From Mobula hypostoma (lineage: Eukaryota): a DNA stretch of 64,000 nucleotides. A model generated the notes under the pieces. That model saw only the letters and a program-made list of their open reading frames with translations. It was not told where the DNA came from and did not search any database. Position numbers and translations under genes: made by a program. Of the stretch, positions 1 to 64,000 are shown piece by piece. The stretch is from assembly GCF_963921235.1 (NCBI RefSeq), contig NC_086108.1, forward strand, positions 80,912,001 to 80,976,000, read 5' to 3'. Every line of letters begins with the position of its first letter. Positions within the stretch are counted from its first letter, which is position 1.

Positions 1-89
1 CTTGCACCAGTTGGAGGCATTTCTTCCCATTTAAGGGTACACCCTGCTGACATTGGGAGAGTTGACCAGACATTTGTCTAGACTCCACA

Positions 90-225
90 GCCCTGATGAA
101 GGGTCTCAGCCTGAAATGTCAACCGTTTATTCATTTCCATAGATGCTGCCTGACCTGCTGAGTTCCTTCAGCATTTTGTGTGTCTTGCTTTGTATTTCCA
201 GCATCTGGAGAATCTCTTGTGTTTA
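90..225 (+). mobile_element. Penelope-like element terminal fragment with degenerate hammerhead motif
   Basis: CCTGATGAAGGGTCTCAGCCTGAAATGTC followed by the ATAGATGCTGCCTGACCTGCTGAGTTCC...CCAGCATCTG block that recurs throughout the window. Confidence 0.6.
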
Positions 226-229
226 TGAT

Positions 230-500
230 TTGACATGATTTTAAGGTGATTGGAGGAAAGTATAGGGGCGATGTCAAAGGTAGCTTTCTTCTAACACAGA
301 GTGTGGATATGTGCAATGCACTGCTGGGGGTGATGGTGGAGGCAGATTCATTGGGGACATTTAAAAGACTCTTAGATAGGCATATGAGTGAAAGAAAAAT
401 GGAGGAATATGTGGGAGGGAAGGGTTAGATCGATCTTGGAGTAGGTTAAAAGGACAGCACAACATTGTGGGCTGAAGGGCCTGTACTGTTCTGTGCTCTA
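230..500 (+). mobile_element. CR1 LINE 3' fragment
   Basis: Translation ...VEADSLGTFKRLLDRHM... matches the CR1 ORF2 C-terminus; the CR1-type 3' tail GGGCTGAAGGGCCTGTACTG follows. Confidence 0.7.
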
Positions 501-1821
501 GGCATCTTCACAGCTGACTGGATGCTTCCCGAACACCTTACAAAATCCACACAGTATACTAGCTATCTGCTAATATCTTTACACATGTAACAGCTCATTT
601 GTGGAAGCTCTTTATGGGCAGAACTGGGACAGTGGGTCCAGGTCCTAGTTCAGGCAGGCAGGAGTTAATTCTAGCCCTGGTCAGCCTCTCAGAACACTTC
701 ATCTCAGTTGAAGTGAGTGCTGCTGGGCAATAGTCTTTGGGGCAATTCTATCCCTGTTATTCTTTCCTGTAATACCATGTGCTCATATCTTCTTAAGCAG
801 CCTCATGTGTGGCACTTTGGTAAACACCTTCTGAAAATCCAAGTAGGCAACACCCACTGATTCTTCTTTGTCTATCCCATCTGTTATTTCCTCCAAGAAT
901 TCCAGCAGATTTGTCCAGCAAGATTTTTCATCAAAGAAGCTATGCCGACTTTATTTTATCTTGTGCCTCCAAGTATCCTGAAATCTCATCCTCAATAATG
1001 GACTCCAACATCTTCCCAACCACTAAAGTCAGGCTAACTGGCCTATCATTTTTTTTCTGCCTCTGTCCTTTCTCAGTATGGTTTACTCACGGGCTTCCTG
1101 TGTTACAAATGATTTGACTGATAGAAATCTGACTTCAGGCAAATTACCCCAGAATTAACTATTAGCTGCGTGAGGGAGCTGAGTGTATATAAGTTATACA
1201 GTGCTACTTCCTCATTACAACCCCAAAACTGCTCCCTTGGCTGCGGTTTGGACAGGTGCTTTATAAAAGCAAGATTCTCTTTTAAAAGTCAAACAACAAA
1301 GTTGTGTGGTGAGCTGGTGCTCTGGGGTGGAGAGACGGTAAAGTTGTAATGAGGAAATAGAGTTAGTTCATACACATGAAGTTCCCTCAGATTTTTTAGA
1401 GGAAGGAGGGGTGTTGGTTGATAATACAATTACTGCTCCTGCAATGATTGTGTAACTGTCTGAGAGAAGAAGCAACAGATCTGTTTGATATCACATACAA
1501 AGGCAGTACCTTGACGAGTGTGACACTCCCTAAGGTTTGGGCTAACAGCCTGGTACATTGTGGGCAGAGCTCAGGAGCGGCATCTCAACCCATAACCTCT
1601 TTGATTCAGGGGTAACATCAGTGGGCAGCGCTGGCACAGCTGGTAGTGCAGCTGCCTCACCAGTCCAGTCACCTAGACTTGACCCTTACCTCCAGAGATA
1701 TCTACACGGAGTTAAAAAGTCAAAGGTTGAGTTGATTTTCATATGCACAAGTGCGTGTGTGCTCAGCAGCAAAGAAGTGCTCACCTTCAGCAGCATCATG
1801 GACGTTAGAGGAACAACGTGT

Positions 1822-2160
1822 GCGGCACCGTAGCATAGCGGTTAGCACCTCGCTTTACAGCACCAGACAGCGATCAGCGAAAGGGGTTCGATTCTCGCTG
1901 TTGCCTGTGAGAAGTTTGTACATCCTCTCCATGCACGAGAGTTTCCTCTGAATCCTCTGGTTTCCTCTGAATCCTCTGGTTTCCTCCCACATTCTAACGA
2001 CGTACCGTTAGTATTAGTGAGCTGCGGGTGCGTTATGTCAGCTCTGGAAGCCTGGCAACAGTTGCGGGCTGCCCAGCACGGTCTTTGCTGATTTGATTTA
2101 ATGCAGTCGATGTGTTTCAATGTTTTGATGTACATGTGACAAATAAAGCTAATCTTTGAA
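1822..2160 (+). mobile_element. tRNA-derived SINE
   Basis: Pol III A box TAGCATAGCGG and B box GGTTCGATTCT, a core ...TGGTTTCCTCCCACATTC..., and a LINE-like tail GTGACAAATAAAGCTAATCT. No full cloverleaf. Confidence 0.65.
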
Positions 2161-2427
2161 AAGTATTCACAAGAAAATCATAAATGATACTAAATCATCG
2201 AAAACCAGACGTATTCTCATTGTTACCGTGTGGGTTTCTATTGAGTGCTTCAGGTTCTTCTCACATACAAAAATGGTGTGGACTGATAGGGTTCATTGCC
2301 GTTAGAATGTCGATGAGTGGTGGAATTTGTGGAGGGAGGAGGAGAATGGATCTTCAGATTCAAATTCAGATTAATTTATTTATCAAATAAACATCAAAGC
2401 ATACAGTGAAATGCGTTGTTTGTGCTA

Positions 2428-2775
2428 GTCATAGTCATAGTCATAGTCATACTTTATTGATCCCAGGGGAAATTAGTTTTTGTTACAGTTGCACCATAAA
2501 TAATAAATAGTAATAGAACCATAAATAGTTAAATAGTAATATGTAAATTATGCCAGTAAATTATGAAATAAGTCCAGGACCAGCCTATTGGCTCAGGGTG
2601 TCTGATGGCCACAGGCAGGAATGACTTCCTATGACGCTCTGTGTTGCATCTCAGAGGAATGAGTCTCTGGCTGAATGTACTCCTGTACCCACCCAGTACA
2701 TTATGTAGTGGATGGGAGACATTGACCAAGATGGCATGCAACTTAGACAGCATCCTCTTTTCAGACACAACCAAT
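2428..2775 (-). mobile_element. Rex1/Babar-type LINE 3' end with (CTATGA)n tail
   Basis: ORF 2529-2774 (SHPLH...TERHRKSFLPVAIR) resembles a Rex1 ORF C-terminus and ends in a short tandem tail. Confidence 0.6.
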
Positions 2776-4674
2776 GCAACCTAAGAATGTGTTAGGTCAG
2801 CCCGCAAATGTCGCCACACATTCCAGCGCCAACACAGCATGCTCACCATGTTCAACAGGACACAAGCAACAGCAGGTCTGTGGAACATGAGGAATGAGTG
2901 AGAGTAGGATCCATGTAAAACTGGGTACTTGATGGTCAGCATAAACTCAGTGAAACAAAGGGCCTCTTTCAGTGGCTTATCTCAACATGACCACTCCGCG
3001 ATGGTACAGACTGACTCGGAACCGAGACACAGGAGATTCTGTAGATGATGAAAATCTTGAGCAACACACACAAAATGCTAGAGCAAGTCAGCATCTATGG
3101 AGGGAAATGAACACGATGAGTCCTGATGAAGGGTCTCGGCCTGAAGTGTGATTTGCTCATTCCCCTCCATAGATGCAGCCCGACCTGCTGAGTTCCTCCA
3201 TCATTTTTTTGCGTGCATTGGTGAATGAGAGGTGATACTCTCCAGATCCTTCACCAGCCTGAATTTACCGCTGACAGGTAGCTGAACCGGTTTCTCCTGT
3301 TCTCGACCGCAGCACTCACATATCTGGTTGAAAACCAACACCTGCACTGACCTACATAGACCATTCAGGAATTCTGTGTGTTTTGGGTACGCTGTTCGCT
3401 GTGCAGGTTCGAAGTGGTTTTGGTAGGTAGGGGGCTCGAGCTGTAGGAAAACAATTTTTCGAGTAATTAAGTTTTTTGGCAGGGAACACTTTAGGAATGA
3501 TAATTAGGGGAAGATTAAGAAAAGTTAACATGAACTTGTTAAAAGCAAATCATGTTTGTTTACCCAATAGAGTTACTGATGATGTAACAGAGTAGGTCAA
3601 TAGGGCACTTGATAAATTGCCACACAGAAAAGCAACAAGGACAGACAATTGGTTAGAATTGAAGAGAATTTGTAAGTCACTCAGCCATAACAAAGGAAGC
3701 TGGGAGATCAATAAATCCATTCAAACATTTAGCACTGAGTTTCTGCAGAAATCCCCCCAGTTTCTGCTGTACTTCACATTGGATAACAATAGAATTTCCC
3801 CCAAGAAATTACCTTCATCCATCTGTGCTCTTACTCCAGACGTGCTGCTGAACTCTCAGTAGATTCACAGGATTCTGGGCTTTTGTTCTGCTTTAACAGG
3901 ATTAAGAATGCCGAGCCACTGACACTGGCCCACACTTGATGGGAAGAAATTGACACCGGCCCGCATCTGATGGGAAGAAAACTCGATTCCCATGACTTGT
4001 CAGCTCATGAGACATTTCAGAAAGCAAAACCCCCACAAATCATTTCACCAAACACAAAGGAAACAATAAAATTAAGAAGCAGAGATGAACTACTTTCTCT
4101 CATTGGAATACAGAACATGGGACATATGTAGATCATTACAAACACAAGCAAAGATCAAGTGGATAGCCAGTACTGTTTTTTCCCAGGGTGGAAATGGCTA
4201 ACTCAAGGGAGTATAATTTCAAAGTTATTGGAGGAAAGTATATCATAGATGTCAGAGGTAATTTTTTTTTACAGAGAGTTGTGGGTACATTGAATGACCT
4301 GCTGGGGTGGTGGTAGAGGAGGATACATTAAAATACAAATATTGTTTTAACACATTGCATTAATAATCCAAGAGACTCACTGCAATTTTCTTTGGAGTTG
4401 TAGTAGCTTTTAATGTTTCATTCTATGTTTCCTACTTCTTCCTTTTCAGTTAAATCCACGTCACGTAAGATGTCTATCTGCATTAACTGTGCTGAGCTAT
4501 CTATCAGTTATCCTTGAAAGACTTTTTGCAATACACTTATATTATCATTGAAAATGTTAATCTGAGACTTCTACCGAATTTTCAGATTATTCCACCCAAT
4601 AGGCACCATGACAGTCCTTTTACACTTAATCTTTAGGCCCATAACTTTGCTCAGCACTACCTCTCGAGCTAATA

Positions 4675-5580
4675 CTAAAGAGGTAGTGCTGAGCAAGCTT
4701 GTGGGCCTAAAGATAGACAAGTCCCCTGGTCCTGATGGAATGCATCCCAAGGTATTGGAAGAAATGGCAGAGGTTATATAGTTGAGGATTTGGTGATAAT
4801 TTACCAAAATTTTCTGGACTCTGGGCAGGTCCCAGCAGATTGGAAGACGGAGAATATCACATCACTGTTCAAACAGGGATGTGGGCAAAAGACAGGTAAC
4901 TGTAGGCCAGTTAGTTTAACATCTGTAGTTGGGAAAATGCTTGAAACTATCATTAAAGAAGAAATAGCGAGGCATCTGGAAAGAAATGGATCCATCAGGC
5001 AGACGCCACATAAAAGACAGCTGGAGTACTGTGTGCAGGTTTGGTCTCCTTACTTGAAGAAGAATATACTGGTTTTGGAGGCGGTGCAGAGGAGGTTCAC
5101 CAGGTTGATTCCAGAGATGAGGGGGTTAGACTATGAGGAGAGATTGAGTCACCTGGGACTGTACTCGCTGGAATTCAGAAGGATGAGAGAAGATCTTATA
5201 GAAACATATAAAATTATGAAAGGGATAGATAAGATAGAGGCAGGAAAGTTGTTTCCACTGGTAGTTGAAGCTAGAGCTAGGGGACATAGCCTCAAGATTC
5301 AGGGGAGTAAAATTAGGACGGAGATGAGGAGGAACTGCTTTTCCCAAAGAGTGGTGAATCTGTGGAATTCTCTGCCCAATGAAGCAGTGGAGGCTACCTC
5401 AGTAAATTTATTTAAGACAAGGTTGGATAGATTTTTGCGTAGTAGGGGAATTCGGGGTTATGGGGGAAAGGCAGGTAGATGGAGATGAGTCCATGGCCAG
5501 ATCAACCATGATCTTATTGAAAAGTGGAGTAGGCTCGACAGGCCAAATGGTCTACTTCTTCTCCTGTTTCTTATGTTCTT
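4675..5580 (+). mobile_element. CR1 LINE, internally deleted ORF2 plus 3' UTR
   Basis: KSPGPDGMHP, VPADWK, RPVSLTSVVGKMLE, LEYCVQVWSPY, LEAVQRRFTRLIP and FSQRVVNLWNSLP are hallmark CR1 ORF2 motifs. The RT core is missing between them. Confidence 0.9.
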
Positions 5581-5609
5581 TGTACACATTAAAAGTTGCA
5601 GGTGCCCAA

Positions 5610-6470
5610 TGTGACGAGAATACACATAAATTAAGATGTTTGCTGGCCTGGGATAGCACCAGTGACATCAGCAGTTGGTCTGCCACCTGTCCTCAGGGGA
5701 GGGAGAGATAAGGCACACAATGAAGTAGCATTTGGAGGTGTTAATGAAGGAGCCATCAGTCTGGGTATTGTCAAGATCGGCTCCCCCTTTGAACCCTGAA
5801 CTGTTTGAAGTGATGGACAGGCGATACCCCAGCAGGGGGATAAAAAGGGGCAGGTTCGCTAAGGCAACACACACGACACCCGAGGTAACGAGACCCTGGA
5901 AGCGGTGCGCCTCTCACAAGTCGGTGGGAAGTACCGGGCCATAAACGCACAGGGTGGAAAGGTACGATCAGCGGGAACCCGGTGTGTGTCCACCCTCGCT
6001 TGGGTGCCGGGTTCACTGCAGAGGATCGACTGCATCTGGAGGAGGGGTCACAGTCGGTGACCTCAGGTGACATCACAAAGGACTCGCCCGAAAGCTGCTT
6101 GTGAGCAATATCGCAGGTCTGTGTGTGGAAGCCGTTTTGGAATGATCATTCGTTCTTGTTCTCTCTCCTTCCCCCCCACATTGTCCATCGCCATGGCAAC
6201 GATTACTGCGAACTGAACTAAATTGAACTGGACTTTGTGTCACTTTGAAATTGGTCATTTACCCCTAGACAACGATAGAGCTTGATTGATCCTGTTATCT
6301 TAATTCTGTGCACATGTGTGTTTATCATTGCTGAACTGTTGCATTTATTATCCTTTCGATTACTGTGTTACTTGTTTCTTTAATAAAACTTTCTTAGTTC
6401 TAGTAATCCAGACTCCAACTGAGTGATCCATTTCTGCTGGTTTGGCAACCCAGTTACGGGGTACGTAACA
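5610..6470 (+). repeat. 5' LTR
   Basis: Direct repeat of 9603-10461; starts TGTGACG, ends GTAACA, contains AATAAA. Confidence 0.95.
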
Positions 6471-6569
6471 TAAGTGGGGTTCTCGTCCGCCATTCTGAAC
6501 GCTAAATTTGGGACGGAGTAAATTGATTGGGTCAAAATTCCCGAAAGAAAGAAAAGACAAACAGCAGAA

Positions 6570-8386
6570 ATGGAAACTGAGGAATTTATAAAGGCGCCGA
6601 CCTTGGAGGCATTAGAGGATGCCAGGAAATCGGAATTGGTAGCTGTGGCCAAACGGTTGAATCTTGCTAAGGGGAAGTCGACAATGAGGAGAGAGGAGAT
6701 ACACAGAACTATTGTAGAGCACTATGTATCTAAAGGTGTGTTTCCCCAAGGCGAGCTGGAGGTGGTGTCTATTGAAAAACCTGCTGGAGACGAGGTACAG
6801 GTACAGCTTGAAAAACTGAGACTCGAGCACGAGTTCCGGGTACGGCAGTTGGAGCGGGAAGAGAAAGAGAGGGGCAGACAGTTGCAGCGAGAGGAGAAAC
6901 AGAGGGAAAGGGAATTCGAGTTGGAGAAGTTAAGGATAAGGGCAGAGCAAGGGCTCGTGCCGAACGAAGGTGGAGGGTTCCGGGCGACCCAGGAGGTTAG
7001 GCTGGTTCCCCCATTTGACGATACCGACGTGGATCGGTACTTCCTCCATTTCGAAAAAGTGGCTATAAGTCAGGACTGGCCGAGGGATAAGTGGGCTGTT
7101 TTACTTCAGAGTGTACTGAAAGGGAAAGCCCAAGAAGCTTACTCCGCTTTGTCCGCGGAAGATGCCCAGAGGTATGAGGTGGTGAAAGAGGCCATCCTCA
7201 GGATTTATGAGTTGGTCCCGGAGGCATACCGGCAGAGGTTCCAGAATGCGAGGAAGCAGTGGGACCGCACGTATTTGGAGTTTGCCCGTGAGATGCAGAC
7301 ATATTGTGAGCGTTGGTGCGCCTCAAAGGGGGTAGAGGGGATTATGACACACTGCTACAGCTGATCCTGATTAAGCAGTTTAAAGGTTGTGTCCCTGAGG
7401 GTATGAGACCCTACCTAGATGAGAAAGAGGCAGCCACGTTAGCCGCAACTGCTAAGTTAGCGGATGAGTATGCGTTGACGCATAAAATGAAGTTTGCCCC
7501 GAGTAAAGGCTACCAGAAGGGTAGTCAGGACGGCGGGGAGAGTCCGCCGGAAAAATCAGAAAGTAAGCCAGGGACTAGTGAGAAGGATAAGGTAGACCGG
7601 GAGCAGTCTGGCAGGAATTCTCCTGGGGTCATCTGCTATAATTGCGGGAAAGTCGGACACTTTGCGTCCAGGTGCTTTGCTCCAAAGAAGGAGACGGGAA
7701 AAAGGAAGACAGCGATTTTGACTGGCTGTATCGAGCTGTTAAGCGAACCGCTAGGGAAGGACAGGTCTGCCAAAGTTCAGGAAGGGCGCGAGAGGTTTAT
7801 CTCGGCCGGATTGGTGTCAGTGAAGGAGGGGTTAAAACCAGTTCCAGTGCGGATCTGGAGAGACACGGGAACGTGTCAGTCACTAATACTGAAGAATGTA
7901 TTAGAGTTTAGCTCAGAGACCCAGACTGGGGAGGTAAAGGTCAAAGGTGTTGGGGAAGGGACAGAGTCAGTCCCTTTGCACCAGATACACTTACAAAGTA
8001 ACCTGGTCTCTGGACTAGTCACGATTGGGGTGAGGTCCGAATTACCGATGAAAGGCGTGGAAGTCTTGCTCGGTAATGACATCGCCGGGGGAATCGTGTT
8101 CGAAGCAGTGAGATTGATAGGTCAGCCTGCCAGCAGTGAGGCCCTGCCCATGGACTCACAGGTTCATCATGGGGCTGCGGTAGTGAATTTAGCTGCGGTG
8201 GTAAATATAGCTGAAATGTTTCTGCCAACCTTGTATGAGAAGAGGGTAGAAAATGAAAAGAAGGAGTATAGTGAGACAAGAGGTAGTGAGGGAGCTGGGA
8301 CAGACGTAGCAGTAGCCAGGAAAGAATTTGTGCAGACGCGGGAGCGAGACGAGGGGCTGATGGTTTCGGCAGAGACAGCTCTCTGA
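6570..8386 (+). pseudogene. gag: gag (coiled coil, SCAN-like capsid, CCHC knuckle) plus aspartic protease, frameshifted near 7340
   Basis: LVPPFDDTDVDRYFLHFEK, YELVPEAYRQRF, then in the next frame LILIKQFKGCVP...LADEY (SCAN-like), CYNCGKVGHFASRC, and protease RDTG...VLLGND. Confidence 0.85.
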
Positions 8387-8560
8387 CACAGACTTGACAA
8401 GGGAACTAGTAGGCTATTGTGCGGAGGAGGAAGTGCTAAGGAAGAAAGGGAGACCAAGTACCCTGCCCACAGATGAGGAATGGGGGGTGTTGCAAAAGAA
8501 TTATGGGGATAAGGTTTTTAACATGGCCCACGAGGTACCCCCCCCGGTGGACATTTTGCG

Positions 8561-9430
8561 GTGCTGGAGGAAACAGCTGGTGGAATCATGAAAGAGGTTT
8601 ACTGGCTGCCCAGGGGGGAGGATGCTATTGATTATGACCGACGCGAACTGAGACGGTCACAGGCTTTTGATATGCTAACAAACCTAGTCGGGGTTAGCGT
8701 GGAAATTAATGAAGCTAGGGTCCCCCCGATAAGAGAGAAAAACCATTTTGAAAAGATGAGTATGGTATCGACCAGATGGGAGAAGGTTATTGTTTTGGCC
8801 AGGTCTGCTGATAAGGTCTCTCCCTTAATCCCTGAACAAAGCGACTCTTTAGGAGAAGTAATTAAACGACTCGCACCCGTGTGTTTGATTGTCCCGAGGC
8901 GATGCAAAGAACTGGGACGTTGGGGGTTGGCTGTTACAATCGGTCAGCCTAGTAAACAACATCCATATAGAATGAGTAATTCAGTGACTAAAGGGCTGAC
9001 GAACACAGTGGTGTGTATTGGCAATTTAATACGGCTGTCTGAAGCCAGTTTGATAGTGAACCTTGAAAAAAATGAATTCGGCCACACGAAGGTCACTTAC
9101 CTGGGAATTGAGGTGACACAGGGGCAGCTGGCAGCGATGCAAGCTACAGTGCAGGCTATCGCTGACCTCCCAACCCCGACAGACAAGAGGGCCCTCAGAA
9201 GGCTCTTGGAGATGGTGGGGTACTGTAGGAAGTTTTGCAATAACTCTGCGGTCACTACCCCTCCCCCTCCTACTAAGCCCTTGCGAGAGAAAACTAAGTC
9301 GGAATGGGACGACCCTTGTTATTGTGGTCCGGGACAAAACCAAATGAGAGGTTACATTGATCGCAATTCATCAGTGTTTTTGGCCACTATGAAGTTTGCT
9401 AAATTGGAGCCTGGTCTAAGGGATTATTAA
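8561..9430 (+). pseudogene. pol: Remnant pol (RT thumb fragment only)
   Basis: LIVNLEKNEFGHTKVTYLG...IADLPTPTDKRALRRLLEMVGYCRKF. No YxDD motif, intact RNase H or integrase core is visible. Confidence 0.75.
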
Positions 9431-9602
9431 TAACACATATAAAAGGGACGAAAAATGTGATTGCTGACTGTCTGTCAGGTGTTGACAACTTCAAATTCTC
9501 TGTATTAGCCAAATAGCTGATAAAGATGTATATTTGTGTGTATCAAATAATGTACTCATGTTTGTAATTTTTACCCTGGTAAAAATCCTTAAAGGGGGGA
9601 AG

Positions 9603-10461
9603 TGTGACGAGAATACATATAAATTAAGATGTTTGCTGGCCTGGGATAGCACCAGTGGCATCAGCAGTTGGTCTGCCACCTGTCCTCAGGGGACACAATA
9701 AAGGCACACAATGAAGTAGCATTTGGAGGTGTTAATGAAGGAGCCATCAGTCTGGGTATTGTCAAGATCGGCTCCCCCTTTGAACCCTGAACTGTTTGAA
9801 GTGATGGACAGGCGATACCCCAGCAGGGGGATAAAAAGGGGCAGGTTCGCTAAGGCAACACACATGACACCCGAGGTAACGAGACCCTGGAAGCGGTGCG
9901 CCTCTCACAAGTCGGTGGGAAGTACCGGGCCATAAACGCACAGGGTGGAAAGGTACGATCAGTGGGAACCCGGTGTGTGTCCACCCTCGCTTGGGTGCCG
10001 GGTTCACTGCAGAGGATCGACTGCATCTGGAGGAGGGGTCACAGTCGGTGACCTCAGGTGACATCACAAAGGACTCGCCCGAAAGCTGCTTGTGAGCAAT
10101 ATCGCAGGTCTGTGTGTGGAAGCCGTTTTGGAATGATCATTCGTTCTTGTTCTCTCTCCTTCCCCCCCACATTGTCCATCGCCATGGCAACGATTACTGC
10201 GAACTGAACTAAATTGAACTGGACTTTGTGTCACTTTGAAATTGGTCATTTACCCCTAGACAACGATAGAGCTTGATTGATCCTGTTATCTTAATTCTGT
10301 GCACATGTGTTTTTATCATTGCTGAACTGTTGCATTTATTATCCTTTCAATTACTGTGTTGCTTGTTTCTTTAATAAAACTTTCTTAGTTCTAGTAATCC
10401 AGACTCCAACTGAGTGATCCATTTCTGCTGGTTTGGCAACTCAGTTACGGGGTACGTAACA
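9603..10461 (+). repeat. 3' LTR
   Basis: Near-identical copy of 5610-6470, preceded by a polypurine tract. Confidence 0.95.
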
Positions 10462-10811
10462 CCAATTTTCTAAATCCTCCAAACTACTCTTCCATTATAA
10501 CAGAAGCATTTGCAAACTGTTGTATAAGGAATGTATTGTTTTCATCAGCATGTACCCAGCATTCAGTGTGATGAACAGGTGAAAGGGTTTTTCACCAATT
10601 TTTTCTCTTTATAATTGTACACATCTGACCACTGAACTCTCTTGATCCAATAAACAAACCAATTCCTCCTCTATTTATGTTCAACATTTTTGGAATCATG
10701 TACTTATCAAAGCAACTACCATCTCACTCCAATTATTCTTTTCTTTTCAAAAGATTCTAATTTTCCACTGCACTCCTTCTCTCCTGCAATTCTTTGCTTA
10801 ATTCCTTCCCA

Positions 10812-12568
10812 TGTCAGCCCTGCACAGGCAGGCCCCTCCCAGCCTCCATCCAGCTAACAGTGGTCATCTGCCACTCGGTTCCAAACGCTCACCTGAAGCC
10901 TACTTAAACCTCGTCCACGTTCCTTGTTCAGGCATCGAACCAGCCAGCCTCAACAAGCTGTTCCTCGCCACCAATTACTTTGACACCTTGTTGTGTGAAG
11001 TATCCTTTTTCTCTCGTTTTGTGACCCCTGATGGCTTGTTGTTAAAATGATCACACACCACTGAATCGTCTCTGCTGTTCTGCATTTGGGTCCGGCCCCC
11101 TCTACGTTTCCTGGCAGGATGGGTGAACCAGTGATCGACCTAGCAGAGTTCGCTTGCCCAAAGCAGGTCGTCCTCTGACACGTGTGCATGATCCAGAAGC
11201 AGCAGGGAACCATCTGCTCGCCACTCTCAACCAACTTTTCATCTTGTTACAGCAACCCTCCGTCAGTCAACCTCCTCCCTCGGAGCCCTGGAATTTGGTG
11301 CCCGAACTCTTCCTCGACAGATTCCTCGACCCACTGTCACAACTTCCTGTCCCAGTGTGTCTTGCACTTTGAGCTGCAGCCATTACTGTATTTTGTGGAC
11401 CAAGCCAAGATTTCCTTTGTCATCTCTCCCTTCACTGGGTGAGCTCTGACCTGGACTGCTGCTAAGTGGGACTATAAGATCAACATCTGCAATAAATATG
11501 AGGAATTCACCACTCAGATGCATCATTTGGGAAGTGGAAGGGAGGCAGCAGATTGGATAGTTTTCCTGCATCAAAACCCGTGGTTGGTGCTGGCTTACGC
11601 CATGGAGTTGAGGACATTCAAGTGCAGTGGAGTGCAGATTGGCTGCTAGCCCACTACCATCATGACCTTTGGGAGCATTTGAAAAATGAGAGCTGCCCAC
11701 CGACCTCATCACTCTGGCCCACTGTGTCGACAAGCGTCCTATGGAACAACCCTCCAGATCACCAGCAACAACATCAGTTCAGTTCCCAGAATCATTTCAG
11801 GCTGCAGGACCCTCATCAGCAATTCCTTCAGGGCCTATGTAGTTAGTGAAAGCTCACTTAACCCTCCAAAAGTGTGAGCGTCGGTGGAGAAACAACCTGT
11901 GCCCTTACTGTGGAGCTGCCGATCACTCACACATCATTTGCCCACTACGTCCAAGAAAATGGGTCAAGATGAGGGTCCTTATATTTGGTAAGGTCCTCCT
12001 GGCCCCTTGTTCCAGCACCATAGCCCAACTCACTGTCTCTGTCCATTTCTACATCCTGACACCTCCGCACACACCGGAGGCTGTGGTGGATCCAGAGCGG
12101 CAGGCGACTTTCTGGATCAAGCTCTGGGTGTGCAGCTTGGACTGAGCTTATCTCTCATCCCCTCCGCATCACGGCTAACGGCTATTGATGGACGACCTTT
12201 GGGGTCTGGGATGGTCAGAGCGCGTAATGGACCCGGCATACGAGCGTCAGAGAGCACCACCGAGTCCATCCAATTCCTCATTATTGACTCACCCAACACT
12301 CTGCTCATCTATGGTCACGCCTGGCAATCCACTCATAACACTCACTTCGCCTGGTCACCTGGTTCACTGTCGAGTTGGGGACCCAGCTCAGTTGGCCACT
12401 CCAGAAATCCGTGGAGATGGAGGAACCCTCGAGCTCACCAAACCCCTGCAGGTATACCACAACTGAGCCACTGATTTCAGTAAAAGGGACTGCAGTACCC
12501 TGCCACTTCACAGACCGCACAACTGCATGATTGACCTCCTCCTGGGCACCACTCCTCCCCGCGGTCCA
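10812..12568 (+). mobile_element. Degenerate Ty3/Gypsy element of the sushi (PEG10/RTL1-related) type, truncated before RT
   Basis: Gag CHNFLSQCVLHFELQP...AKISFVIS, knuckle LCPYCGAADHSHIICP, protease-region AAGDFLD...AIDGRPLG, and pre-RT HRPHNCMIDLL. Many stops and frameshifts. Confidence 0.75.
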
Positions 12569-14477
12569 TAAGATATCAGAGCAGGCCTTTGGAGTCTGCT
12601 CTGCCATTTCATCAGGGCTGATCCATTTTCCTTCTCAGCCCAAAACTCCTTCCCCCCATCTCCCTTCATGCTCTGACTAATCAAAAATCTATCAACCACT
12701 TCCTTAAATATATAACTGAGACTTGGCCTCCACAGTTGCCTGTGACAACGAATTCCACAGTTTCACCACTCTCTGGCTAAGGAAATTCTCCCTCATCTCT
12801 GTTCCGAATGAATGTCTCTCTAATCTGAGGCTGTGTCCTCTGGTCTTAGACGTTCCCACTATAGGAAACATCCTCTCCACATCCACTCCATCATTCATAC
12901 CTTTCAACATTCAATGAGTTCCCCCCTCATTTTTCTGAATTCCAGTAAGGGCCGTCCCAGAGCCATCAAATGTTCCTCACATGACAAGCTTTTCAATCCC
13001 AGAATTACTTTTGTGAATCCCATTTGAACCCTTTCCAATGCAGCACATCCTTTCTTAGATAAGCAAAACAAAACTGCTCACAATACTCCAAGTGAGGCCT
13101 CACCAGTGCCTTATAAAGCCTCAACGGTACCTCCTTTATTTTATATTCCAGTCCTCTCAAAATAAATGCTACCACTGACTCAACCTGCAAATTAATCTTT
13201 AGGGAATCCGGCACAAGGGCCCCCATGTCCCTTTGCACCTCAGAATTCTGAATTTTCTCTCTATTTAGAAAATAGTCTGTGCTTTTATTTCTTCTAGCAC
13301 TGTATTTCATATGCTAATTTTTTGCCCATTCTCCTAATCTGTCTGTCCTTCTGTAGCCTACCTCCTCAAAACTACCTGCCCCTCCACCTACCTTCGTATC
13401 ATCCACAAAATTGGTCACAAAACCATCAATTTCATCTAAATCATTGATATATAATGTAAAAAGAAGTGGTCCCAACACAGATCCCTGTGGAAAACCACTA
13501 TGTACCTGCCAATAAGCAGAAAAGGCTCCCTTTATTCCCACTCTTTGTCTCCTGCCAATCAGCCATTGCTTTATTCATACGAGTATCTTTCCTGTAATGT
13601 CGTGCACATTTAACTTGTTAAGCAGCTTCATGTGCGGCACCTTGTCAAAGACCTTCTGAAAATCCAAGTACACAACATACACCGATTCTCCTTTGTCTAT
13701 TATGCTTGTTATTTCTTCAAAGAATTCAAACAGATTTGTCAAACAAGATTTGCCCTTAAGGAAACCATGCTGACTTCAGCCTATTTTTCATGTGCCTCCA
13801 AGTACCCCAAAACCATATTCTTAACAATCATAAGACTATAGGACATAGGAGCAGAGTTAGGCCATATGGCCCATCAAGTCTGCTCCACTATTCAATCATG
13901 GCTGATTCTTTTCTGCCCCTCCTCAGCCCCACTCCCCGGCCTTCTCCCTGTAACCTTTGATGCCACCTATCAATCTCCACCTTAAATACATCCAACGACC
14001 TGGCCTCCACAGCTGCCTGTAGTAACAAATTCCACAAATTCACCACCCTCTGGCTAAAGAACTTTCTTCGCATCTCTGTTTTAATGGACGCCCCTCTATC
14101 CTAAGGCTGTGCCCTCTTGTCCTAGACTCCCCACCATGGGAAATATCCTTTCCACATCTACTCTGTCTTGGCCTTTCAACATTCGAAAGGTTTCAATGGG
14201 ATCCCTCCCCATCCTTCTAAGTTCCAGCAAGTACAGGCCCGGAGCCATCAAATGTTCCTCATGTACTAACCCTGTCATACGCAGAATCATCCTTGTGAAC
14301 CTCCTCTGAACCCTCTCCAATGCCAGCACATCTTTTCTTAGATAAGGAGCTGTTCGCAATACTCAAGGTGAGGCCTCACCAGTGCCTTATAAAGCCTCAG
14401 CATCACATCCCTGCTCTTATATTCTAGACCTCTTGAAAGGAATGCTAACGTTGCATTTGCCTTCCTTGCCACCGACT
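12569..14477 (-). mobile_element. Two adjacent CR1 LINE fragments
   Basis: Minus-strand PQGSVLGPLLFTLYINDL, LYKALVRPHLEYC, LERVQRRFTRM and SQRVVNLWN. Two separate 3' tails near 12570 and 13830. Confidence 0.85.
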
Positions 14478-16720
14478 CAACCTGCAAGTTAACCAGATGC
14501 AGAGCCTTCCCATCTGCCGCAGTGCAGTTTCTGTAGCATGCAGCTTGTTAAGGTGCTCTTCACTGCACATCTGCAGAATGATATGCATGGTCCACCTTTC
14601 TTTAGCCTCCTCAGAAAGTAGAGGTACCGGTGAGCTCTCCTGGCTGCGTAGGATGTATTCTGGGACCATTGGAGGCTGTGCAAGATGTGCACTCCCAGGA
14701 GTTTGAAATTGCTCACAGTTTCCACCGCTGTTCCACCAGTGTAAAAAGGGGGTGTGAGAAGTGAAAGTTCTCCTGAAGTCAATAACCATCTCCTTTGTCT
14801 TGTTGACATTAAGCCCTGACGCCAGCCCTCAAGCTCTTCCACCTCCTCTCAGTTGACCATCTCATCATTGTTGGTAATGAGTCCCATATCTGTTGTGTCA
14901 TCGGTGAACTAGACAACGAGGTTACTCAGGTGTTTAGCTTCGCAGCTGTGTGAGCAGATATACATTAAAGAAAAGTTTAGAAAGGCACAAGAATGTGAGG
15001 TAAATCTTAGGGTATGACCATTGTGTAGGCAGAAGAGATTAGTTTTGTTAGGTATTTGATTACTAATTTAATTAGTTTAACACAACTGTATGGGCCAAAT
15101 TATTTTTTACTCTGTGCTGTACTGTTCTAGGTTCTTAATTATATTCTTCTCTTAATGTTACCATGAACATCCTGGCATGGTGTCATGGCATTGTCTGCCT
15201 TTTCAAATCCACAATTCCTAATAAAGAATTAGCTTCTTGCCAGATAATAGACAATTGCTCAAAAGAAAATTACCTATTTTAAAATAACATATCTACAGTT
15301 CAAGGTTCAAAGTAAATTTATTATCAAAGTACATATATATCATCATATACAAACCTGAAATACATTTTTTGTGGGCAATCACAGTAAATCCTAGAAACAC
15401 AATTGAATCAGTGAAAGACCATACCCAACAAGACAGATAGACAAGATAAACAACCAATGTGCAAAAGACAACAAAATAATAAAAATAAATAAATGAATGA
15501 ATGAATGAGCAATAAATGTAGAGAACATGAATAGTCCTTGAAAGTGAGTCCATAGGTTGTGGGAACAGTTCAGTGATGGAGTGACTGAAGTTTATTGAAG
15601 TTATCCCCTCTGGTTCAAGAGCTTGTTGGTTGAGGGGTAATACTGTTCCTAAACCCAGTGGTGTGAGTTCTGAGGCTCATGTACCTTCTTCCTGAAGTGT
15701 GCATGGCCTGGGTGGTGGGGGTCCTTGATGATGGATGCTACTTTCCAGCAACAGCCCTTGGTGTAGATGTGCTCAATGGTGGGGAAGGTTTAATCGTGAT
15801 TGACTAGGCCATATCCACTACTTTTTGTTGGATTTTTAGTTTAAGGGCATTGCTGTTTCCACACCAGGCAGTGATGCAACCAAGCAATATACACTACCAC
15901 ACATCTATAGATGTTTGTCAAAGTTTTAGACGACATGCTGAATCTTCACAAGCTTCTAAAGAAGTAGCGGCTTTCTTCATAATGGCACTTATGTGCTGGC
16001 CTCAGGACAGCTCCTCTGAATTGATAACACTGAGGAATTTAGAGTTTCTGACCCTGTCCATCTCGGATCCTCCATTGAGAACTAGCTCATGGGTATCCGG
16101 TTTCTTCCTCCTGAAGTCAATAATCAGCTCAAAGACAAGAAAATCTGCAGATGCTGGAAATCCAAGCAAAACACACAAAATGCTGGAGGAACTCAGCAGT
16201 AAACAGTGGAAAAGAGTAAACAGTCAACGTCTCGGGTCAAGACCCTTCATCAGGACTCATGTAGCACCATGCCAACAGATTTTCAATCTCCCCCCTATAT
16301 GCTGATTTGGCCAACGACAGTGGTGTCATCAGCAAATATAAATATGGCATTGGAGCTGTGCTTAGCCTACGTATAAGTATAAAATGAGTAGAGCAGGGGG
16401 CTCAGCACACAGTCTTGTGCAACTGTGCTAATGGAGATCATGGAGGAGATGTTGCCAGTCCAAACTGACTGGGGTCTACAAACGAGGATATTGAAGATCC
16501 AGTTGTACAAGGAGGTATTGAGGCCAAGGTCCTGAAGCTTATTGATTAGTTTTGGGGGACTGAGCTGTAGCCAGTGAAGAATGTCCTCATGTAAGCGTCT
16601 TCACTGTCCAGATGTTCCAGGGTTGAGTGAAGAGCAAAGGAAATGGCATCTGCTGTTGACCTTTTGTGACAATAGGCAAACTAGAGCAAATCCAAGTCAC
16701 TTCCCAGGCAGGAGTTAGTA
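14478..16720 (-). mobile_element. Rex1-type LINE fragments (14478-14955 and about 15300-16720) with an embedded Penelope fragment at 16135-16258
   Basis: AVETVSNFKLLGVHI...YLYFLRRLKK and minus-strand FADDTTVV. The 3' tail TGATAATAAATTTACTTTGAAC lies near 15305-15330. Confidence 0.65.
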
Positions 16721-17369
16721 AGTTTAATCCTGATAAATATTGGTAAGTTGATATGCCAATATGAATTTAAAATTAGTGCAAAAGGAATGTGCACACAAAG
16801 CAATATCATTAAATAATAATTGACAGCTTAATTGAAACATGCTACTAATTAAACAGAAGATAAGAGACCAGAACTGTACCCGAGATGTTCAGATTTACAG
16901 AATCCTACAGCTGTAAATTTTGAAACAATGACACAGCTAAAATAGAAATCGGGTTGGAAGAATATTTGAACATAGAATGGCGCCACCTCATGTCCAGTAA
17001 TTGAACTTGGTGGAACATTAGGAAAATTGCGCTGAAAGTATATGTATGATCTCTTCACTCACTGATTTTTCCTTTTATTGCACTAAGATGATAGATAACT
17101 TAGCAAACACATAAATGCTCTCACATAAAATATTTCTTTACATGTTTTATGAGCCATGAAGAGCTAGAGAAATTTGAAAGCCTTTATTGACTTCAACAAG
17201 TATTACATTCCTATGTGAGGTTCACAAATCTGGCAGCTGAGCCTAGGAGAGGTCAAAATTAAGACAACGTGGCTCTAAGACTACTGATGGATGTACACGT
17301 GATCTCTTGGATACTTTAAGGAAATCATAGTCCCTACTGATAATTTCATCTGAGTCATTGAATTGGAGG

Positions 17370-19670
17370 ACAAAAGGGGATGATGTAAATGGCTGACAAG
17401 GACAGCAGAAAAGCAGAAGAGAGGGCGTATAATGTAGCAAAAATCAATAGGAAGGAAGTTAGAGGATTGAGAAGCTTTTAAAAACCAACAGAAGGCAACT
17501 AAATAAAACAATAAGCATGGAAAAGATTAAATATAAAGGTAAGCTAGCCAATAATATTCAGTAAAAGAGAGTACCAAAGGTTTTTTTACAAATATACAAT
17601 ATAAGAAGTAAATGAGAGATGACAGTGGACTGCTGGAAAATGAGGCTGGAGAGGTAGTAATGGGAAACAACAAAATGGTGGATGAACTCAATTAAGTATT
17701 TTGTGAAGGTCTTCTCAGTGGAAGATACCAGCAGTATGCCAGAAACTGAAGAGTGTCAGGCAGGATAAGTGGGTGTAGTTACTATTAACTAGAGAGGAGA
17801 AGATGGCGACGCGACGCGCATGCAGCGGCCACTCTGGTGATGAATATCTGTTACCTGTCAAGTAGGGTGCCATGCACAATTGTGATTTGATGGAGGCAGA
17901 CATGAGAGCACAGAGGAACATCTGGTGAAACTTCTGAAATGCCTGCTTCACTGCTGCTGCTACTGTGTGGTCCAGAATCTCCAGAGGGGAAGGCCCCGAG
18001 TCCTCAGCTTTGCTTGTTGCTCGGTAGCCGAGGCCAGGGTCGAAGCACTCAGTAGAGATGGTGCTCGGTGTTTGGTGTTGGAGGGCTGGTCGGAGGCTCA
18101 AAGTTTTCGGATGGACTCAGAGTCAGCTGTGGTCGGGTGCTTACAGGGTGCTGCATCAGCAAGTTTGCGGCGCTGGAGGTTCATGGCAGGGAGAGTTTCT
18201 CCCTTCTACCGTCTGCGTGAGATAATGGGGCTATCGGGACTTTGAGACTTTTTTTTTACCATGCCCATGGTCTGCTCTTTATCAAATTACGGTATTGCTT
18301 TGCACTGTTGTAACTATGTTATAATTATGTGGTTTTTGTCAGTTTTAGCCTTGGTCTGTCCTGTGTTTCTGTGATATCACACTGGAGGAACATTGTATCA
18401 TTTCCTAATGCATGCATTTCTAAATGACAATAAACGAGGACTGAGTGTCCTCATAATCTAATCTATTACTGAAGCTGAAAGGTCTGAAGATAGATAAGTA
18501 ACCTGAACAAGATAGACCACACACCAAGGTTCTGAAAGAGTAGCTGAAGAGATTGTGGAGGTATTAGTAATGATACTTCAAGCATCACTAGATTCTGGAA
18601 TAGTTCCAGAGGATTAGGAAATTGCAAACGGGACACTACTCTAAGAGATGGAGACAAAGGACAGGAAATTATAGGCCGGTTAACCCTGCTTCTGTGTTTT
18701 GGAAGATGTTGGAGTCCATTATAAAGGTTGAGGTTTCAGGGTACTTGGAGGCACATGATAAAATAGACCAAAGTCAGCATGGTTTCCTGAGGGGAATTCT
18801 TTCAGGAAATAACAGGCAGGATAGAGAAAGGAGAGTCAGTGGAGGCTGGTTACATGAATTTTCAGAAGGGCTTTAACAAATGCAGCACTTGAGGCTGCTA
18901 AACAAGTTAAGACCATCTGTCATTCAGGACCCCCTTCAGCCAGGACATGCCCTCTACTCATTGCTACCAGCAAGGAGGTGGTACAGGAGCCTGAGGACAC
19001 ACACTCACGCACCATTTTAGCAACAGCTTCTTCCCTTCCACCATCAAATTTCTGAATGGACAATGAACCCACGTACACTACCTCATTATTATTTTGCTCT
19101 ATTTTTGTACTGATTTAATTTCTTATTGTAATTTATAGTTTTTTATTATTATATTTTGCAATATAAAATTGACACAAAACAACAAATTTCCCAACATACG
19201 CCAGTGATATTAAACCTGTCTGATTCTAATGCTGAGGTTGTATTAGGCATTGATCAGACTGCTTCTGGAGTATTGTGAGTACATTTGGGCCATTTATCTA
19301 AGAAAGGATGTGCTGGCATTGGGGAGGCTCCAGAGAAAATTCACAAGAATGACCTCGGGAATGAAAGGGTTAAAGTTTGAGGAGTGTTTGAAAGCTCTGG
19401 GCCTGTACACTCTGGAGCTTAGAAGAATGAGGGGTGATCTCTTTGAAACATGGAATGTTGAAAGATCTAGATAGTGTGGATGTGGAGAGGATGTTTCCTA
19501 CAGTGGGGGAGTCTAGAACCATAGAGCACAGCCTCAGAATAAAAGAAATTTTCTTTTGAAGAGCAATGGGGATGAACTTCTTTAGTCAGAGGAAGGTGAA
19601 TCTGTGGAATTCACTGTCAAGGATGGCTGTGAAGGCCAATTCATTGGGTGTATTTAAAGTGGAGGTTAAT
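17370..19670 (+). mobile_element. Fragmented CR1 LINE interrupted by other repeats
   Basis: GNYRPV...KMLESIIK and LLEYCEYIWAIYLRKDVLALGRLQRKFTRM. Confidence 0.75.
17795..18465 (+). mobile_element. Short non-autonomous retroelement with (TCTAA)n-type tail
   Basis: CpG-rich head GAGAAGATGGCGACGCGACG and a 3' end TGACAATAAA...TAATCTAATCT like the Rex1 tail at 55415-55443. Inserted in CR1 with CTATTA on both flanks. Confidence 0.55.
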
Positions 19671-20069
19671 CAGAATCAGGTATAATATCACCAACATAGA
19701 TCTTAAAAATTGTCTTTGCAGCAACAGTACAATGCAAAACTTAATAATAGAGAAAAATGTGATTTACAGTAAGAATATATAGTTAAATTAAATAAGTAGG
19801 TTTTTTTTTACAGCCCATTAAGTCACTGGCATTCATGGCAGAAATAAAGGTCTTCCATCTCTAGCAGAGTTCAGGACTTCCTTCATCATGTCAGTAGCCT
19901 CCTCTTAGTTTTCACTACTGTCAGTCACACAGGTCCTGGATGGAGACTCAGGAATACCGTCAGGAATATCAGATGTAGGATTCTTCCTTGCTGCTTCTAT
20001 AACAATCTTGTTCTATCAGTCAGAGTTGCTAGCCCTGAGCTGATTCCCCGAAGCTGGAGGATCCGTGGA

Positions 20070-20880
20070 CCAGAATCAGAATCAGGTTTATTATCACTGG
20101 CACGTGTCGTGAAATTTGTTAACTTAGCAGCAGCAGCAGCAGTACAATGCAATACATGGTAATATAGAAGAGGAAAAAAAAATAACAAAAAGTAAATCAA
20201 TTACAGTATACATATATTGAATAGATTAAAAATCATGCATAAAGAGAAATATATATTAAAAAAGTGAGGTAGTGTTCAAGGTCCATTTAGGAATCGGATG
20301 GCAGAGGGGAAGAAGATGTTCCTGAATTGCTGAATGTGTGCCTTCAGGCTTCTGTACCTCCTATCGGATGGTAACAGTGAGAAAAGGGCATGCCCTGAGT
20401 GCTGGAGGTCCTTAATAATGGACGCTGCCTTTCTGAGACACCACTCCTTGAAGATGTCTTGGGTACTTTGTAGGCTAGTACCCAAGATGGAGCTGACTAG
20501 ATTTACAACCCTCTGCAGCTTCTTTGGGTCCTGTGTAGTAGCCCCCCATACCAGACAGTGATGCAGCCTGTCAGAATGCTTTCCATAGTACATCTATAGA
20601 AGTTTTTGAGTGTATTTGTTGACATGCCAAATTTCTTCAAACTCCTAATGAAGTGTAGTCACTGTCTTGCCTTCTTTATAACTTCATCAATATGTAGGGA
20701 CCAGGTTAGGTCCTCAGAGATCTTGACATCCAGGAACTTGAAATTGCTCTCTTTCCACTTCTGATTCCTCTATGAGGATTGGTATGGGTTCCTTCATCTT
20801 ACCCTTCCTGAAGTCCACAATCAGCTCTTTCATCTCACTGATATTGAGTGCAATGTTGTTGCTGCAACACCACTCTACTT
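20070..20880 (-). mobile_element. Rex1-type LINE 3' portion
   Basis: KKLQRVVNLVSSILG...HALFSLLPSDRRYRSLK...FFPSAIRFLN with an (ATTCTG)n tail. Confidence 0.8.
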
Positions 20881-21849
20881 CTTCATCTGACCTCTACCCT
20901 TTGAACTATTTGGCAGCCAACATAGTTCCCCAGGTCATTGAGGGACGCAAGCCTCCAAACCAATGACAAGGTTGTGGTCCTCTTAGAAGTAAATAAGTAG
21001 TTCAAAAATAAAAATAAAAAAGTAGTGAGGTAGTATTCATGGGTTCAATGTCCATTTAGAAATGGGACGGCAATGGGGAAGGAGGAGGTGTTCCTGAATC
21101 ATTGAGTGTGTTCCGTCAGGCTCCTGTCCCTCCTTCATGATGGCACCAATAAGAACAGGACATGTCCTGGGTGATGGGGGTCCTTAATGATGGATGCCAC
21201 ATTTCTTAGTCATTGTTCCTTGAAGATGTCCTGAATACTAAGGAAGCTAGTGCTCACGATGCAGTTTATTCTGATCCTGTGCAGTAGCACCCCTCCCTCA
21301 AACCAGAGGGCGATCCAGTTAAGGTTCTCAAAAGTTATGGGGAGAAGGCAGGTGAATGGGGTTGAAGGCGATAATAAATCTGCCTTTTCAGAGGTCAGTC
21401 TCAATGAGCTGAATGGAATGATTCTATTTCTGTCTTATGGAATGTACATGTAGGCTCACAATAAAATTCACTGTAACTAGTGGAATTTTACTTAGAGAAC
21501 AATTTATCTAAAGTATGAAGGAAACAACTAATATCCAATAGTGCAACAACTTCTCCCAATAAAATTATGCAATGGGAACTCCATGTAGCAATAACCACCT
21601 GGCACCTGCTGACCTATGAGGCATGCATCACATCCTCTTATACGGTTTTTCATATATTCATTAATTTTAGATTCAACTTTTCTAACTTTCCATTAAGGCT
21701 ACCTTTCATTATCTCCACATCATCCAGATAACCTCTAACTATATTTTTTCCAAAGCTACTTTATGCCTTTTTCCATAATCACATAGAACAGATGACAATT
21801 TTGAAACAAAATGGTGTATCACAGTTTTCAGATGTGTTTCTTTCCACTA

Positions 21850-22525
21850 AACTTTTTTGAACACCAGGGATGGATTTTCTATCGTCCTCAACCTCCACAT
21901 CCAGCACATAATTCTAACTTCCGCCCTCTCCAACAGAATCCCACCATTTTTCCACCCCCCACCCACTTCCGGCAGGGAATCACTCCCTACGCAACTCCTT
22001 GTCCATTCATCCCTCCCGGCACTTATCTTTGTAAGCTGAACAAGTGCCACACCTGCCCCTACAACTCCACCCTCACTACCATTCAGGGCCCCAACTGCCA
22101 CCATCAGGTTGGGGGGGCAACACCTTATATTCCATCTGGGTAGCCTCCAACTGTTGGAATGAACATCAATGTCTCAAACTTCTAGTAATTGTCTCCCCCC
22201 CCCCACCATACCTGCCCATCACCTTTCCCTGGTGCTCCTCCCCCTTCCTTTTCTTCCATAGCCTTCTGTCCTTTATCAGATTCCTCCTTTTCCTCTTTCA
22301 CCAATCAACTTCCCAACTCTCTACTTCATCCTCCCATCTTCCAATTTCACCTTTACTTCCTCCCCTTACCTTACCAACTTGTCTTTTCTCCAGTCCTGAT
22401 GAAGGGTCTCAGCCTGAAACATCAACTGTTCACTCTTTTCCATGGATGCTGCCTGGCCTGCAAATTCCTCCAGCATTCTGTGTGCTGCTTCCATGTCCAG
22501 CTTCTGCAGATTTTCTCTTGTGTAT
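21850..22525 (+). mobile_element. Penelope-like element 3' fragment (endonuclease region plus hammerhead-bearing terminus)
   Basis: PPGTYLCKLNKCHTCPY Cys motif, a QHLIFHLGSLQ-type C-terminus, a pyrimidine tract, then AGTCCTGATGAAGGGTCTCAGCCTGAAACATCAACT at 22392-22427. Confidence 0.7.
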
Positions 22526-23226
22526 TATTTCATCTTTTTCTTATGAATGCCACTGCCTGCAAGTTTATATTGCCGCTGTGCATAATGACAACATATAGTC
22601 AAAAATCCACTTGACTAATATTGGGGTTTTGGATAAGTGATATGGTACATGAGAAAAAATGATTTAAAAAGCAGATGTCCATAGCAGATATCTCCAATAG
22701 TTTCAAACATTTCACTAGGGATTTAATCAGCAACTTTCTCCCAAGAATAAATATGGCCAGAGTTAGAAAGTGCCTTAACACCTGCCATAAATGGTGTGCG
22801 CACATACCGACTTTAAGGATTAAAGGCTGATTTATACTTTTGCGTACTAGCTTACGCCATAGCCTATGCAAGTGAGCTACGCTGTTGTGAGCATTTATAC
22901 TTGTGCATTGGTGTGTCTGCGTCGCTGTGCAATTCACCGCCAAAAGGCTAGTTGGCGGTGGGGTTTCTATGCCACTGTGTTGAGTTTCTTTGTGTTGAAA
23001 CTCAAACTTCAAACAATGGCCACTGAAACTGAAGGAGGGTGAATTTTCTGTGCTTGTCCGGCCACCAAGAGACATGGACGAGGAAATGCATTTCAAATAT
23101 TTTCAGATGTCAGCAGGTAGATTTGACGATTTGGTTCATCGTCTCCATCCATTTATTTCACATCAGTGTATGTACAGTATACTCAGAGACTGGCAATCAC
23201 CATTCGAGTTTTAGCTTCAGGTGGAA

Positions 23227-26200
23227 ACATAGAAAATAGGTGGAGTAGGCCATTCGGCCCTTCGAGCCTGCACTGCCATTCAGAATGACCATGGCTGATC
23301 ATCCAACTCAGAACCCTGTACCTGCCTTCACTCCATACCCCCCGATCCCTTTAGCCACAAGGGCCATATCTAACTCCTCTCAAATATAGCCAATGAACTG
23401 GCCTCAACTGTTTCCTGTGGCAGAGAATTCCACAGATTCACCACTCCCTGTGTGAAGTTTTTCCTACTCTCAGTCCTAAAAGGCTTCCCCTTTATCCTCA
23501 AACTGTGACCCCTCGTTCTGGACTTCCCCAACATCAGGAACAATCTTCCTGCATCTAGCCTGTCCAATCCCTTTAGGATTTTATACGTTTCAGTAAGATC
23601 CCCCGTCAATCTTCTAAATGCCAACGAGTATAAACCTAGTTGATCCACTCTTTCGTTATATGAAAGTCCTGCCAACCCAGGAATCAATCTGGTGAACCTT
23701 CCTTGTACTCCATGGCAAGAATGTCTTTCCTCAGATTAGGGGACCAAAACTGCACACAATACTCCAGATGTGGTCTCACCAAGGCCTTGTACAACTGCAG
23801 TAGTACCTCCCTGCTCCTGTACTCAAATCCTCTTGCTATGAATGCCAGCATACCATTCGCCTTTTTCACCGCCTGCCCACTTTCAATGACCAGTGTATGA
23901 CACCCAGGTCCCATTGCACCTCCTCTTTTCCTAATCGGCCACCATTCAGATAATAATCTGTTTTCCTGTTTTTGCCACCAAAGTGGATAACTTCACATTT
24001 ATCCACATTAAATTGCCTCTGCCATGAATTTGCCCACTCACCTAACCTATTCAAGTCACCCTGCATCCTCCTCACAGCCAACACTGCCATCCAGCTTCAT
24101 GTTATCTGCAAACTTGGAGATGCTGTATTTAATTCCATCTAACTCATTAATATATATTGTAAACAACTGGGGTCCCAGCACCGAGCCTTGCGGTACCCCA
24201 CTAGTCACTGCCTGCCATTCTGAATAGGTCCCGTTTATTCCCACTCTTTGCTTCCTGTCTGCAAACCAATTCTCTATCCACATCAATACCTTACCCCCAA
24301 TACCGTGTGCTTGCACACTAATCTCCTGTGTGGGACTTTGGGTGTCAAAAGCCTTTTGAAAATCCAAATGTACCACATCCACTGGTTCTCCCCCATCCAC
24401 TCTACCAGTTACATCCTCAAAAAACTCTGAGATTCATCAGACATGATTTTCCTTTCACAAATCCATGCTGACTTTGTCCGATGATTTCACCGCTTTCCAA
24501 ATGTGCTGTTATCACATTTTTTTTTATTATTGCCAAGAACTTTATTTACATCTTAAAGCCTGTACTGCAACGTATACCAAGCATCCGTGAACAAGCTCGA
24601 GGGTATCAAGTTCAAAAAGGTGGGTTTATATTTGATTTATTTTCCTGCAAGCCAGGTATATGTTCCAGAGACCCGATGAATTTTAATTCTAATACCCCCA
24701 TCCCACAAATACAAGTTATTCCTGTTAAATATTGTCAGTAGTTAGAAATATTGAGCTTTTGAACTACCAAAACCAGAATACACAATATCCTTAAAAAGGC
24801 CAACACAGCATATTATCAATGAACCTCAATTCTTATCTATTTCATGTCAAAAAGGCTTTAAGCCCATTCCACCAAACTCAAATGCAAACCCACCTATTGC
24901 CCACATTTCCTCATCCCAATACCCATCTATATTTAAAATACCAAGCATATTAACAAAAAGCCTACAGCAATACAAAATAAAAACACATAGGCCATTTGAG
25001 ATTCCAATTTTACTGTCTGAAATCACTTAAAAAAACAAAAATCACAAGACAAAATCGTTCTAGAAGATGGTACTAGAGTAGCTAAACAAATATCAAAATA
25101 GTAACAGCTCAAGAGACTTTTTGTCCAAATTCTCTGCAACTTGTGCATTACATTATGTACATTTTAGGTTACTGAAACATATCATGCACATTCACTAAAT
25201 ATATCCAACAGGAAGTTAAAATAATATTTGAAACAGTAAAATACCAAAAAGACCTTATGTACTAATGCTCATTACAACTGATACAATCTGCAAAAAAATG
25301 AGGCAATAAGTGGAATGGCTAAAGACTACTGGATATTTTCAGGTCTGTATTTAGTATCTACGGCGTTTATTTGCACCAAACTCTCCAACTTGATTTCCAT
25401 GGGGAAACCCAGCCGGGATCCCAACCATCGGTCCACCCATCTTATTTGCTTGACCATCCATATTTCCAGGAACAAATCAATCATTAGGCAATGCAATGTT
25501 GCTTTCTGGCATTTGATTTCCCAGGCTTCCAGGTGGACCTTGAGGTGGTGGTGCATTAGTATTCACGGTGGGCCTGTTCATTCCCATAAGTGGCCGAGGA
25601 ATTTGGCTTGCAGAGGCTGCTTTCAAATTTGAGTAATCAGCTCTGTTATCACATCTTTGATAACAGACTCTAGCATTTTCCCCACCACCGATGTCAGGCT
25701 AAGCGGTCTATAATTCCCTGGTTTCTCTCTCCCTCCTTTTTTAAAAAGCGGGGTTACATTAGCCACCCTCCAATCCTCAACTAGTCCAGAATCTACAAAG
25801 TTTTGCAAAATTATCACTAATGCATCCACTATTTCTTGGGCTACTTCCTTAAGCACTCTGACATGCAGACCATCTGCCCCTGGGGATTTATCCGCCTTTA
25901 ATCCTTACTAATTTACCTAACACCAATTCCCTACTAACATGTATTTCCCTCAGTTCCTCCATCTCACTAGACCCTCTGTCCCTTATTTCCAGAAGAATAT
26001 TAATGTCCTCCTTAGCGAAGACAGAACCAAAGTAGTTATTCAAATCCCTGCCCCCTGCTCCAATCCCTCAGCCATGCATTTATCCTCCACCTCTTTGCAT
26101 TCCTACTCTGTCGTGTAGCACAGGCAGTAATCCCGAGATTACTACCTTTGCAGTCCTTTTTCTCAACTCCCTATATTCTCCTTTCAGGACCTCTTCCCTT

Positions 26201-26687
26201 TTCCTACCTATGTCATTGGTACCTATATGTACCACGACCTCTGGCTCCTCACCCTCCCACTTCAGGATATCTTGGACGCAATCAGAAATATCCCAGACCC
26301 TGGCACCAGGGAGGCAAACTACCATCCAGGTCTCTGGACTGCACCCACAGGATCACCTATCTGACCACCTTACTATCGAGTCCCCTATTACAACTGCCCT
26401 CCTCTTCCTTTCCCTACCCTTCTGAGCTACAGGGTCGCACTCTGTGCCGGAGGCACGGCCACTGTCGCTTCCCCCAGGTAAGCTGTCCCCCCTAACAGAG
26501 GGGCATAGCCACTGGGGTACTCTCTTATTACATGACTCTTCCTCTTTCCCCTCCTAGCTGTGACCCACTTGTCTGCCTCCCGTGGCCCCGGTGTGACCAC
26601 CTGCCTGTAACTCCTCACTCTCCCTGACCAGACAAAGGTCATCGAGCTGCAGCTCCAGTTCCCTAACATGGTCACTTAGGAGCTGCA
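23227..26687 (-). mobile_element. CR1 LINE with ORF1 esterase fragment and ORF2 fragments
   Basis: ORF1 CLPGARV...VVVHIGTNDIG (SGNH-like). ORF2 GNYRPLSLTSVVGK, DFQKAFD, GVPQGSVLGP, KFADN and LVRPHLEYCVQFWSP. Confidence 0.9.
24518..25642 (-). pseudogene. 5'-truncated processed retrocopy of a DBHS-family mRNA (NONO-like; PSPC1 not excluded)
   Basis: Minus frame 25641-25351 ends ...GIPAGFPHGNQVGEFGANKRRRY-stop, with one internal TGA at 25477-25479. About 830 nt of 3' UTR, AATAAA, a short poly(A), and a 12-bp TSD CTGTTATCACAT (24506-24517, 25643-25654). Confidence 0.85.
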
Positions 26688-27989
26688 GAAGTCAACAGGC
26701 TGTAGCAGCTAGCTACAACCTGGCGTCAAGCACAGGGTCCTCCATAATTTCAGAGGTCTGTACAGCTTTATGGAAAGCATTACAGCCAGAGATCCTTCCC
26801 TGCCCTTCAGTCGCCCAATGGGAAGCTACTGCAGTGTAGGAGGAAATGCGATGCTACCAAGCGGACCAATCACAGTTGTGCGGTCTGTGTCACCGCAACG
26901 CATAGTTACATTTTTGGGGAGCTGCGTGTCAGGCTACAGCGTAGATTTGACGCACAAGTATAAATTGGCCTTAAGGCCCAATCCACCTACACAAACCACG
27001 TTGCCTTTCTGAGTTCAACTCATGGGCACTGGACTCCTCAGCATAGAGGGTATTTTCCAAAGCTAACACCTCAAAAAGGCAGTATCATTTATTACAAACC
27101 CCCATTACCCAGGACACACACAGTTCTTAATGCTATCAAGATACAGGAGTGTAAAGCTGTTTTAGGAACAGCTTCTTCCCATCCCCTACCAGGTTTATTA
27201 AAGTACAATAAACCCATCATGTACACTACAATATACAGGCATGTATACATTTCTTGTTGCAATTTATTTTATCTTCTAAGGTCCATTCCTTTCCTACTTG
27301 TTTCCTTCAGTCCTTTAGCACTCCCCCTAACACCCCCAACTTCTTACATCATCCGCACCTTATTCTTGCCCCTTCCTTTCCAGTTCTGATTAAGAGCCTT
27401 AGTCTGAAACTTCAGCATTTAACCTTTTGCTGTCTATAACATCCTCATCCATATTAAAACTGATCCACATAGCACACCACCACCCTCAAGTCTGGACAAT
27501 ATAACCAAGGCCCATTTATCATGAGTAAACCATCAGAATACAGTGCAACGTTCACCCTTGAAAAACGAAGGCGTACTCAGTGTGAATGTTAAATTCCTTA
27601 AGGGTCAAAGAGCAGTGCAAGTAAAGGTAATAAACGATAATAAGGCAGAGAGATACAATTTCTTGATTTGGGTGCAGGTATACCAGACCAGGTGAAAATG
27701 CAAATCAGCCACAATAGCAAATAATAGACTTGAATCAAGATGCTCACACCTGCTTAACATTTGTACATGTTCAGAAATGCAATGGTCAGAATGTTATTCC
27801 AGAAAAACGTTTATTACGCCATTTTCAAAATAGATCAGAACTAATGCTTCTTCAGTTTGACTTCCTCCTACTGGTTATAGCACTGCTGAGCCAAGTTAAT
27901 TCTTCATGTGCAAACTGGAAGGAAAAAAACACATTACATTACCTATCAATACAACAGAAATTCTCTAACCAAATTACACCCTGCAACTA

Positions 27990-28071
27990 TTTCCAGATTT
28001 TCAGTGTACAAAAACAGCATCATTATTTCAGAAGCAGAACTGGTTAATGTTGTCATCATTAGATCAGGAAA
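27990..28071 (-). ncRNA. SNORD38: C/D box snoRNA U38, 3' copy
   Basis: C box ATGATGA (28053-28059), guide CCAGTTCTGCT antisense to 28S AGCAGAACTGG, D' CTGA, C' ATGATGC, D CTGA (28001-28004), terminal stem TTTCCTGAT/ATCTGGAAA. About 85 nt upstream of the last acceptor. Confidence 0.9.
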
Positions 28072-28452
28072 CAGTCTATCAGCACCCATCATTACAGAAC
28101 TACATTAATTACAAATACCCACACGTAACATAGCTGCTACTTGCCATGGATACTGTTCAGACCTCCTCCTCGCAAATGAGAAAATCTGAGGAAAGGAGCA
28201 CCTTTTCCAGCCCTGAAGGTCCCAGCCCGAAACGTAGACTGTTCACTCTTTCCCACAGGTGCTCCCTGGCCTGCTGAGTTCCTCCAGCATTGTGTGTTGC
28301 TTTAGACCTCCAACTTGCCTTTACTGGCTACTTAAATAAGAAGGTCTTCAAATCTGAAATACGATCCAAAGTCAAAAATAAGATACAACAGTAAGCAAAT
28401 AGGTCAAGTACTGCTGACAGGATATTCCCTGCCCATTTATTAATCTATACCA

Positions 28453-28533
28453 AGTCTTCTTCAGAACACTATAGATATCACCACAGATACTCAGAAGCAG
28501 AACTGACAAAAAGGTTTTCATCATGAGAAGACT
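28453..28533 (-). ncRNA. SNORD38: C/D box snoRNA U38, 5' copy
   Basis: C box ATGATGA (28518-28524), guide TCAGTTCTGCT, D' CTGA, C' GTGGTGA, D CTGA (28461-28464), and a perfect 8-bp terminal stem AGTCTTCT/AGAAGACT. Confidence 0.9.
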
Positions 28534-29379
28534 GGATCATTTGTAATGCAGAGTATCAACAGAAGTCAAAGAACCGAGAGACTCCATTCCCAGTTCTAGT
28601 TACTCTCTCACCCCTTCTCTTCTCACCTGCCTGCCAATTCCCTCTGGTTCCCCTCCTTATCTTTTGTCCACCGTTCTGTTTTAGATTCCTTCTTCAGTCT
28701 TTTACTTGTCAGCTTTTAACTTCATCTGCTCACCTGTCAGCTTATACTTGTTCCTGATTCCCAATATTATTCTTAATTTTTCCCTGCTCCCTATCCAGCC
28801 CTGAAGCAGCTCAGCCCAAAATGTTGATTTGTTTATTCCCTTCCATAGATGCTGCCTGACTTGCACTTCTCTAGCATTTTGTGTACTGTTCAAAATTCCC
28901 AATACTTGCAGAATCTTCTGTCTTTATAAAGCTGATACAGGCTCTCAGCCCCAAGGATCAGCTGGACATAGCATTCTTCAAGCAGAATGTTTTAGTTTTG
29001 CCTAAGATTCCGGCAATGATTTGTATATCTGATGCAGTTGAAAATGATCCTCAGTACTCTGGTTTTGATTTTAACAGTCAGGACAACCTCATCTTCAGAG
29101 TCCATTTATAAAAGGTGTTTTGGAATTTTGTCGACAGAAACGTTTAGAAAGGAAAATAAGTTTTAGCAATACCAGGTATACAACCACAGGGCACTCCGAC
29201 AATTCATAAAATAAGCACGTGGTGTGCAAGCAGGTTATCCAAACGAGTCTTAGTTATCCTACGGTAGTTTTTTTTAAATCAAAGCTTTCTACAGATCTGT
29301 TCTTCCCCACCTGCTATGCCATCCCATGTCCAAAGCCCTTGAGTTCTTTCACACTAGCAGATTACTTCTCAAAAATAAA

Positions 29380-29472
29380 GCAGTCTCAATTGTCGAAACT
29401 AATTATCAAAGAAACTCAGATCAGGCAACATTTGAAGTCCTACAAGCAGTTTTATGTTTTCATCACGATTGC
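29380..29472 (-). ncRNA. Diverged or decayed SNORD46-like C/D snoRNA
   Basis: C box GTGATGA (29460-29466). The 5' part GTGATGAAAACATAAAACTGCTTGTAGG resembles the RPS8 copy ATGATGACAATATGACTTTCTTGATAGG. The 3' part GTTTCTTTGATAATTA resembles GTTTCTTTGTCATAGTTA with the guide broken. Imperfect stem GCAATC/GACTGC. Confidence 0.55.
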
Positions 29473-29836
29473 AGCATTTACAATCTCCTACATCTGCACA
29501 AAGTTGTATTTTCTAAAGGAAATTACGAGAAGGTTAGCCATGCGAGTCGTTCTAGAAAATAGTTAAGGATAAAAAAAAATAGCTAAATATGAAACGCTAT
29601 AAGCAACCTGCAGTTATTTCGTTATTAAAATAAGACGCTTAAAGCAAAAGGGTCTCTAGTAAAATAAAATCAATACAATGACATACTTCACGATTGCAAG
29701 CTGGAGCCACAACTCATCCCGATTCTAACATCCGAACCGGTTTAACGCATCGCCATCTTTGGACACTAAAAGAAAAAAAAAGAAATTAATGTGAGCCCCC
29801 GGATGGAAACGCAATCAAGGAGAACACGTTGATTAA

Positions 29837-29913
29837 CGAGTGCTCAGTTCTCCAAGGTAAATCTCCACAATGTGAATTCGGAAACCGCAGAAAATTGTCC
29901 TCACAGACACTCG
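29837..29913 (-). ncRNA. SNORD55: C/D box snoRNA U55 (U39), second copy
   Basis: Variant C box GTGAGGA (29898-29904), guide TTACCTTGGAGA antisense to 28S TCTCCAAGGTGA with one G-U pair, D box CTGA (29844-29847), stem CGAGTG/CACTCG. About 77 nt upstream of the exon 2 acceptor. Confidence 0.85.
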
Positions 29914-30071
29914 CCTAGTTACTGTCCCACCGCCTGCACTTTCCCCCTCCCGATCCCGGGCTCATTTCGAGTCTGCCGCCGCGGCCTTCATTACCCTACC
30001 TCGCACATGGCCTCCGAGCCCGGGACAACAGCAGCCAAAACAAACCCATCACACACGGACACGGGTCTACC

Positions 30072-30195
30072 GGGGAAAAGGGCGAACAGCACCCTGACCC
30101 TCTCTATATATAGACTGGCGTGACGCAATGACGTTATCGAAGGCGACGAACACGTAACTATGCGATTGGCTGGAGGCGTGGTCTGTATATTGGTT
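30072..30195 (-). promoter_or_regulatory. Pol II promoter of the non-coding host: TOP start, TATA, CRE-like and CCAAT boxes
   Basis: CCCTTTTCCCC at 30082-30072, TATATATA at 30112-30105 (about -31), tandem TGACG sites at 30121-30133, and two CCAAT boxes (30165-30169, 30189-30193) in a CpG-rich patch. A YY1-like AAGATGGCG lies downstream at 29751-29759. Confidence 0.8.
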
Positions 30196-30559
30196 GTCCT
30201 TGGACGCGCAGCGATGTTTGTGAGGAGTCCCGGAGCGGGGTGTCGGCCTGAAACAGCGACCGTTTTTTCATTTCCATATACTGCCTGATCTGTTGACTTC
30301 CTCCAGCATTTTGTGTGTGTGTTGCTTTGGATTCCAGCTTCTGCAGACCTTCTTATGTGTCTGTAATGTACTAGCTTGAAAGAGCAGCGAAGGACCTTGG
30401 ACGTTAAGCATAGTGTTCCTCATTTCCCAGATGACACTTGGCCAGATGTTTCTGTTCTGCTTTTATTCTTTGGAAAGGGATACTATATTCGGCTCATATG
30501 CCTACGTTTCAATTAATCGTACTCCTAAGCTGTTTTTTTTTTCTACACAGAACAATACT

Positions 30560-32280
30560 GTATAGCCTCCCATTCCATGCCTAGACTGCATTTCAGAAAA
30601 TCTGATCACTTGGCTGTCTTACCTGCATACAGGCAGAGGCTAAAGAGCAAAGCTCCAGAGACAAGCATAACAAAGAGGTGGTGGAGGGAGGCAGGGGAGC
30701 GGCTACGCGATTTCTTCAAGACTGTGCAGTGGGCTGTGTTCAAGGACTCAGCAGACGATCTGAATGAATACACCACAGTGGTCATGGACCTTTTACAAAC
30801 AGATGAGTGTGTCCTCACAAAATTATCCAGAGTCTTCCCCAACCAGAAGCCCTGGAGATCCGCAATCTGCTGAGGGCCAGATCAGGAGCCCTCAGGTCTG
30901 GTGACCAAATAAGATACGAGAGGTCTAGTTATAATCTCTGGAAAGCGATCTCACATGTGAAGCGGCAATTCTGGACCAAACTTGAATCATTGAAGAATGC
31001 GCGACAGCTGTGGTAGGACTTGAGTGCTATCACCTCCTACGAAGTGAAATCAGGCGAAATGGTTTCATTCCCCGATGAGCTCAATTCCTTTTTCGCTCAC
31101 TTTGACCAGAGGCACCTTCACGAACTACACAGCCTTTGATGACCTGTAATTTCGGTCTCTGAGCATCCTTCAGGGGGATGTACCCACAGAAAGCATCCAG
31201 CCCAGATGGAGTACCAGGTCAAGTACTAAAGACCAGCTGGAGTGTCCACTGTTATCTGTAACTTCTCGCTTCAGCGGTTTGAAGTACCCACCTTCTTCAA
31301 GCAGACTTTAATTATTCCGGTGCCTAAGAAGAATGTGGTAACCTGCCTAAATGATTATCATTCAGTAGCACTTACATCCACAGTGATGAAGTGTTAGAGA
31401 GGTTTGTGATGAAACATATCACCACCTACATGAGAAGTGACTTGGATATGCTCCAATTTGCCTACTGTCACAACAGATGCTACTTCATTGGCTCTTCACT
31501 CAATCCTGGGACATCTAGACAGCAAAAATGCAAACATCAGGGTGTTCTTTATCGACAACTTGGCAATCAATACTATCATCTCCTCAGAACTTATCAATAA
31601 ACTTCAAGACCTTGGCCTCAATGCTTCCTTGTGCAGCTGGATCCTCGATTTCCTCACTTGTAGACCACTGTTAGTTTGGATTGATAAAAACATCTCTTCC
31701 ACAATTTCCATCAGCACAGGTGCACCACAAGGCTGTGTATTTAGCCCCCTGCATTATTCGCTTTACACTGCTGACTGTGAGGCTAAACACAGCTCCAATG
31801 CCATATTTAAGTTTGCTGATGACACCGCTGTTGTTGCCCGAATCCAAGGAGGTGACATATCAGCATATAGGAGGGAGATTGAAAATCTGCTGGAGTGTTG
31901 CAACAGCAATTTCTCAGTGTCCACAAGACCAAGAAAAGGAGCTAATTATTGATTTTAGGAGGAGGAAACTGGAATCCATGAGCCTGTCCGCATTAGGGGA
32001 TCAGAGGTGGAGAGGGTCAGCGCCTTTGAATTTATTATTTCAGAGGATCTGTCCTGGGCCCAGCATGTAAATATCATTATGAAGAAAACACAGTAGCACC
32101 TGTACTTCTTTAGAAGTTTGCAAATATTTGGCATGATATCTAAAACTTTGACAAACTTCTGTAAATGTGTGGTGGAGAGTAGATTGACTGGTTGCATCAT
32201 GGCCTGGTATGGAAACACCAATGTCCTTGAATAGAAAATCTTACAAAAAGCAGTGGGTTCTGCTCAGCCCATCATCGTCA
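30560..32280 (+). mobile_element. Degenerate Rex1-type LINE
   Basis: KSDHLAV, FPNQKPW, LQFAY, STGAPQGCVFSPLHYSLYT and FKFADDTAVV. Confidence 0.85.
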
Positions 32281-33346
32281 CATGTCCCGGTCCAAAGGCA
32301 GCATCACGATCCCTTACCCGTGCACGGACTTCCGCAATAAACCATGACTTCTGATTTGCCCTCACCTGGATATCCTCCCTACACTTCTCTATGTAGCTGG
32401 TCACAGAATCCACATATTCCTCGATGTTAATGTGGTTGCCGTAGATAGCAGCTTCCCTGAACATTCTCCAGTTCGTTTTTTCAAAGCAGTTCTGCATTGC
32501 TGAGATTGCCCCCTCAGGCCAGGTTTTCACCACCTTTAGAACTGGTTTGGCCTGTTTTGATCAGTGGTTTATATGGTGGAATTTGCATTACAGATAAGTG
32601 ATCAGAGTCCAATGTGGGGTTGAGGGACAGCTGTATATGCATGCACCTGGTATGGGCCAGCCAGTGGTGGTGTGGCATCAGCACTGAACTTCTAGGTGGA
32701 TGGTCCCAAGTTCGAACCTAACTGGGTCCCAACCTGAGGAGCAGCGGTATCTGCATGGAAGAAAGGCCTAGCAACATACTTCTGTATCTTGCCACAAAAA
32801 CCCTATAGACAACTATATGAGTCAATGATGACTCGACAACAACATGTTAGTATAAATCAGGTCTGGTGTATTTTCACAAAGAGAGAATCTGCAAATCTGC
32901 GCTGGAAATCCAGAATGGGTCAGGCAGCATCTCTATAAAGGGTCTCAATCCCTCCACGGATGCTGCCTGACATGTGGAGTCCTCCAATATCAAATGCATT
33001 GCGCTACATCCTTTGACAGGTGGGAAGAGGCGATCTGAAAGGAGGGGCAGAGTGAGTATTTTTTTAAAGGAACGCTTTGTGCTGATCCAGAATAACCACT
33101 ATCAAGATGGGCATTCATTAGGCATAAGCACTTTTAGAAAAATATATATACAGGGCCTTAGGCACAACAAGTAGAGAATGGGAAAGTACTGATTTCATGA
33201 GTTTGTGTGGACTCAATGAGCAAAATGAGTCCCCCTTTAAGTGTTACCCCTGCTAACAGCCACATGACTTAAGTGGTGAGAAGGCTTCTTTTCATAAGCA
33301 ATATACTTCCAGGGTCGGTATGATTCGAGCAACCAAACAGGAACGT

Positions 33347-33986
33347 TGTGATGTTCCAATTAAAGAAACCTCGTTTTGAATGATTGGTGTATAAATACTG
33401 CCCATACTCAGTTATTGGTCAGCAAGAAATTACAGATTGTACGCCACATAAAATTATAAAAGTATATTTACTAATTTCAGCTCTATCTGTTATTAGGGGA
33501 AAAAAGAAATGTCCTTTTACAGTTAAACCAGTCCAATGCACACATAACCATTGAAGCACATATTGGAGTATTCAGGGATGTATCTCTTTACTTAAGCGCT
33601 GGACCTACAGTCTGTGTGAAAACACTCGCCACATTTTCGAACTCCCCTCAAAGACCATCTCAAGCTCTCTCTCATATGAATATTGCCCTTCCTCCTTGGA
33701 GCTATTCATCTGCACTTCTTGCAACGGGGGAACTCTCCTTTCCACAGTAGTCTGTGGCAGCTTCCCTTCTATCCCACTTCGCAGCTCCTGCCAAAAATGC
33801 CCAAACTGGGCTACTTTCTCCAGATCCCACCATGCTGATTGGCTAACACCACATTCCTAATTTGAACAGCAGGGCTTCTTTGCCGAAACAAAAACAAATT
33901 CTTCCAGCAGAACACACTGCTTTTGCAGAAAACTGCTAAAATGAGACCTACAGCAAAGCAGTAGAAATCTTAACCTGGGCATTACA
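33347..33986. repeat. Possible solo LTR
   Basis: Begins TGTGATGTTC and ends GGGCATTACA, an imperfect TG...CA inverted terminus. No TSD confirmed. Confidence 0.3.
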
Positions 33987-36900
33987 TAAGTTATTATTGA
34001 AAACACAACTCATTGGTTAAGAATCACCTGCAATTCTGTGAACTATTTCAGGCCCTTTGAAGGTGGACATGGAGAGCTGACCATAATGCCAAGTCTAAAG
34101 GAATCCTGCACACGGTCCGTACCCCACTATTCTATGCCTGCTCACATCAATGTCTCAATATCACTCCAACGTCGCTACCCACCACCTCCCTGGCAGCATG
34201 TTACAGCCACATACCAAAGGAAATGCCTTCCACAACTCCTTTAAACTTCCCCACCCCTCACCTTAGAATCAAGCCGTCCAGTATTTGATCTTTCCACCCT
34301 GGTTAAAAGACCCAATTTATCCTATATATGCCCTTCAAAATGGAATGTACTGCTACAGGTTGCCTCTCAGCCACTGATGCTCCAGCAAAAACAAATCCAA
34401 ATTTCCCAGCTTCTCCATGTTACTAATATGCTCTAATTCAGGCAATATTCTTTGTGTACATGGAATGCACCATCTCCAAAACCTCTACATCTTATATAGC
34501 ATGGCAACCAGAAATGCATATGCATATATTCCAATTGTTGCCTAATCAAACTTTTATATTGCTGTTTCAGAAAAGTTAATGTTTTCTGACATTTGGCTCT
34601 CTTCCAGGCCGGGTAGGATCTGTACAAATGGGGTGGTTTACACCTGAACGGGAAGGAGGGGGGGCACACATATCCTCGTGGGAAGGTTTTCTGCTCAAGA
34701 GTGCTTCATAAGAGTTGCAGGGGGTGGGAACTAAAGTGGCAGGACAGCAAGTGGAGCGGCTATGGTGAAAGTATATGCTAAGCCTACAAGCTAAGATGGA
34801 AACTGAAAGGTTGAGCATGGCGAGACCTGGGAATACAGGTCCATAAATCATTGACAGTAACATCACAGGTGACTAAGATAGTAAAGAGATCATTTAGTAC
34901 ATTGGCCATCATAAATCAGGGCAATGAGTATAGGAGTTGGAATGTCATGGTGAAGTTGTACAAAGTTGTGAAAAGGCAAAATTTAGTCTATAATGTGTAG
35001 CTTTGGTGAGCTAACTACAGGAAACACATCAGTAATCTTGAAAGAGTACAGGGAAAATTTACAAGTTATAGGAAAAAGTTGAACAGATTGGGACTTTATT
35101 CCCTGGAATGGAGATTTACAAAGGCACGCACAATTATGAATGGTATAGGTAGGATGAATGAATGTCCCTTTCCCCTCACGTTGGATGAGACAAGAACTAG
35201 AGGTGCAACCACGAGGAATTCTGCAGATGCTGGAAATTCAAGCAACACACATCAAAGTTGCTGGTGAATGCAGCAGGCCAGGCAGCATCTCTAGGAAGAG
35301 GTACAGTCAACATTTCCGGCCGAGACCCTTTTAGATGTGGGTACAATAGTAAAATTTAAGATAACTTTCGACAGGTACATGAAAGGTGTGTGAATGGCTA
35401 GGGTCTGTCTGGATGCAGGTAGATGGCACTGGGAAGATCACAATGGCATGAACTAGATGGGCCAGAGTCTGTAACTATGCTGTGGTGTTTTGACTCTATA
35501 TTAGTATATTAACATATTTAACACATTAAATTACAAATTACAATAATTTATATTTTATTTCTTTTACCAAAGTTGGAAGTAGGAACATTTAAAAAGGTAA
35601 GTCTCAAAATCTGATGGCTGCGGTAAGACAAGAGAAGGCTGAGAAAAGGCTGGTGAGTTTTCCTTCTCAACATTACTGAGCGGCAGTGAAATTTTCCTCA
35701 CATACAATGTGAGAGATCCGGGACTCTACACCTGTGGGAAGGATGCCTAGTTCCACATTGACTACATTAATGAACTGGAGCTGGAGGTGAACATGGTTGG
35801 AAACACAGCTTTATTGATCCACTTTGAGGTTGTCACTCTTAAGGTGCAGATGACAATAAGGTTTGGTGACCACCCCCCCAGGAGTAGCAAGGGAAACAGA
35901 CAGGGCAGGACCATGCTAAAGCCCTTCTGTTCAGTAGCATATACCACATTGGGGAATGCTGTGGGAGTAATGAGCTTTCTGGGCAAAGTAACAGTAGACA
36001 GGTTGGTGGCACTGAAACTGGCTCTGAGGTTCAGTAGCAAGGGAAAAGACAGACAGGGCATTGTGCAAAGGATCTATGCTGTGCTGTATCTCAATGAATA
36101 ATTACCCTAGCACCGGGCTGTGAGGTCTTCACCTCTTCTCTGTATATCATCTCGTTGTTGGTGATGAGCCCTACCACTGTTGTCACCAGCGAAATTGACA
36201 AGGTGATTACTTGGGCGTTTGCCTGTGCAGTCATGTATGGGCAGTGGGCTCAGCACACAGCTCTGTGAGGGGCACCCCTGTTGAGGATAATGGGGATTGA
36301 GGAGCGGCTGTACATCCCGACTAATTGAGGTCTGTTTGTTAGTAAGTCCAACACCCAGTCACACACTGGGAATTTGTTCCCCAAGGACTGTGGGACAAAT
36401 GTTGAATGTTAAACTGGAATCCAGAAACAGCTGTGTCCTTGTTTTCTAGGAATGTCCGGGTCAGGTGCACGACATATGTTAAAGCAACTGTTTCAAAATG
36501 GTTTCAGATATCCTAGTGCACATTAGTACCAATGCTGCAAGTAAAAGAGTGATGAGTTCCTCTATGGTGAATATAGGGAGTTAAGAAATTAAACAGCAGC
36601 CATAACCTCTGGATTACTTGCAGCACCATATGCTCACGAACAAGGGAAAACAGAAAGTTAGAGCTGATGAATGTGTGGCTGAGGAGCCGATGCAGGGTTT
36701 CAAGATGACTGTAACAGTGGTCACAGCTTACCAGGATGCTACCTGTATTTGAGGGTATTAGTTTTAAGTAATGAGGTTGGACACAAATAATGAATGTTTT
36801 TAATCGGCAAGTGCCACTGTCAAATGTAGTAGTGTGCAGGGAGAAAGGATTTAATTTGGCATACTTGGCACATCATGGAACAGAGTTGGCCATGTGCTGT

Positions 36901-37694
36901 CATAATCTATGCTCTCTCATTCATTGGGGTTCTCTCAGCTCCTCTACCATCAGTTAAGTATGCCACATTATCCTTTAATAAACTCATGGGCATTAGTTTT
37001 TTTTTAAACTGCAAGTAGCTTTTGCCCCATTCTTGATTCAGATCAATCAATAGGCTACCAGGACCAAAACTGTTAGGCTGTTCACTGATTATAATTTCTA
37101 GCACTCCCACATCTGGTGTTACAATGAGGGTTTCTCCTTCTGTAGTAGTGTACTTCTCTTAATATACTTCAGAGCATATTCTATCAGGCAAGCTTAAAAT
37201 TTTAGTCTTTCCTACTTCAAATTCTACAGAAAATACAACATAAAAGCCCCTCAACCTTATTTCAATCCCCCCTATAACCTTTGATATGCCCCCTTTTAAT
37301 TAAGAACCTATCAAGCTTAACTTTAAATATATGTAAATGACTTGGCCTCTACAGTCATCCATGGCAACAAATCCCAGATTCATCATCCTCTGGCTAAAGA
37401 AATCCCTCCATCTGTTCTAAAGGGACATGCTTGTATTCTGAGACTATGTCTTTTGATCCTAGACCTCCCCCAACCTCTAAGAAAACACCCTCTCCACATT
37501 GTTGATCAAGGCCTTTCAATATTTACTAAGTTTTAATGACTTCAACACGTACTGTATAAGAGCCATTAAATGCTCCTCATACATTAGCTCTTTCATTTCT
37601 AGGACAATTCTCATGAACTTTCTCCATACCCTCTCAATGCCAACAGATCCTTTTTTAGAGAAGTGGTTCAAAACCGCTTGCTCTCATCCCAAAC

Positions 37695-38430
37695 GCAAAA
37701 ATCTGCAGATGCTGGAAATCCAAGCAACACACCCAAAAAATGCTGGAATAACTCAGCAGGCCAGGCAGCATCGATGGAAGAGTACATTTGGCTTTTTTGG
37801 GCTGAGACCCTTCAGCAGGGCTGGAGAAAAAAGCCAACAAGACTTAAAAGGTGGGGGCAGGGGTAATTACTGGAAGTTTGAGAAACTAATGTTTATGCCA
37901 TCAAGATGGAGGCTACCCAGATGGAATACAAGGTGATGTTCCTCCAACCAGAGTGTGGCCACATCACATTGGAGGCCACAGGTATTTTTCAGAATGGGAA
38001 GTGGAATTAAAATGGGTGGCCACTAGGAGACCCTTTTTCAGGCAGATGGAGAGTAGGTGCTCAGTGAAGCTATCTCCTAATCTACATCGGGTATCACCAA
38101 GAGGGCACACTGGACACATTATATGACCCCAATAGACTCACAAGTGAAGCATCAACTGAAAGGACTGTTTGGGGCCCTGAATGGTAGTGAGGGAGGTGTA
38201 GCATTTGTTCCACTTACTAAGTTAAGTGTCAGGAGGGAGGTCAGTGTGGAGGGATGAAAAGACAAGGAAGTTGCATAGGGGGTGATCCCTGTGGAGAGCA
38301 GACCCCCTTCAAAATCTACTCTGCAGCTTTTAAACTCCAGTCCTGCTTAAGGGTCTCAGCCTGACACAGGGATTGTACTCTTCTTTCGATGCAGCCCGGC
38401 CTGCTGAGCTCCTCCAACATCTTGTGTGTT
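37695..38430 (-). mobile_element. Penelope-like element fragment with inverted terminal segments, within a CR1 remnant
   Basis: Reverse complement of the HLVFHLGSL-type endonuclease terminus, flanked by GATGCTGGAAATCC...GAGACCCTT and its inverse. Confidence 0.55.
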
Positions 38431-39721
38431 GTTCACTCTCATCCCTTGTTTGCTTTGTGCGTGTGTGTCCTATGCACATGCCTTTTAAAATGCATCAGCC
38501 TCTACATGTCCTCTGGCTGCTTGTTCCAGGTAACAACTCTACAGAAAAAGTACCTTTAAATTTCCCGTTCCTCTAGTTTTATGCTTCATTTTTAGAAATT
38601 TCCAAGCCCCTCTTAAATTCCAGTGAAGATTAACCCAGACCTATTCATAACCTCACCATTATAGCCCACTGTTCCAGGCAAATTCCAGTGTTTTTTCCCC
38701 CCTAAATTCCCTCCATTACTACCACAGATGTGCAATAAAATTACAGTCACTAAACCTAGATAGGTATAATTCTGTTAAGCAAGCCACCCAATGCATTCTC
38801 CAGGAAGGTAGACATTTTTAAAAAATTCAGCTTCCCTCGTCTCTACTTTGAATAAACAGTAAATTGACTAATTCAAGTCCATTTAAAACAAATTTCCTAA
38901 AAATGTTGAATTACAAGCAGCATCCAAGTTTTCTTTTTGTTGTACTTAACTCAGAAGCCAGTAGTTTAGATTTAAAAAGCCAATAAACAAGGAAGCTTAA
39001 ACCAGAGAAAATCCAGAAATCCCAGCCACACACACAAAATGCTGGAGGAACTCAGCAGGCCAAGCAGCATCTAGCAAAAGTGCAGTCAACTTTTCCGGCT
39101 GTCAGCTCTCTTTTCTCCAGTCCTGCCGTAGGGTTTCAGCCTCTAACGTCGACTGTAGTCTTTTCCTGGATGCTGCCTGGCCTGCTGGTCCCTCCAGCAT
39201 TTTGTGAAGGAAGCTTATGCCACTTGGTTTAATGAGCATTTCAAATCTTTGTGTTTGTGAACTTCCCACCTCCAATGTATATTTGCAGACAATGCTGTAA
39301 ACAGTTACTAAATGGGAAAAAATGTTTCCTGCCTTCGAAAAGGTGAAGCTACAAATAAAGCTTTTCTTTCTGCAAACAGGAGTTTGATCTTGCACAAGAA
39401 TGAGTCTTGAAATGCTACAGTAAAAGCACCAAGTCACTAGATTGTGCATGAGCCACTGTTTTAGTAAATTGATATTCCATGAAAACATCCCTGTCCTTCC
39501 ATTGTGCTAGCAGCCTCAGTAACCTGTAATTTTACAGAACCCCAATAAACCGTACAAAATCTGCCATTGGACATTTCCTCAACCAATCATGGCAAGCTTA
39601 AAAAAGCTGTTCAGTTGCAAATAAATCTTGACCTGGGAAACACTCTACTGTGTTATCTTATGCATTCAGTATTAGCTTCTAGTGGGATCAACTGGAAATT
39701 GCAAAATTGGTTGAAAAATGT

Positions 39722-39727
39722 TTTATT
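39722..39727 (-). terminator. RPS8: RPS8 polyadenylation signal
   Basis: AATAAA 25 nt after the stop codon. Confidence 0.85.
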
Positions 39728-39752
39728 AATACATTTTCTACAGGAATAAAGC

Positions 39753-39932
<180 letters not shown>

Positions 39933-40590
39933 TCAGAGTCATTCCCCACCTATGCTGCCTTGCACTCCAAGCAGTATCCCTGCATGCACTACTTTCAAAC
40001 AGATCTCGTCAACTGTTACACCCTGATCATTAGCTGATATAACCATGCAAATGTTTAAATGTCAATTCTCCAAGATAAACATAGACAACAGCCACAGAAA
40101 ATGGAAACCAAAGTTGTTTCCTCCTCATTTTGATCATTAACTAAGGGTTGACCATCAAAAAAAATAGCAAATATTTTCATGCCCTAGAGTAGAAGATGAA
40201 ACACCCATCACAGCATCAACATTGTATGGAATACAGAAAAGTCACCAAGATCAATATTAGGGGGAAAAAAGTTTATTAGCAGCAAAAGCCCCTCTACCTT
40301 CACTGCCAATGCTTTATCCTCAAATTCTCAGGTGTCATTGGCATCAACCTCCAATAAATGATGCATATCATGGACTAAGCACCGACCAAAGTGCACAGTA
40401 GCTAAGCAGAACCCCGGAACCTCCAATCATGCTTTCAAACTGCACCCAATGCTCAAGAATTGAGTAGCAGTACACCAAAGCCTTTATATACACAAAGCCA
40501 TCTATTCAATTTAAAACAGAAGGATATCTAGCATGGATATAGATGTGCAAAACTTGTAATCTTCTTGATGGAAGAATAAAAGTTTCATTA

Positions 40591-40731
<141 letters not shown>

Positions 40732-41619
40732 TCAACAAAACACTCATCTTACAAGGCAATAACAATAGCAGAAAAGGTTACACTGCTTTGCACCAATTTA
40801 CACAGCACTTTAAAAGCTTATGCTGCATTGTTATATTTTCTCTTCCACTATCTTAATGCACTGTTGTAATGAAACGATGTTTCTATGGCCCGCAAACATT
40901 TTTCCACTGTACAGCAACAATATATCAACTTACTAATAAGAAAAATGGTTGTACAGTATTAAATGATTTTTCTTAAACCTATATTCCACCACCCCCAAGA
41001 AAAACACTGGGATTTCCAAAGTATATCAAAGCTGCTTAATGCAATCACTTTTAATCCTGGGAAAACAATTTACGCTGAGGGGAGTTGGGACATTTTATAT
41101 TCTTTGAAGGACACATCCAGTCTATTGAATTATGTCCAACTAAAGTACACTTTGAAAATCATTCCCAAGTAGCTCCTTTCCTCACCAATGGAAACCTGCC
41201 CATTGCCTCTCCAGCCAAACTGGACAATTCTCATGTAACAAACTCACAAGCTGCACTCAGCACTCATATGATCAAAACAGACGATCAAACTACACGTAAA
41301 GCTGCACATTTTCAAATATGTTTAATCCAGGTAAACAGATTTGACATTTGCCTAGATTTCAGCAATCTTTGCAGAAACTGGTCTATTATTTCTCTAGTTT
41401 AACAGCCTTAAATAATTCACGGAATTCAAAACAGGTTGACTATCATCTTCAGCAGTAAACCTACATTCTGCATTTTACGTCAAAAGTTGACAGTTGATTG
41501 CAAATGGAATGTACAATATCCATTAGCCAGGAATAGGACAGTATACAAATAGCATACCGTCACATTTCAGCCACACTGTAGGAGACACATCCATTCTCTA
41601 TGTGCATTGATTTTGCTGT

Positions 41620-42675
41620 TCATTGGCCATAGCTCAGCATTTAACACAACTCTCACAATTGTGATTGAGAAGTTGCAGAACCTGAGCCTATACTTCTTTG
41701 CAATTGGATCCTCAATTTCCTAACCGGAAGACAATACATGCGATTGGTGATATTTCCTCCTCGCTGACGATCAACACGGGTGCATCTCAGGACATGTCCC
41801 TATACCATCTATAAATTTGATGACACCACCAATGTTGGTAGAATTTCAGATGGTGATGAGAGGGCATACAGGAGTGAGATATGCCAACTAGTAGAGTGGC
41901 ATCGCAGCAACAACCTGGCACTCAACAGCAATAAGACGGAAGAGCTGATTGTGGACTTCTGGAAGGGTAAGACGAAGGAACACACATCATCCTCGTAGAG
42001 GGATCAGAAATGTTGAGTGTGCAGTCTCAAGTTCCTCCATGTGAAGATCTGATGACCTAACATGGTCCCAACATATTAATGCAGTTATAAACACAAGACA
42101 GTGACTACAATTCATTAGTTTGAAGAGATTAGGCATGTCAACAAATACTCAAAAACTTCTATAGATGTATCATGGAGAGCATTCCGACAGGCTGCATCAC
42201 CGTCTGGTATGGAGGTGGGGGGGGGGGGGGGGGGACTACTGCACAGGACCGAAAGAAGCTGCAGAGGTTTGTAAATTCAGTTGGCTCCATCTTGGGTACC
42301 AGCCTACAATGTACCCAGGACATCTTCAAGGAGTGGCATCTCAGAAAGGCAGCGTCCATTAAGGACTTCCAGCACCCAGGGCATAACCTTTTCTCACTGT
42401 TATCATCAGGCAGGAGGTACAGAAGCCTGAAGGCATACAGTGATTCAGGAACAGCTTCTTTCCCTCTGCCTAAATAGACGTTGAACCAGTGAACACTACC
42501 TCACTTTTTCAAATGTATTTTTTTTTCTTCATGACTTTTAATCTATTCAATATACATACCATAAATAATTAAATCAATTACAGTATACTTATTTTTCTTC
42601 TATATTATGTATAACAATGAACTGCTGCTAAGTAACAAATTTCACAACATGCCAGTGATAATAAACCTGATTCTG
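41620..42675 (+). mobile_element. Rex1-type LINE in RPS8 intron 4 (antisense to the gene)
   Basis: AYRSEICQLVEW...NLALN...LIVDF, GCITVWYG and HNLFSLLSSGRRYRSLK, with tail GATAATAAACCTGATTCTG. Confidence 0.85.
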
Positions 42676-43317
42676 GTAACTTGTCATGAGTGGGGGCATG
42701 GTAATAGTGAAGGGAATAATTTACATACTCAGGCCTTGCTCATGGCAGTTTGCAGCTGGGGGCTGACTAATGTCCTATGTTTTATTACCTGCTCAATTAT
42801 GCTTACATTTTGTCATTTTAAAATTGTCTATTTGCGAATAAAGGGTTGAATACTTATCTTTGAGTTTTGGAACAATCATTGGAGCTGAGGGCACATCACA
42901 CAAGCATATCAAGGGGGGGGGGGGGCCGCCAGCAAAGGCAATTTGGCTTGGTTCAAATTGGCCACGACACGCATTTAAGACATATTTAATCACACCAAAA
43001 GTAAAGAAATTTAGGATACACCGTGGGACTCAATAGGAAGCTATGCATAAAGAGGTACATAGCAAACATTTAAAAATACACTCAAAGCCAGTCTTGGATT
43101 CAGTAGTTACCAAACCACTACATTAACATGTATATATCACAATTCCCACCCCACCTCAACTGAATTGGCAATACACTGCAGATCTAAAAAAAAAATTGGT
43201 AAACACAGACCAAAGCTTACCTTTTATGTGTTTAAATAGCAAAAGTTAAGAACTTTCAAAATTGCAAAAAAGCAGAAAACATGTACTGGTTATGAATACA
43301 TATCAAATATTTGCTCA

Positions 43318-43518
<201 letters not shown>

Positions 43519-43521
43519 TTA

Positions 43522-43698
<177 letters not shown>

Positions 43699-43877
43699 CT
43701 ACAGGCATGTAAAATATCGTTAAATACATAGCGAAAGACAATGAAATTGCCAAGATAGCACAAACAGCAAGTAGTCCTGACACAATGCTAAATAAACATA
43801 CTATCCAAAACTGCCCACCTGCATAATGCTCTCCAAATACTACATGTTCAAGTTTTAGCAGCTGTAAATTTCAAATA

Positions 43878-44500
43878 ACATTTCAAGAGGAATAGATTAT
43901 ACAAGGAAGGATGCAATGCTAAGGCTTTATAAAGCACCATGAGGCCTCATTTGGAGTACTGAGAGCCATTTTGGGTCCCTTATCTATGAAAGGATGTGCT
44001 GATGTTGGAGAGGGTTCAAGAAAATGATTTTAGGATTAAAAGGCTTATCATGTGAGGAGCATTTGATCACTCTGGGTCCGTATTCACTAGAATCCAGAAG
44101 AATGAAGGGTAACCTCATTGAAACCTATCAAATGGTGAAAGGCCTTGACAGAGTGGATATGAAGAGTATGTGTCCTATGGTGGGAGAGTACAAGACCAGA
44201 GGACAGCCTCAGAATAGAGGGGCATCTTTTTTAGAACAGAGATGAGGGGGAACTTCTTTACCCAGCAAATGGTGAATCTGTGGAATTCATTGTACCTAGG
44301 CAGCTGTGAAGGCCAAGTCCTTCCCGCCCCCCCCACATATATTTAGGGGCAGAGGCCAACAGATTCTCGATTAGTCAAAGCATGTGTGAGGAATAGGCAG
44401 GAGATTGGGGACTGAGAGGGTAAATGGATCAGCCATGATGAAATGACAGAGCAGACTCAATGGGCCAAATGACCTAATTCTGCTCCTATATTTTATGGTC
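43878..44500 (+). mobile_element. CR1 3' fragment in RPS8 intron 2
   Basis: GLKGLSCEEHLITLGPYSLESRRMKGNLIETY plus a CR1 3' UTR. Confidence 0.85.
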
Positions 44501-44611
44501 CAAAATACACCCTGGACAGATTAGGTGCAAATCTGCAATTCTATTTTAGAATACAAAAATATTAAATATAAAAACATTCAGATTCTACACAAAGAGAAAC
44601 AAGTAACCCAG

Positions 44612-44724
44612 GCAGTGTGGTCAGTGTAACTATGACAAAGAAACATAGGTGGATGCAAAAATGACCAGAACGGTCACTAACAACCCACCTATCAAGAAAG
44701 TCATATTGTCATCATTCACACTGC
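44612..44724 (-). ncRNA. SNORD46: C/D box snoRNA U46 (U40) in RPS8 intron 2
   Basis: C box ATGATGA (44709-44715), guide GTCATAGTTAC antisense to 28S GTAACTATGAC, D box CTGA (44621-44624), and an 8-bp stem GCAGTGTG/CACACTGC. Confidence 0.92.
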
Positions 44725-44795
44725 AAGCATCTAGAATTAACCAATTCCCTCTCTGTGAAATGCATCCAAAATTCACTTGGGAGTGCTACGATTTA

Positions 44796-44957
<162 letters not shown>

Positions 44958-44997
44958 CTACCGTCCCATGCAAACATATCAAGTTGACGGTGCACAA

Positions 44998-45077
44998 CAG
45001 CAGGTACTCAGTTCTCCAAGGTGATTCTCTACAGGAAACATTCAGTGCTGTACGAGTTTCATCATTTATACCTGCTG
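44998..45077 (-). ncRNA. SNORD55: C/D box snoRNA U55 (U39) in RPS8 intron 1
   Basis: C box ATGATGA (45059-45065), guide TCACCTTGGAGA, D box CTGA (45008-45011), and a 9-bp stem CAGCAGGTA/TACCTGCTG. About 70 nt upstream of the acceptor. Confidence 0.93.
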
Positions 45078-45449
45078 CATTACAGGTCAACAAAAACCCA
45101 TAAAGTTAGCAGCTAACAAAATTGGTGTACAATAAGTGCATCGCGACACGCTAGTCCCATAAAACCTTTAGTTGCAATACTCCAAGCCACTGTTCTTCAC
45201 CGTTGTACTCTTTATTTGTTCCATAATTATTTGCAATTTAGTAACACCTGGGTTTTGGTGGCTGCTAGTTTGAAGTACCAAATTCAAGAAGAGTCGCTTG
45301 CACGAAGTACGATCCTATACAGCATCTCTAGAGGCGGCGTTTAGCTGTGATCCACGAACTACAGCACTTAAGTGTTGCCTGGCAAAACTCACCTGAGGAA
45401 TTCCCTCCTTCTCTCCACCCAGAGCTGCAATACACGCTGTTCGACTCAC

Positions 45450-46200
45450 TGGGTTACCATTACACGAGTTATTGGGACAGTCGATGATAACCGGCCCTCA
45501 TCTCCGCAACAGTGAGGGGGGACCAAGCCGGACCCCGCAAACCTCACCCCCCCCCCACATACACACACTGATGGGGTCCCGGTTCTGTGCCCCCCACACT
45601 GACGGGGTCCCAGCCGTGCCCTGTCCATCCCAGTGCTCAGGGCGCGGACTAAGCACCGCCATGACGGCCAGCCGGGCCCACCCGACGTCTAACACCAAAG
45701 TATCAGCAGAGCCAGCGCGAGTTGTGCCCCCGGACAAAGCTGACCCTCATCTCCAAGCTTCCTTGGACGCGGCCTGTGGCAGAGCGAAGGTCCCGAACCG
45801 CCACAAGCGGCGGATTGACTCGGATTGCATTGGGACAAACCCCGCAGCTCACGTACCCATTCTCAGGCTTCGGGCGGAAAGAGGAACCGCAACGGCTGCT
45901 GGGTCACAAGTCGCTTCAAAGTCTCGCGTGGATTCGCTGGGCACCGCGTGACGTAGGAGGAAGAGGATTGTGTTTGTGGCGGGACGTTCGGGGATAATCG
46001 CACTGTTCTGGCCGCGGCCGGGGTTAATCGCACCGAGTTGGCTGCGGCCTAGCGGACGGTCGGGGACAATCACACGATGCTGGCCGCGTCTACCTGCACA
46101 TCAGTGCCATACTTTATTCCAGGCCTGGAGCTTCCTTCTTTCCGAGTTATCCCAGTGGGACGGGCAGCCGGGCGATGTTTTTTCCCCCCTCATGTGATCC
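45450..46200 (-). promoter_or_regulatory. RPS8: RPS8 CpG-island promoter with TCT/5'TOP start near 45883
   Basis: High CpG density, TTCCTCTTTCC at 45886-45876, and no canonical TATA box. Confidence 0.85.
45857..45860 (-). CDS. RPS8: RPS8 exon 1 coding part (ATG G)
   Basis: CTCTTTCCGCCCGAAGCCTGAGAATGG|gtacgt. The exon sum 4+107+100+176+130+110 = 627 nt gives 208 aa plus stop. Confidence 0.93.
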
Positions 46201-47749
46201 TTCCAGGTTTGCACAGGCTCGGTGAACATTTGCAAGAATCCCAGTTTAGGAGTGAAGATGTTGCCAGAGTAGTAAACCTGGACTTTAAATTTTCTCTGCC
46301 CCTTCACCATAATTTCTTAAGATTTATCGACATGATTTCAGTTTCCTTTGAGTTTGCGAGACTTTGTGAACTGGAGCAAACGATAGTAGAAGTCTCCAAC
46401 AAAAACATACCTTTCGTTAGACACCACAGAAACAGATCATTCGGCCTTTCGTTTCCATGTCGACCTTTCTGCCCATCTGCACGAATTCTATTTGCCCACG
46501 TTAAAGTCCACATCCTTCTAGGTCTTCCCTATTCGACTGCCTCTCTAATTATCTCTTAAATAACAAGTTCCAGATAGTAACCACCTCATTTTAAAAACAA
46601 GCCTACTTGTACCGCAAATCCTCATTAAAGCCGCTTCCTCTCACCTGAAACCTATGTCGCTTGTTTTTGATTCCCTCATCCAAAATTAATCTGTTAAGAA
46701 CATCCTTCGGTATTTAGAGTTTGGAAGATAAAGTCTGATATCCAAATATTTCCTGTTTTCATTGGCTTTTATTGTATCCTATTCGTTCAAATACAGTTTT
46801 AGAATTAACTGATTAAACCCCTTCATGGCCTTGCTCCTCCATTTAAATCCCAGGTTCATCCCAAATAAAACCTTCCCAGAACTCTTGTGTACAGCCATGA
46901 AGTGACTAGGATTATGTAGTTATTCAGTGGAAGCAAGTTCACATCAAGGAGGAGGTGTGTACATATATACAGTGCATTAAAGTGGCTAAACCCCCGGGGC
47001 TGACTGCGTATTTCTGTAGACTTGGAGGCTAAAGAAATTTCAGAGACATTTACAGAGAAATTTGCTTTATCGTTAGCCGTTGTTTAAGGTAACGAAGACT
47101 GGAAGGTGACCAATGTTATTCAAGACTGTTTTAACGTCATGTCCTGTGCACAAGTGTAAGGAGAACAAAATACATGCAATTGTTACTCCAGATCTGAGGC
47201 AGCACAAAAGCACACAAAAGATTTAAAAAAAATAAACACACACAGTAAATATAAAAACACATGTATACATAGATCGGTTGTAAGTCTATAAAGTGATGCT
47301 GGGGCTGTACATAAGGTGACTGACGGAAAATGATAAAGTAGTGACTGGAGGTGTTGATCAGCCTTACTGTGGGGAAAAAAATAACTTTCTGAGTCTGGTG
47401 GTCTGGCTTGGATGCCACGTAGCCTCCTCCATGCTGGGAGAGGGACAAACAGTGCATGAGCAGGGTGGGTGGGATTCTTCATAATGTTACTGGGCTTTTT
47501 CTGGCATAACAGATCCTGCAGATGTGTTGCAAAAGATTAGCTTTATTTGTCACATGTACAGTGAAAGTTTGGATGCTTGTCACCAGTCATTAAAATAAAC
47601 CAAGTCATGTGTTAATTAGTTTTGAAGACTTTAAAAATCTCTATAATATTACAACATAATGCAGTAAGTACCATTAGCTGGTTTAGAGCAGGGGTTCCCA
47701 ACTTTTTTTATGCCATGGACCCCTCCCATTAACCGAGGGATCCATAGAC

Positions 47750-50643
47750 CAGACATCCCACCCGCAAAAACTCATTTCAGGGAGGTAGCACCATCAATTT
47801 GCGGGAGACTCCCGGAACTTCTGGGAGAGGTGGGATGTCTGCAATAGAGTAGCTCCTTAGCAGCTAGCCAGCTAGTTTAAATAACGTTAGTGATGCTAAT
47901 GAATGAATGACACCTGTTAAACTCACCTCAACATGTCTTTTACAGTCTTTTTTATTTCAAAATATACTTTATTCAAACATATAATTATATACAATACACC
48001 ATTCAATAACTTTCCATCCTTTACATACGTTCCCATTATAGTCAGTACATATCCGTACTTATGGCCACCCACGTGGCACTCCAGTTGTTCACCTTACCAC
48101 ATCATTGTTGAGGGGTATACTCCCCGCCCACCGACCCCTCCCACTCCCACGGGTGGAGAAACCTATACCATGGTCCTTCCCCACCGGGCCCTTGCGGTGG
48201 CTGCACCGAGTTTCAGTGCGTCCCTCAGCACGTACTCCTGCAGCCGAGAATGTGCCAGTCGGCAGCATTCTCCCACGGACATCTCCATGTGCTGGTAGAT
48301 CATCAAGTTTCGGGCCGACCAAAGAGCGTCTTTCACCGAGTTGATGATCTGCCAGCAGCACCGGATGTTGGTCTCCGTGTGCGTCCCCGGGAACAGCCCG
48401 TAGATCAGAGAGTCCTCTGTTACGCAGCTGCTGGGGATAAAACGTGACACTAGCCCGTCCATCCTCCTCCACACCCTCTTTGCGAACTGGCAGTGTACAA
48501 AGAGGTGGGTCACAGACTCCTCCTCACTGCAGTCCTCCCGTGGGCAGTGGGGTGCGGAGACGACGTTCCGGGCATACAGGAAGGCTCTGACTGGGAGGGC
48601 CCCTCTCACCGCCAGCCAGGCGAGGTCTTGGTGCCTGTTGGTGAGATCTGGCGATGAGGCATTTTGCCAGATGAACTGGACGGTCTGCTCAGAGACCCAC
48701 CCCACTGTGTCCATCACATCCTTCTCCTGCAGTGCCTGCAGGATACTACGTGCCGACCACTGCCTGATGACCCTGTGGTCAAAGGCGTTCTCCTGGAAGA
48801 ACTTTGCTACGTAGGACACGTATGGCGGCAACGACCAGCTGACTGGGGCGTTGTGCGGGAGTGGGGCCAGACCCATCCTTCGTAGCCGGGGCGACAGGTA
48901 GAACCTGGGCACATAGTGGTACTTGGTGCCCAAATACCTGGGTTCTACACACAACCTGAAGCAGCCACATACGAAGCTGGCCATCAGGGTGAGGGCGACA
49001 TTGGGGACGTTCTTGCCCCCTTTGTCCAGGGACGTGCATGACGGTCCGTCTCACCCGCTCCACCTTGGATCCCCAGACGAATCTGAAGACAGCCCGGGTG
49101 ATTTCCAAGCTGTAGGAGCGGGTGACGGGCCAGACCTGCACCAAGTACAGCAGCCCTGAGAGCACCTCACACCTGATGACCAGGTTCTTGCCCGTTATCG
49201 ACAGGGAGCGCCCTCCCCACAGTCCCAGTTTCTGTTTCACCTTGGCAGTCCGCTCCTGCCAGTTCTCGTTGCACGCCTCAGCCCCTCCGAACCAGATCCC
49301 CAACACCTTCACGTGGTCAGACCTGATGGTGAAGGGGACGCTGGATCGGTCGGGACAGTTGCCGAAGAGCATGGCTTCGCTCTTCGTGCGGTTGACCCTG
49401 GCCCCCGACGCTAGCTCGAACTGTTCGCAGGTGCCAATCAACCTGCGAACTGACCTCGGATCAGAGCAGAAGAAGGTGACGTCGTCCATGTACAGGGAGG
49501 TTTTCACTTGGGTCCCTCCACTGCCTGGCAGCGTCACCCCTCTTATGCCCTCATCCCTCCTGATGGCTTCCGCAAAGGGTTCTATGCAGCAGACAAACAA
49601 GACAGGGGAGAGGGGACAGCCCTGCCTGACTCCAGACCTGATGGGGAAGCTGTCTGTTTCCCACCCGTTGACCTGGACTGCACTACAGATGTCTGTGTAG
49701 AGCAGTCTAATCCAATTCCGGATTCCCTCCCCAAATCCCATTTTGGAGAGCACGTCCGCCATGTACGTGTGCGATATCCTGTCGAAGGCTCTCTCCTGGT
49801 CCAAGCTGACCAGGCAGGCGTCCACCCCCCTGTCCTGCACGTAGGCGATGGTGTCCCTCAGCAGCGCGAGGCTGTCTGAGATCTTCCTGCCCGGTACAGC
49901 ACAGGTTTGGTCCGGGTGGATCACCTGTCCCAGAGCAGACTTGACCCTGTTGGCGATAGCCTTGGACAGGATCTTGTAATCCACATTCAGGAGAGAGATG
50001 GGTCTCCAATTTCTAATGTCCTCCCTTTCCCCCTTCTGCTTGTAGATGAGGGTGATGATGCCCTTCCTCATGGACTCAGACATACTGCCGGCCAGAAGCA
50101 TAGCGTTGTACACTTCCAGCAGGTCTGGGCCCATCCAGTTCCACAGAGCCGAGTACAACTCAGCCGGTAAGCCGTCGCTTCCGGGAGTCTTACTGGACTC
50201 AAGGGAATGGATGGAGCCTGTCAGTTCGTCCAGGGTCAGTGGCTGATCCAGACTCTCCCGCTTGCCGTCGTCTAAGACCTGCATGATAGACGACAGGAAG
50301 TTGCGGGAGGCTGTGGATTCTGTGGTCTTTTACAGTCTTAACCCGCCATGGGCAATAGAAAAGTCACTGTTGCAAGCAGTGCAGCGAGCAACACTGTCAT
50401 TATTTTTGACCCCTATTCGGCAGGGTTACACTTTGGTGTAGGCTGGGGTGACGTACGTTTAATAATTTCTTTTGTTGGAACACTCTGCTGCCATATATAT
50501 ATATATATTTTTTTATCTCTCTCTCTCTCTCTCTCTCTCAATAAAATCGATTTCCAGGATATTGTATATAATTTGTGGGGATCAGGAAGCAACTATCAAT
50601 ATGCGGGAGACTCCCGGAACTTCCGGGAGAGGTGGGATGTCTG
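47750..50643. mobile_element. MITE with 13-bp TIRs, split by a Tx1 LINE and nested in a short hAT-like MITE starting near 47689
   Basis: CAGACATCCCACC (47750-47762) and GGTGGGATGTCTG (50631-50643), with flanks ATAGAC and ATAGGC. The roughly 42-bp right end is duplicated internally at 47800-47841. Confidence 0.7.
47950..50324 (-). mobile_element. Tx1/L1-clade LINE, 5'-truncated and young
   Basis: KTPGSDGLPAE, NWRPISLLNVDYKIL, LDQERAFD, GVRQGCPLSP, LYMDD and C-terminal CPREDC...ESVTHLFVHC. One frameshift near 49030. 15-bp TSD GTCTTTTACAGTCTT (47935-47949, 50325-50339). Confidence 0.93.
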
Positions 50644-51179
50644 ATAGGCCCCAAATCTGGAATGAGTATTGTGTCCATGAAACCCTGGTGATTATTCATT
50701 GTTGGCAATGGCTATATCTGCCCTGGCTCAATGATTTCCTATGGTTCATGGTCACGTCTGTAGACCACTTAAATATCCAGGTTGAAACTTCTAGAGTAAT
50801 ATTAAAGGTGAGCAGTTTTACATTCCTGGGTGTCAACGTCTTGGACAATCTGTCCCATGTTGATGCAATCTCTTAGAAGGCATGTCAGCAGCTCTTACTT
50901 TGTTAGGAGTTTGAGGAGATATCGTTTGTCACAGCCTGGTTATGGAGTCTCCAATGCACAGGATCACAAGAGTCTGCAGAGGATTGTAGGCTTAACCAGT
51001 TTCAACAACCCTCCCTCCCTCCACAAAGGGTATCTTTAGGACTTGGTGCCTCAAGGAGGCAGCATCCCATTGTTATGGACCCTCACTGTATGGGATATGC
51101 CCTCTTCTTGTTACGACCATCAGGGAAGAGGTATAAGAGCATGGAGACCCACATTCAGTGATTCAGAGACAATCTTTCA

Positions 51180-53750
51180 GGAGATCAGTACTGAGTGTGT
51201 AAGTATGTTGGGTGTTAAGAGGTCAAGAAGGAGGAAGCGTTGGGCCTCCGAGTGAGTATCAAGATGGTTAAGTCCCCAGGGCCTGCTGAGATTTACCACA
51301 GGTTATTGAAGGAGGCAAGAGGCAAGATTGCTGTGCCCTTGACCAGTGTCTTTGTGACCTCTCTAGCCACAGGTGAGGTCCTGGGGAACTGGCAAGTAGC
51401 TAATGCCTCTTATTCAAGAAGGGAACAAGGGAAAATCCTGGGAGCTCTAGACCGGTGAGCCTCACATCAGTTGTAGAGAAATTGCTAGAGAAAATTCTGA
51501 GGGATAGGATATATGAGCATTTGGAAACCCATGGTCTAATTAGGAAGAGCTAGCATGGCAGGGCAGGCAAAAAACTTGATTGAGTTTTTTGACAAGGTGG
51601 CAAGAGAGATTGATGAGGGTAGGGTAGTGGATGTTGTCTATATGGATTTTAGTAAAGTGTTTGACGAAGTCCCTCATGGGAGGCTAATCCAGAAGATTAA
51701 GATGCACAGGATCTGCGGTGAGTTGTCTGTTTGGATGCAGAACTGGCTTGCACATAGAAGGCAGAGAGTAGTGGTTGAAGGGACTTATTCGAGTTGGAGG
51801 TCGGTAATTAGTGATGTTCCACAGGGAACTCTGCTCGGATCTCTGCTGTTTGTGATGTACATAAATGACCTGGATGAAAATGTAGATGGGTGGGTTAGCA
51901 AATTTGCAGATGATACGATTGGTGGAGTTGTGGATCATGTAGAGGACTGGCAAAGAATGCAGCGCAATATTGATCAGCTGCAGATATGGGCTGAGAAATG
52001 GCAGATGAAGTTTAACCCAAATAAATGTGAGGTGTTGCACCTTGGTAGGGAAAATGCAAGGAGACAATACACTGTTAAGGGCAATGTTGTTGACAGAGAG
52101 ATCTTGGGATCCAAGTTCTTATCTCCATGAAAGTGGCTACACAGGTTGATAGGGTGGTTCAGCAAACTTAGGCAATGTTTGCAGTTATTAACCGAGGCAT
52201 TGAGTTCAAAAGTCAAGTGGTTAAGTTGCAATTTTATAAAACTCTGGTTAGGCCACATCAGGAGTATTGCATGGAGTTCTGGTCGCCTTACTATAGATGG
52301 ATTTTGAGGCCCTGGAGCGGGTACAAAAGAGGTTTACCAGGATGCGGCCTGGTTTAGAAGGCTTGTGCTATCATGAGAGGCTAGACAAATCTGGGTTGTT
52401 TTCTTTGGAGAGGCTATGGGGAGATCTGATCGAGGTTTATAAGATTATGAAAGGCATAGACAGAGTAGGCAGGGAGTATCCATTTCCCCAGGGTAGAAAT
52501 ATCTAATTCCGGAGGACATGCATTGGTGAGGGGGGTAGGTTCAAAGAGGATGTGAGGGGTAAGTTTTTTTACTGAGAGAGTAGTAAATGCCTGGAATATG
52601 CTGCCTAGTATGGCGGTAGAGGCAAATACGTTGGAGGCTTTTATGAGACATTTAGATAGGCCATGTGTTACGTACCCCGTGACAGGGATAAAGAAACCAG
52701 CAGAAATAGAAACCACTTTGGAGTCCAGTATTGCTATAAACTACTAATATTTATTAGTAACTATGCAATACAGTAAATATCAATGTAAATAAATCAAACA
52801 GGTTAGCAATGATTTTATATATATAGTTACGCAAATCAGTAAGTGTGGAATATATATGTATGAAAACCAAGCTTCTTTAAGTCTAGGGGTAAAAAGATAC
52901 AGGCTTACGATGTTGAGTAAAGTTCAGTTCAATTCAGTTCGTGGTATGTAGTTGAGTAGTGATGGAGAGAGAGAGAGAGAGAGTGAGTTGAGTCTTCAGG
53001 TGAGCTGATGCCGTCGATCTCCTCACCGTCCTCCGAAATCCTTTACAAGTCACCGACTGTGACTTTAACCAGGAGGACCAGTTTTCCTGTGGTGGAGCTA
53101 TCACCCCGGCAAGGGTGGACACGTAGACAACTTCCCACCAGTCAACCCCTTCTCCTTCACTGGAATAGCAATTTGGATCGATCCACCTAATTGATCCTCC
53201 AAAACCCACTTTCCCTGCGGGCACAACAATGCTCATTCTGTGTCCAGATCATGTGTCTGAGGTCTGTATCATCTGACCTCCCATTTATTTCACCAGGCTG
53301 ACCATCACCTGTCATTCGAAGAGTCCCTCCTTCCTTTGTCTGTAAAGAAATGCGGGCAGGCAACAAGTCCTTGGAAGTAACATCAATAATGTCCTGTTGG
53401 TCACCATAGCAACTTCCGAGCTGCTCAGTGCTGTCTCCAACTCCAAACTCAGTGAAAATCCAAAGTTACTTCCAATGCCTTAAAGTGACAGTCCAACCGT
53501 TGATCTTCATCTCTCTCTCTCTTTTAAAAAGCAACATATCGGTGGTAAATAACTCTCTCTCTGTCTCTCTTCAAACAGTTAATAGGGGCACTCCTGGATC
53601 CCCTCACACATAAATGTGAGGAAGATGGAAGGATATGGATATACTGTAGGCAGGAGGGATTTCTTTTTTTGGGTTTTTAAAATTTACTTTTTAGCTGGTT
53701 TGGCACAACATTGTGGGCTGAAGGGCCTGTTCTTGTACTGTACTGTTCTA
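51180..53750 (+). mobile_element. CR1 LINE ORF2 3' half, interrupted by a solo LTR
   Basis: VDVVYMDFSKVFD, VPQGTLLG, KFADDT and WQMKFNPNKCEVLH. The sequence resumes at 53609 with the CR1 tail. Confidence 0.9.
52666..53608 (-). mobile_element. Solo LTR related to the Gypsy LTR at 5610
   Basis: Minus strand starts TGTGAG and ends TTTCTGCTGGTTTC...ACGGGGTACGTAACA. Flanks CATG and CATA form a 4-bp TSD with one mismatch. Confidence 0.8.
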
Positions 53751-53989
53751 TGTTTATTTGGTCATTTTGTGGAAGTTGTGAGTGAAAATTTTAGTTTGTC
53801 TTTGGATTTACAGAGTTACAATGCTTATGTAGGCACTTCATCAGCTGTAAAGCATTTTTGGATGTTCTGAAGTTGTGAAATTAGAAGTTTTACAGGACAA
53901 ACCAAGCCAGAATGCAAATCAGAACCAGAACTAGATTTAACTAGATTGTTTTCAAGCACCATCTGCCTTTTACATCAAAAACACAATCC

Positions 53990-55443
53990 ATTTTTAATCT
54001 GTCCCTGGCCCAGGCAGTTGTCCCCACAAGCTTCAAGATCACCACCGTCATGCCAGTGCTGAAGCATTACACTGCCATGGGCCTGAATGACTTCCGTCCA
54101 GTTGCACTCACCCCTGTCATTGCAAAGTGCTTTGAGAGACTGGTTCTATCACATCTGAAATCCTGTCTGCCCACTACCCTGGACCCCCATCAATTTGCCT
54201 ATCGCACCAAAAGGTCAACAGAGGATGCCACCTCCATGGCACTTCACACTGCCCTGACCCACCTGGACAGCCCCAACTCTTACGTCAGAATGTTGTTCAT
54301 TGACTTTAGTTCGGCATTCAATACTGTGATCCCCTCCAAGCTGATCACCAAACTTTGCCAGCTTGGTATCAGCTCATCCCTCTGCAATTGGACCTTGGAC
54401 TTTCTGACTAACAGACCCCAATCAGTTAAGTTAGACTACCTCTCCTCCTCCACTCTCATCCTTAACACCGGCGTGCCTCAAGGCTGTGTGCTGAGCCCTC
54501 TTCTGTACTCCCTTTTCACCTATGACCACATTCCTGTACATGGTTCTAACTCTATAATCAAGTTCGCAGATGACACCACGGTGGTTGGTCTGATCAGAGG
54601 GGATGATGAGACGGCCTACAGGGATGAGGTTCAGCACCTGGCCGCGTGGTGTGCCGACAACAATCTGGCCCTTAACACCCAGAAGACCAAGGAGATCATT
54701 GTGGACTTCAGGCATGCTAGGAGTCACACTCACGTCCCCATCTACATCTAACGGAACTGTAGTGGAGCGTGTATCAAGCTTCAAATTCCTTGGTGTCCAC
54801 ATTTTCAAGGATCTCACCTGATCCCTGAACTCCTCCATCCTGATCAAAAAGGCGCAACAGTGCCTTTATTTCCTGCGGAGCATCAGGAAAGCTCACCTCC
54901 GTCCCAGGATACTGACGGACTTTTACCACTGTACCATTGAGAGCATACTCACCAACTGCATCTCAGTGTGGTATGGCAATTATCCTGTATCGGACTGCAA
55001 AGCACTCCAGCGTGTGGTGAAAACTGCCCAGCGGATTAACAGCACCCAATTGCCCACCATTGAGAACATCTACCATAAACGCTGCCCGGGCAGGGCGAAA
55101 AGCATTATCAGGGATGCATCTTACCCTAACCATGGACTTTTTACTCTCCTCCCATCTGGTAGGCACTACAGGAGCCTCCGCTCCCGCACCAGCAGGCACG
55201 GGAAGTGCTTCTTCCCTGAGGCTGTGACACTGCTGAACCTCTCATCACAGCGCTAAGCAGTATTGTACCCATATTGTACTGTCTCAGTACTTTTATATTT
55301 GTGTGCTGTAGCACTTTTTTTATTCGCAGTTATTTTGTAAATAACACTATTCTCTGCATTTCTGGTCAGATGCTAAATGCATTTCATTGGCTTTGTATCT
55401 GTACTCGGCACAATGACAATAAAGTTGAATCTAGTCTAATCTA
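53990..55443 (+). mobile_element. Rex1/Babar-type LINE, 5'-truncated and fairly intact
   Basis: [53 protein letters not shown] and FTLLPSGRHYRS, with a (TCTAA)n-type tail. Confidence 0.92.
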
Positions 55444-56803
55444 TTGCAGAAGTTTAAATTCATTGTTTTCTCAGGGTGCTATAGTAGGAAGAAAGGGAGG
55501 ATTAGACACATTATTCTTCATTTTACATTTTTTAAAATGGGATATTATTAACAAAGGCAGGAGTAAAAAACTCTGAAGGTTTGTGGAGGTGGTATTTGTA
55601 CTGAAAAAGGGATTGGGCAGAGAACCACGGGCGACTTGGAGGGAATTTCAATGCACATTTGAATCAAACTATGTATACAATATACAACCTTGAGATCCTT
55701 CTCAATGCAGGCAGCCACAGAACAAAGAAACCCAAAAGTACCCATAAAAAAGGCCATCAAACACCCAATATACAGAGACAAATAAAAAACAAATTGTGCA
55801 AATAATGAAACTAAGCCAATAACATTGAGAACTAAAGTGAATCCATAGACATGAAGCTGGGAGTTGACAGAGCAGTCTACAGCCTTGGCCTCAGTTCAGC
55901 ACAGAGCCAAGTAAACATCATTTAGCTTTCAGACGCGGAGCTTGGAGAAGCTGAAGCAGGCCACAGCCTCAACCTCAGTTTAACGCGAGGCTGAGTAAAT
56001 GGAGAAAAACTACTCTTGAAGCCTGTTGATTGAGAGACAATGCTTATGGGGCAGTAGTTGTTACAAAGCATTGGTTGCTAAATTCAGTGAATTCCTAAAC
56101 ACTTGTATCCTCTTTCATCCTCTCAATAGCATCTGTTACTCTAGCTTGACTGATTGACTGAATCTGTCCAAAGTCCTAAATTCCCCTCCAAACCAAGGCT
56201 GGAACCAAGTTTTTGCACTATTCAGCATGTCACACCTGCCTCAGATCCTGTTTTAACTTCATGACCTCCTCTAAACTGTATTTTGACATTTTTTCCCTTG
56301 CCCTTCTAGCTGCAGGTTACATTTGGTTGTTTTGCTAACTGAACTTTATTAAATAATTGTGTCTGATGATAGACTACAGCTGCAGGATGACTGAAAATTC
56401 ATGTATGTACGTGTTGTGGAAATGTACTTGTAGTAACAACATAGTATTTTTGTCTGTAATAAAATAGAACTTGTATTGTACCAGAACACTTTGCTAAAAT
56501 TGTTTGTGCAACATTATGCCGATGGAGCTTGAATATATGACAAACTGCAGAAAGACAAGCAGATGCATTACGGGAAGAATGCCAAGGACAGTGATTAAGC
56601 AGACGTATAGAATGTCCTTGAACTGAATCTAACATTTGGGTATTAAGGAGTGATTATGTCGTTTGTTTTTTCAAAGCTATCACCGGCTCTTGTGCGGTAG
56701 TAGCCTTCCCTTGCAGCACATAAAATAAATGTGCTTATGACTGATCCTCTCTGTGTTATTGTTGTTTGTTATAAGATGTAGCTAAAAGGTGCTTGTCAGG
56801 ATT

Positions 56804-56821
56804 TGGAGGTCCCACCGAGAT
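56804..56821 (+). promoter_or_regulatory. tRNA-Gln primer binding site
   Basis: 18-mer complementary to the vertebrate tRNA-Gln 3' end (ATCTCGGTGGGACCTCCA). Confidence 0.88.
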
Positions 56822-58689
56822 CTCGTGTTTAGGTGTGGGAGCAGACACAGGGATTCTGGTGACTGTCTGCTCCTGGGGATAATCCAGTGGGGGAGTGATC
56901 ACCAAAAAGTAAATTTGCTCTTTTGTCTTTATGGCCTTTCCAGGTGAGCAGCAAACACTGGTTTCTGCCCTGCTCCTGTTCTATACACTGCGATCTATGC
57001 TACTGTCTATTGAGTGGATCAGTTTCTCTCTCCGTGATTCCGAAGCTTTCGGCATGTCAAACAGGAACACACGGTATGGGCATCAGTGATTAGATTCGAG
57101 CAGTAAGGGTGTCAGGAATACGTATGGCGTCAGAGACGCACCACATTTGACCAGTACATGTGTCAGGAACATTTATGGCATCAGGGAACCACCAAGTTTG
57201 AACATTAAAATTGTTTGTACATCTGGTGCCAGGGATACACCAGTACCGGTAAAAAGAGTGAGTAAAAGTGGGTTTGTGGAATCTGAGTTCATAAGTTCAA
57301 TCCTTACAGGATGCTTTAGTGAAAAAAAGAAAAAGAAAATATGGTAAGTAGAATGAGAGACTAGACTCTTCTTGTTTCGTGGGTGTCTGTGAAGAGCAAG
57401 AATTTTAGGTTGTGTACTGTAAACAGTCTCTTGATATTAAATGGAGCCATTGAACCATTGAAATTAGTAATAATGAGACAAGGGCAGACTTTCCCTGTCT
57501 CAAATACACCAGCATGGTATATGTTTAATAATTATGGGAAAGGATCGGTGCAAGAATAACAGGTGGGGAGTCAAGGGGCATATCAATATTAGATGGCAGA
57601 GTTATGGGCCGTGGTAGAAGAAATTTCTGACCCAGAGATGGGTTTGAAAAAGCTATTCAGAAACTTAAAACTATAGTTTTGTTTCATTAATCTAGTTTTA
57701 TAAATTTGGGAACCTCAGTGAGGACATGGTTAGCCCCAGATTCGAATTATATGAGGTTAAATTTCAGTGGTTTCAAGAAGACCGTAACAGTGCCAGGCCA
57801 TAACCTGCTGTCATGCAAAATGAAGATTTTAATAAAAATATGTACAATGCATTGAATACTGCCTTTCTTAAAAGGCTAATTAGTCTAAGATTATGGAAAC
57901 AACAAGGTAGCAGTGAGTTTGTTGGAAAATATACACAGAAGATAGTACAGAAAATGGAACAATATTCAGGATTGCCAAAAGAGCAGGCCCTTGGTTGTAC
58001 AATTAGTACTATTGAAAATGGTCTTTTGCCCAAACCCAAATTACATTGTCTTTCCCAACAAAACATCAGCTTATTAATGTTCCAAAATCAGACCTGGTGG
58101 AGATTAGCATAGGAGGCCAGGATTTGTATTATACCTTTCTACTTTCTCTGGATATGCCTGTAAACTTATGTGGAAGAGATTTATTGTGTAAAATGTGAAC
58201 TATTATTACCTGCACACCTGAGGGACTGAATTTTGTATAGCAGGGAGCCATTGTAGACTACTGTATACTATTTCAGTAGCAGTTAATCTATTTTGTATAA
58301 GTGGCACTCACTACCCACTTATAGAAGAGTTTGGAATATTTTTATGTAAGTGCCTTGAAAGCCTCCAGAGATTGTTCTAGATTCTGCTTAGATCTACACC
58401 ACTGTTATCTTCATTGAACAGCTTATTTTAACTTGGCTGGAAATCTTTCCCTGAAGGCTGAAGGCAGGATTGATAGATCATATAAATCAAAAATAGCATG
58501 CCTGTGGTTTATCAAAAGCTGAAAATCAAGTTTGGGAACAATATATGAGATGTATTTTTGCAAAATCCAGGGAAACTATTGAAGGTGGAAGGATCTCATG
58601 CACTACCCTCTGATGGACCATTTGTCATTATTGTATTGGTCATTATTAATATTTTTCATGATAGGCTGAAGCATTTCCTTGTAGAAAGA

Positions 58690-59100
58690 ATGACTCAGTT
58701 ATAGTAGCTAACTTCCCCGAGATGTTGGGGTGGAGATATGTCTCCACAAAAGGAAGCGTAAGGCACTCCTTCCCTCTGCTAGCCTGCAGGTCAGCCTTGG
58801 GCAAGATGTAGCATCTGTTTAGCCCCTGATCAGGGTCATGTGAAACCATGGGAACAGGTGGTGGGTGCTCATATGATGAGCAGGTGCATATCACAAGTCC
58901 TGGTTATGTGACCACTGACGCCAGGCAGACAATCTCTGAAGTGTATTGATAATAGCTGGGGTCACCCATCTTGTAAAGACACTGCCCAGAAGAAGGCAAT
59001 GGCAAACCACTTCTGTAGAAAAAATTGCCAAGAACAATCATGGTCGTGGAAAGACTATGATTGCCTACGTCATATATCATGGCACATAATGACAAACGAA
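58690..59100 (+). mobile_element. RTE-related SINE inserted in the ERV integrase
   Basis: GAAGAAGGCAATGGCAAACCACT, a motif typical of RTE LINE and SINE ends; it interrupts the integrase peptide. Confidence 0.5.
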
Positions 59101-59214
59101 TAAGTATGTGAGACCTTACAGATTGACCAATATTTCCATTGTAGCTACCATCATCAGTTGGTAGGCTTATTAGAAAGGATGAATGGAATGGTTAAAAACA
59201 AACTTAGTAAAATG

Positions 59215-60555
59215 TGTGAGCGGTTATGTACCCTTAGGGTTCATATTTTCTGTGGACTGTCTTTTGGACACTGTCTGAGGTGCTCCGGGGGGGGGGGAGA
59301 GACAAAACCTGCCTTCCAGATGGTGTTTATACGAACTCTAAATCATGTTTACACTTACACAAGGACGCTGCCTGCTTGTGAGTTCCTACAGAGAGGTGGA
59401 GTTGTTTGATGGACAATCGATGTTATGGTTTCTCTGCAGCTTATTTTGAATATACAAGGATAGTTACAGACACCGAGAAACACATGCCCAGCGTCAAGAT
59501 GGATTTGATCAATGTAAGACACCAGTGAGTGTGGTCCTGGTTTAAACTTTCAGTAGCTCAAAAGGGGTGAGTTTCTGCAACTAGAACAAATTTGCAGGAA
59601 GAGAAGAGAGGAGGGATAGGTTTGAAACAGAAGAAACGTAGTGGCAAAGAGGTCACAGTTTGGACTCTCTATCTAAGTAGCCCGTAAGGGTGAGTTTGAG
59701 TTCCATTCGAATAGGAAGGTGTGACTGTCACGTAGTTAATGCACAGGAGTGGGTTCTCTGGTGAGGGGAGTACCTTTGTGAATACCACTTGTGTGTTACC
59801 CTTGTTTGGGTGTGGTAGTTCACTGAAGAAAGGCACCCCTGTGGCAAATCACTGTTGGAGTTATTTCATATGTCGTGGTACTGGACATGTGGCAATCACA
59901 TTTGTGTGTTTGGGTAACCTTGTGTGGAAACTACCTGTGTGTGATAATCCTTGCCTGGGTTGGTAGTTTTGCCACGTGAAGATGGTACCTCAGTGATAGA
60001 CTACTGTTGGTGATAATCCATACGTGGATTCTGTCTGAGTATCCTGTGGCCACCACTTTGGGATGACCCATAGCTGAATTCGGTTGTGGTACCACTTGTG
60101 TTGAAAGGATATTCACCGAAGATCACTTGGTGATATTTTGTGTGTGGAGTGGAACAACTTAGCAGATAAAACCTACTACTATTGTTATCTGCTATTGCTG
60201 TCGTGGAATCTGTGGAATATCGACGTATTGCCTTCTCACAACATTTGCCTTTTGGATTACAAATATCTCTCTCTCCCCTCAATTCTACTCAACTAAATAC
60301 TGTATCACGAACGGAACTGACTTCACTTACCTGCTATTGTAACACTGTATCCATTTACCTCCTAAGCTTGAAGAAGTTTGGGTTCTATATTTACTCACCT
60401 GTATAAGCAAAAGTTCTGCTGACCTGTTTGATTTATCTGGTTTTATAGTATTATTACGTAGTCACTAATAAACTAGCTTTATGTTAACAGCAATACCAGA
60501 CTCCAGGTGTTTTCCATTTCTGCTGGTTCTTTAACCTGTTACGGGGTACATAACA
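59215..60555 (+). mobile_element. Long solo LTR related to the Gypsy LTR at 5610
   Basis: Starts TGTGAG, contains AATAAA, and ends CCAGACTCCA...TCCATTTCTGCTGGTT...GTTACGGGGTACATAACA. No matching TSD. Confidence 0.75.
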
Positions 60556-60844
60556 GCAATTGAAAGTTAACGAGGTGAAGTCTTTCACTTACCAAAAGAA
60601 ATGCCAAACATGCGATAAACTACAAAAATAACATGTTAGAGAGTGAAAAGTCTAAAGACCAAATCTTTGCATTAGCTGAACGAGCGAAAGATCACTGTAG
60701 TTCCATTGATGTGCATTGTATGTAATTTCAAAGCAAACTAGACAAAATGTTAAAACGCAGCTGTGACTTCAAGTGGGCAGTTCTGCTGGTAATATTAATA
60801 GTGATGCTACTGCCCTGGGAAATACCTAGTTCTGAAGTTTAAGG

Positions 60845-62396
60845 CAGCGGTCCCCAACCACCGGGCCACAAAGGATGTGCTACCGGGCCGTGAGGAAACG
60901 ATATGAGTCAGCTGCACCTTTCCTCCTTCTCTGTCGTAGCCACTCTTGAGCTTGAACGCACGCGAGGTCATTATGCACGCGTCATCCATGTCAACGCGGG
61001 AAGGAGATCAACTCCTCGAGCTTGCAAATAACGGCGGACTGAAAAGTGTGTTTGACATTAACATCTCTGCCGGCATTCTGGATCAAAGTCAAGGCTAAAT
61101 ATCCTGAGATAGCCACGAAAGCACTGAAAACGTTGCTTCCACTTCCAACATACCGCTGCGAAGCGGGGTTTTCTGCAATGAATGCAACAAAAACTAAATT
61201 GCGTAACAGACTGGACATAAGGAACCCCCTTCGAGTATCGCTGTCTCCCATCACACCTCAATGGGACCGTCTTGTTGCAGGGAAACAAGCCCAGGGCTCC
61301 CACTGATTCAGCAATATTGGTGTGTTGCAATGATTTTATATATTCATACAGGGAAAATATGTGCTGTGTGTTTAATATCCAAACGTTACTTAAAATGTTA
61401 TGATGTTATTGACTTATTTATATAACCATATAACAATTACAGGATGAAAACAGGCCATCTCGGCCCTTCTAGTCCGTGCCGAACGCTACTCTCACCTAGT
61501 CCCACCGCCCTGCACTCAGCCCATAACCTTCCATTCCTTTCCTGTCCATATACCCATCCAATTTTTCTTTAAATGATAATATCGAACCTGCCTCTACCAC
61601 TTCTACTGGAAGTTCATTCAACACTTACTTCAAGCTCCCCTGTCCTCTGCTGATAATTGACATCACTATATTCATGTGAGGAAAATATGCGGTGTGTTTA
61701 ATATTAAATTCGTTAGATAAACCCTTTTAAAAACGAAATTGAGTGTATTAGCCATTCACCGATATTCCGGTCGTGATTAACACCCCCCCCCCAAACAGAA
61801 TCGCCAAAAATGATTTGTAGAAAAAAAATCGGCACGTGCACGCATGCACACTGGTACCCATGCAAGGCTTCATGGGCATTGTAGTCTTTCTCGGGGTAAA
61901 CACAATGTATTTGACCATTAACACGAGGAATTCTGCAGATGCTGGAAATTCAAGCGACACACATCAAAATTGCTGGTGAACGCAGCAGGCCAGGCAGCAT
62001 CTCTAGGAAGAGGTACAGTCGATGTTATGGGCCGAGACCCTTCGTCAGGACTTCCCGTCCCATGACCCTCTCATATCCCTTTTGCCAATCAACTGTCCAG
62101 CTCTTGGCTCCATCCCTCCCCCTCCTGTCTTCTCCGATCATTTTGGTTCTCCCTCTCCCCCTCCCACTTTCAAATCTCTTACTAGCTCTTCCTTCAGATA
62201 GTCCTGACGAAGGGTCTCGGCCTGAAACGTCAACTGTACCTCTTCCTAGAGATGCTGCCTGGCCTGCTGCGTTCACCGGTATTTGATTGCTACTCTTGTC
62301 CGTTGGCAACCCCCCCACCCCTCCAGGTCCACCGGTCCACAAGAATATTGTCAATATTAAACCGGTCCGAGGTGCAAAAAAGGTTGGGGACCCCTG
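60845..62396 (+). mobile_element. Non-autonomous hAT (Charlie-type) transposon with transposase C-terminal remnant
   Basis: TIRs CAGCGGTCCCCAACC and GGTTGGGGACCCCTG, perfect 8-bp TSD GTTTAAGG, and dimerization-domain peptide FWIKVKAKYPEIATKALK...CEAGFSAM...KLRNRLD (61046-61306). Carries CR1 and Penelope fragments. Confidence 0.92.
61921..62280. mobile_element. Penelope-like terminal fragments in inverted orientation, each with a hammerhead motif
   Basis: About 80-bp inverted repeat (61975-62052 versus 62200-62278). Best hammerhead copy: AGTCCTGACGAAGGGTCTCGGCCTGAAACGTCAACT at 62200-62235. Confidence 0.7.
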
Positions 62397-62639
62397 GTTT
62401 AAGGAATTACAGCTCACATCGAAAAGTCTTCCCGTACAGTGCCATCATTCGAACTCAGGAGAATTACAGGAGTCCGGGAACAGTGACACCATTTGAACCC
62501 CCAAGGAAGGATTCACATGACATGGACCCTAGCGACTCACGAGAATGACAGTGATGAAAGAAAAAGATTTAGAGCTATGTCAGATGAAACTATTGCTAAT
62601 TAATATATTGACAAGTTGGTGGCAAATCATTCAACTATT

Positions 62640-63230
62640 TCTCAACAATCTGCTGAAGGGCAAGAAGTGCTTAGAGAATCCTGTAACTCTTAATGAAGAC
62701 CAGATGAAATCATTTCAAACTTTAAAGGTGACATTATGGTGACTGGTGCTCTTCCTGCTTTTCTGTCTTCCGCTGTTCTGTCCTCTCCTATTGGATTTCC
62801 CCTTCTCCAGCCCTTTTATCTTTTTCACCAATCGACTTCCCAGCTCTTTACTTCACCCCCAGTTTCACCTATCACCTTGTATTTCTTCCGCTCCTCCCCC
62901 CCTTCTTACTCTGATTTCTCAACCTTTTTCCCCCAGCCCTGACAACAGGTCTTAGCTCAAAACCTCAACTGTTTACTCTTTTCCATAGATGCTGCTTGGC
63001 TTGCTGAGTTCCTCCAGCATTTGTGTATGTGTGTGTGTGTGTGTGTTACCTAGATTTCCAGCATCTGCAGATTTTCTTGTGAAGGTGACATTGTGTACTG
63101 AACATGCATTAAGAATCCCTAAAACAGCTGGACAATTCCCCTGTATGTCAATGAGAAACAGACGATAGCAGTCTTAATTCAAGAACATGGAGACTGAAAG
63201 CATCCTGTTGGCTATTACTGTGCCAAAGAT
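62640..63230 (+). pseudogene. pol: ERV pol RT-connection remnant, split by a Penelope-type insert with 11-bp TSD
   Basis: LNNLLKGKK...NEDQMKSFQTLKVTL joins CTEHALRIPKTAGQFPLYVNEK...AVLIQEHGD*KHPVGYY. AAGGTGACATT is duplicated at 62725-62735 and 63082-63092. Confidence 0.7.
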
Positions 63231-63567
63231 TTTATTCTATATGGCAAAGAGGGATTCAAATGGTTGTTTCTGGAACCCAAGTGCTGGCATCAGAGTATAT
63301 GTACAGAACTGATAAATTTCAGTCCTTCCCGTCTGCTGAGTCTCATTGGTTATCCGGTTACTGGGCTGCCAGGCATGTCCCATGTATGAGGGGATTGTGG
63401 AGAGAGCCGTGGTCCTGGAAGGCCCCACATGCGACGTGGCATTACTACCTTACCACTCACTGGTGACGGTACCAGGTCCATAACGGATGTCGAGATATTC
63501 TGGATGATTGCTTTTCCAGGATATGAGATTGTATCAGCTCTGGAGAAAATAGCAAATGAAACCACAT

Positions 63568-64000
63568 ACAGAATTTTCTCTATTTCTGCATAAATAACCT
63601 AAAATGTGATCAGATCTTCATGCAAGTTCTAAACTAGACAAAGGGAACTCAATTAAATAACACAAAAAAAATTATACTCGTTCATATATTTATCGAGAAA
63701 AATGATCCAATATTACATGTATTTGTTGGAAAAATTAAGTGAACCTCTGGGGTAATTGGAGTCAAAGCTATTTTGAACCAGGTGTTCCAACCAATAAGAT
63801 GAGATTGGAGATGTGGGTTGAGGAGATGCCCTGTCCTATAAAAAAAACCACACAAAAATCAGGTTACTGACAAAGCCTGCTCTTCTCAAGAAAGATCTGG
63901 TTATGTGCACTGTGCCTCAATCAAAACAACTTTCAGAGGACCTTAGAAGAATTGTAGAGATGCGTGAAGCTGGAAAAGACTACAAAAACTTTCAAAGACC
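63568..64000 (+). mobile_element. Tc1/mariner transposon 5' part (continues past the window)
   Basis: From 63913 the translation PQSKQLSEDLRRIVEMREAGKDYK matches the Tc1 transposase N-terminal HTH. Confidence 0.75.

Follow-up and report, generated by a model that had tools for sequence, protein, structure and literature searches.

GAS5/SNHG1-type host genes are 5'TOP genes, and the spliced RNAs of GAS5 and SNHG1 are removed by nonsense-mediated decay. To our knowledge, the exons of non-coding snoRNA hosts keep no trace of ancestry, and their origin is therefore usually argued from common features, such as the TOP start. In human, the host of the SNORD55, SNORD46, SNORD38, SNORD38 run is RPS8. 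The tabulated human coordinates follow this order (PMC6984369, supplement), chicken RPS8 is described as carrying U55 in intron 1, U46 in introns 2–3 and U38 in introns 4–5 (PMC2653536), and zebrafish rps8a is listed as host of SNORD55, SNORD46 and SNORD38 (PMC7668251, supplement). The same families in the same order were found in the window analysed here (64,000 nt of Mobula hypostoma contig NC_086108.1, positions 80,912,001 to 80,976,000), but the set is divided over two neighbours: RPS8 keeps SNORD55 and SNORD46, and a second gene, hereafter the twin, has SNORD55 and two SNORD38 copies. The twin is a GAS5/SNHG1-type host that adjoins its probable parent gene. With GAS5/SNHG1 (UHG)-type hosts it shares short exons, the lack of a long open reading frame (ORF), a TOP-type start (predicted in the twin) and one C/D snoRNA per intron, 70–110 nt from the acceptor (GAS5-like host features are given in PMC2653536). 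Unlike them, it carries a subset of the RPS8 snoRNAs in RPS8 order, with a probable parent holding the complementary set 10 kb away; the literature searched yielded no description of such a parent for GAS5 or SNHG1, nor of the present host. Very probably, the twin is an old tandem copy of RPS8 that was kept as a snoRNA carrier.

The features of the locus are collected in the table.

Table. Features of the twin, of RPS8 and of the interval between them (positions in the window)
Feature	Position	Strand	Remarks
Predicted promoter	30083..30195	-	sequence only; inside CpG island
Predicted exon 1	30000..30082	-	opens with TOP tract; donor gag|GTAGGG at 29999
SNORD55/U39, box C/D, intron 1	29837..29913	-	Rfam RF00157, 37.4 bits (gathering score 35)
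Predicted exon 2 (79 nt)	29687..29765	-	pure pyrimidine acceptor; donor gaa|GTATGT
Decayed SINE fragment	29436..29517	-	76% identity over 82 nt to SINE copy L168 elsewhere in the genome
SNORD38, RPS8 intron-4 type	28458..28529	-	snR61 (RF00476), 48.6 bits (cut-off 45)
Penultimate exon	28145..28353	-	two donors from contigs; 5' end predicted from sequence
SNORD38, RPS8 intron-5 type, last intron	27998..28064	-	RF00476, 33.1 bits, under cut-off 45
Terminal exon	27790..27914	-	AATAAA at 27815; acceptor at 27914 in contigs
SNORA35, H/ACA	39320..39449	-	76.2 bits; between RPS8 and twin
RPS8, intact, 6 exons, 208 aa	39710..45885	-	probable parent gene
SNORD46, RPS8 intron 2	44614..44722	-	27 bits, under cut-off
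SNORD55, RPS8 intron 1	45001..45074	-	25.7 bits, under cut-off

The twin lies on the same strand as RPS8 with 9,645 nt between the RPS8 AATAAA and its start, in agreement with the distance of about 10 kb downstream given in an earlier sequence-only reading. The CpG-rich promoter described there is borne out by CpG observed/expected values of 0.87–1.18 at 29251-30500 (vs 0.37 window-wide), which mark a CpG island. The minus strand likewise has the promoter words that it named (CCAAT, TGACG and TATA): two CCAAT boxes (30193 and 30169), two CGTCA half-sites, which read TGACG on the opposite strand (30133 and 30125), and TATATA at 30112, 30 nt upstream of the TOP C at 30082. There the minus strand opens the claimed TOP-type pyrimidine tract, CCCTTTTCCCC, and the start is predicted from this motif; a TATA box followed by a pyrimidine tract occurs at two places in the window when both strands are counted.

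The twin contains three intact snoRNAs of the box C/D class, all with guides to 28S rRNA. The SNORD55 copy has a variant box C (GUGAGGA), folds with a 6-bp terminal stem, places box D 78 nt ahead of the acceptor and pairs over 13 nt with the 28S rRNA of this genome, through a guide in front of box D. The first SNORD38 (spacer AAACCTTTTTGT, 7-bp terminal stem) pairs with 28S over 14 nt including two G-U pairs, and the second (spacer CAACATTAAC, box D 86 nt ahead of the acceptor) over 12 nt without mismatch. All three guides, with 12–14 nt of pairing to the animal's own 28S, stand beside a CUGA box, and both SNORD38 guides, which precede box D', pair with the site equivalent to human A1858. RF00212 (SNORD38) and RF00476 (snR61) belong to one clan (CL00051) with a common target site, as given in PMC3511168; with RF00212 the two copies scored 32.1 and 26.9, under its cut-off of 44. 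The assignment of SNORD55 and two SNORD38 to the introns is thus upheld by Rfam scores and 28S pairing, the second SNORD38 scoring under the cut-off. In the genome search with RF00212 (best 64 of 430,172 candidates scored), the first SNORD38 ranked highest. The 3.48 Gb searched contained three occurrences of the pattern of box C, guide and box D', two of them in the twin and the third on another contig (C22); the reversed-pattern control had 0 matches. Rfam recognised no snoRNA in the C22 match (L009) at E values up to 1, and the match was treated as chance. The twin holds the sole two convincing SNORD38 copies found in the genome. The SNORD55 guide pattern gave 34 matches genome-wide vs 34 in its control and was uninformative, and an Rfam scan of 20 kb on either side of the window found no snoRNA.

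The fourth element of the sequence-only reading, a SNORD46-like relic at about 29467-29416, was not sustained and lies in a decayed SINE fragment. The element had no Rfam match (SNORD46, RF00218) and no rRNA guide of at least 9 nt beside a D-like box, and it resembled the SNORD46 of RPS8 no more closely than shuffles did (36/500 as good); together with the SINE match, these tests rule out a SNORD46 identity. One contig of run X2 over this region (record 13, 29281-29538, depth 4.1) showed 0 differences in 258 nt, compared with 2.4% (68/2777) in the other seven X2 pieces listed (P ~0.002, uncorrected for the choice of record 13 out of eight pieces).

Transcript evidence was taken from the contigs of four (X1–X4) of eight listed runs, presumed to be RNA, which do not give start or strand. 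The last intron is transcribed and spliced in contigs from two studies and two organisms (A and B). The sequence-only reading had called short exons with GT-AG sites; this applies to the last intron in organism B, where another donor is used (28201-27915), and does not apply in organism A, where the intron is GC-AG (28144-27915, donor at 28144). X3 record 16 joins 28145 to 27914, and X2 and X4 join 28202 to 27914, the shorter side of the joint being 28 letters. The acceptor at 27914, which mapped transcripts had been expected to show, is used in these contigs, and the terminal exon has the AATAAA ascribed to it. A longer transcript form extends about 870 nt beyond this signal, past 27000 to about 26945. 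Towards the 5' end, clear contig depth over the bin 29766-30226 was seen in X3 only, and predicted exon 2 has indirect depth support in X3 and X4 and none in X1 and X2. The second SNORD38 therefore lies inside an intron seen to be spliced out, while the introns of SNORD55 and of the first SNORD38 are predicted. The penultimate exon carries an inserted SINE (about 28203-28302). A candidate exon of 41 nt (29351-29311) was rejected, as low-depth contigs run across it; another candidate, at 29551-29527, is very short (25 nt). No processed copies of the twin RNA, which would reveal its exons, were found in the genome search. The longest ORF measures 21–33 aa in four short splice models and 52 aa in the extended model (5' exons predicted), and none of five open frames gave a Pfam match over the cut-off. 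The spliced RNA of the twin, modelled in part with predicted 5' exons, is without a protein-coding frame.

That the locus is a decaying pseudogene whose snoRNA-like sequences have gone out of use is very improbable. Such decay would agree with two snoRNA scores out of three lying close to or below the Rfam cut-offs, with the variant box C of SNORD55 and with the SINEs inserted in the gene. However, guides, boxes and terminal stems are intact in surroundings that have lost any RPS8 likeness, the CpG island has been kept, the locus is spliced in two organisms and the genome offered no other convincing SNORD38.

RPS8 itself is free of SNORD38. The guide was absent from its coding strand, introns 4 and 5 included, even at three mismatches, and no clear relic was found in these two introns (best 5/200, in a chosen 200-nt stretch). 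The SNORD55 of RPS8 pairs with 28S over 12 nt and is further from the Rfam model than the copy in the twin; its SNORD46 pairs over 11 nt. About 280 nt behind the RPS8 AATAAA lies SNORA35, the only match in the genome search (best candidates scored), with a pocket that fits 18S U531, as listed for Xenopus. A possible relic of this snoRNA in the twin was considered and rejected: the best local match (38.5, 28568-28503) overlaps SNORD38, and unrelated tiles reach 37.5 and 36.0 among 51. A snoRNA behind a poly(A) signal needs a host intron, and contigs of low depth are present over several stretches between 35.7 and 39.5 kb; both would be accounted for if the twin were mainly a non-coding 3' extension of RPS8, with exon 6 skipped or read through and SNORA35 thereby intronic. 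We regard this as quite improbable, since the twin has a CpG island, a TATA box and a TOP start (predicted) of its own, and no RPS8-to-twin joint or loose end appeared among the joints listed (15 of 522). Such an extension is compatible with an origin by duplication.

Descent from RPS8 by tandem duplication, as proposed by the sequence-only reading, is supported by the loss of SNORD38 from RPS8, by spacer matching, by splicing and by a faint relic of exon 6. An outgroup was available in a vertebrate RPS8 on a metagenome contig (L099, the one of 117 metagenome loci scanned that holds RPS8), which carries SNORD38 in introns 4 and 5 and has no SNORA35 within the 485 nt between exon 6 and the contig end. 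In the spacer between box C and guide, the first SNORD38 of the twin scored 9 against the intron-4 copy of L099 and -4 against that of intron 5, and the second scored 7 against intron 5 and -2 against intron 4; 0/102 background spacers matched either pairing as well, in a comparison that rests on spacers of 10–12 nt and one outgroup contig. This pattern is not repeated in the 3' halves, where the first copy is nearer the L099 intron-5 copy. In zebrafish rps8a, where the last C/D snoRNA is SNORD38, the spacer likewise ends in TTAAC in a by-eye comparison. SNORD55 occupies intron 1 of both genes, 78 nt (twin) and 72 nt (RPS8) from the acceptor, and the intron rank is that of RPS8, with SNORD55 first, the intron-4-type SNORD38 next, the intron-5-type SNORD38 last and SNORD46 absent from the twin. 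The RPS8 order claimed by the sequence-only reading thus holds for SNORD55, SNORD38 and SNORD38; since the SNORD46 marker, one of four, was wrong, the order argument as first written is weaker than claimed.

The statement that the exons show no recognisable RPS8 coding similarity stands at the protein level (tblastn best E 1.2; phase-matched peptide test 450/2000), while in DNA the last exon is faintly like exon 6. In global alignments without acceptor and AATAAA, 0–2/3000 dinucleotide shuffles, 1–5/3000 block shuffles and 0/3438 window tiles were as good. A local alignment of the body alone was not significant (503/3000), and a motif-fixed local test gave 50/3000. The terminal exon also reached z 2.8 against RPS8 exon 4 and 2.4 against exon 2; with the L099 exon 6, z was 0.2. 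These mixed, test-dependent alignments point with moderate strength to a faint exon-6 relic. No likeness to RPS8 was found for intron 1 outside the snoRNA, for exons 1 and 2 or for the penultimate exon. Outside SNORD55, nothing emerged from comparisons of the 3' introns or from long colinear alignments of introns, several free-end-gap alignments having collapsed to trivial overlaps.

An unrelated TOP transcript beside RPS8 might instead have captured SNORD55 and a block of two SNORD38 introns by local copying, and would then be a real host and no duplicate of the whole gene. It is described as common for snoRNAs to move from one intron or gene to another (PMC6984369), the twin has no SNORD46, and its exons 1–2, its introns outside the snoRNAs and its promoter lack RPS8 likeness (for the promoter, 348/500 shuffles were as good); the TATA box and the CCAAT boxes of the twin promoter are missing from RPS8. 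We nevertheless consider capture unlikely, as it needs at least two copying events, each keeping RPS8 order and intron rank (first, penultimate and last), and in addition a coincidental resemblance between the last exon and exon 6.

In our assessment the twin is probably a separate, spliced, protein-less 5'TOP-type gene with intronic snoRNA products that arose from a tandem duplication of the whole of RPS8. Pol II would start at the TOP C (30082), and the introns released by splicing would be trimmed to SNORD55 and the two SNORD38. With only short ORFs, located ahead of exon junctions, the spliced RNA would probably be degraded through nonsense-mediated decay. After the duplication, one copy would have lost its reading frame and SNORD46, and the other both SNORD38. 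Through this complementary loss, methylation of the 28S A equivalent to human A1858 would have come to depend on the non-coding copy, a proposed need that may explain why its snoRNAs, promoter and splice sites have been maintained despite exon decay and SINE insertion.

A similar cluster is tabulated for Xenopus tropicalis, so the twin is possibly not particular to this lineage. The supplementary table of PMC6984369 lists 11 snoRNAs on one strand over 13.6 kb (chr4:72,605,972-72,619,610), in the order 46, 46, 38, SNORA35, 55, 38, 38, 38, 55, 38, SNORA35. In these entries, gaps of 188–208 nt leave little room for RPS8 exons of 100–176 nt, and 11 snoRNAs exceed the five RPS8 introns, which together imply a second host with SNORD55 and SNORD38 and without SNORD46; the table names neither hosts nor rps8 coordinates, and this two-gene reading is inferred from the tabulated order and spacing. 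As tabulated, the second block differs from the twin in having more copies and a second SNORA35 at its end, which the twin lacks. On these entries, frogs may likewise have a second host, whether through common descent or through convergence. More tentatively, and with some doubt on our part, a single tandem duplication of RPS8 might have preceded the split between cartilaginous and bony fishes, with an unnamed non-coding host (SNORD55 and SNORD38, no SNORD46) surviving in cartilaginous fishes and frogs and lost in teleosts and amniotes, and with the SNORA35 behind the RPS8 poly(A) signal being part of the ancestral unit. Fossil lncRNAs of protein-coding genes (PMC5577775) resemble the twin in being lncRNAs from coding genes that lost their frame; the twin keeps a defined intronic cargo and has its probable parent adjacent, and the terms snoRNA, SNHG, host gene and ribosomal have no occurrence in the main text of that paper.

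As a very probable copy of RPS8, the twin illustrates one way for a ribosomal protein gene to give rise to a non-coding snoRNA host. Because the probable parent is adjacent, the snoRNA set is divided and the copies are traceable to parental introns, a route from duplication through frame loss to intron-driven retention can be tested by aligning the locus among sharks, rays, chimaeras, coelacanth, lungfish and amphibians. The locus further offers a clear example of duplicate retention through the partition of intronic cargo rather than of protein function. If the Xenopus cluster represents this very gene, it would be a conserved vertebrate gene so far unnamed; if it is a different gene, the same conversion would have occurred twice at one locus. 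Should a single old duplication prove true, a vertebrate SNHG would have a ribosomal-protein parent, and the order of its losses and its later disappearance would be directly readable.

The second gene, which lies downstream of RPS8 on the minus strand, is predicted to start 9,645 nt beyond the RPS8 AATAAA, inside its own CpG island. All the words of the CpG-rich promoter described in the sequence-only reading (CCAAT, TGACG, TATA and a TOP start near 30081) were recovered: CCAAT boxes and CGTCA half-sites, two of each, plus TATATA at 30112 and a TOP tract at 30082, which on sequence alone mark a putative promoter. The same reading listed the intronic snoRNAs as SNORD55, a SNORD46-like relic and two copies of SNORD38. 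SNORD55 and both SNORD38 copies are matched by Rfam and have guides that pair with 28S rRNA over 13, 14 and 12 nt, respectively, their box D standing 78, 107 and 86 nt from an acceptor. The relic (29467-29416) proved to be a SINE. A box C and CUGA are present, but neither an rRNA guide nor an Rfam match, and there is no likeness to genuine SNORD46 (36 of 500 shuffles were equally good). The element falls in an 82-nt stretch that shares 76% identity with a SINE copy on contig C18. The interval 29281-29538, which takes in this remnant with its chance-looking C and D boxes, has no differences from an organism B contig over 258 nt, while other pieces differ by ~2.4%; either a captured orphan RNA or the noise of a single low-depth contig could account for this. 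Open reading frames in five splice models reach at most 33 aa (52 aa in an extended form).

Features on the minus strand of the window and the evidence for each
Feature	Position	Strand	Evidence or remark
RPS8	45885-39710	minus	six exons, GT-AG introns, frame of 208 aa
SNORA35	39320-39449	minus	76.2 bits; between RPS8 and the second gene; sole match in genome search
SNORD55, second gene	29837-29913	minus	Rfam
snR61/SNORD38 clan, second gene, first copy	28458-28529	minus	Rfam
snR61/SNORD38 clan, second gene, second copy	27998-28064	minus	Rfam

In the whole genome, a pattern of box C, SNORD38 guide and D' matched three times (control, 0), and two of these matches are the copies in the second gene; the third, on contig C22, was rejected as a SNORD38, with no Rfam support. 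The two copies rank first and third of four matches to RF00212, all below the cut-off (64 candidates scored). RPS8 itself harbors SNORD55 in intron 1 and SNORD46 in intron 2, each below its Rfam cut-off and each with a guide pairing perfectly over 11-12 nt with this genome's own 28S rRNA. The SNORD38 guide word is absent from RPS8, occurring on the minus strand of the window only at 28505 and 28042, and no match was found on the RPS8 coding strand at up to three mismatches. The SNORD55 of the second gene fits the Rfam model better than the RPS8 copy at 45001-45074 does (37.4 vs 25.7 bits) and appears by eye to be nearer to zebrafish SNORD55; RPS8 may lose its copy next.

A PF01201 profile search of the 3.48-Gb genome, in which the window is G000:C50:80912001-80976000, returned nine matches. 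Three are exons of the window's RPS8, four belong to two processed RPS8 pseudogenes, and two are short and without DNA likeness to the RPS8 mRNA at E 1e-5. One pseudogene (G000:C21:155149949-155150504; 95% identical to the mRNA) spans the TOP tract to the 3' UTR; the other, 90% identical, is at C50:14925534-14925820. A 30-nt unit is repeated twice in the RPS8 promoter (45989-46049), and contig C50 starts with an rDNA array (2274-140997; nine motif copies, unit ~19.4 kb). Elsewhere in the window, a minus-strand frame at 25345-25640, with one internal stop and a LINE fragment beside it, ends in GEFGANKRRRY and a stop, resembling the C-terminus of NONO/PSPC1; the frame is probably a piece of a processed pseudogene. 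Near-identical direct repeats (5774-6145 and 9765-10136) around gag- and pol-like frames (6522-9427) form an LTR retroelement.

Eight runs, guessed to be RNA, cover the stretch (two studies, two organism labels), and the contigs of four (X1-X4) were compared with 27000-40800; such contigs are informative on joints, not on start, strand or level. Because each of the four shows the RPS8 exon 5-6 joint, including X4 despite its automatic flag as probable DNA, all contain spliced RNA. The acceptor foreseen at 27914 is used in spliced contigs. In X3 (organism A), record 16 covers 28291-28145 and resumes directly at 27914, giving a GC-AG last intron (28144-27915; donor ATG/GCAAGT) with the second SNORD38 inside. 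Record 1 of X1 is listed for 27000-27914 only, and its depth of 117.4 recurs at 28160-28197, which implies the same joint. In X2 and X4 (organism B), 28202 is joined to 27914 from a GT donor 57 nt upstream, by one contig each with a shorter side of 28 letters; each run also shows 27887-28231 unspliced, in a contig that reaches 28-30 nt into the exon on either side. Another strong GC donor, aag/GCAAGT, is present at 28318. The terminal exon extends beyond 27000 in all four runs, and the 5' junctions are absent among the 15 of 522 joints listed. Unexplained depth in the bin 29305-29765 corresponds to a 79-nt piece with a depth of 292 in X4, where the joint contig has 275.9, and of 69 in X3; X1 and X2 have no such excess. 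This lends indirect support to predicted exon 2 in two of the four runs. The second gene is very probably a real, spliced, non-coding snoRNA host.

Three lines of evidence point to its origin by duplication of RPS8: complementary loss, positional match and terminal-exon likeness. RPS8 retains SNORD46 without SNORD38, the second gene SNORD38 without SNORD46, and both have SNORD55 in intron 1. Of the 117 metagenome loci that show the SNORD38 pattern, a single one, L099, includes RPS8 exons 4-6, and both intron 4 and intron 5 hold a SNORD38 there; the gene is from a vertebrate, and its compact introns suggest a bony fish. The spacer from box C to the guide is AAACCTTTTTGT in the first SNORD38 of the second gene vs AAACCTTTTGT in L099 intron 4, and CAACATTAAC in the second vs AACATTAAC in intron 5; none of 102 other spacers matched equally well. 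The zebrafish SNORD38 at chr2:26501347, last of the five C/D snoRNAs listed for rps8a, likewise has a spacer ending in TTAAC. Both SNORD38 types therefore predate this lineage, and they stand in the second gene in the same order as in RPS8. Against the positional match, the 3' halves of the SNORD38 copies sort differently from the spacers.

At two places the terminal exon is like RPS8 exon 6: around the acceptor (TTTCCTTCCAG/TTTGCACAT vs TTTCCTTGCAG/CTTGCATAT in RPS8) and close to the stop codon and poly(A) signal. With both motifs left out, the global alignment was equalled by 0-5 shuffles out of 3000, depending on the kind of shuffle, and by none of 3438 tiles, while local-body and protein tests were not significant; z was 2.8 and 2.4 against RPS8 exons 4 and 2, and 0.2 against L099 exon 6. 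On balance, this likeness gives moderate support to duplication. No likeness to RPS8 was found in the promoter, remaining exons and introns, as expected after an old event but also if an unrelated TOP transcript had picked up SNORD55 and two SNORD38 introns from RPS8 by local copying. Given the complementary loss, spacer match and terminal-exon likeness, the earlier proposal of an old tandem RPS8 duplicate kept as a snoRNA carrier is the likeliest reading, and the gene is probably such a duplicate, kept by partition of the intronic snoRNAs.

SNORA35 lies ~280 nt past the RPS8 poly(A) signal, outside known introns, and one of its pockets fits 18S U531 (tied with a 28S site in the pairing scan), the target given in Xenopus. 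An H/ACA RNA occupies the matching place in Xenopus and probably in zebrafish, where a 133-nt H/ACA snoRNA, Ensembl 'intergenic' and not labelled SNORA35 in the table, comes directly after the rps8a C/D series, and no additional snoRNA is listed in chr2:26,502,000-26,509,999. L099 shows no SNORA35 in the 485 nt that follow exon 6. In X. tropicalis, a supplementary table places SNORD46, 46, 38, SNORA35, SNORD55, 38, 38, 38, 55, 38 and SNORA35 on one strand of chr4:72,605,972-72,619,610 (13.6 kb; PMC6984369), with gaps of 188-208 nt and hosts not named. Eleven snoRNAs at such gaps exceed the room of five introns, which implies a second host with SNORD55 and SNORD38 but without SNORD46. The cluster forms two blocks, each with SNORD38 then SNORA35 at its end, as though the RPS8 unit and its 3' flank had been duplicated in tandem. 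RPS8 retains SNORD55, 46 and 38 in chicken (PMC2653536) and zebrafish (PMC7668251). A single old duplication would need losses in teleosts and amniotes, and two separate duplications would need convergence; the last exon, like this species' RPS8 and unlike that of L099, leans toward the latter.

Non-coding hosts have long been suspected of descent from coding TOP genes. A literature search that covered few subscription papers found no account of a non-coding RPS8 paralogue, and no host traced to a ribosomal protein gene beside it. The list of 1352 vertebrate C/D genes of PMC3349704 may bear on priority; RPS8 was not found in the accessible part of PMC13736004. The second gene probably works like GAS5 or SNHG1; its novelty would lie in a probable parent and a history that can both be seen.
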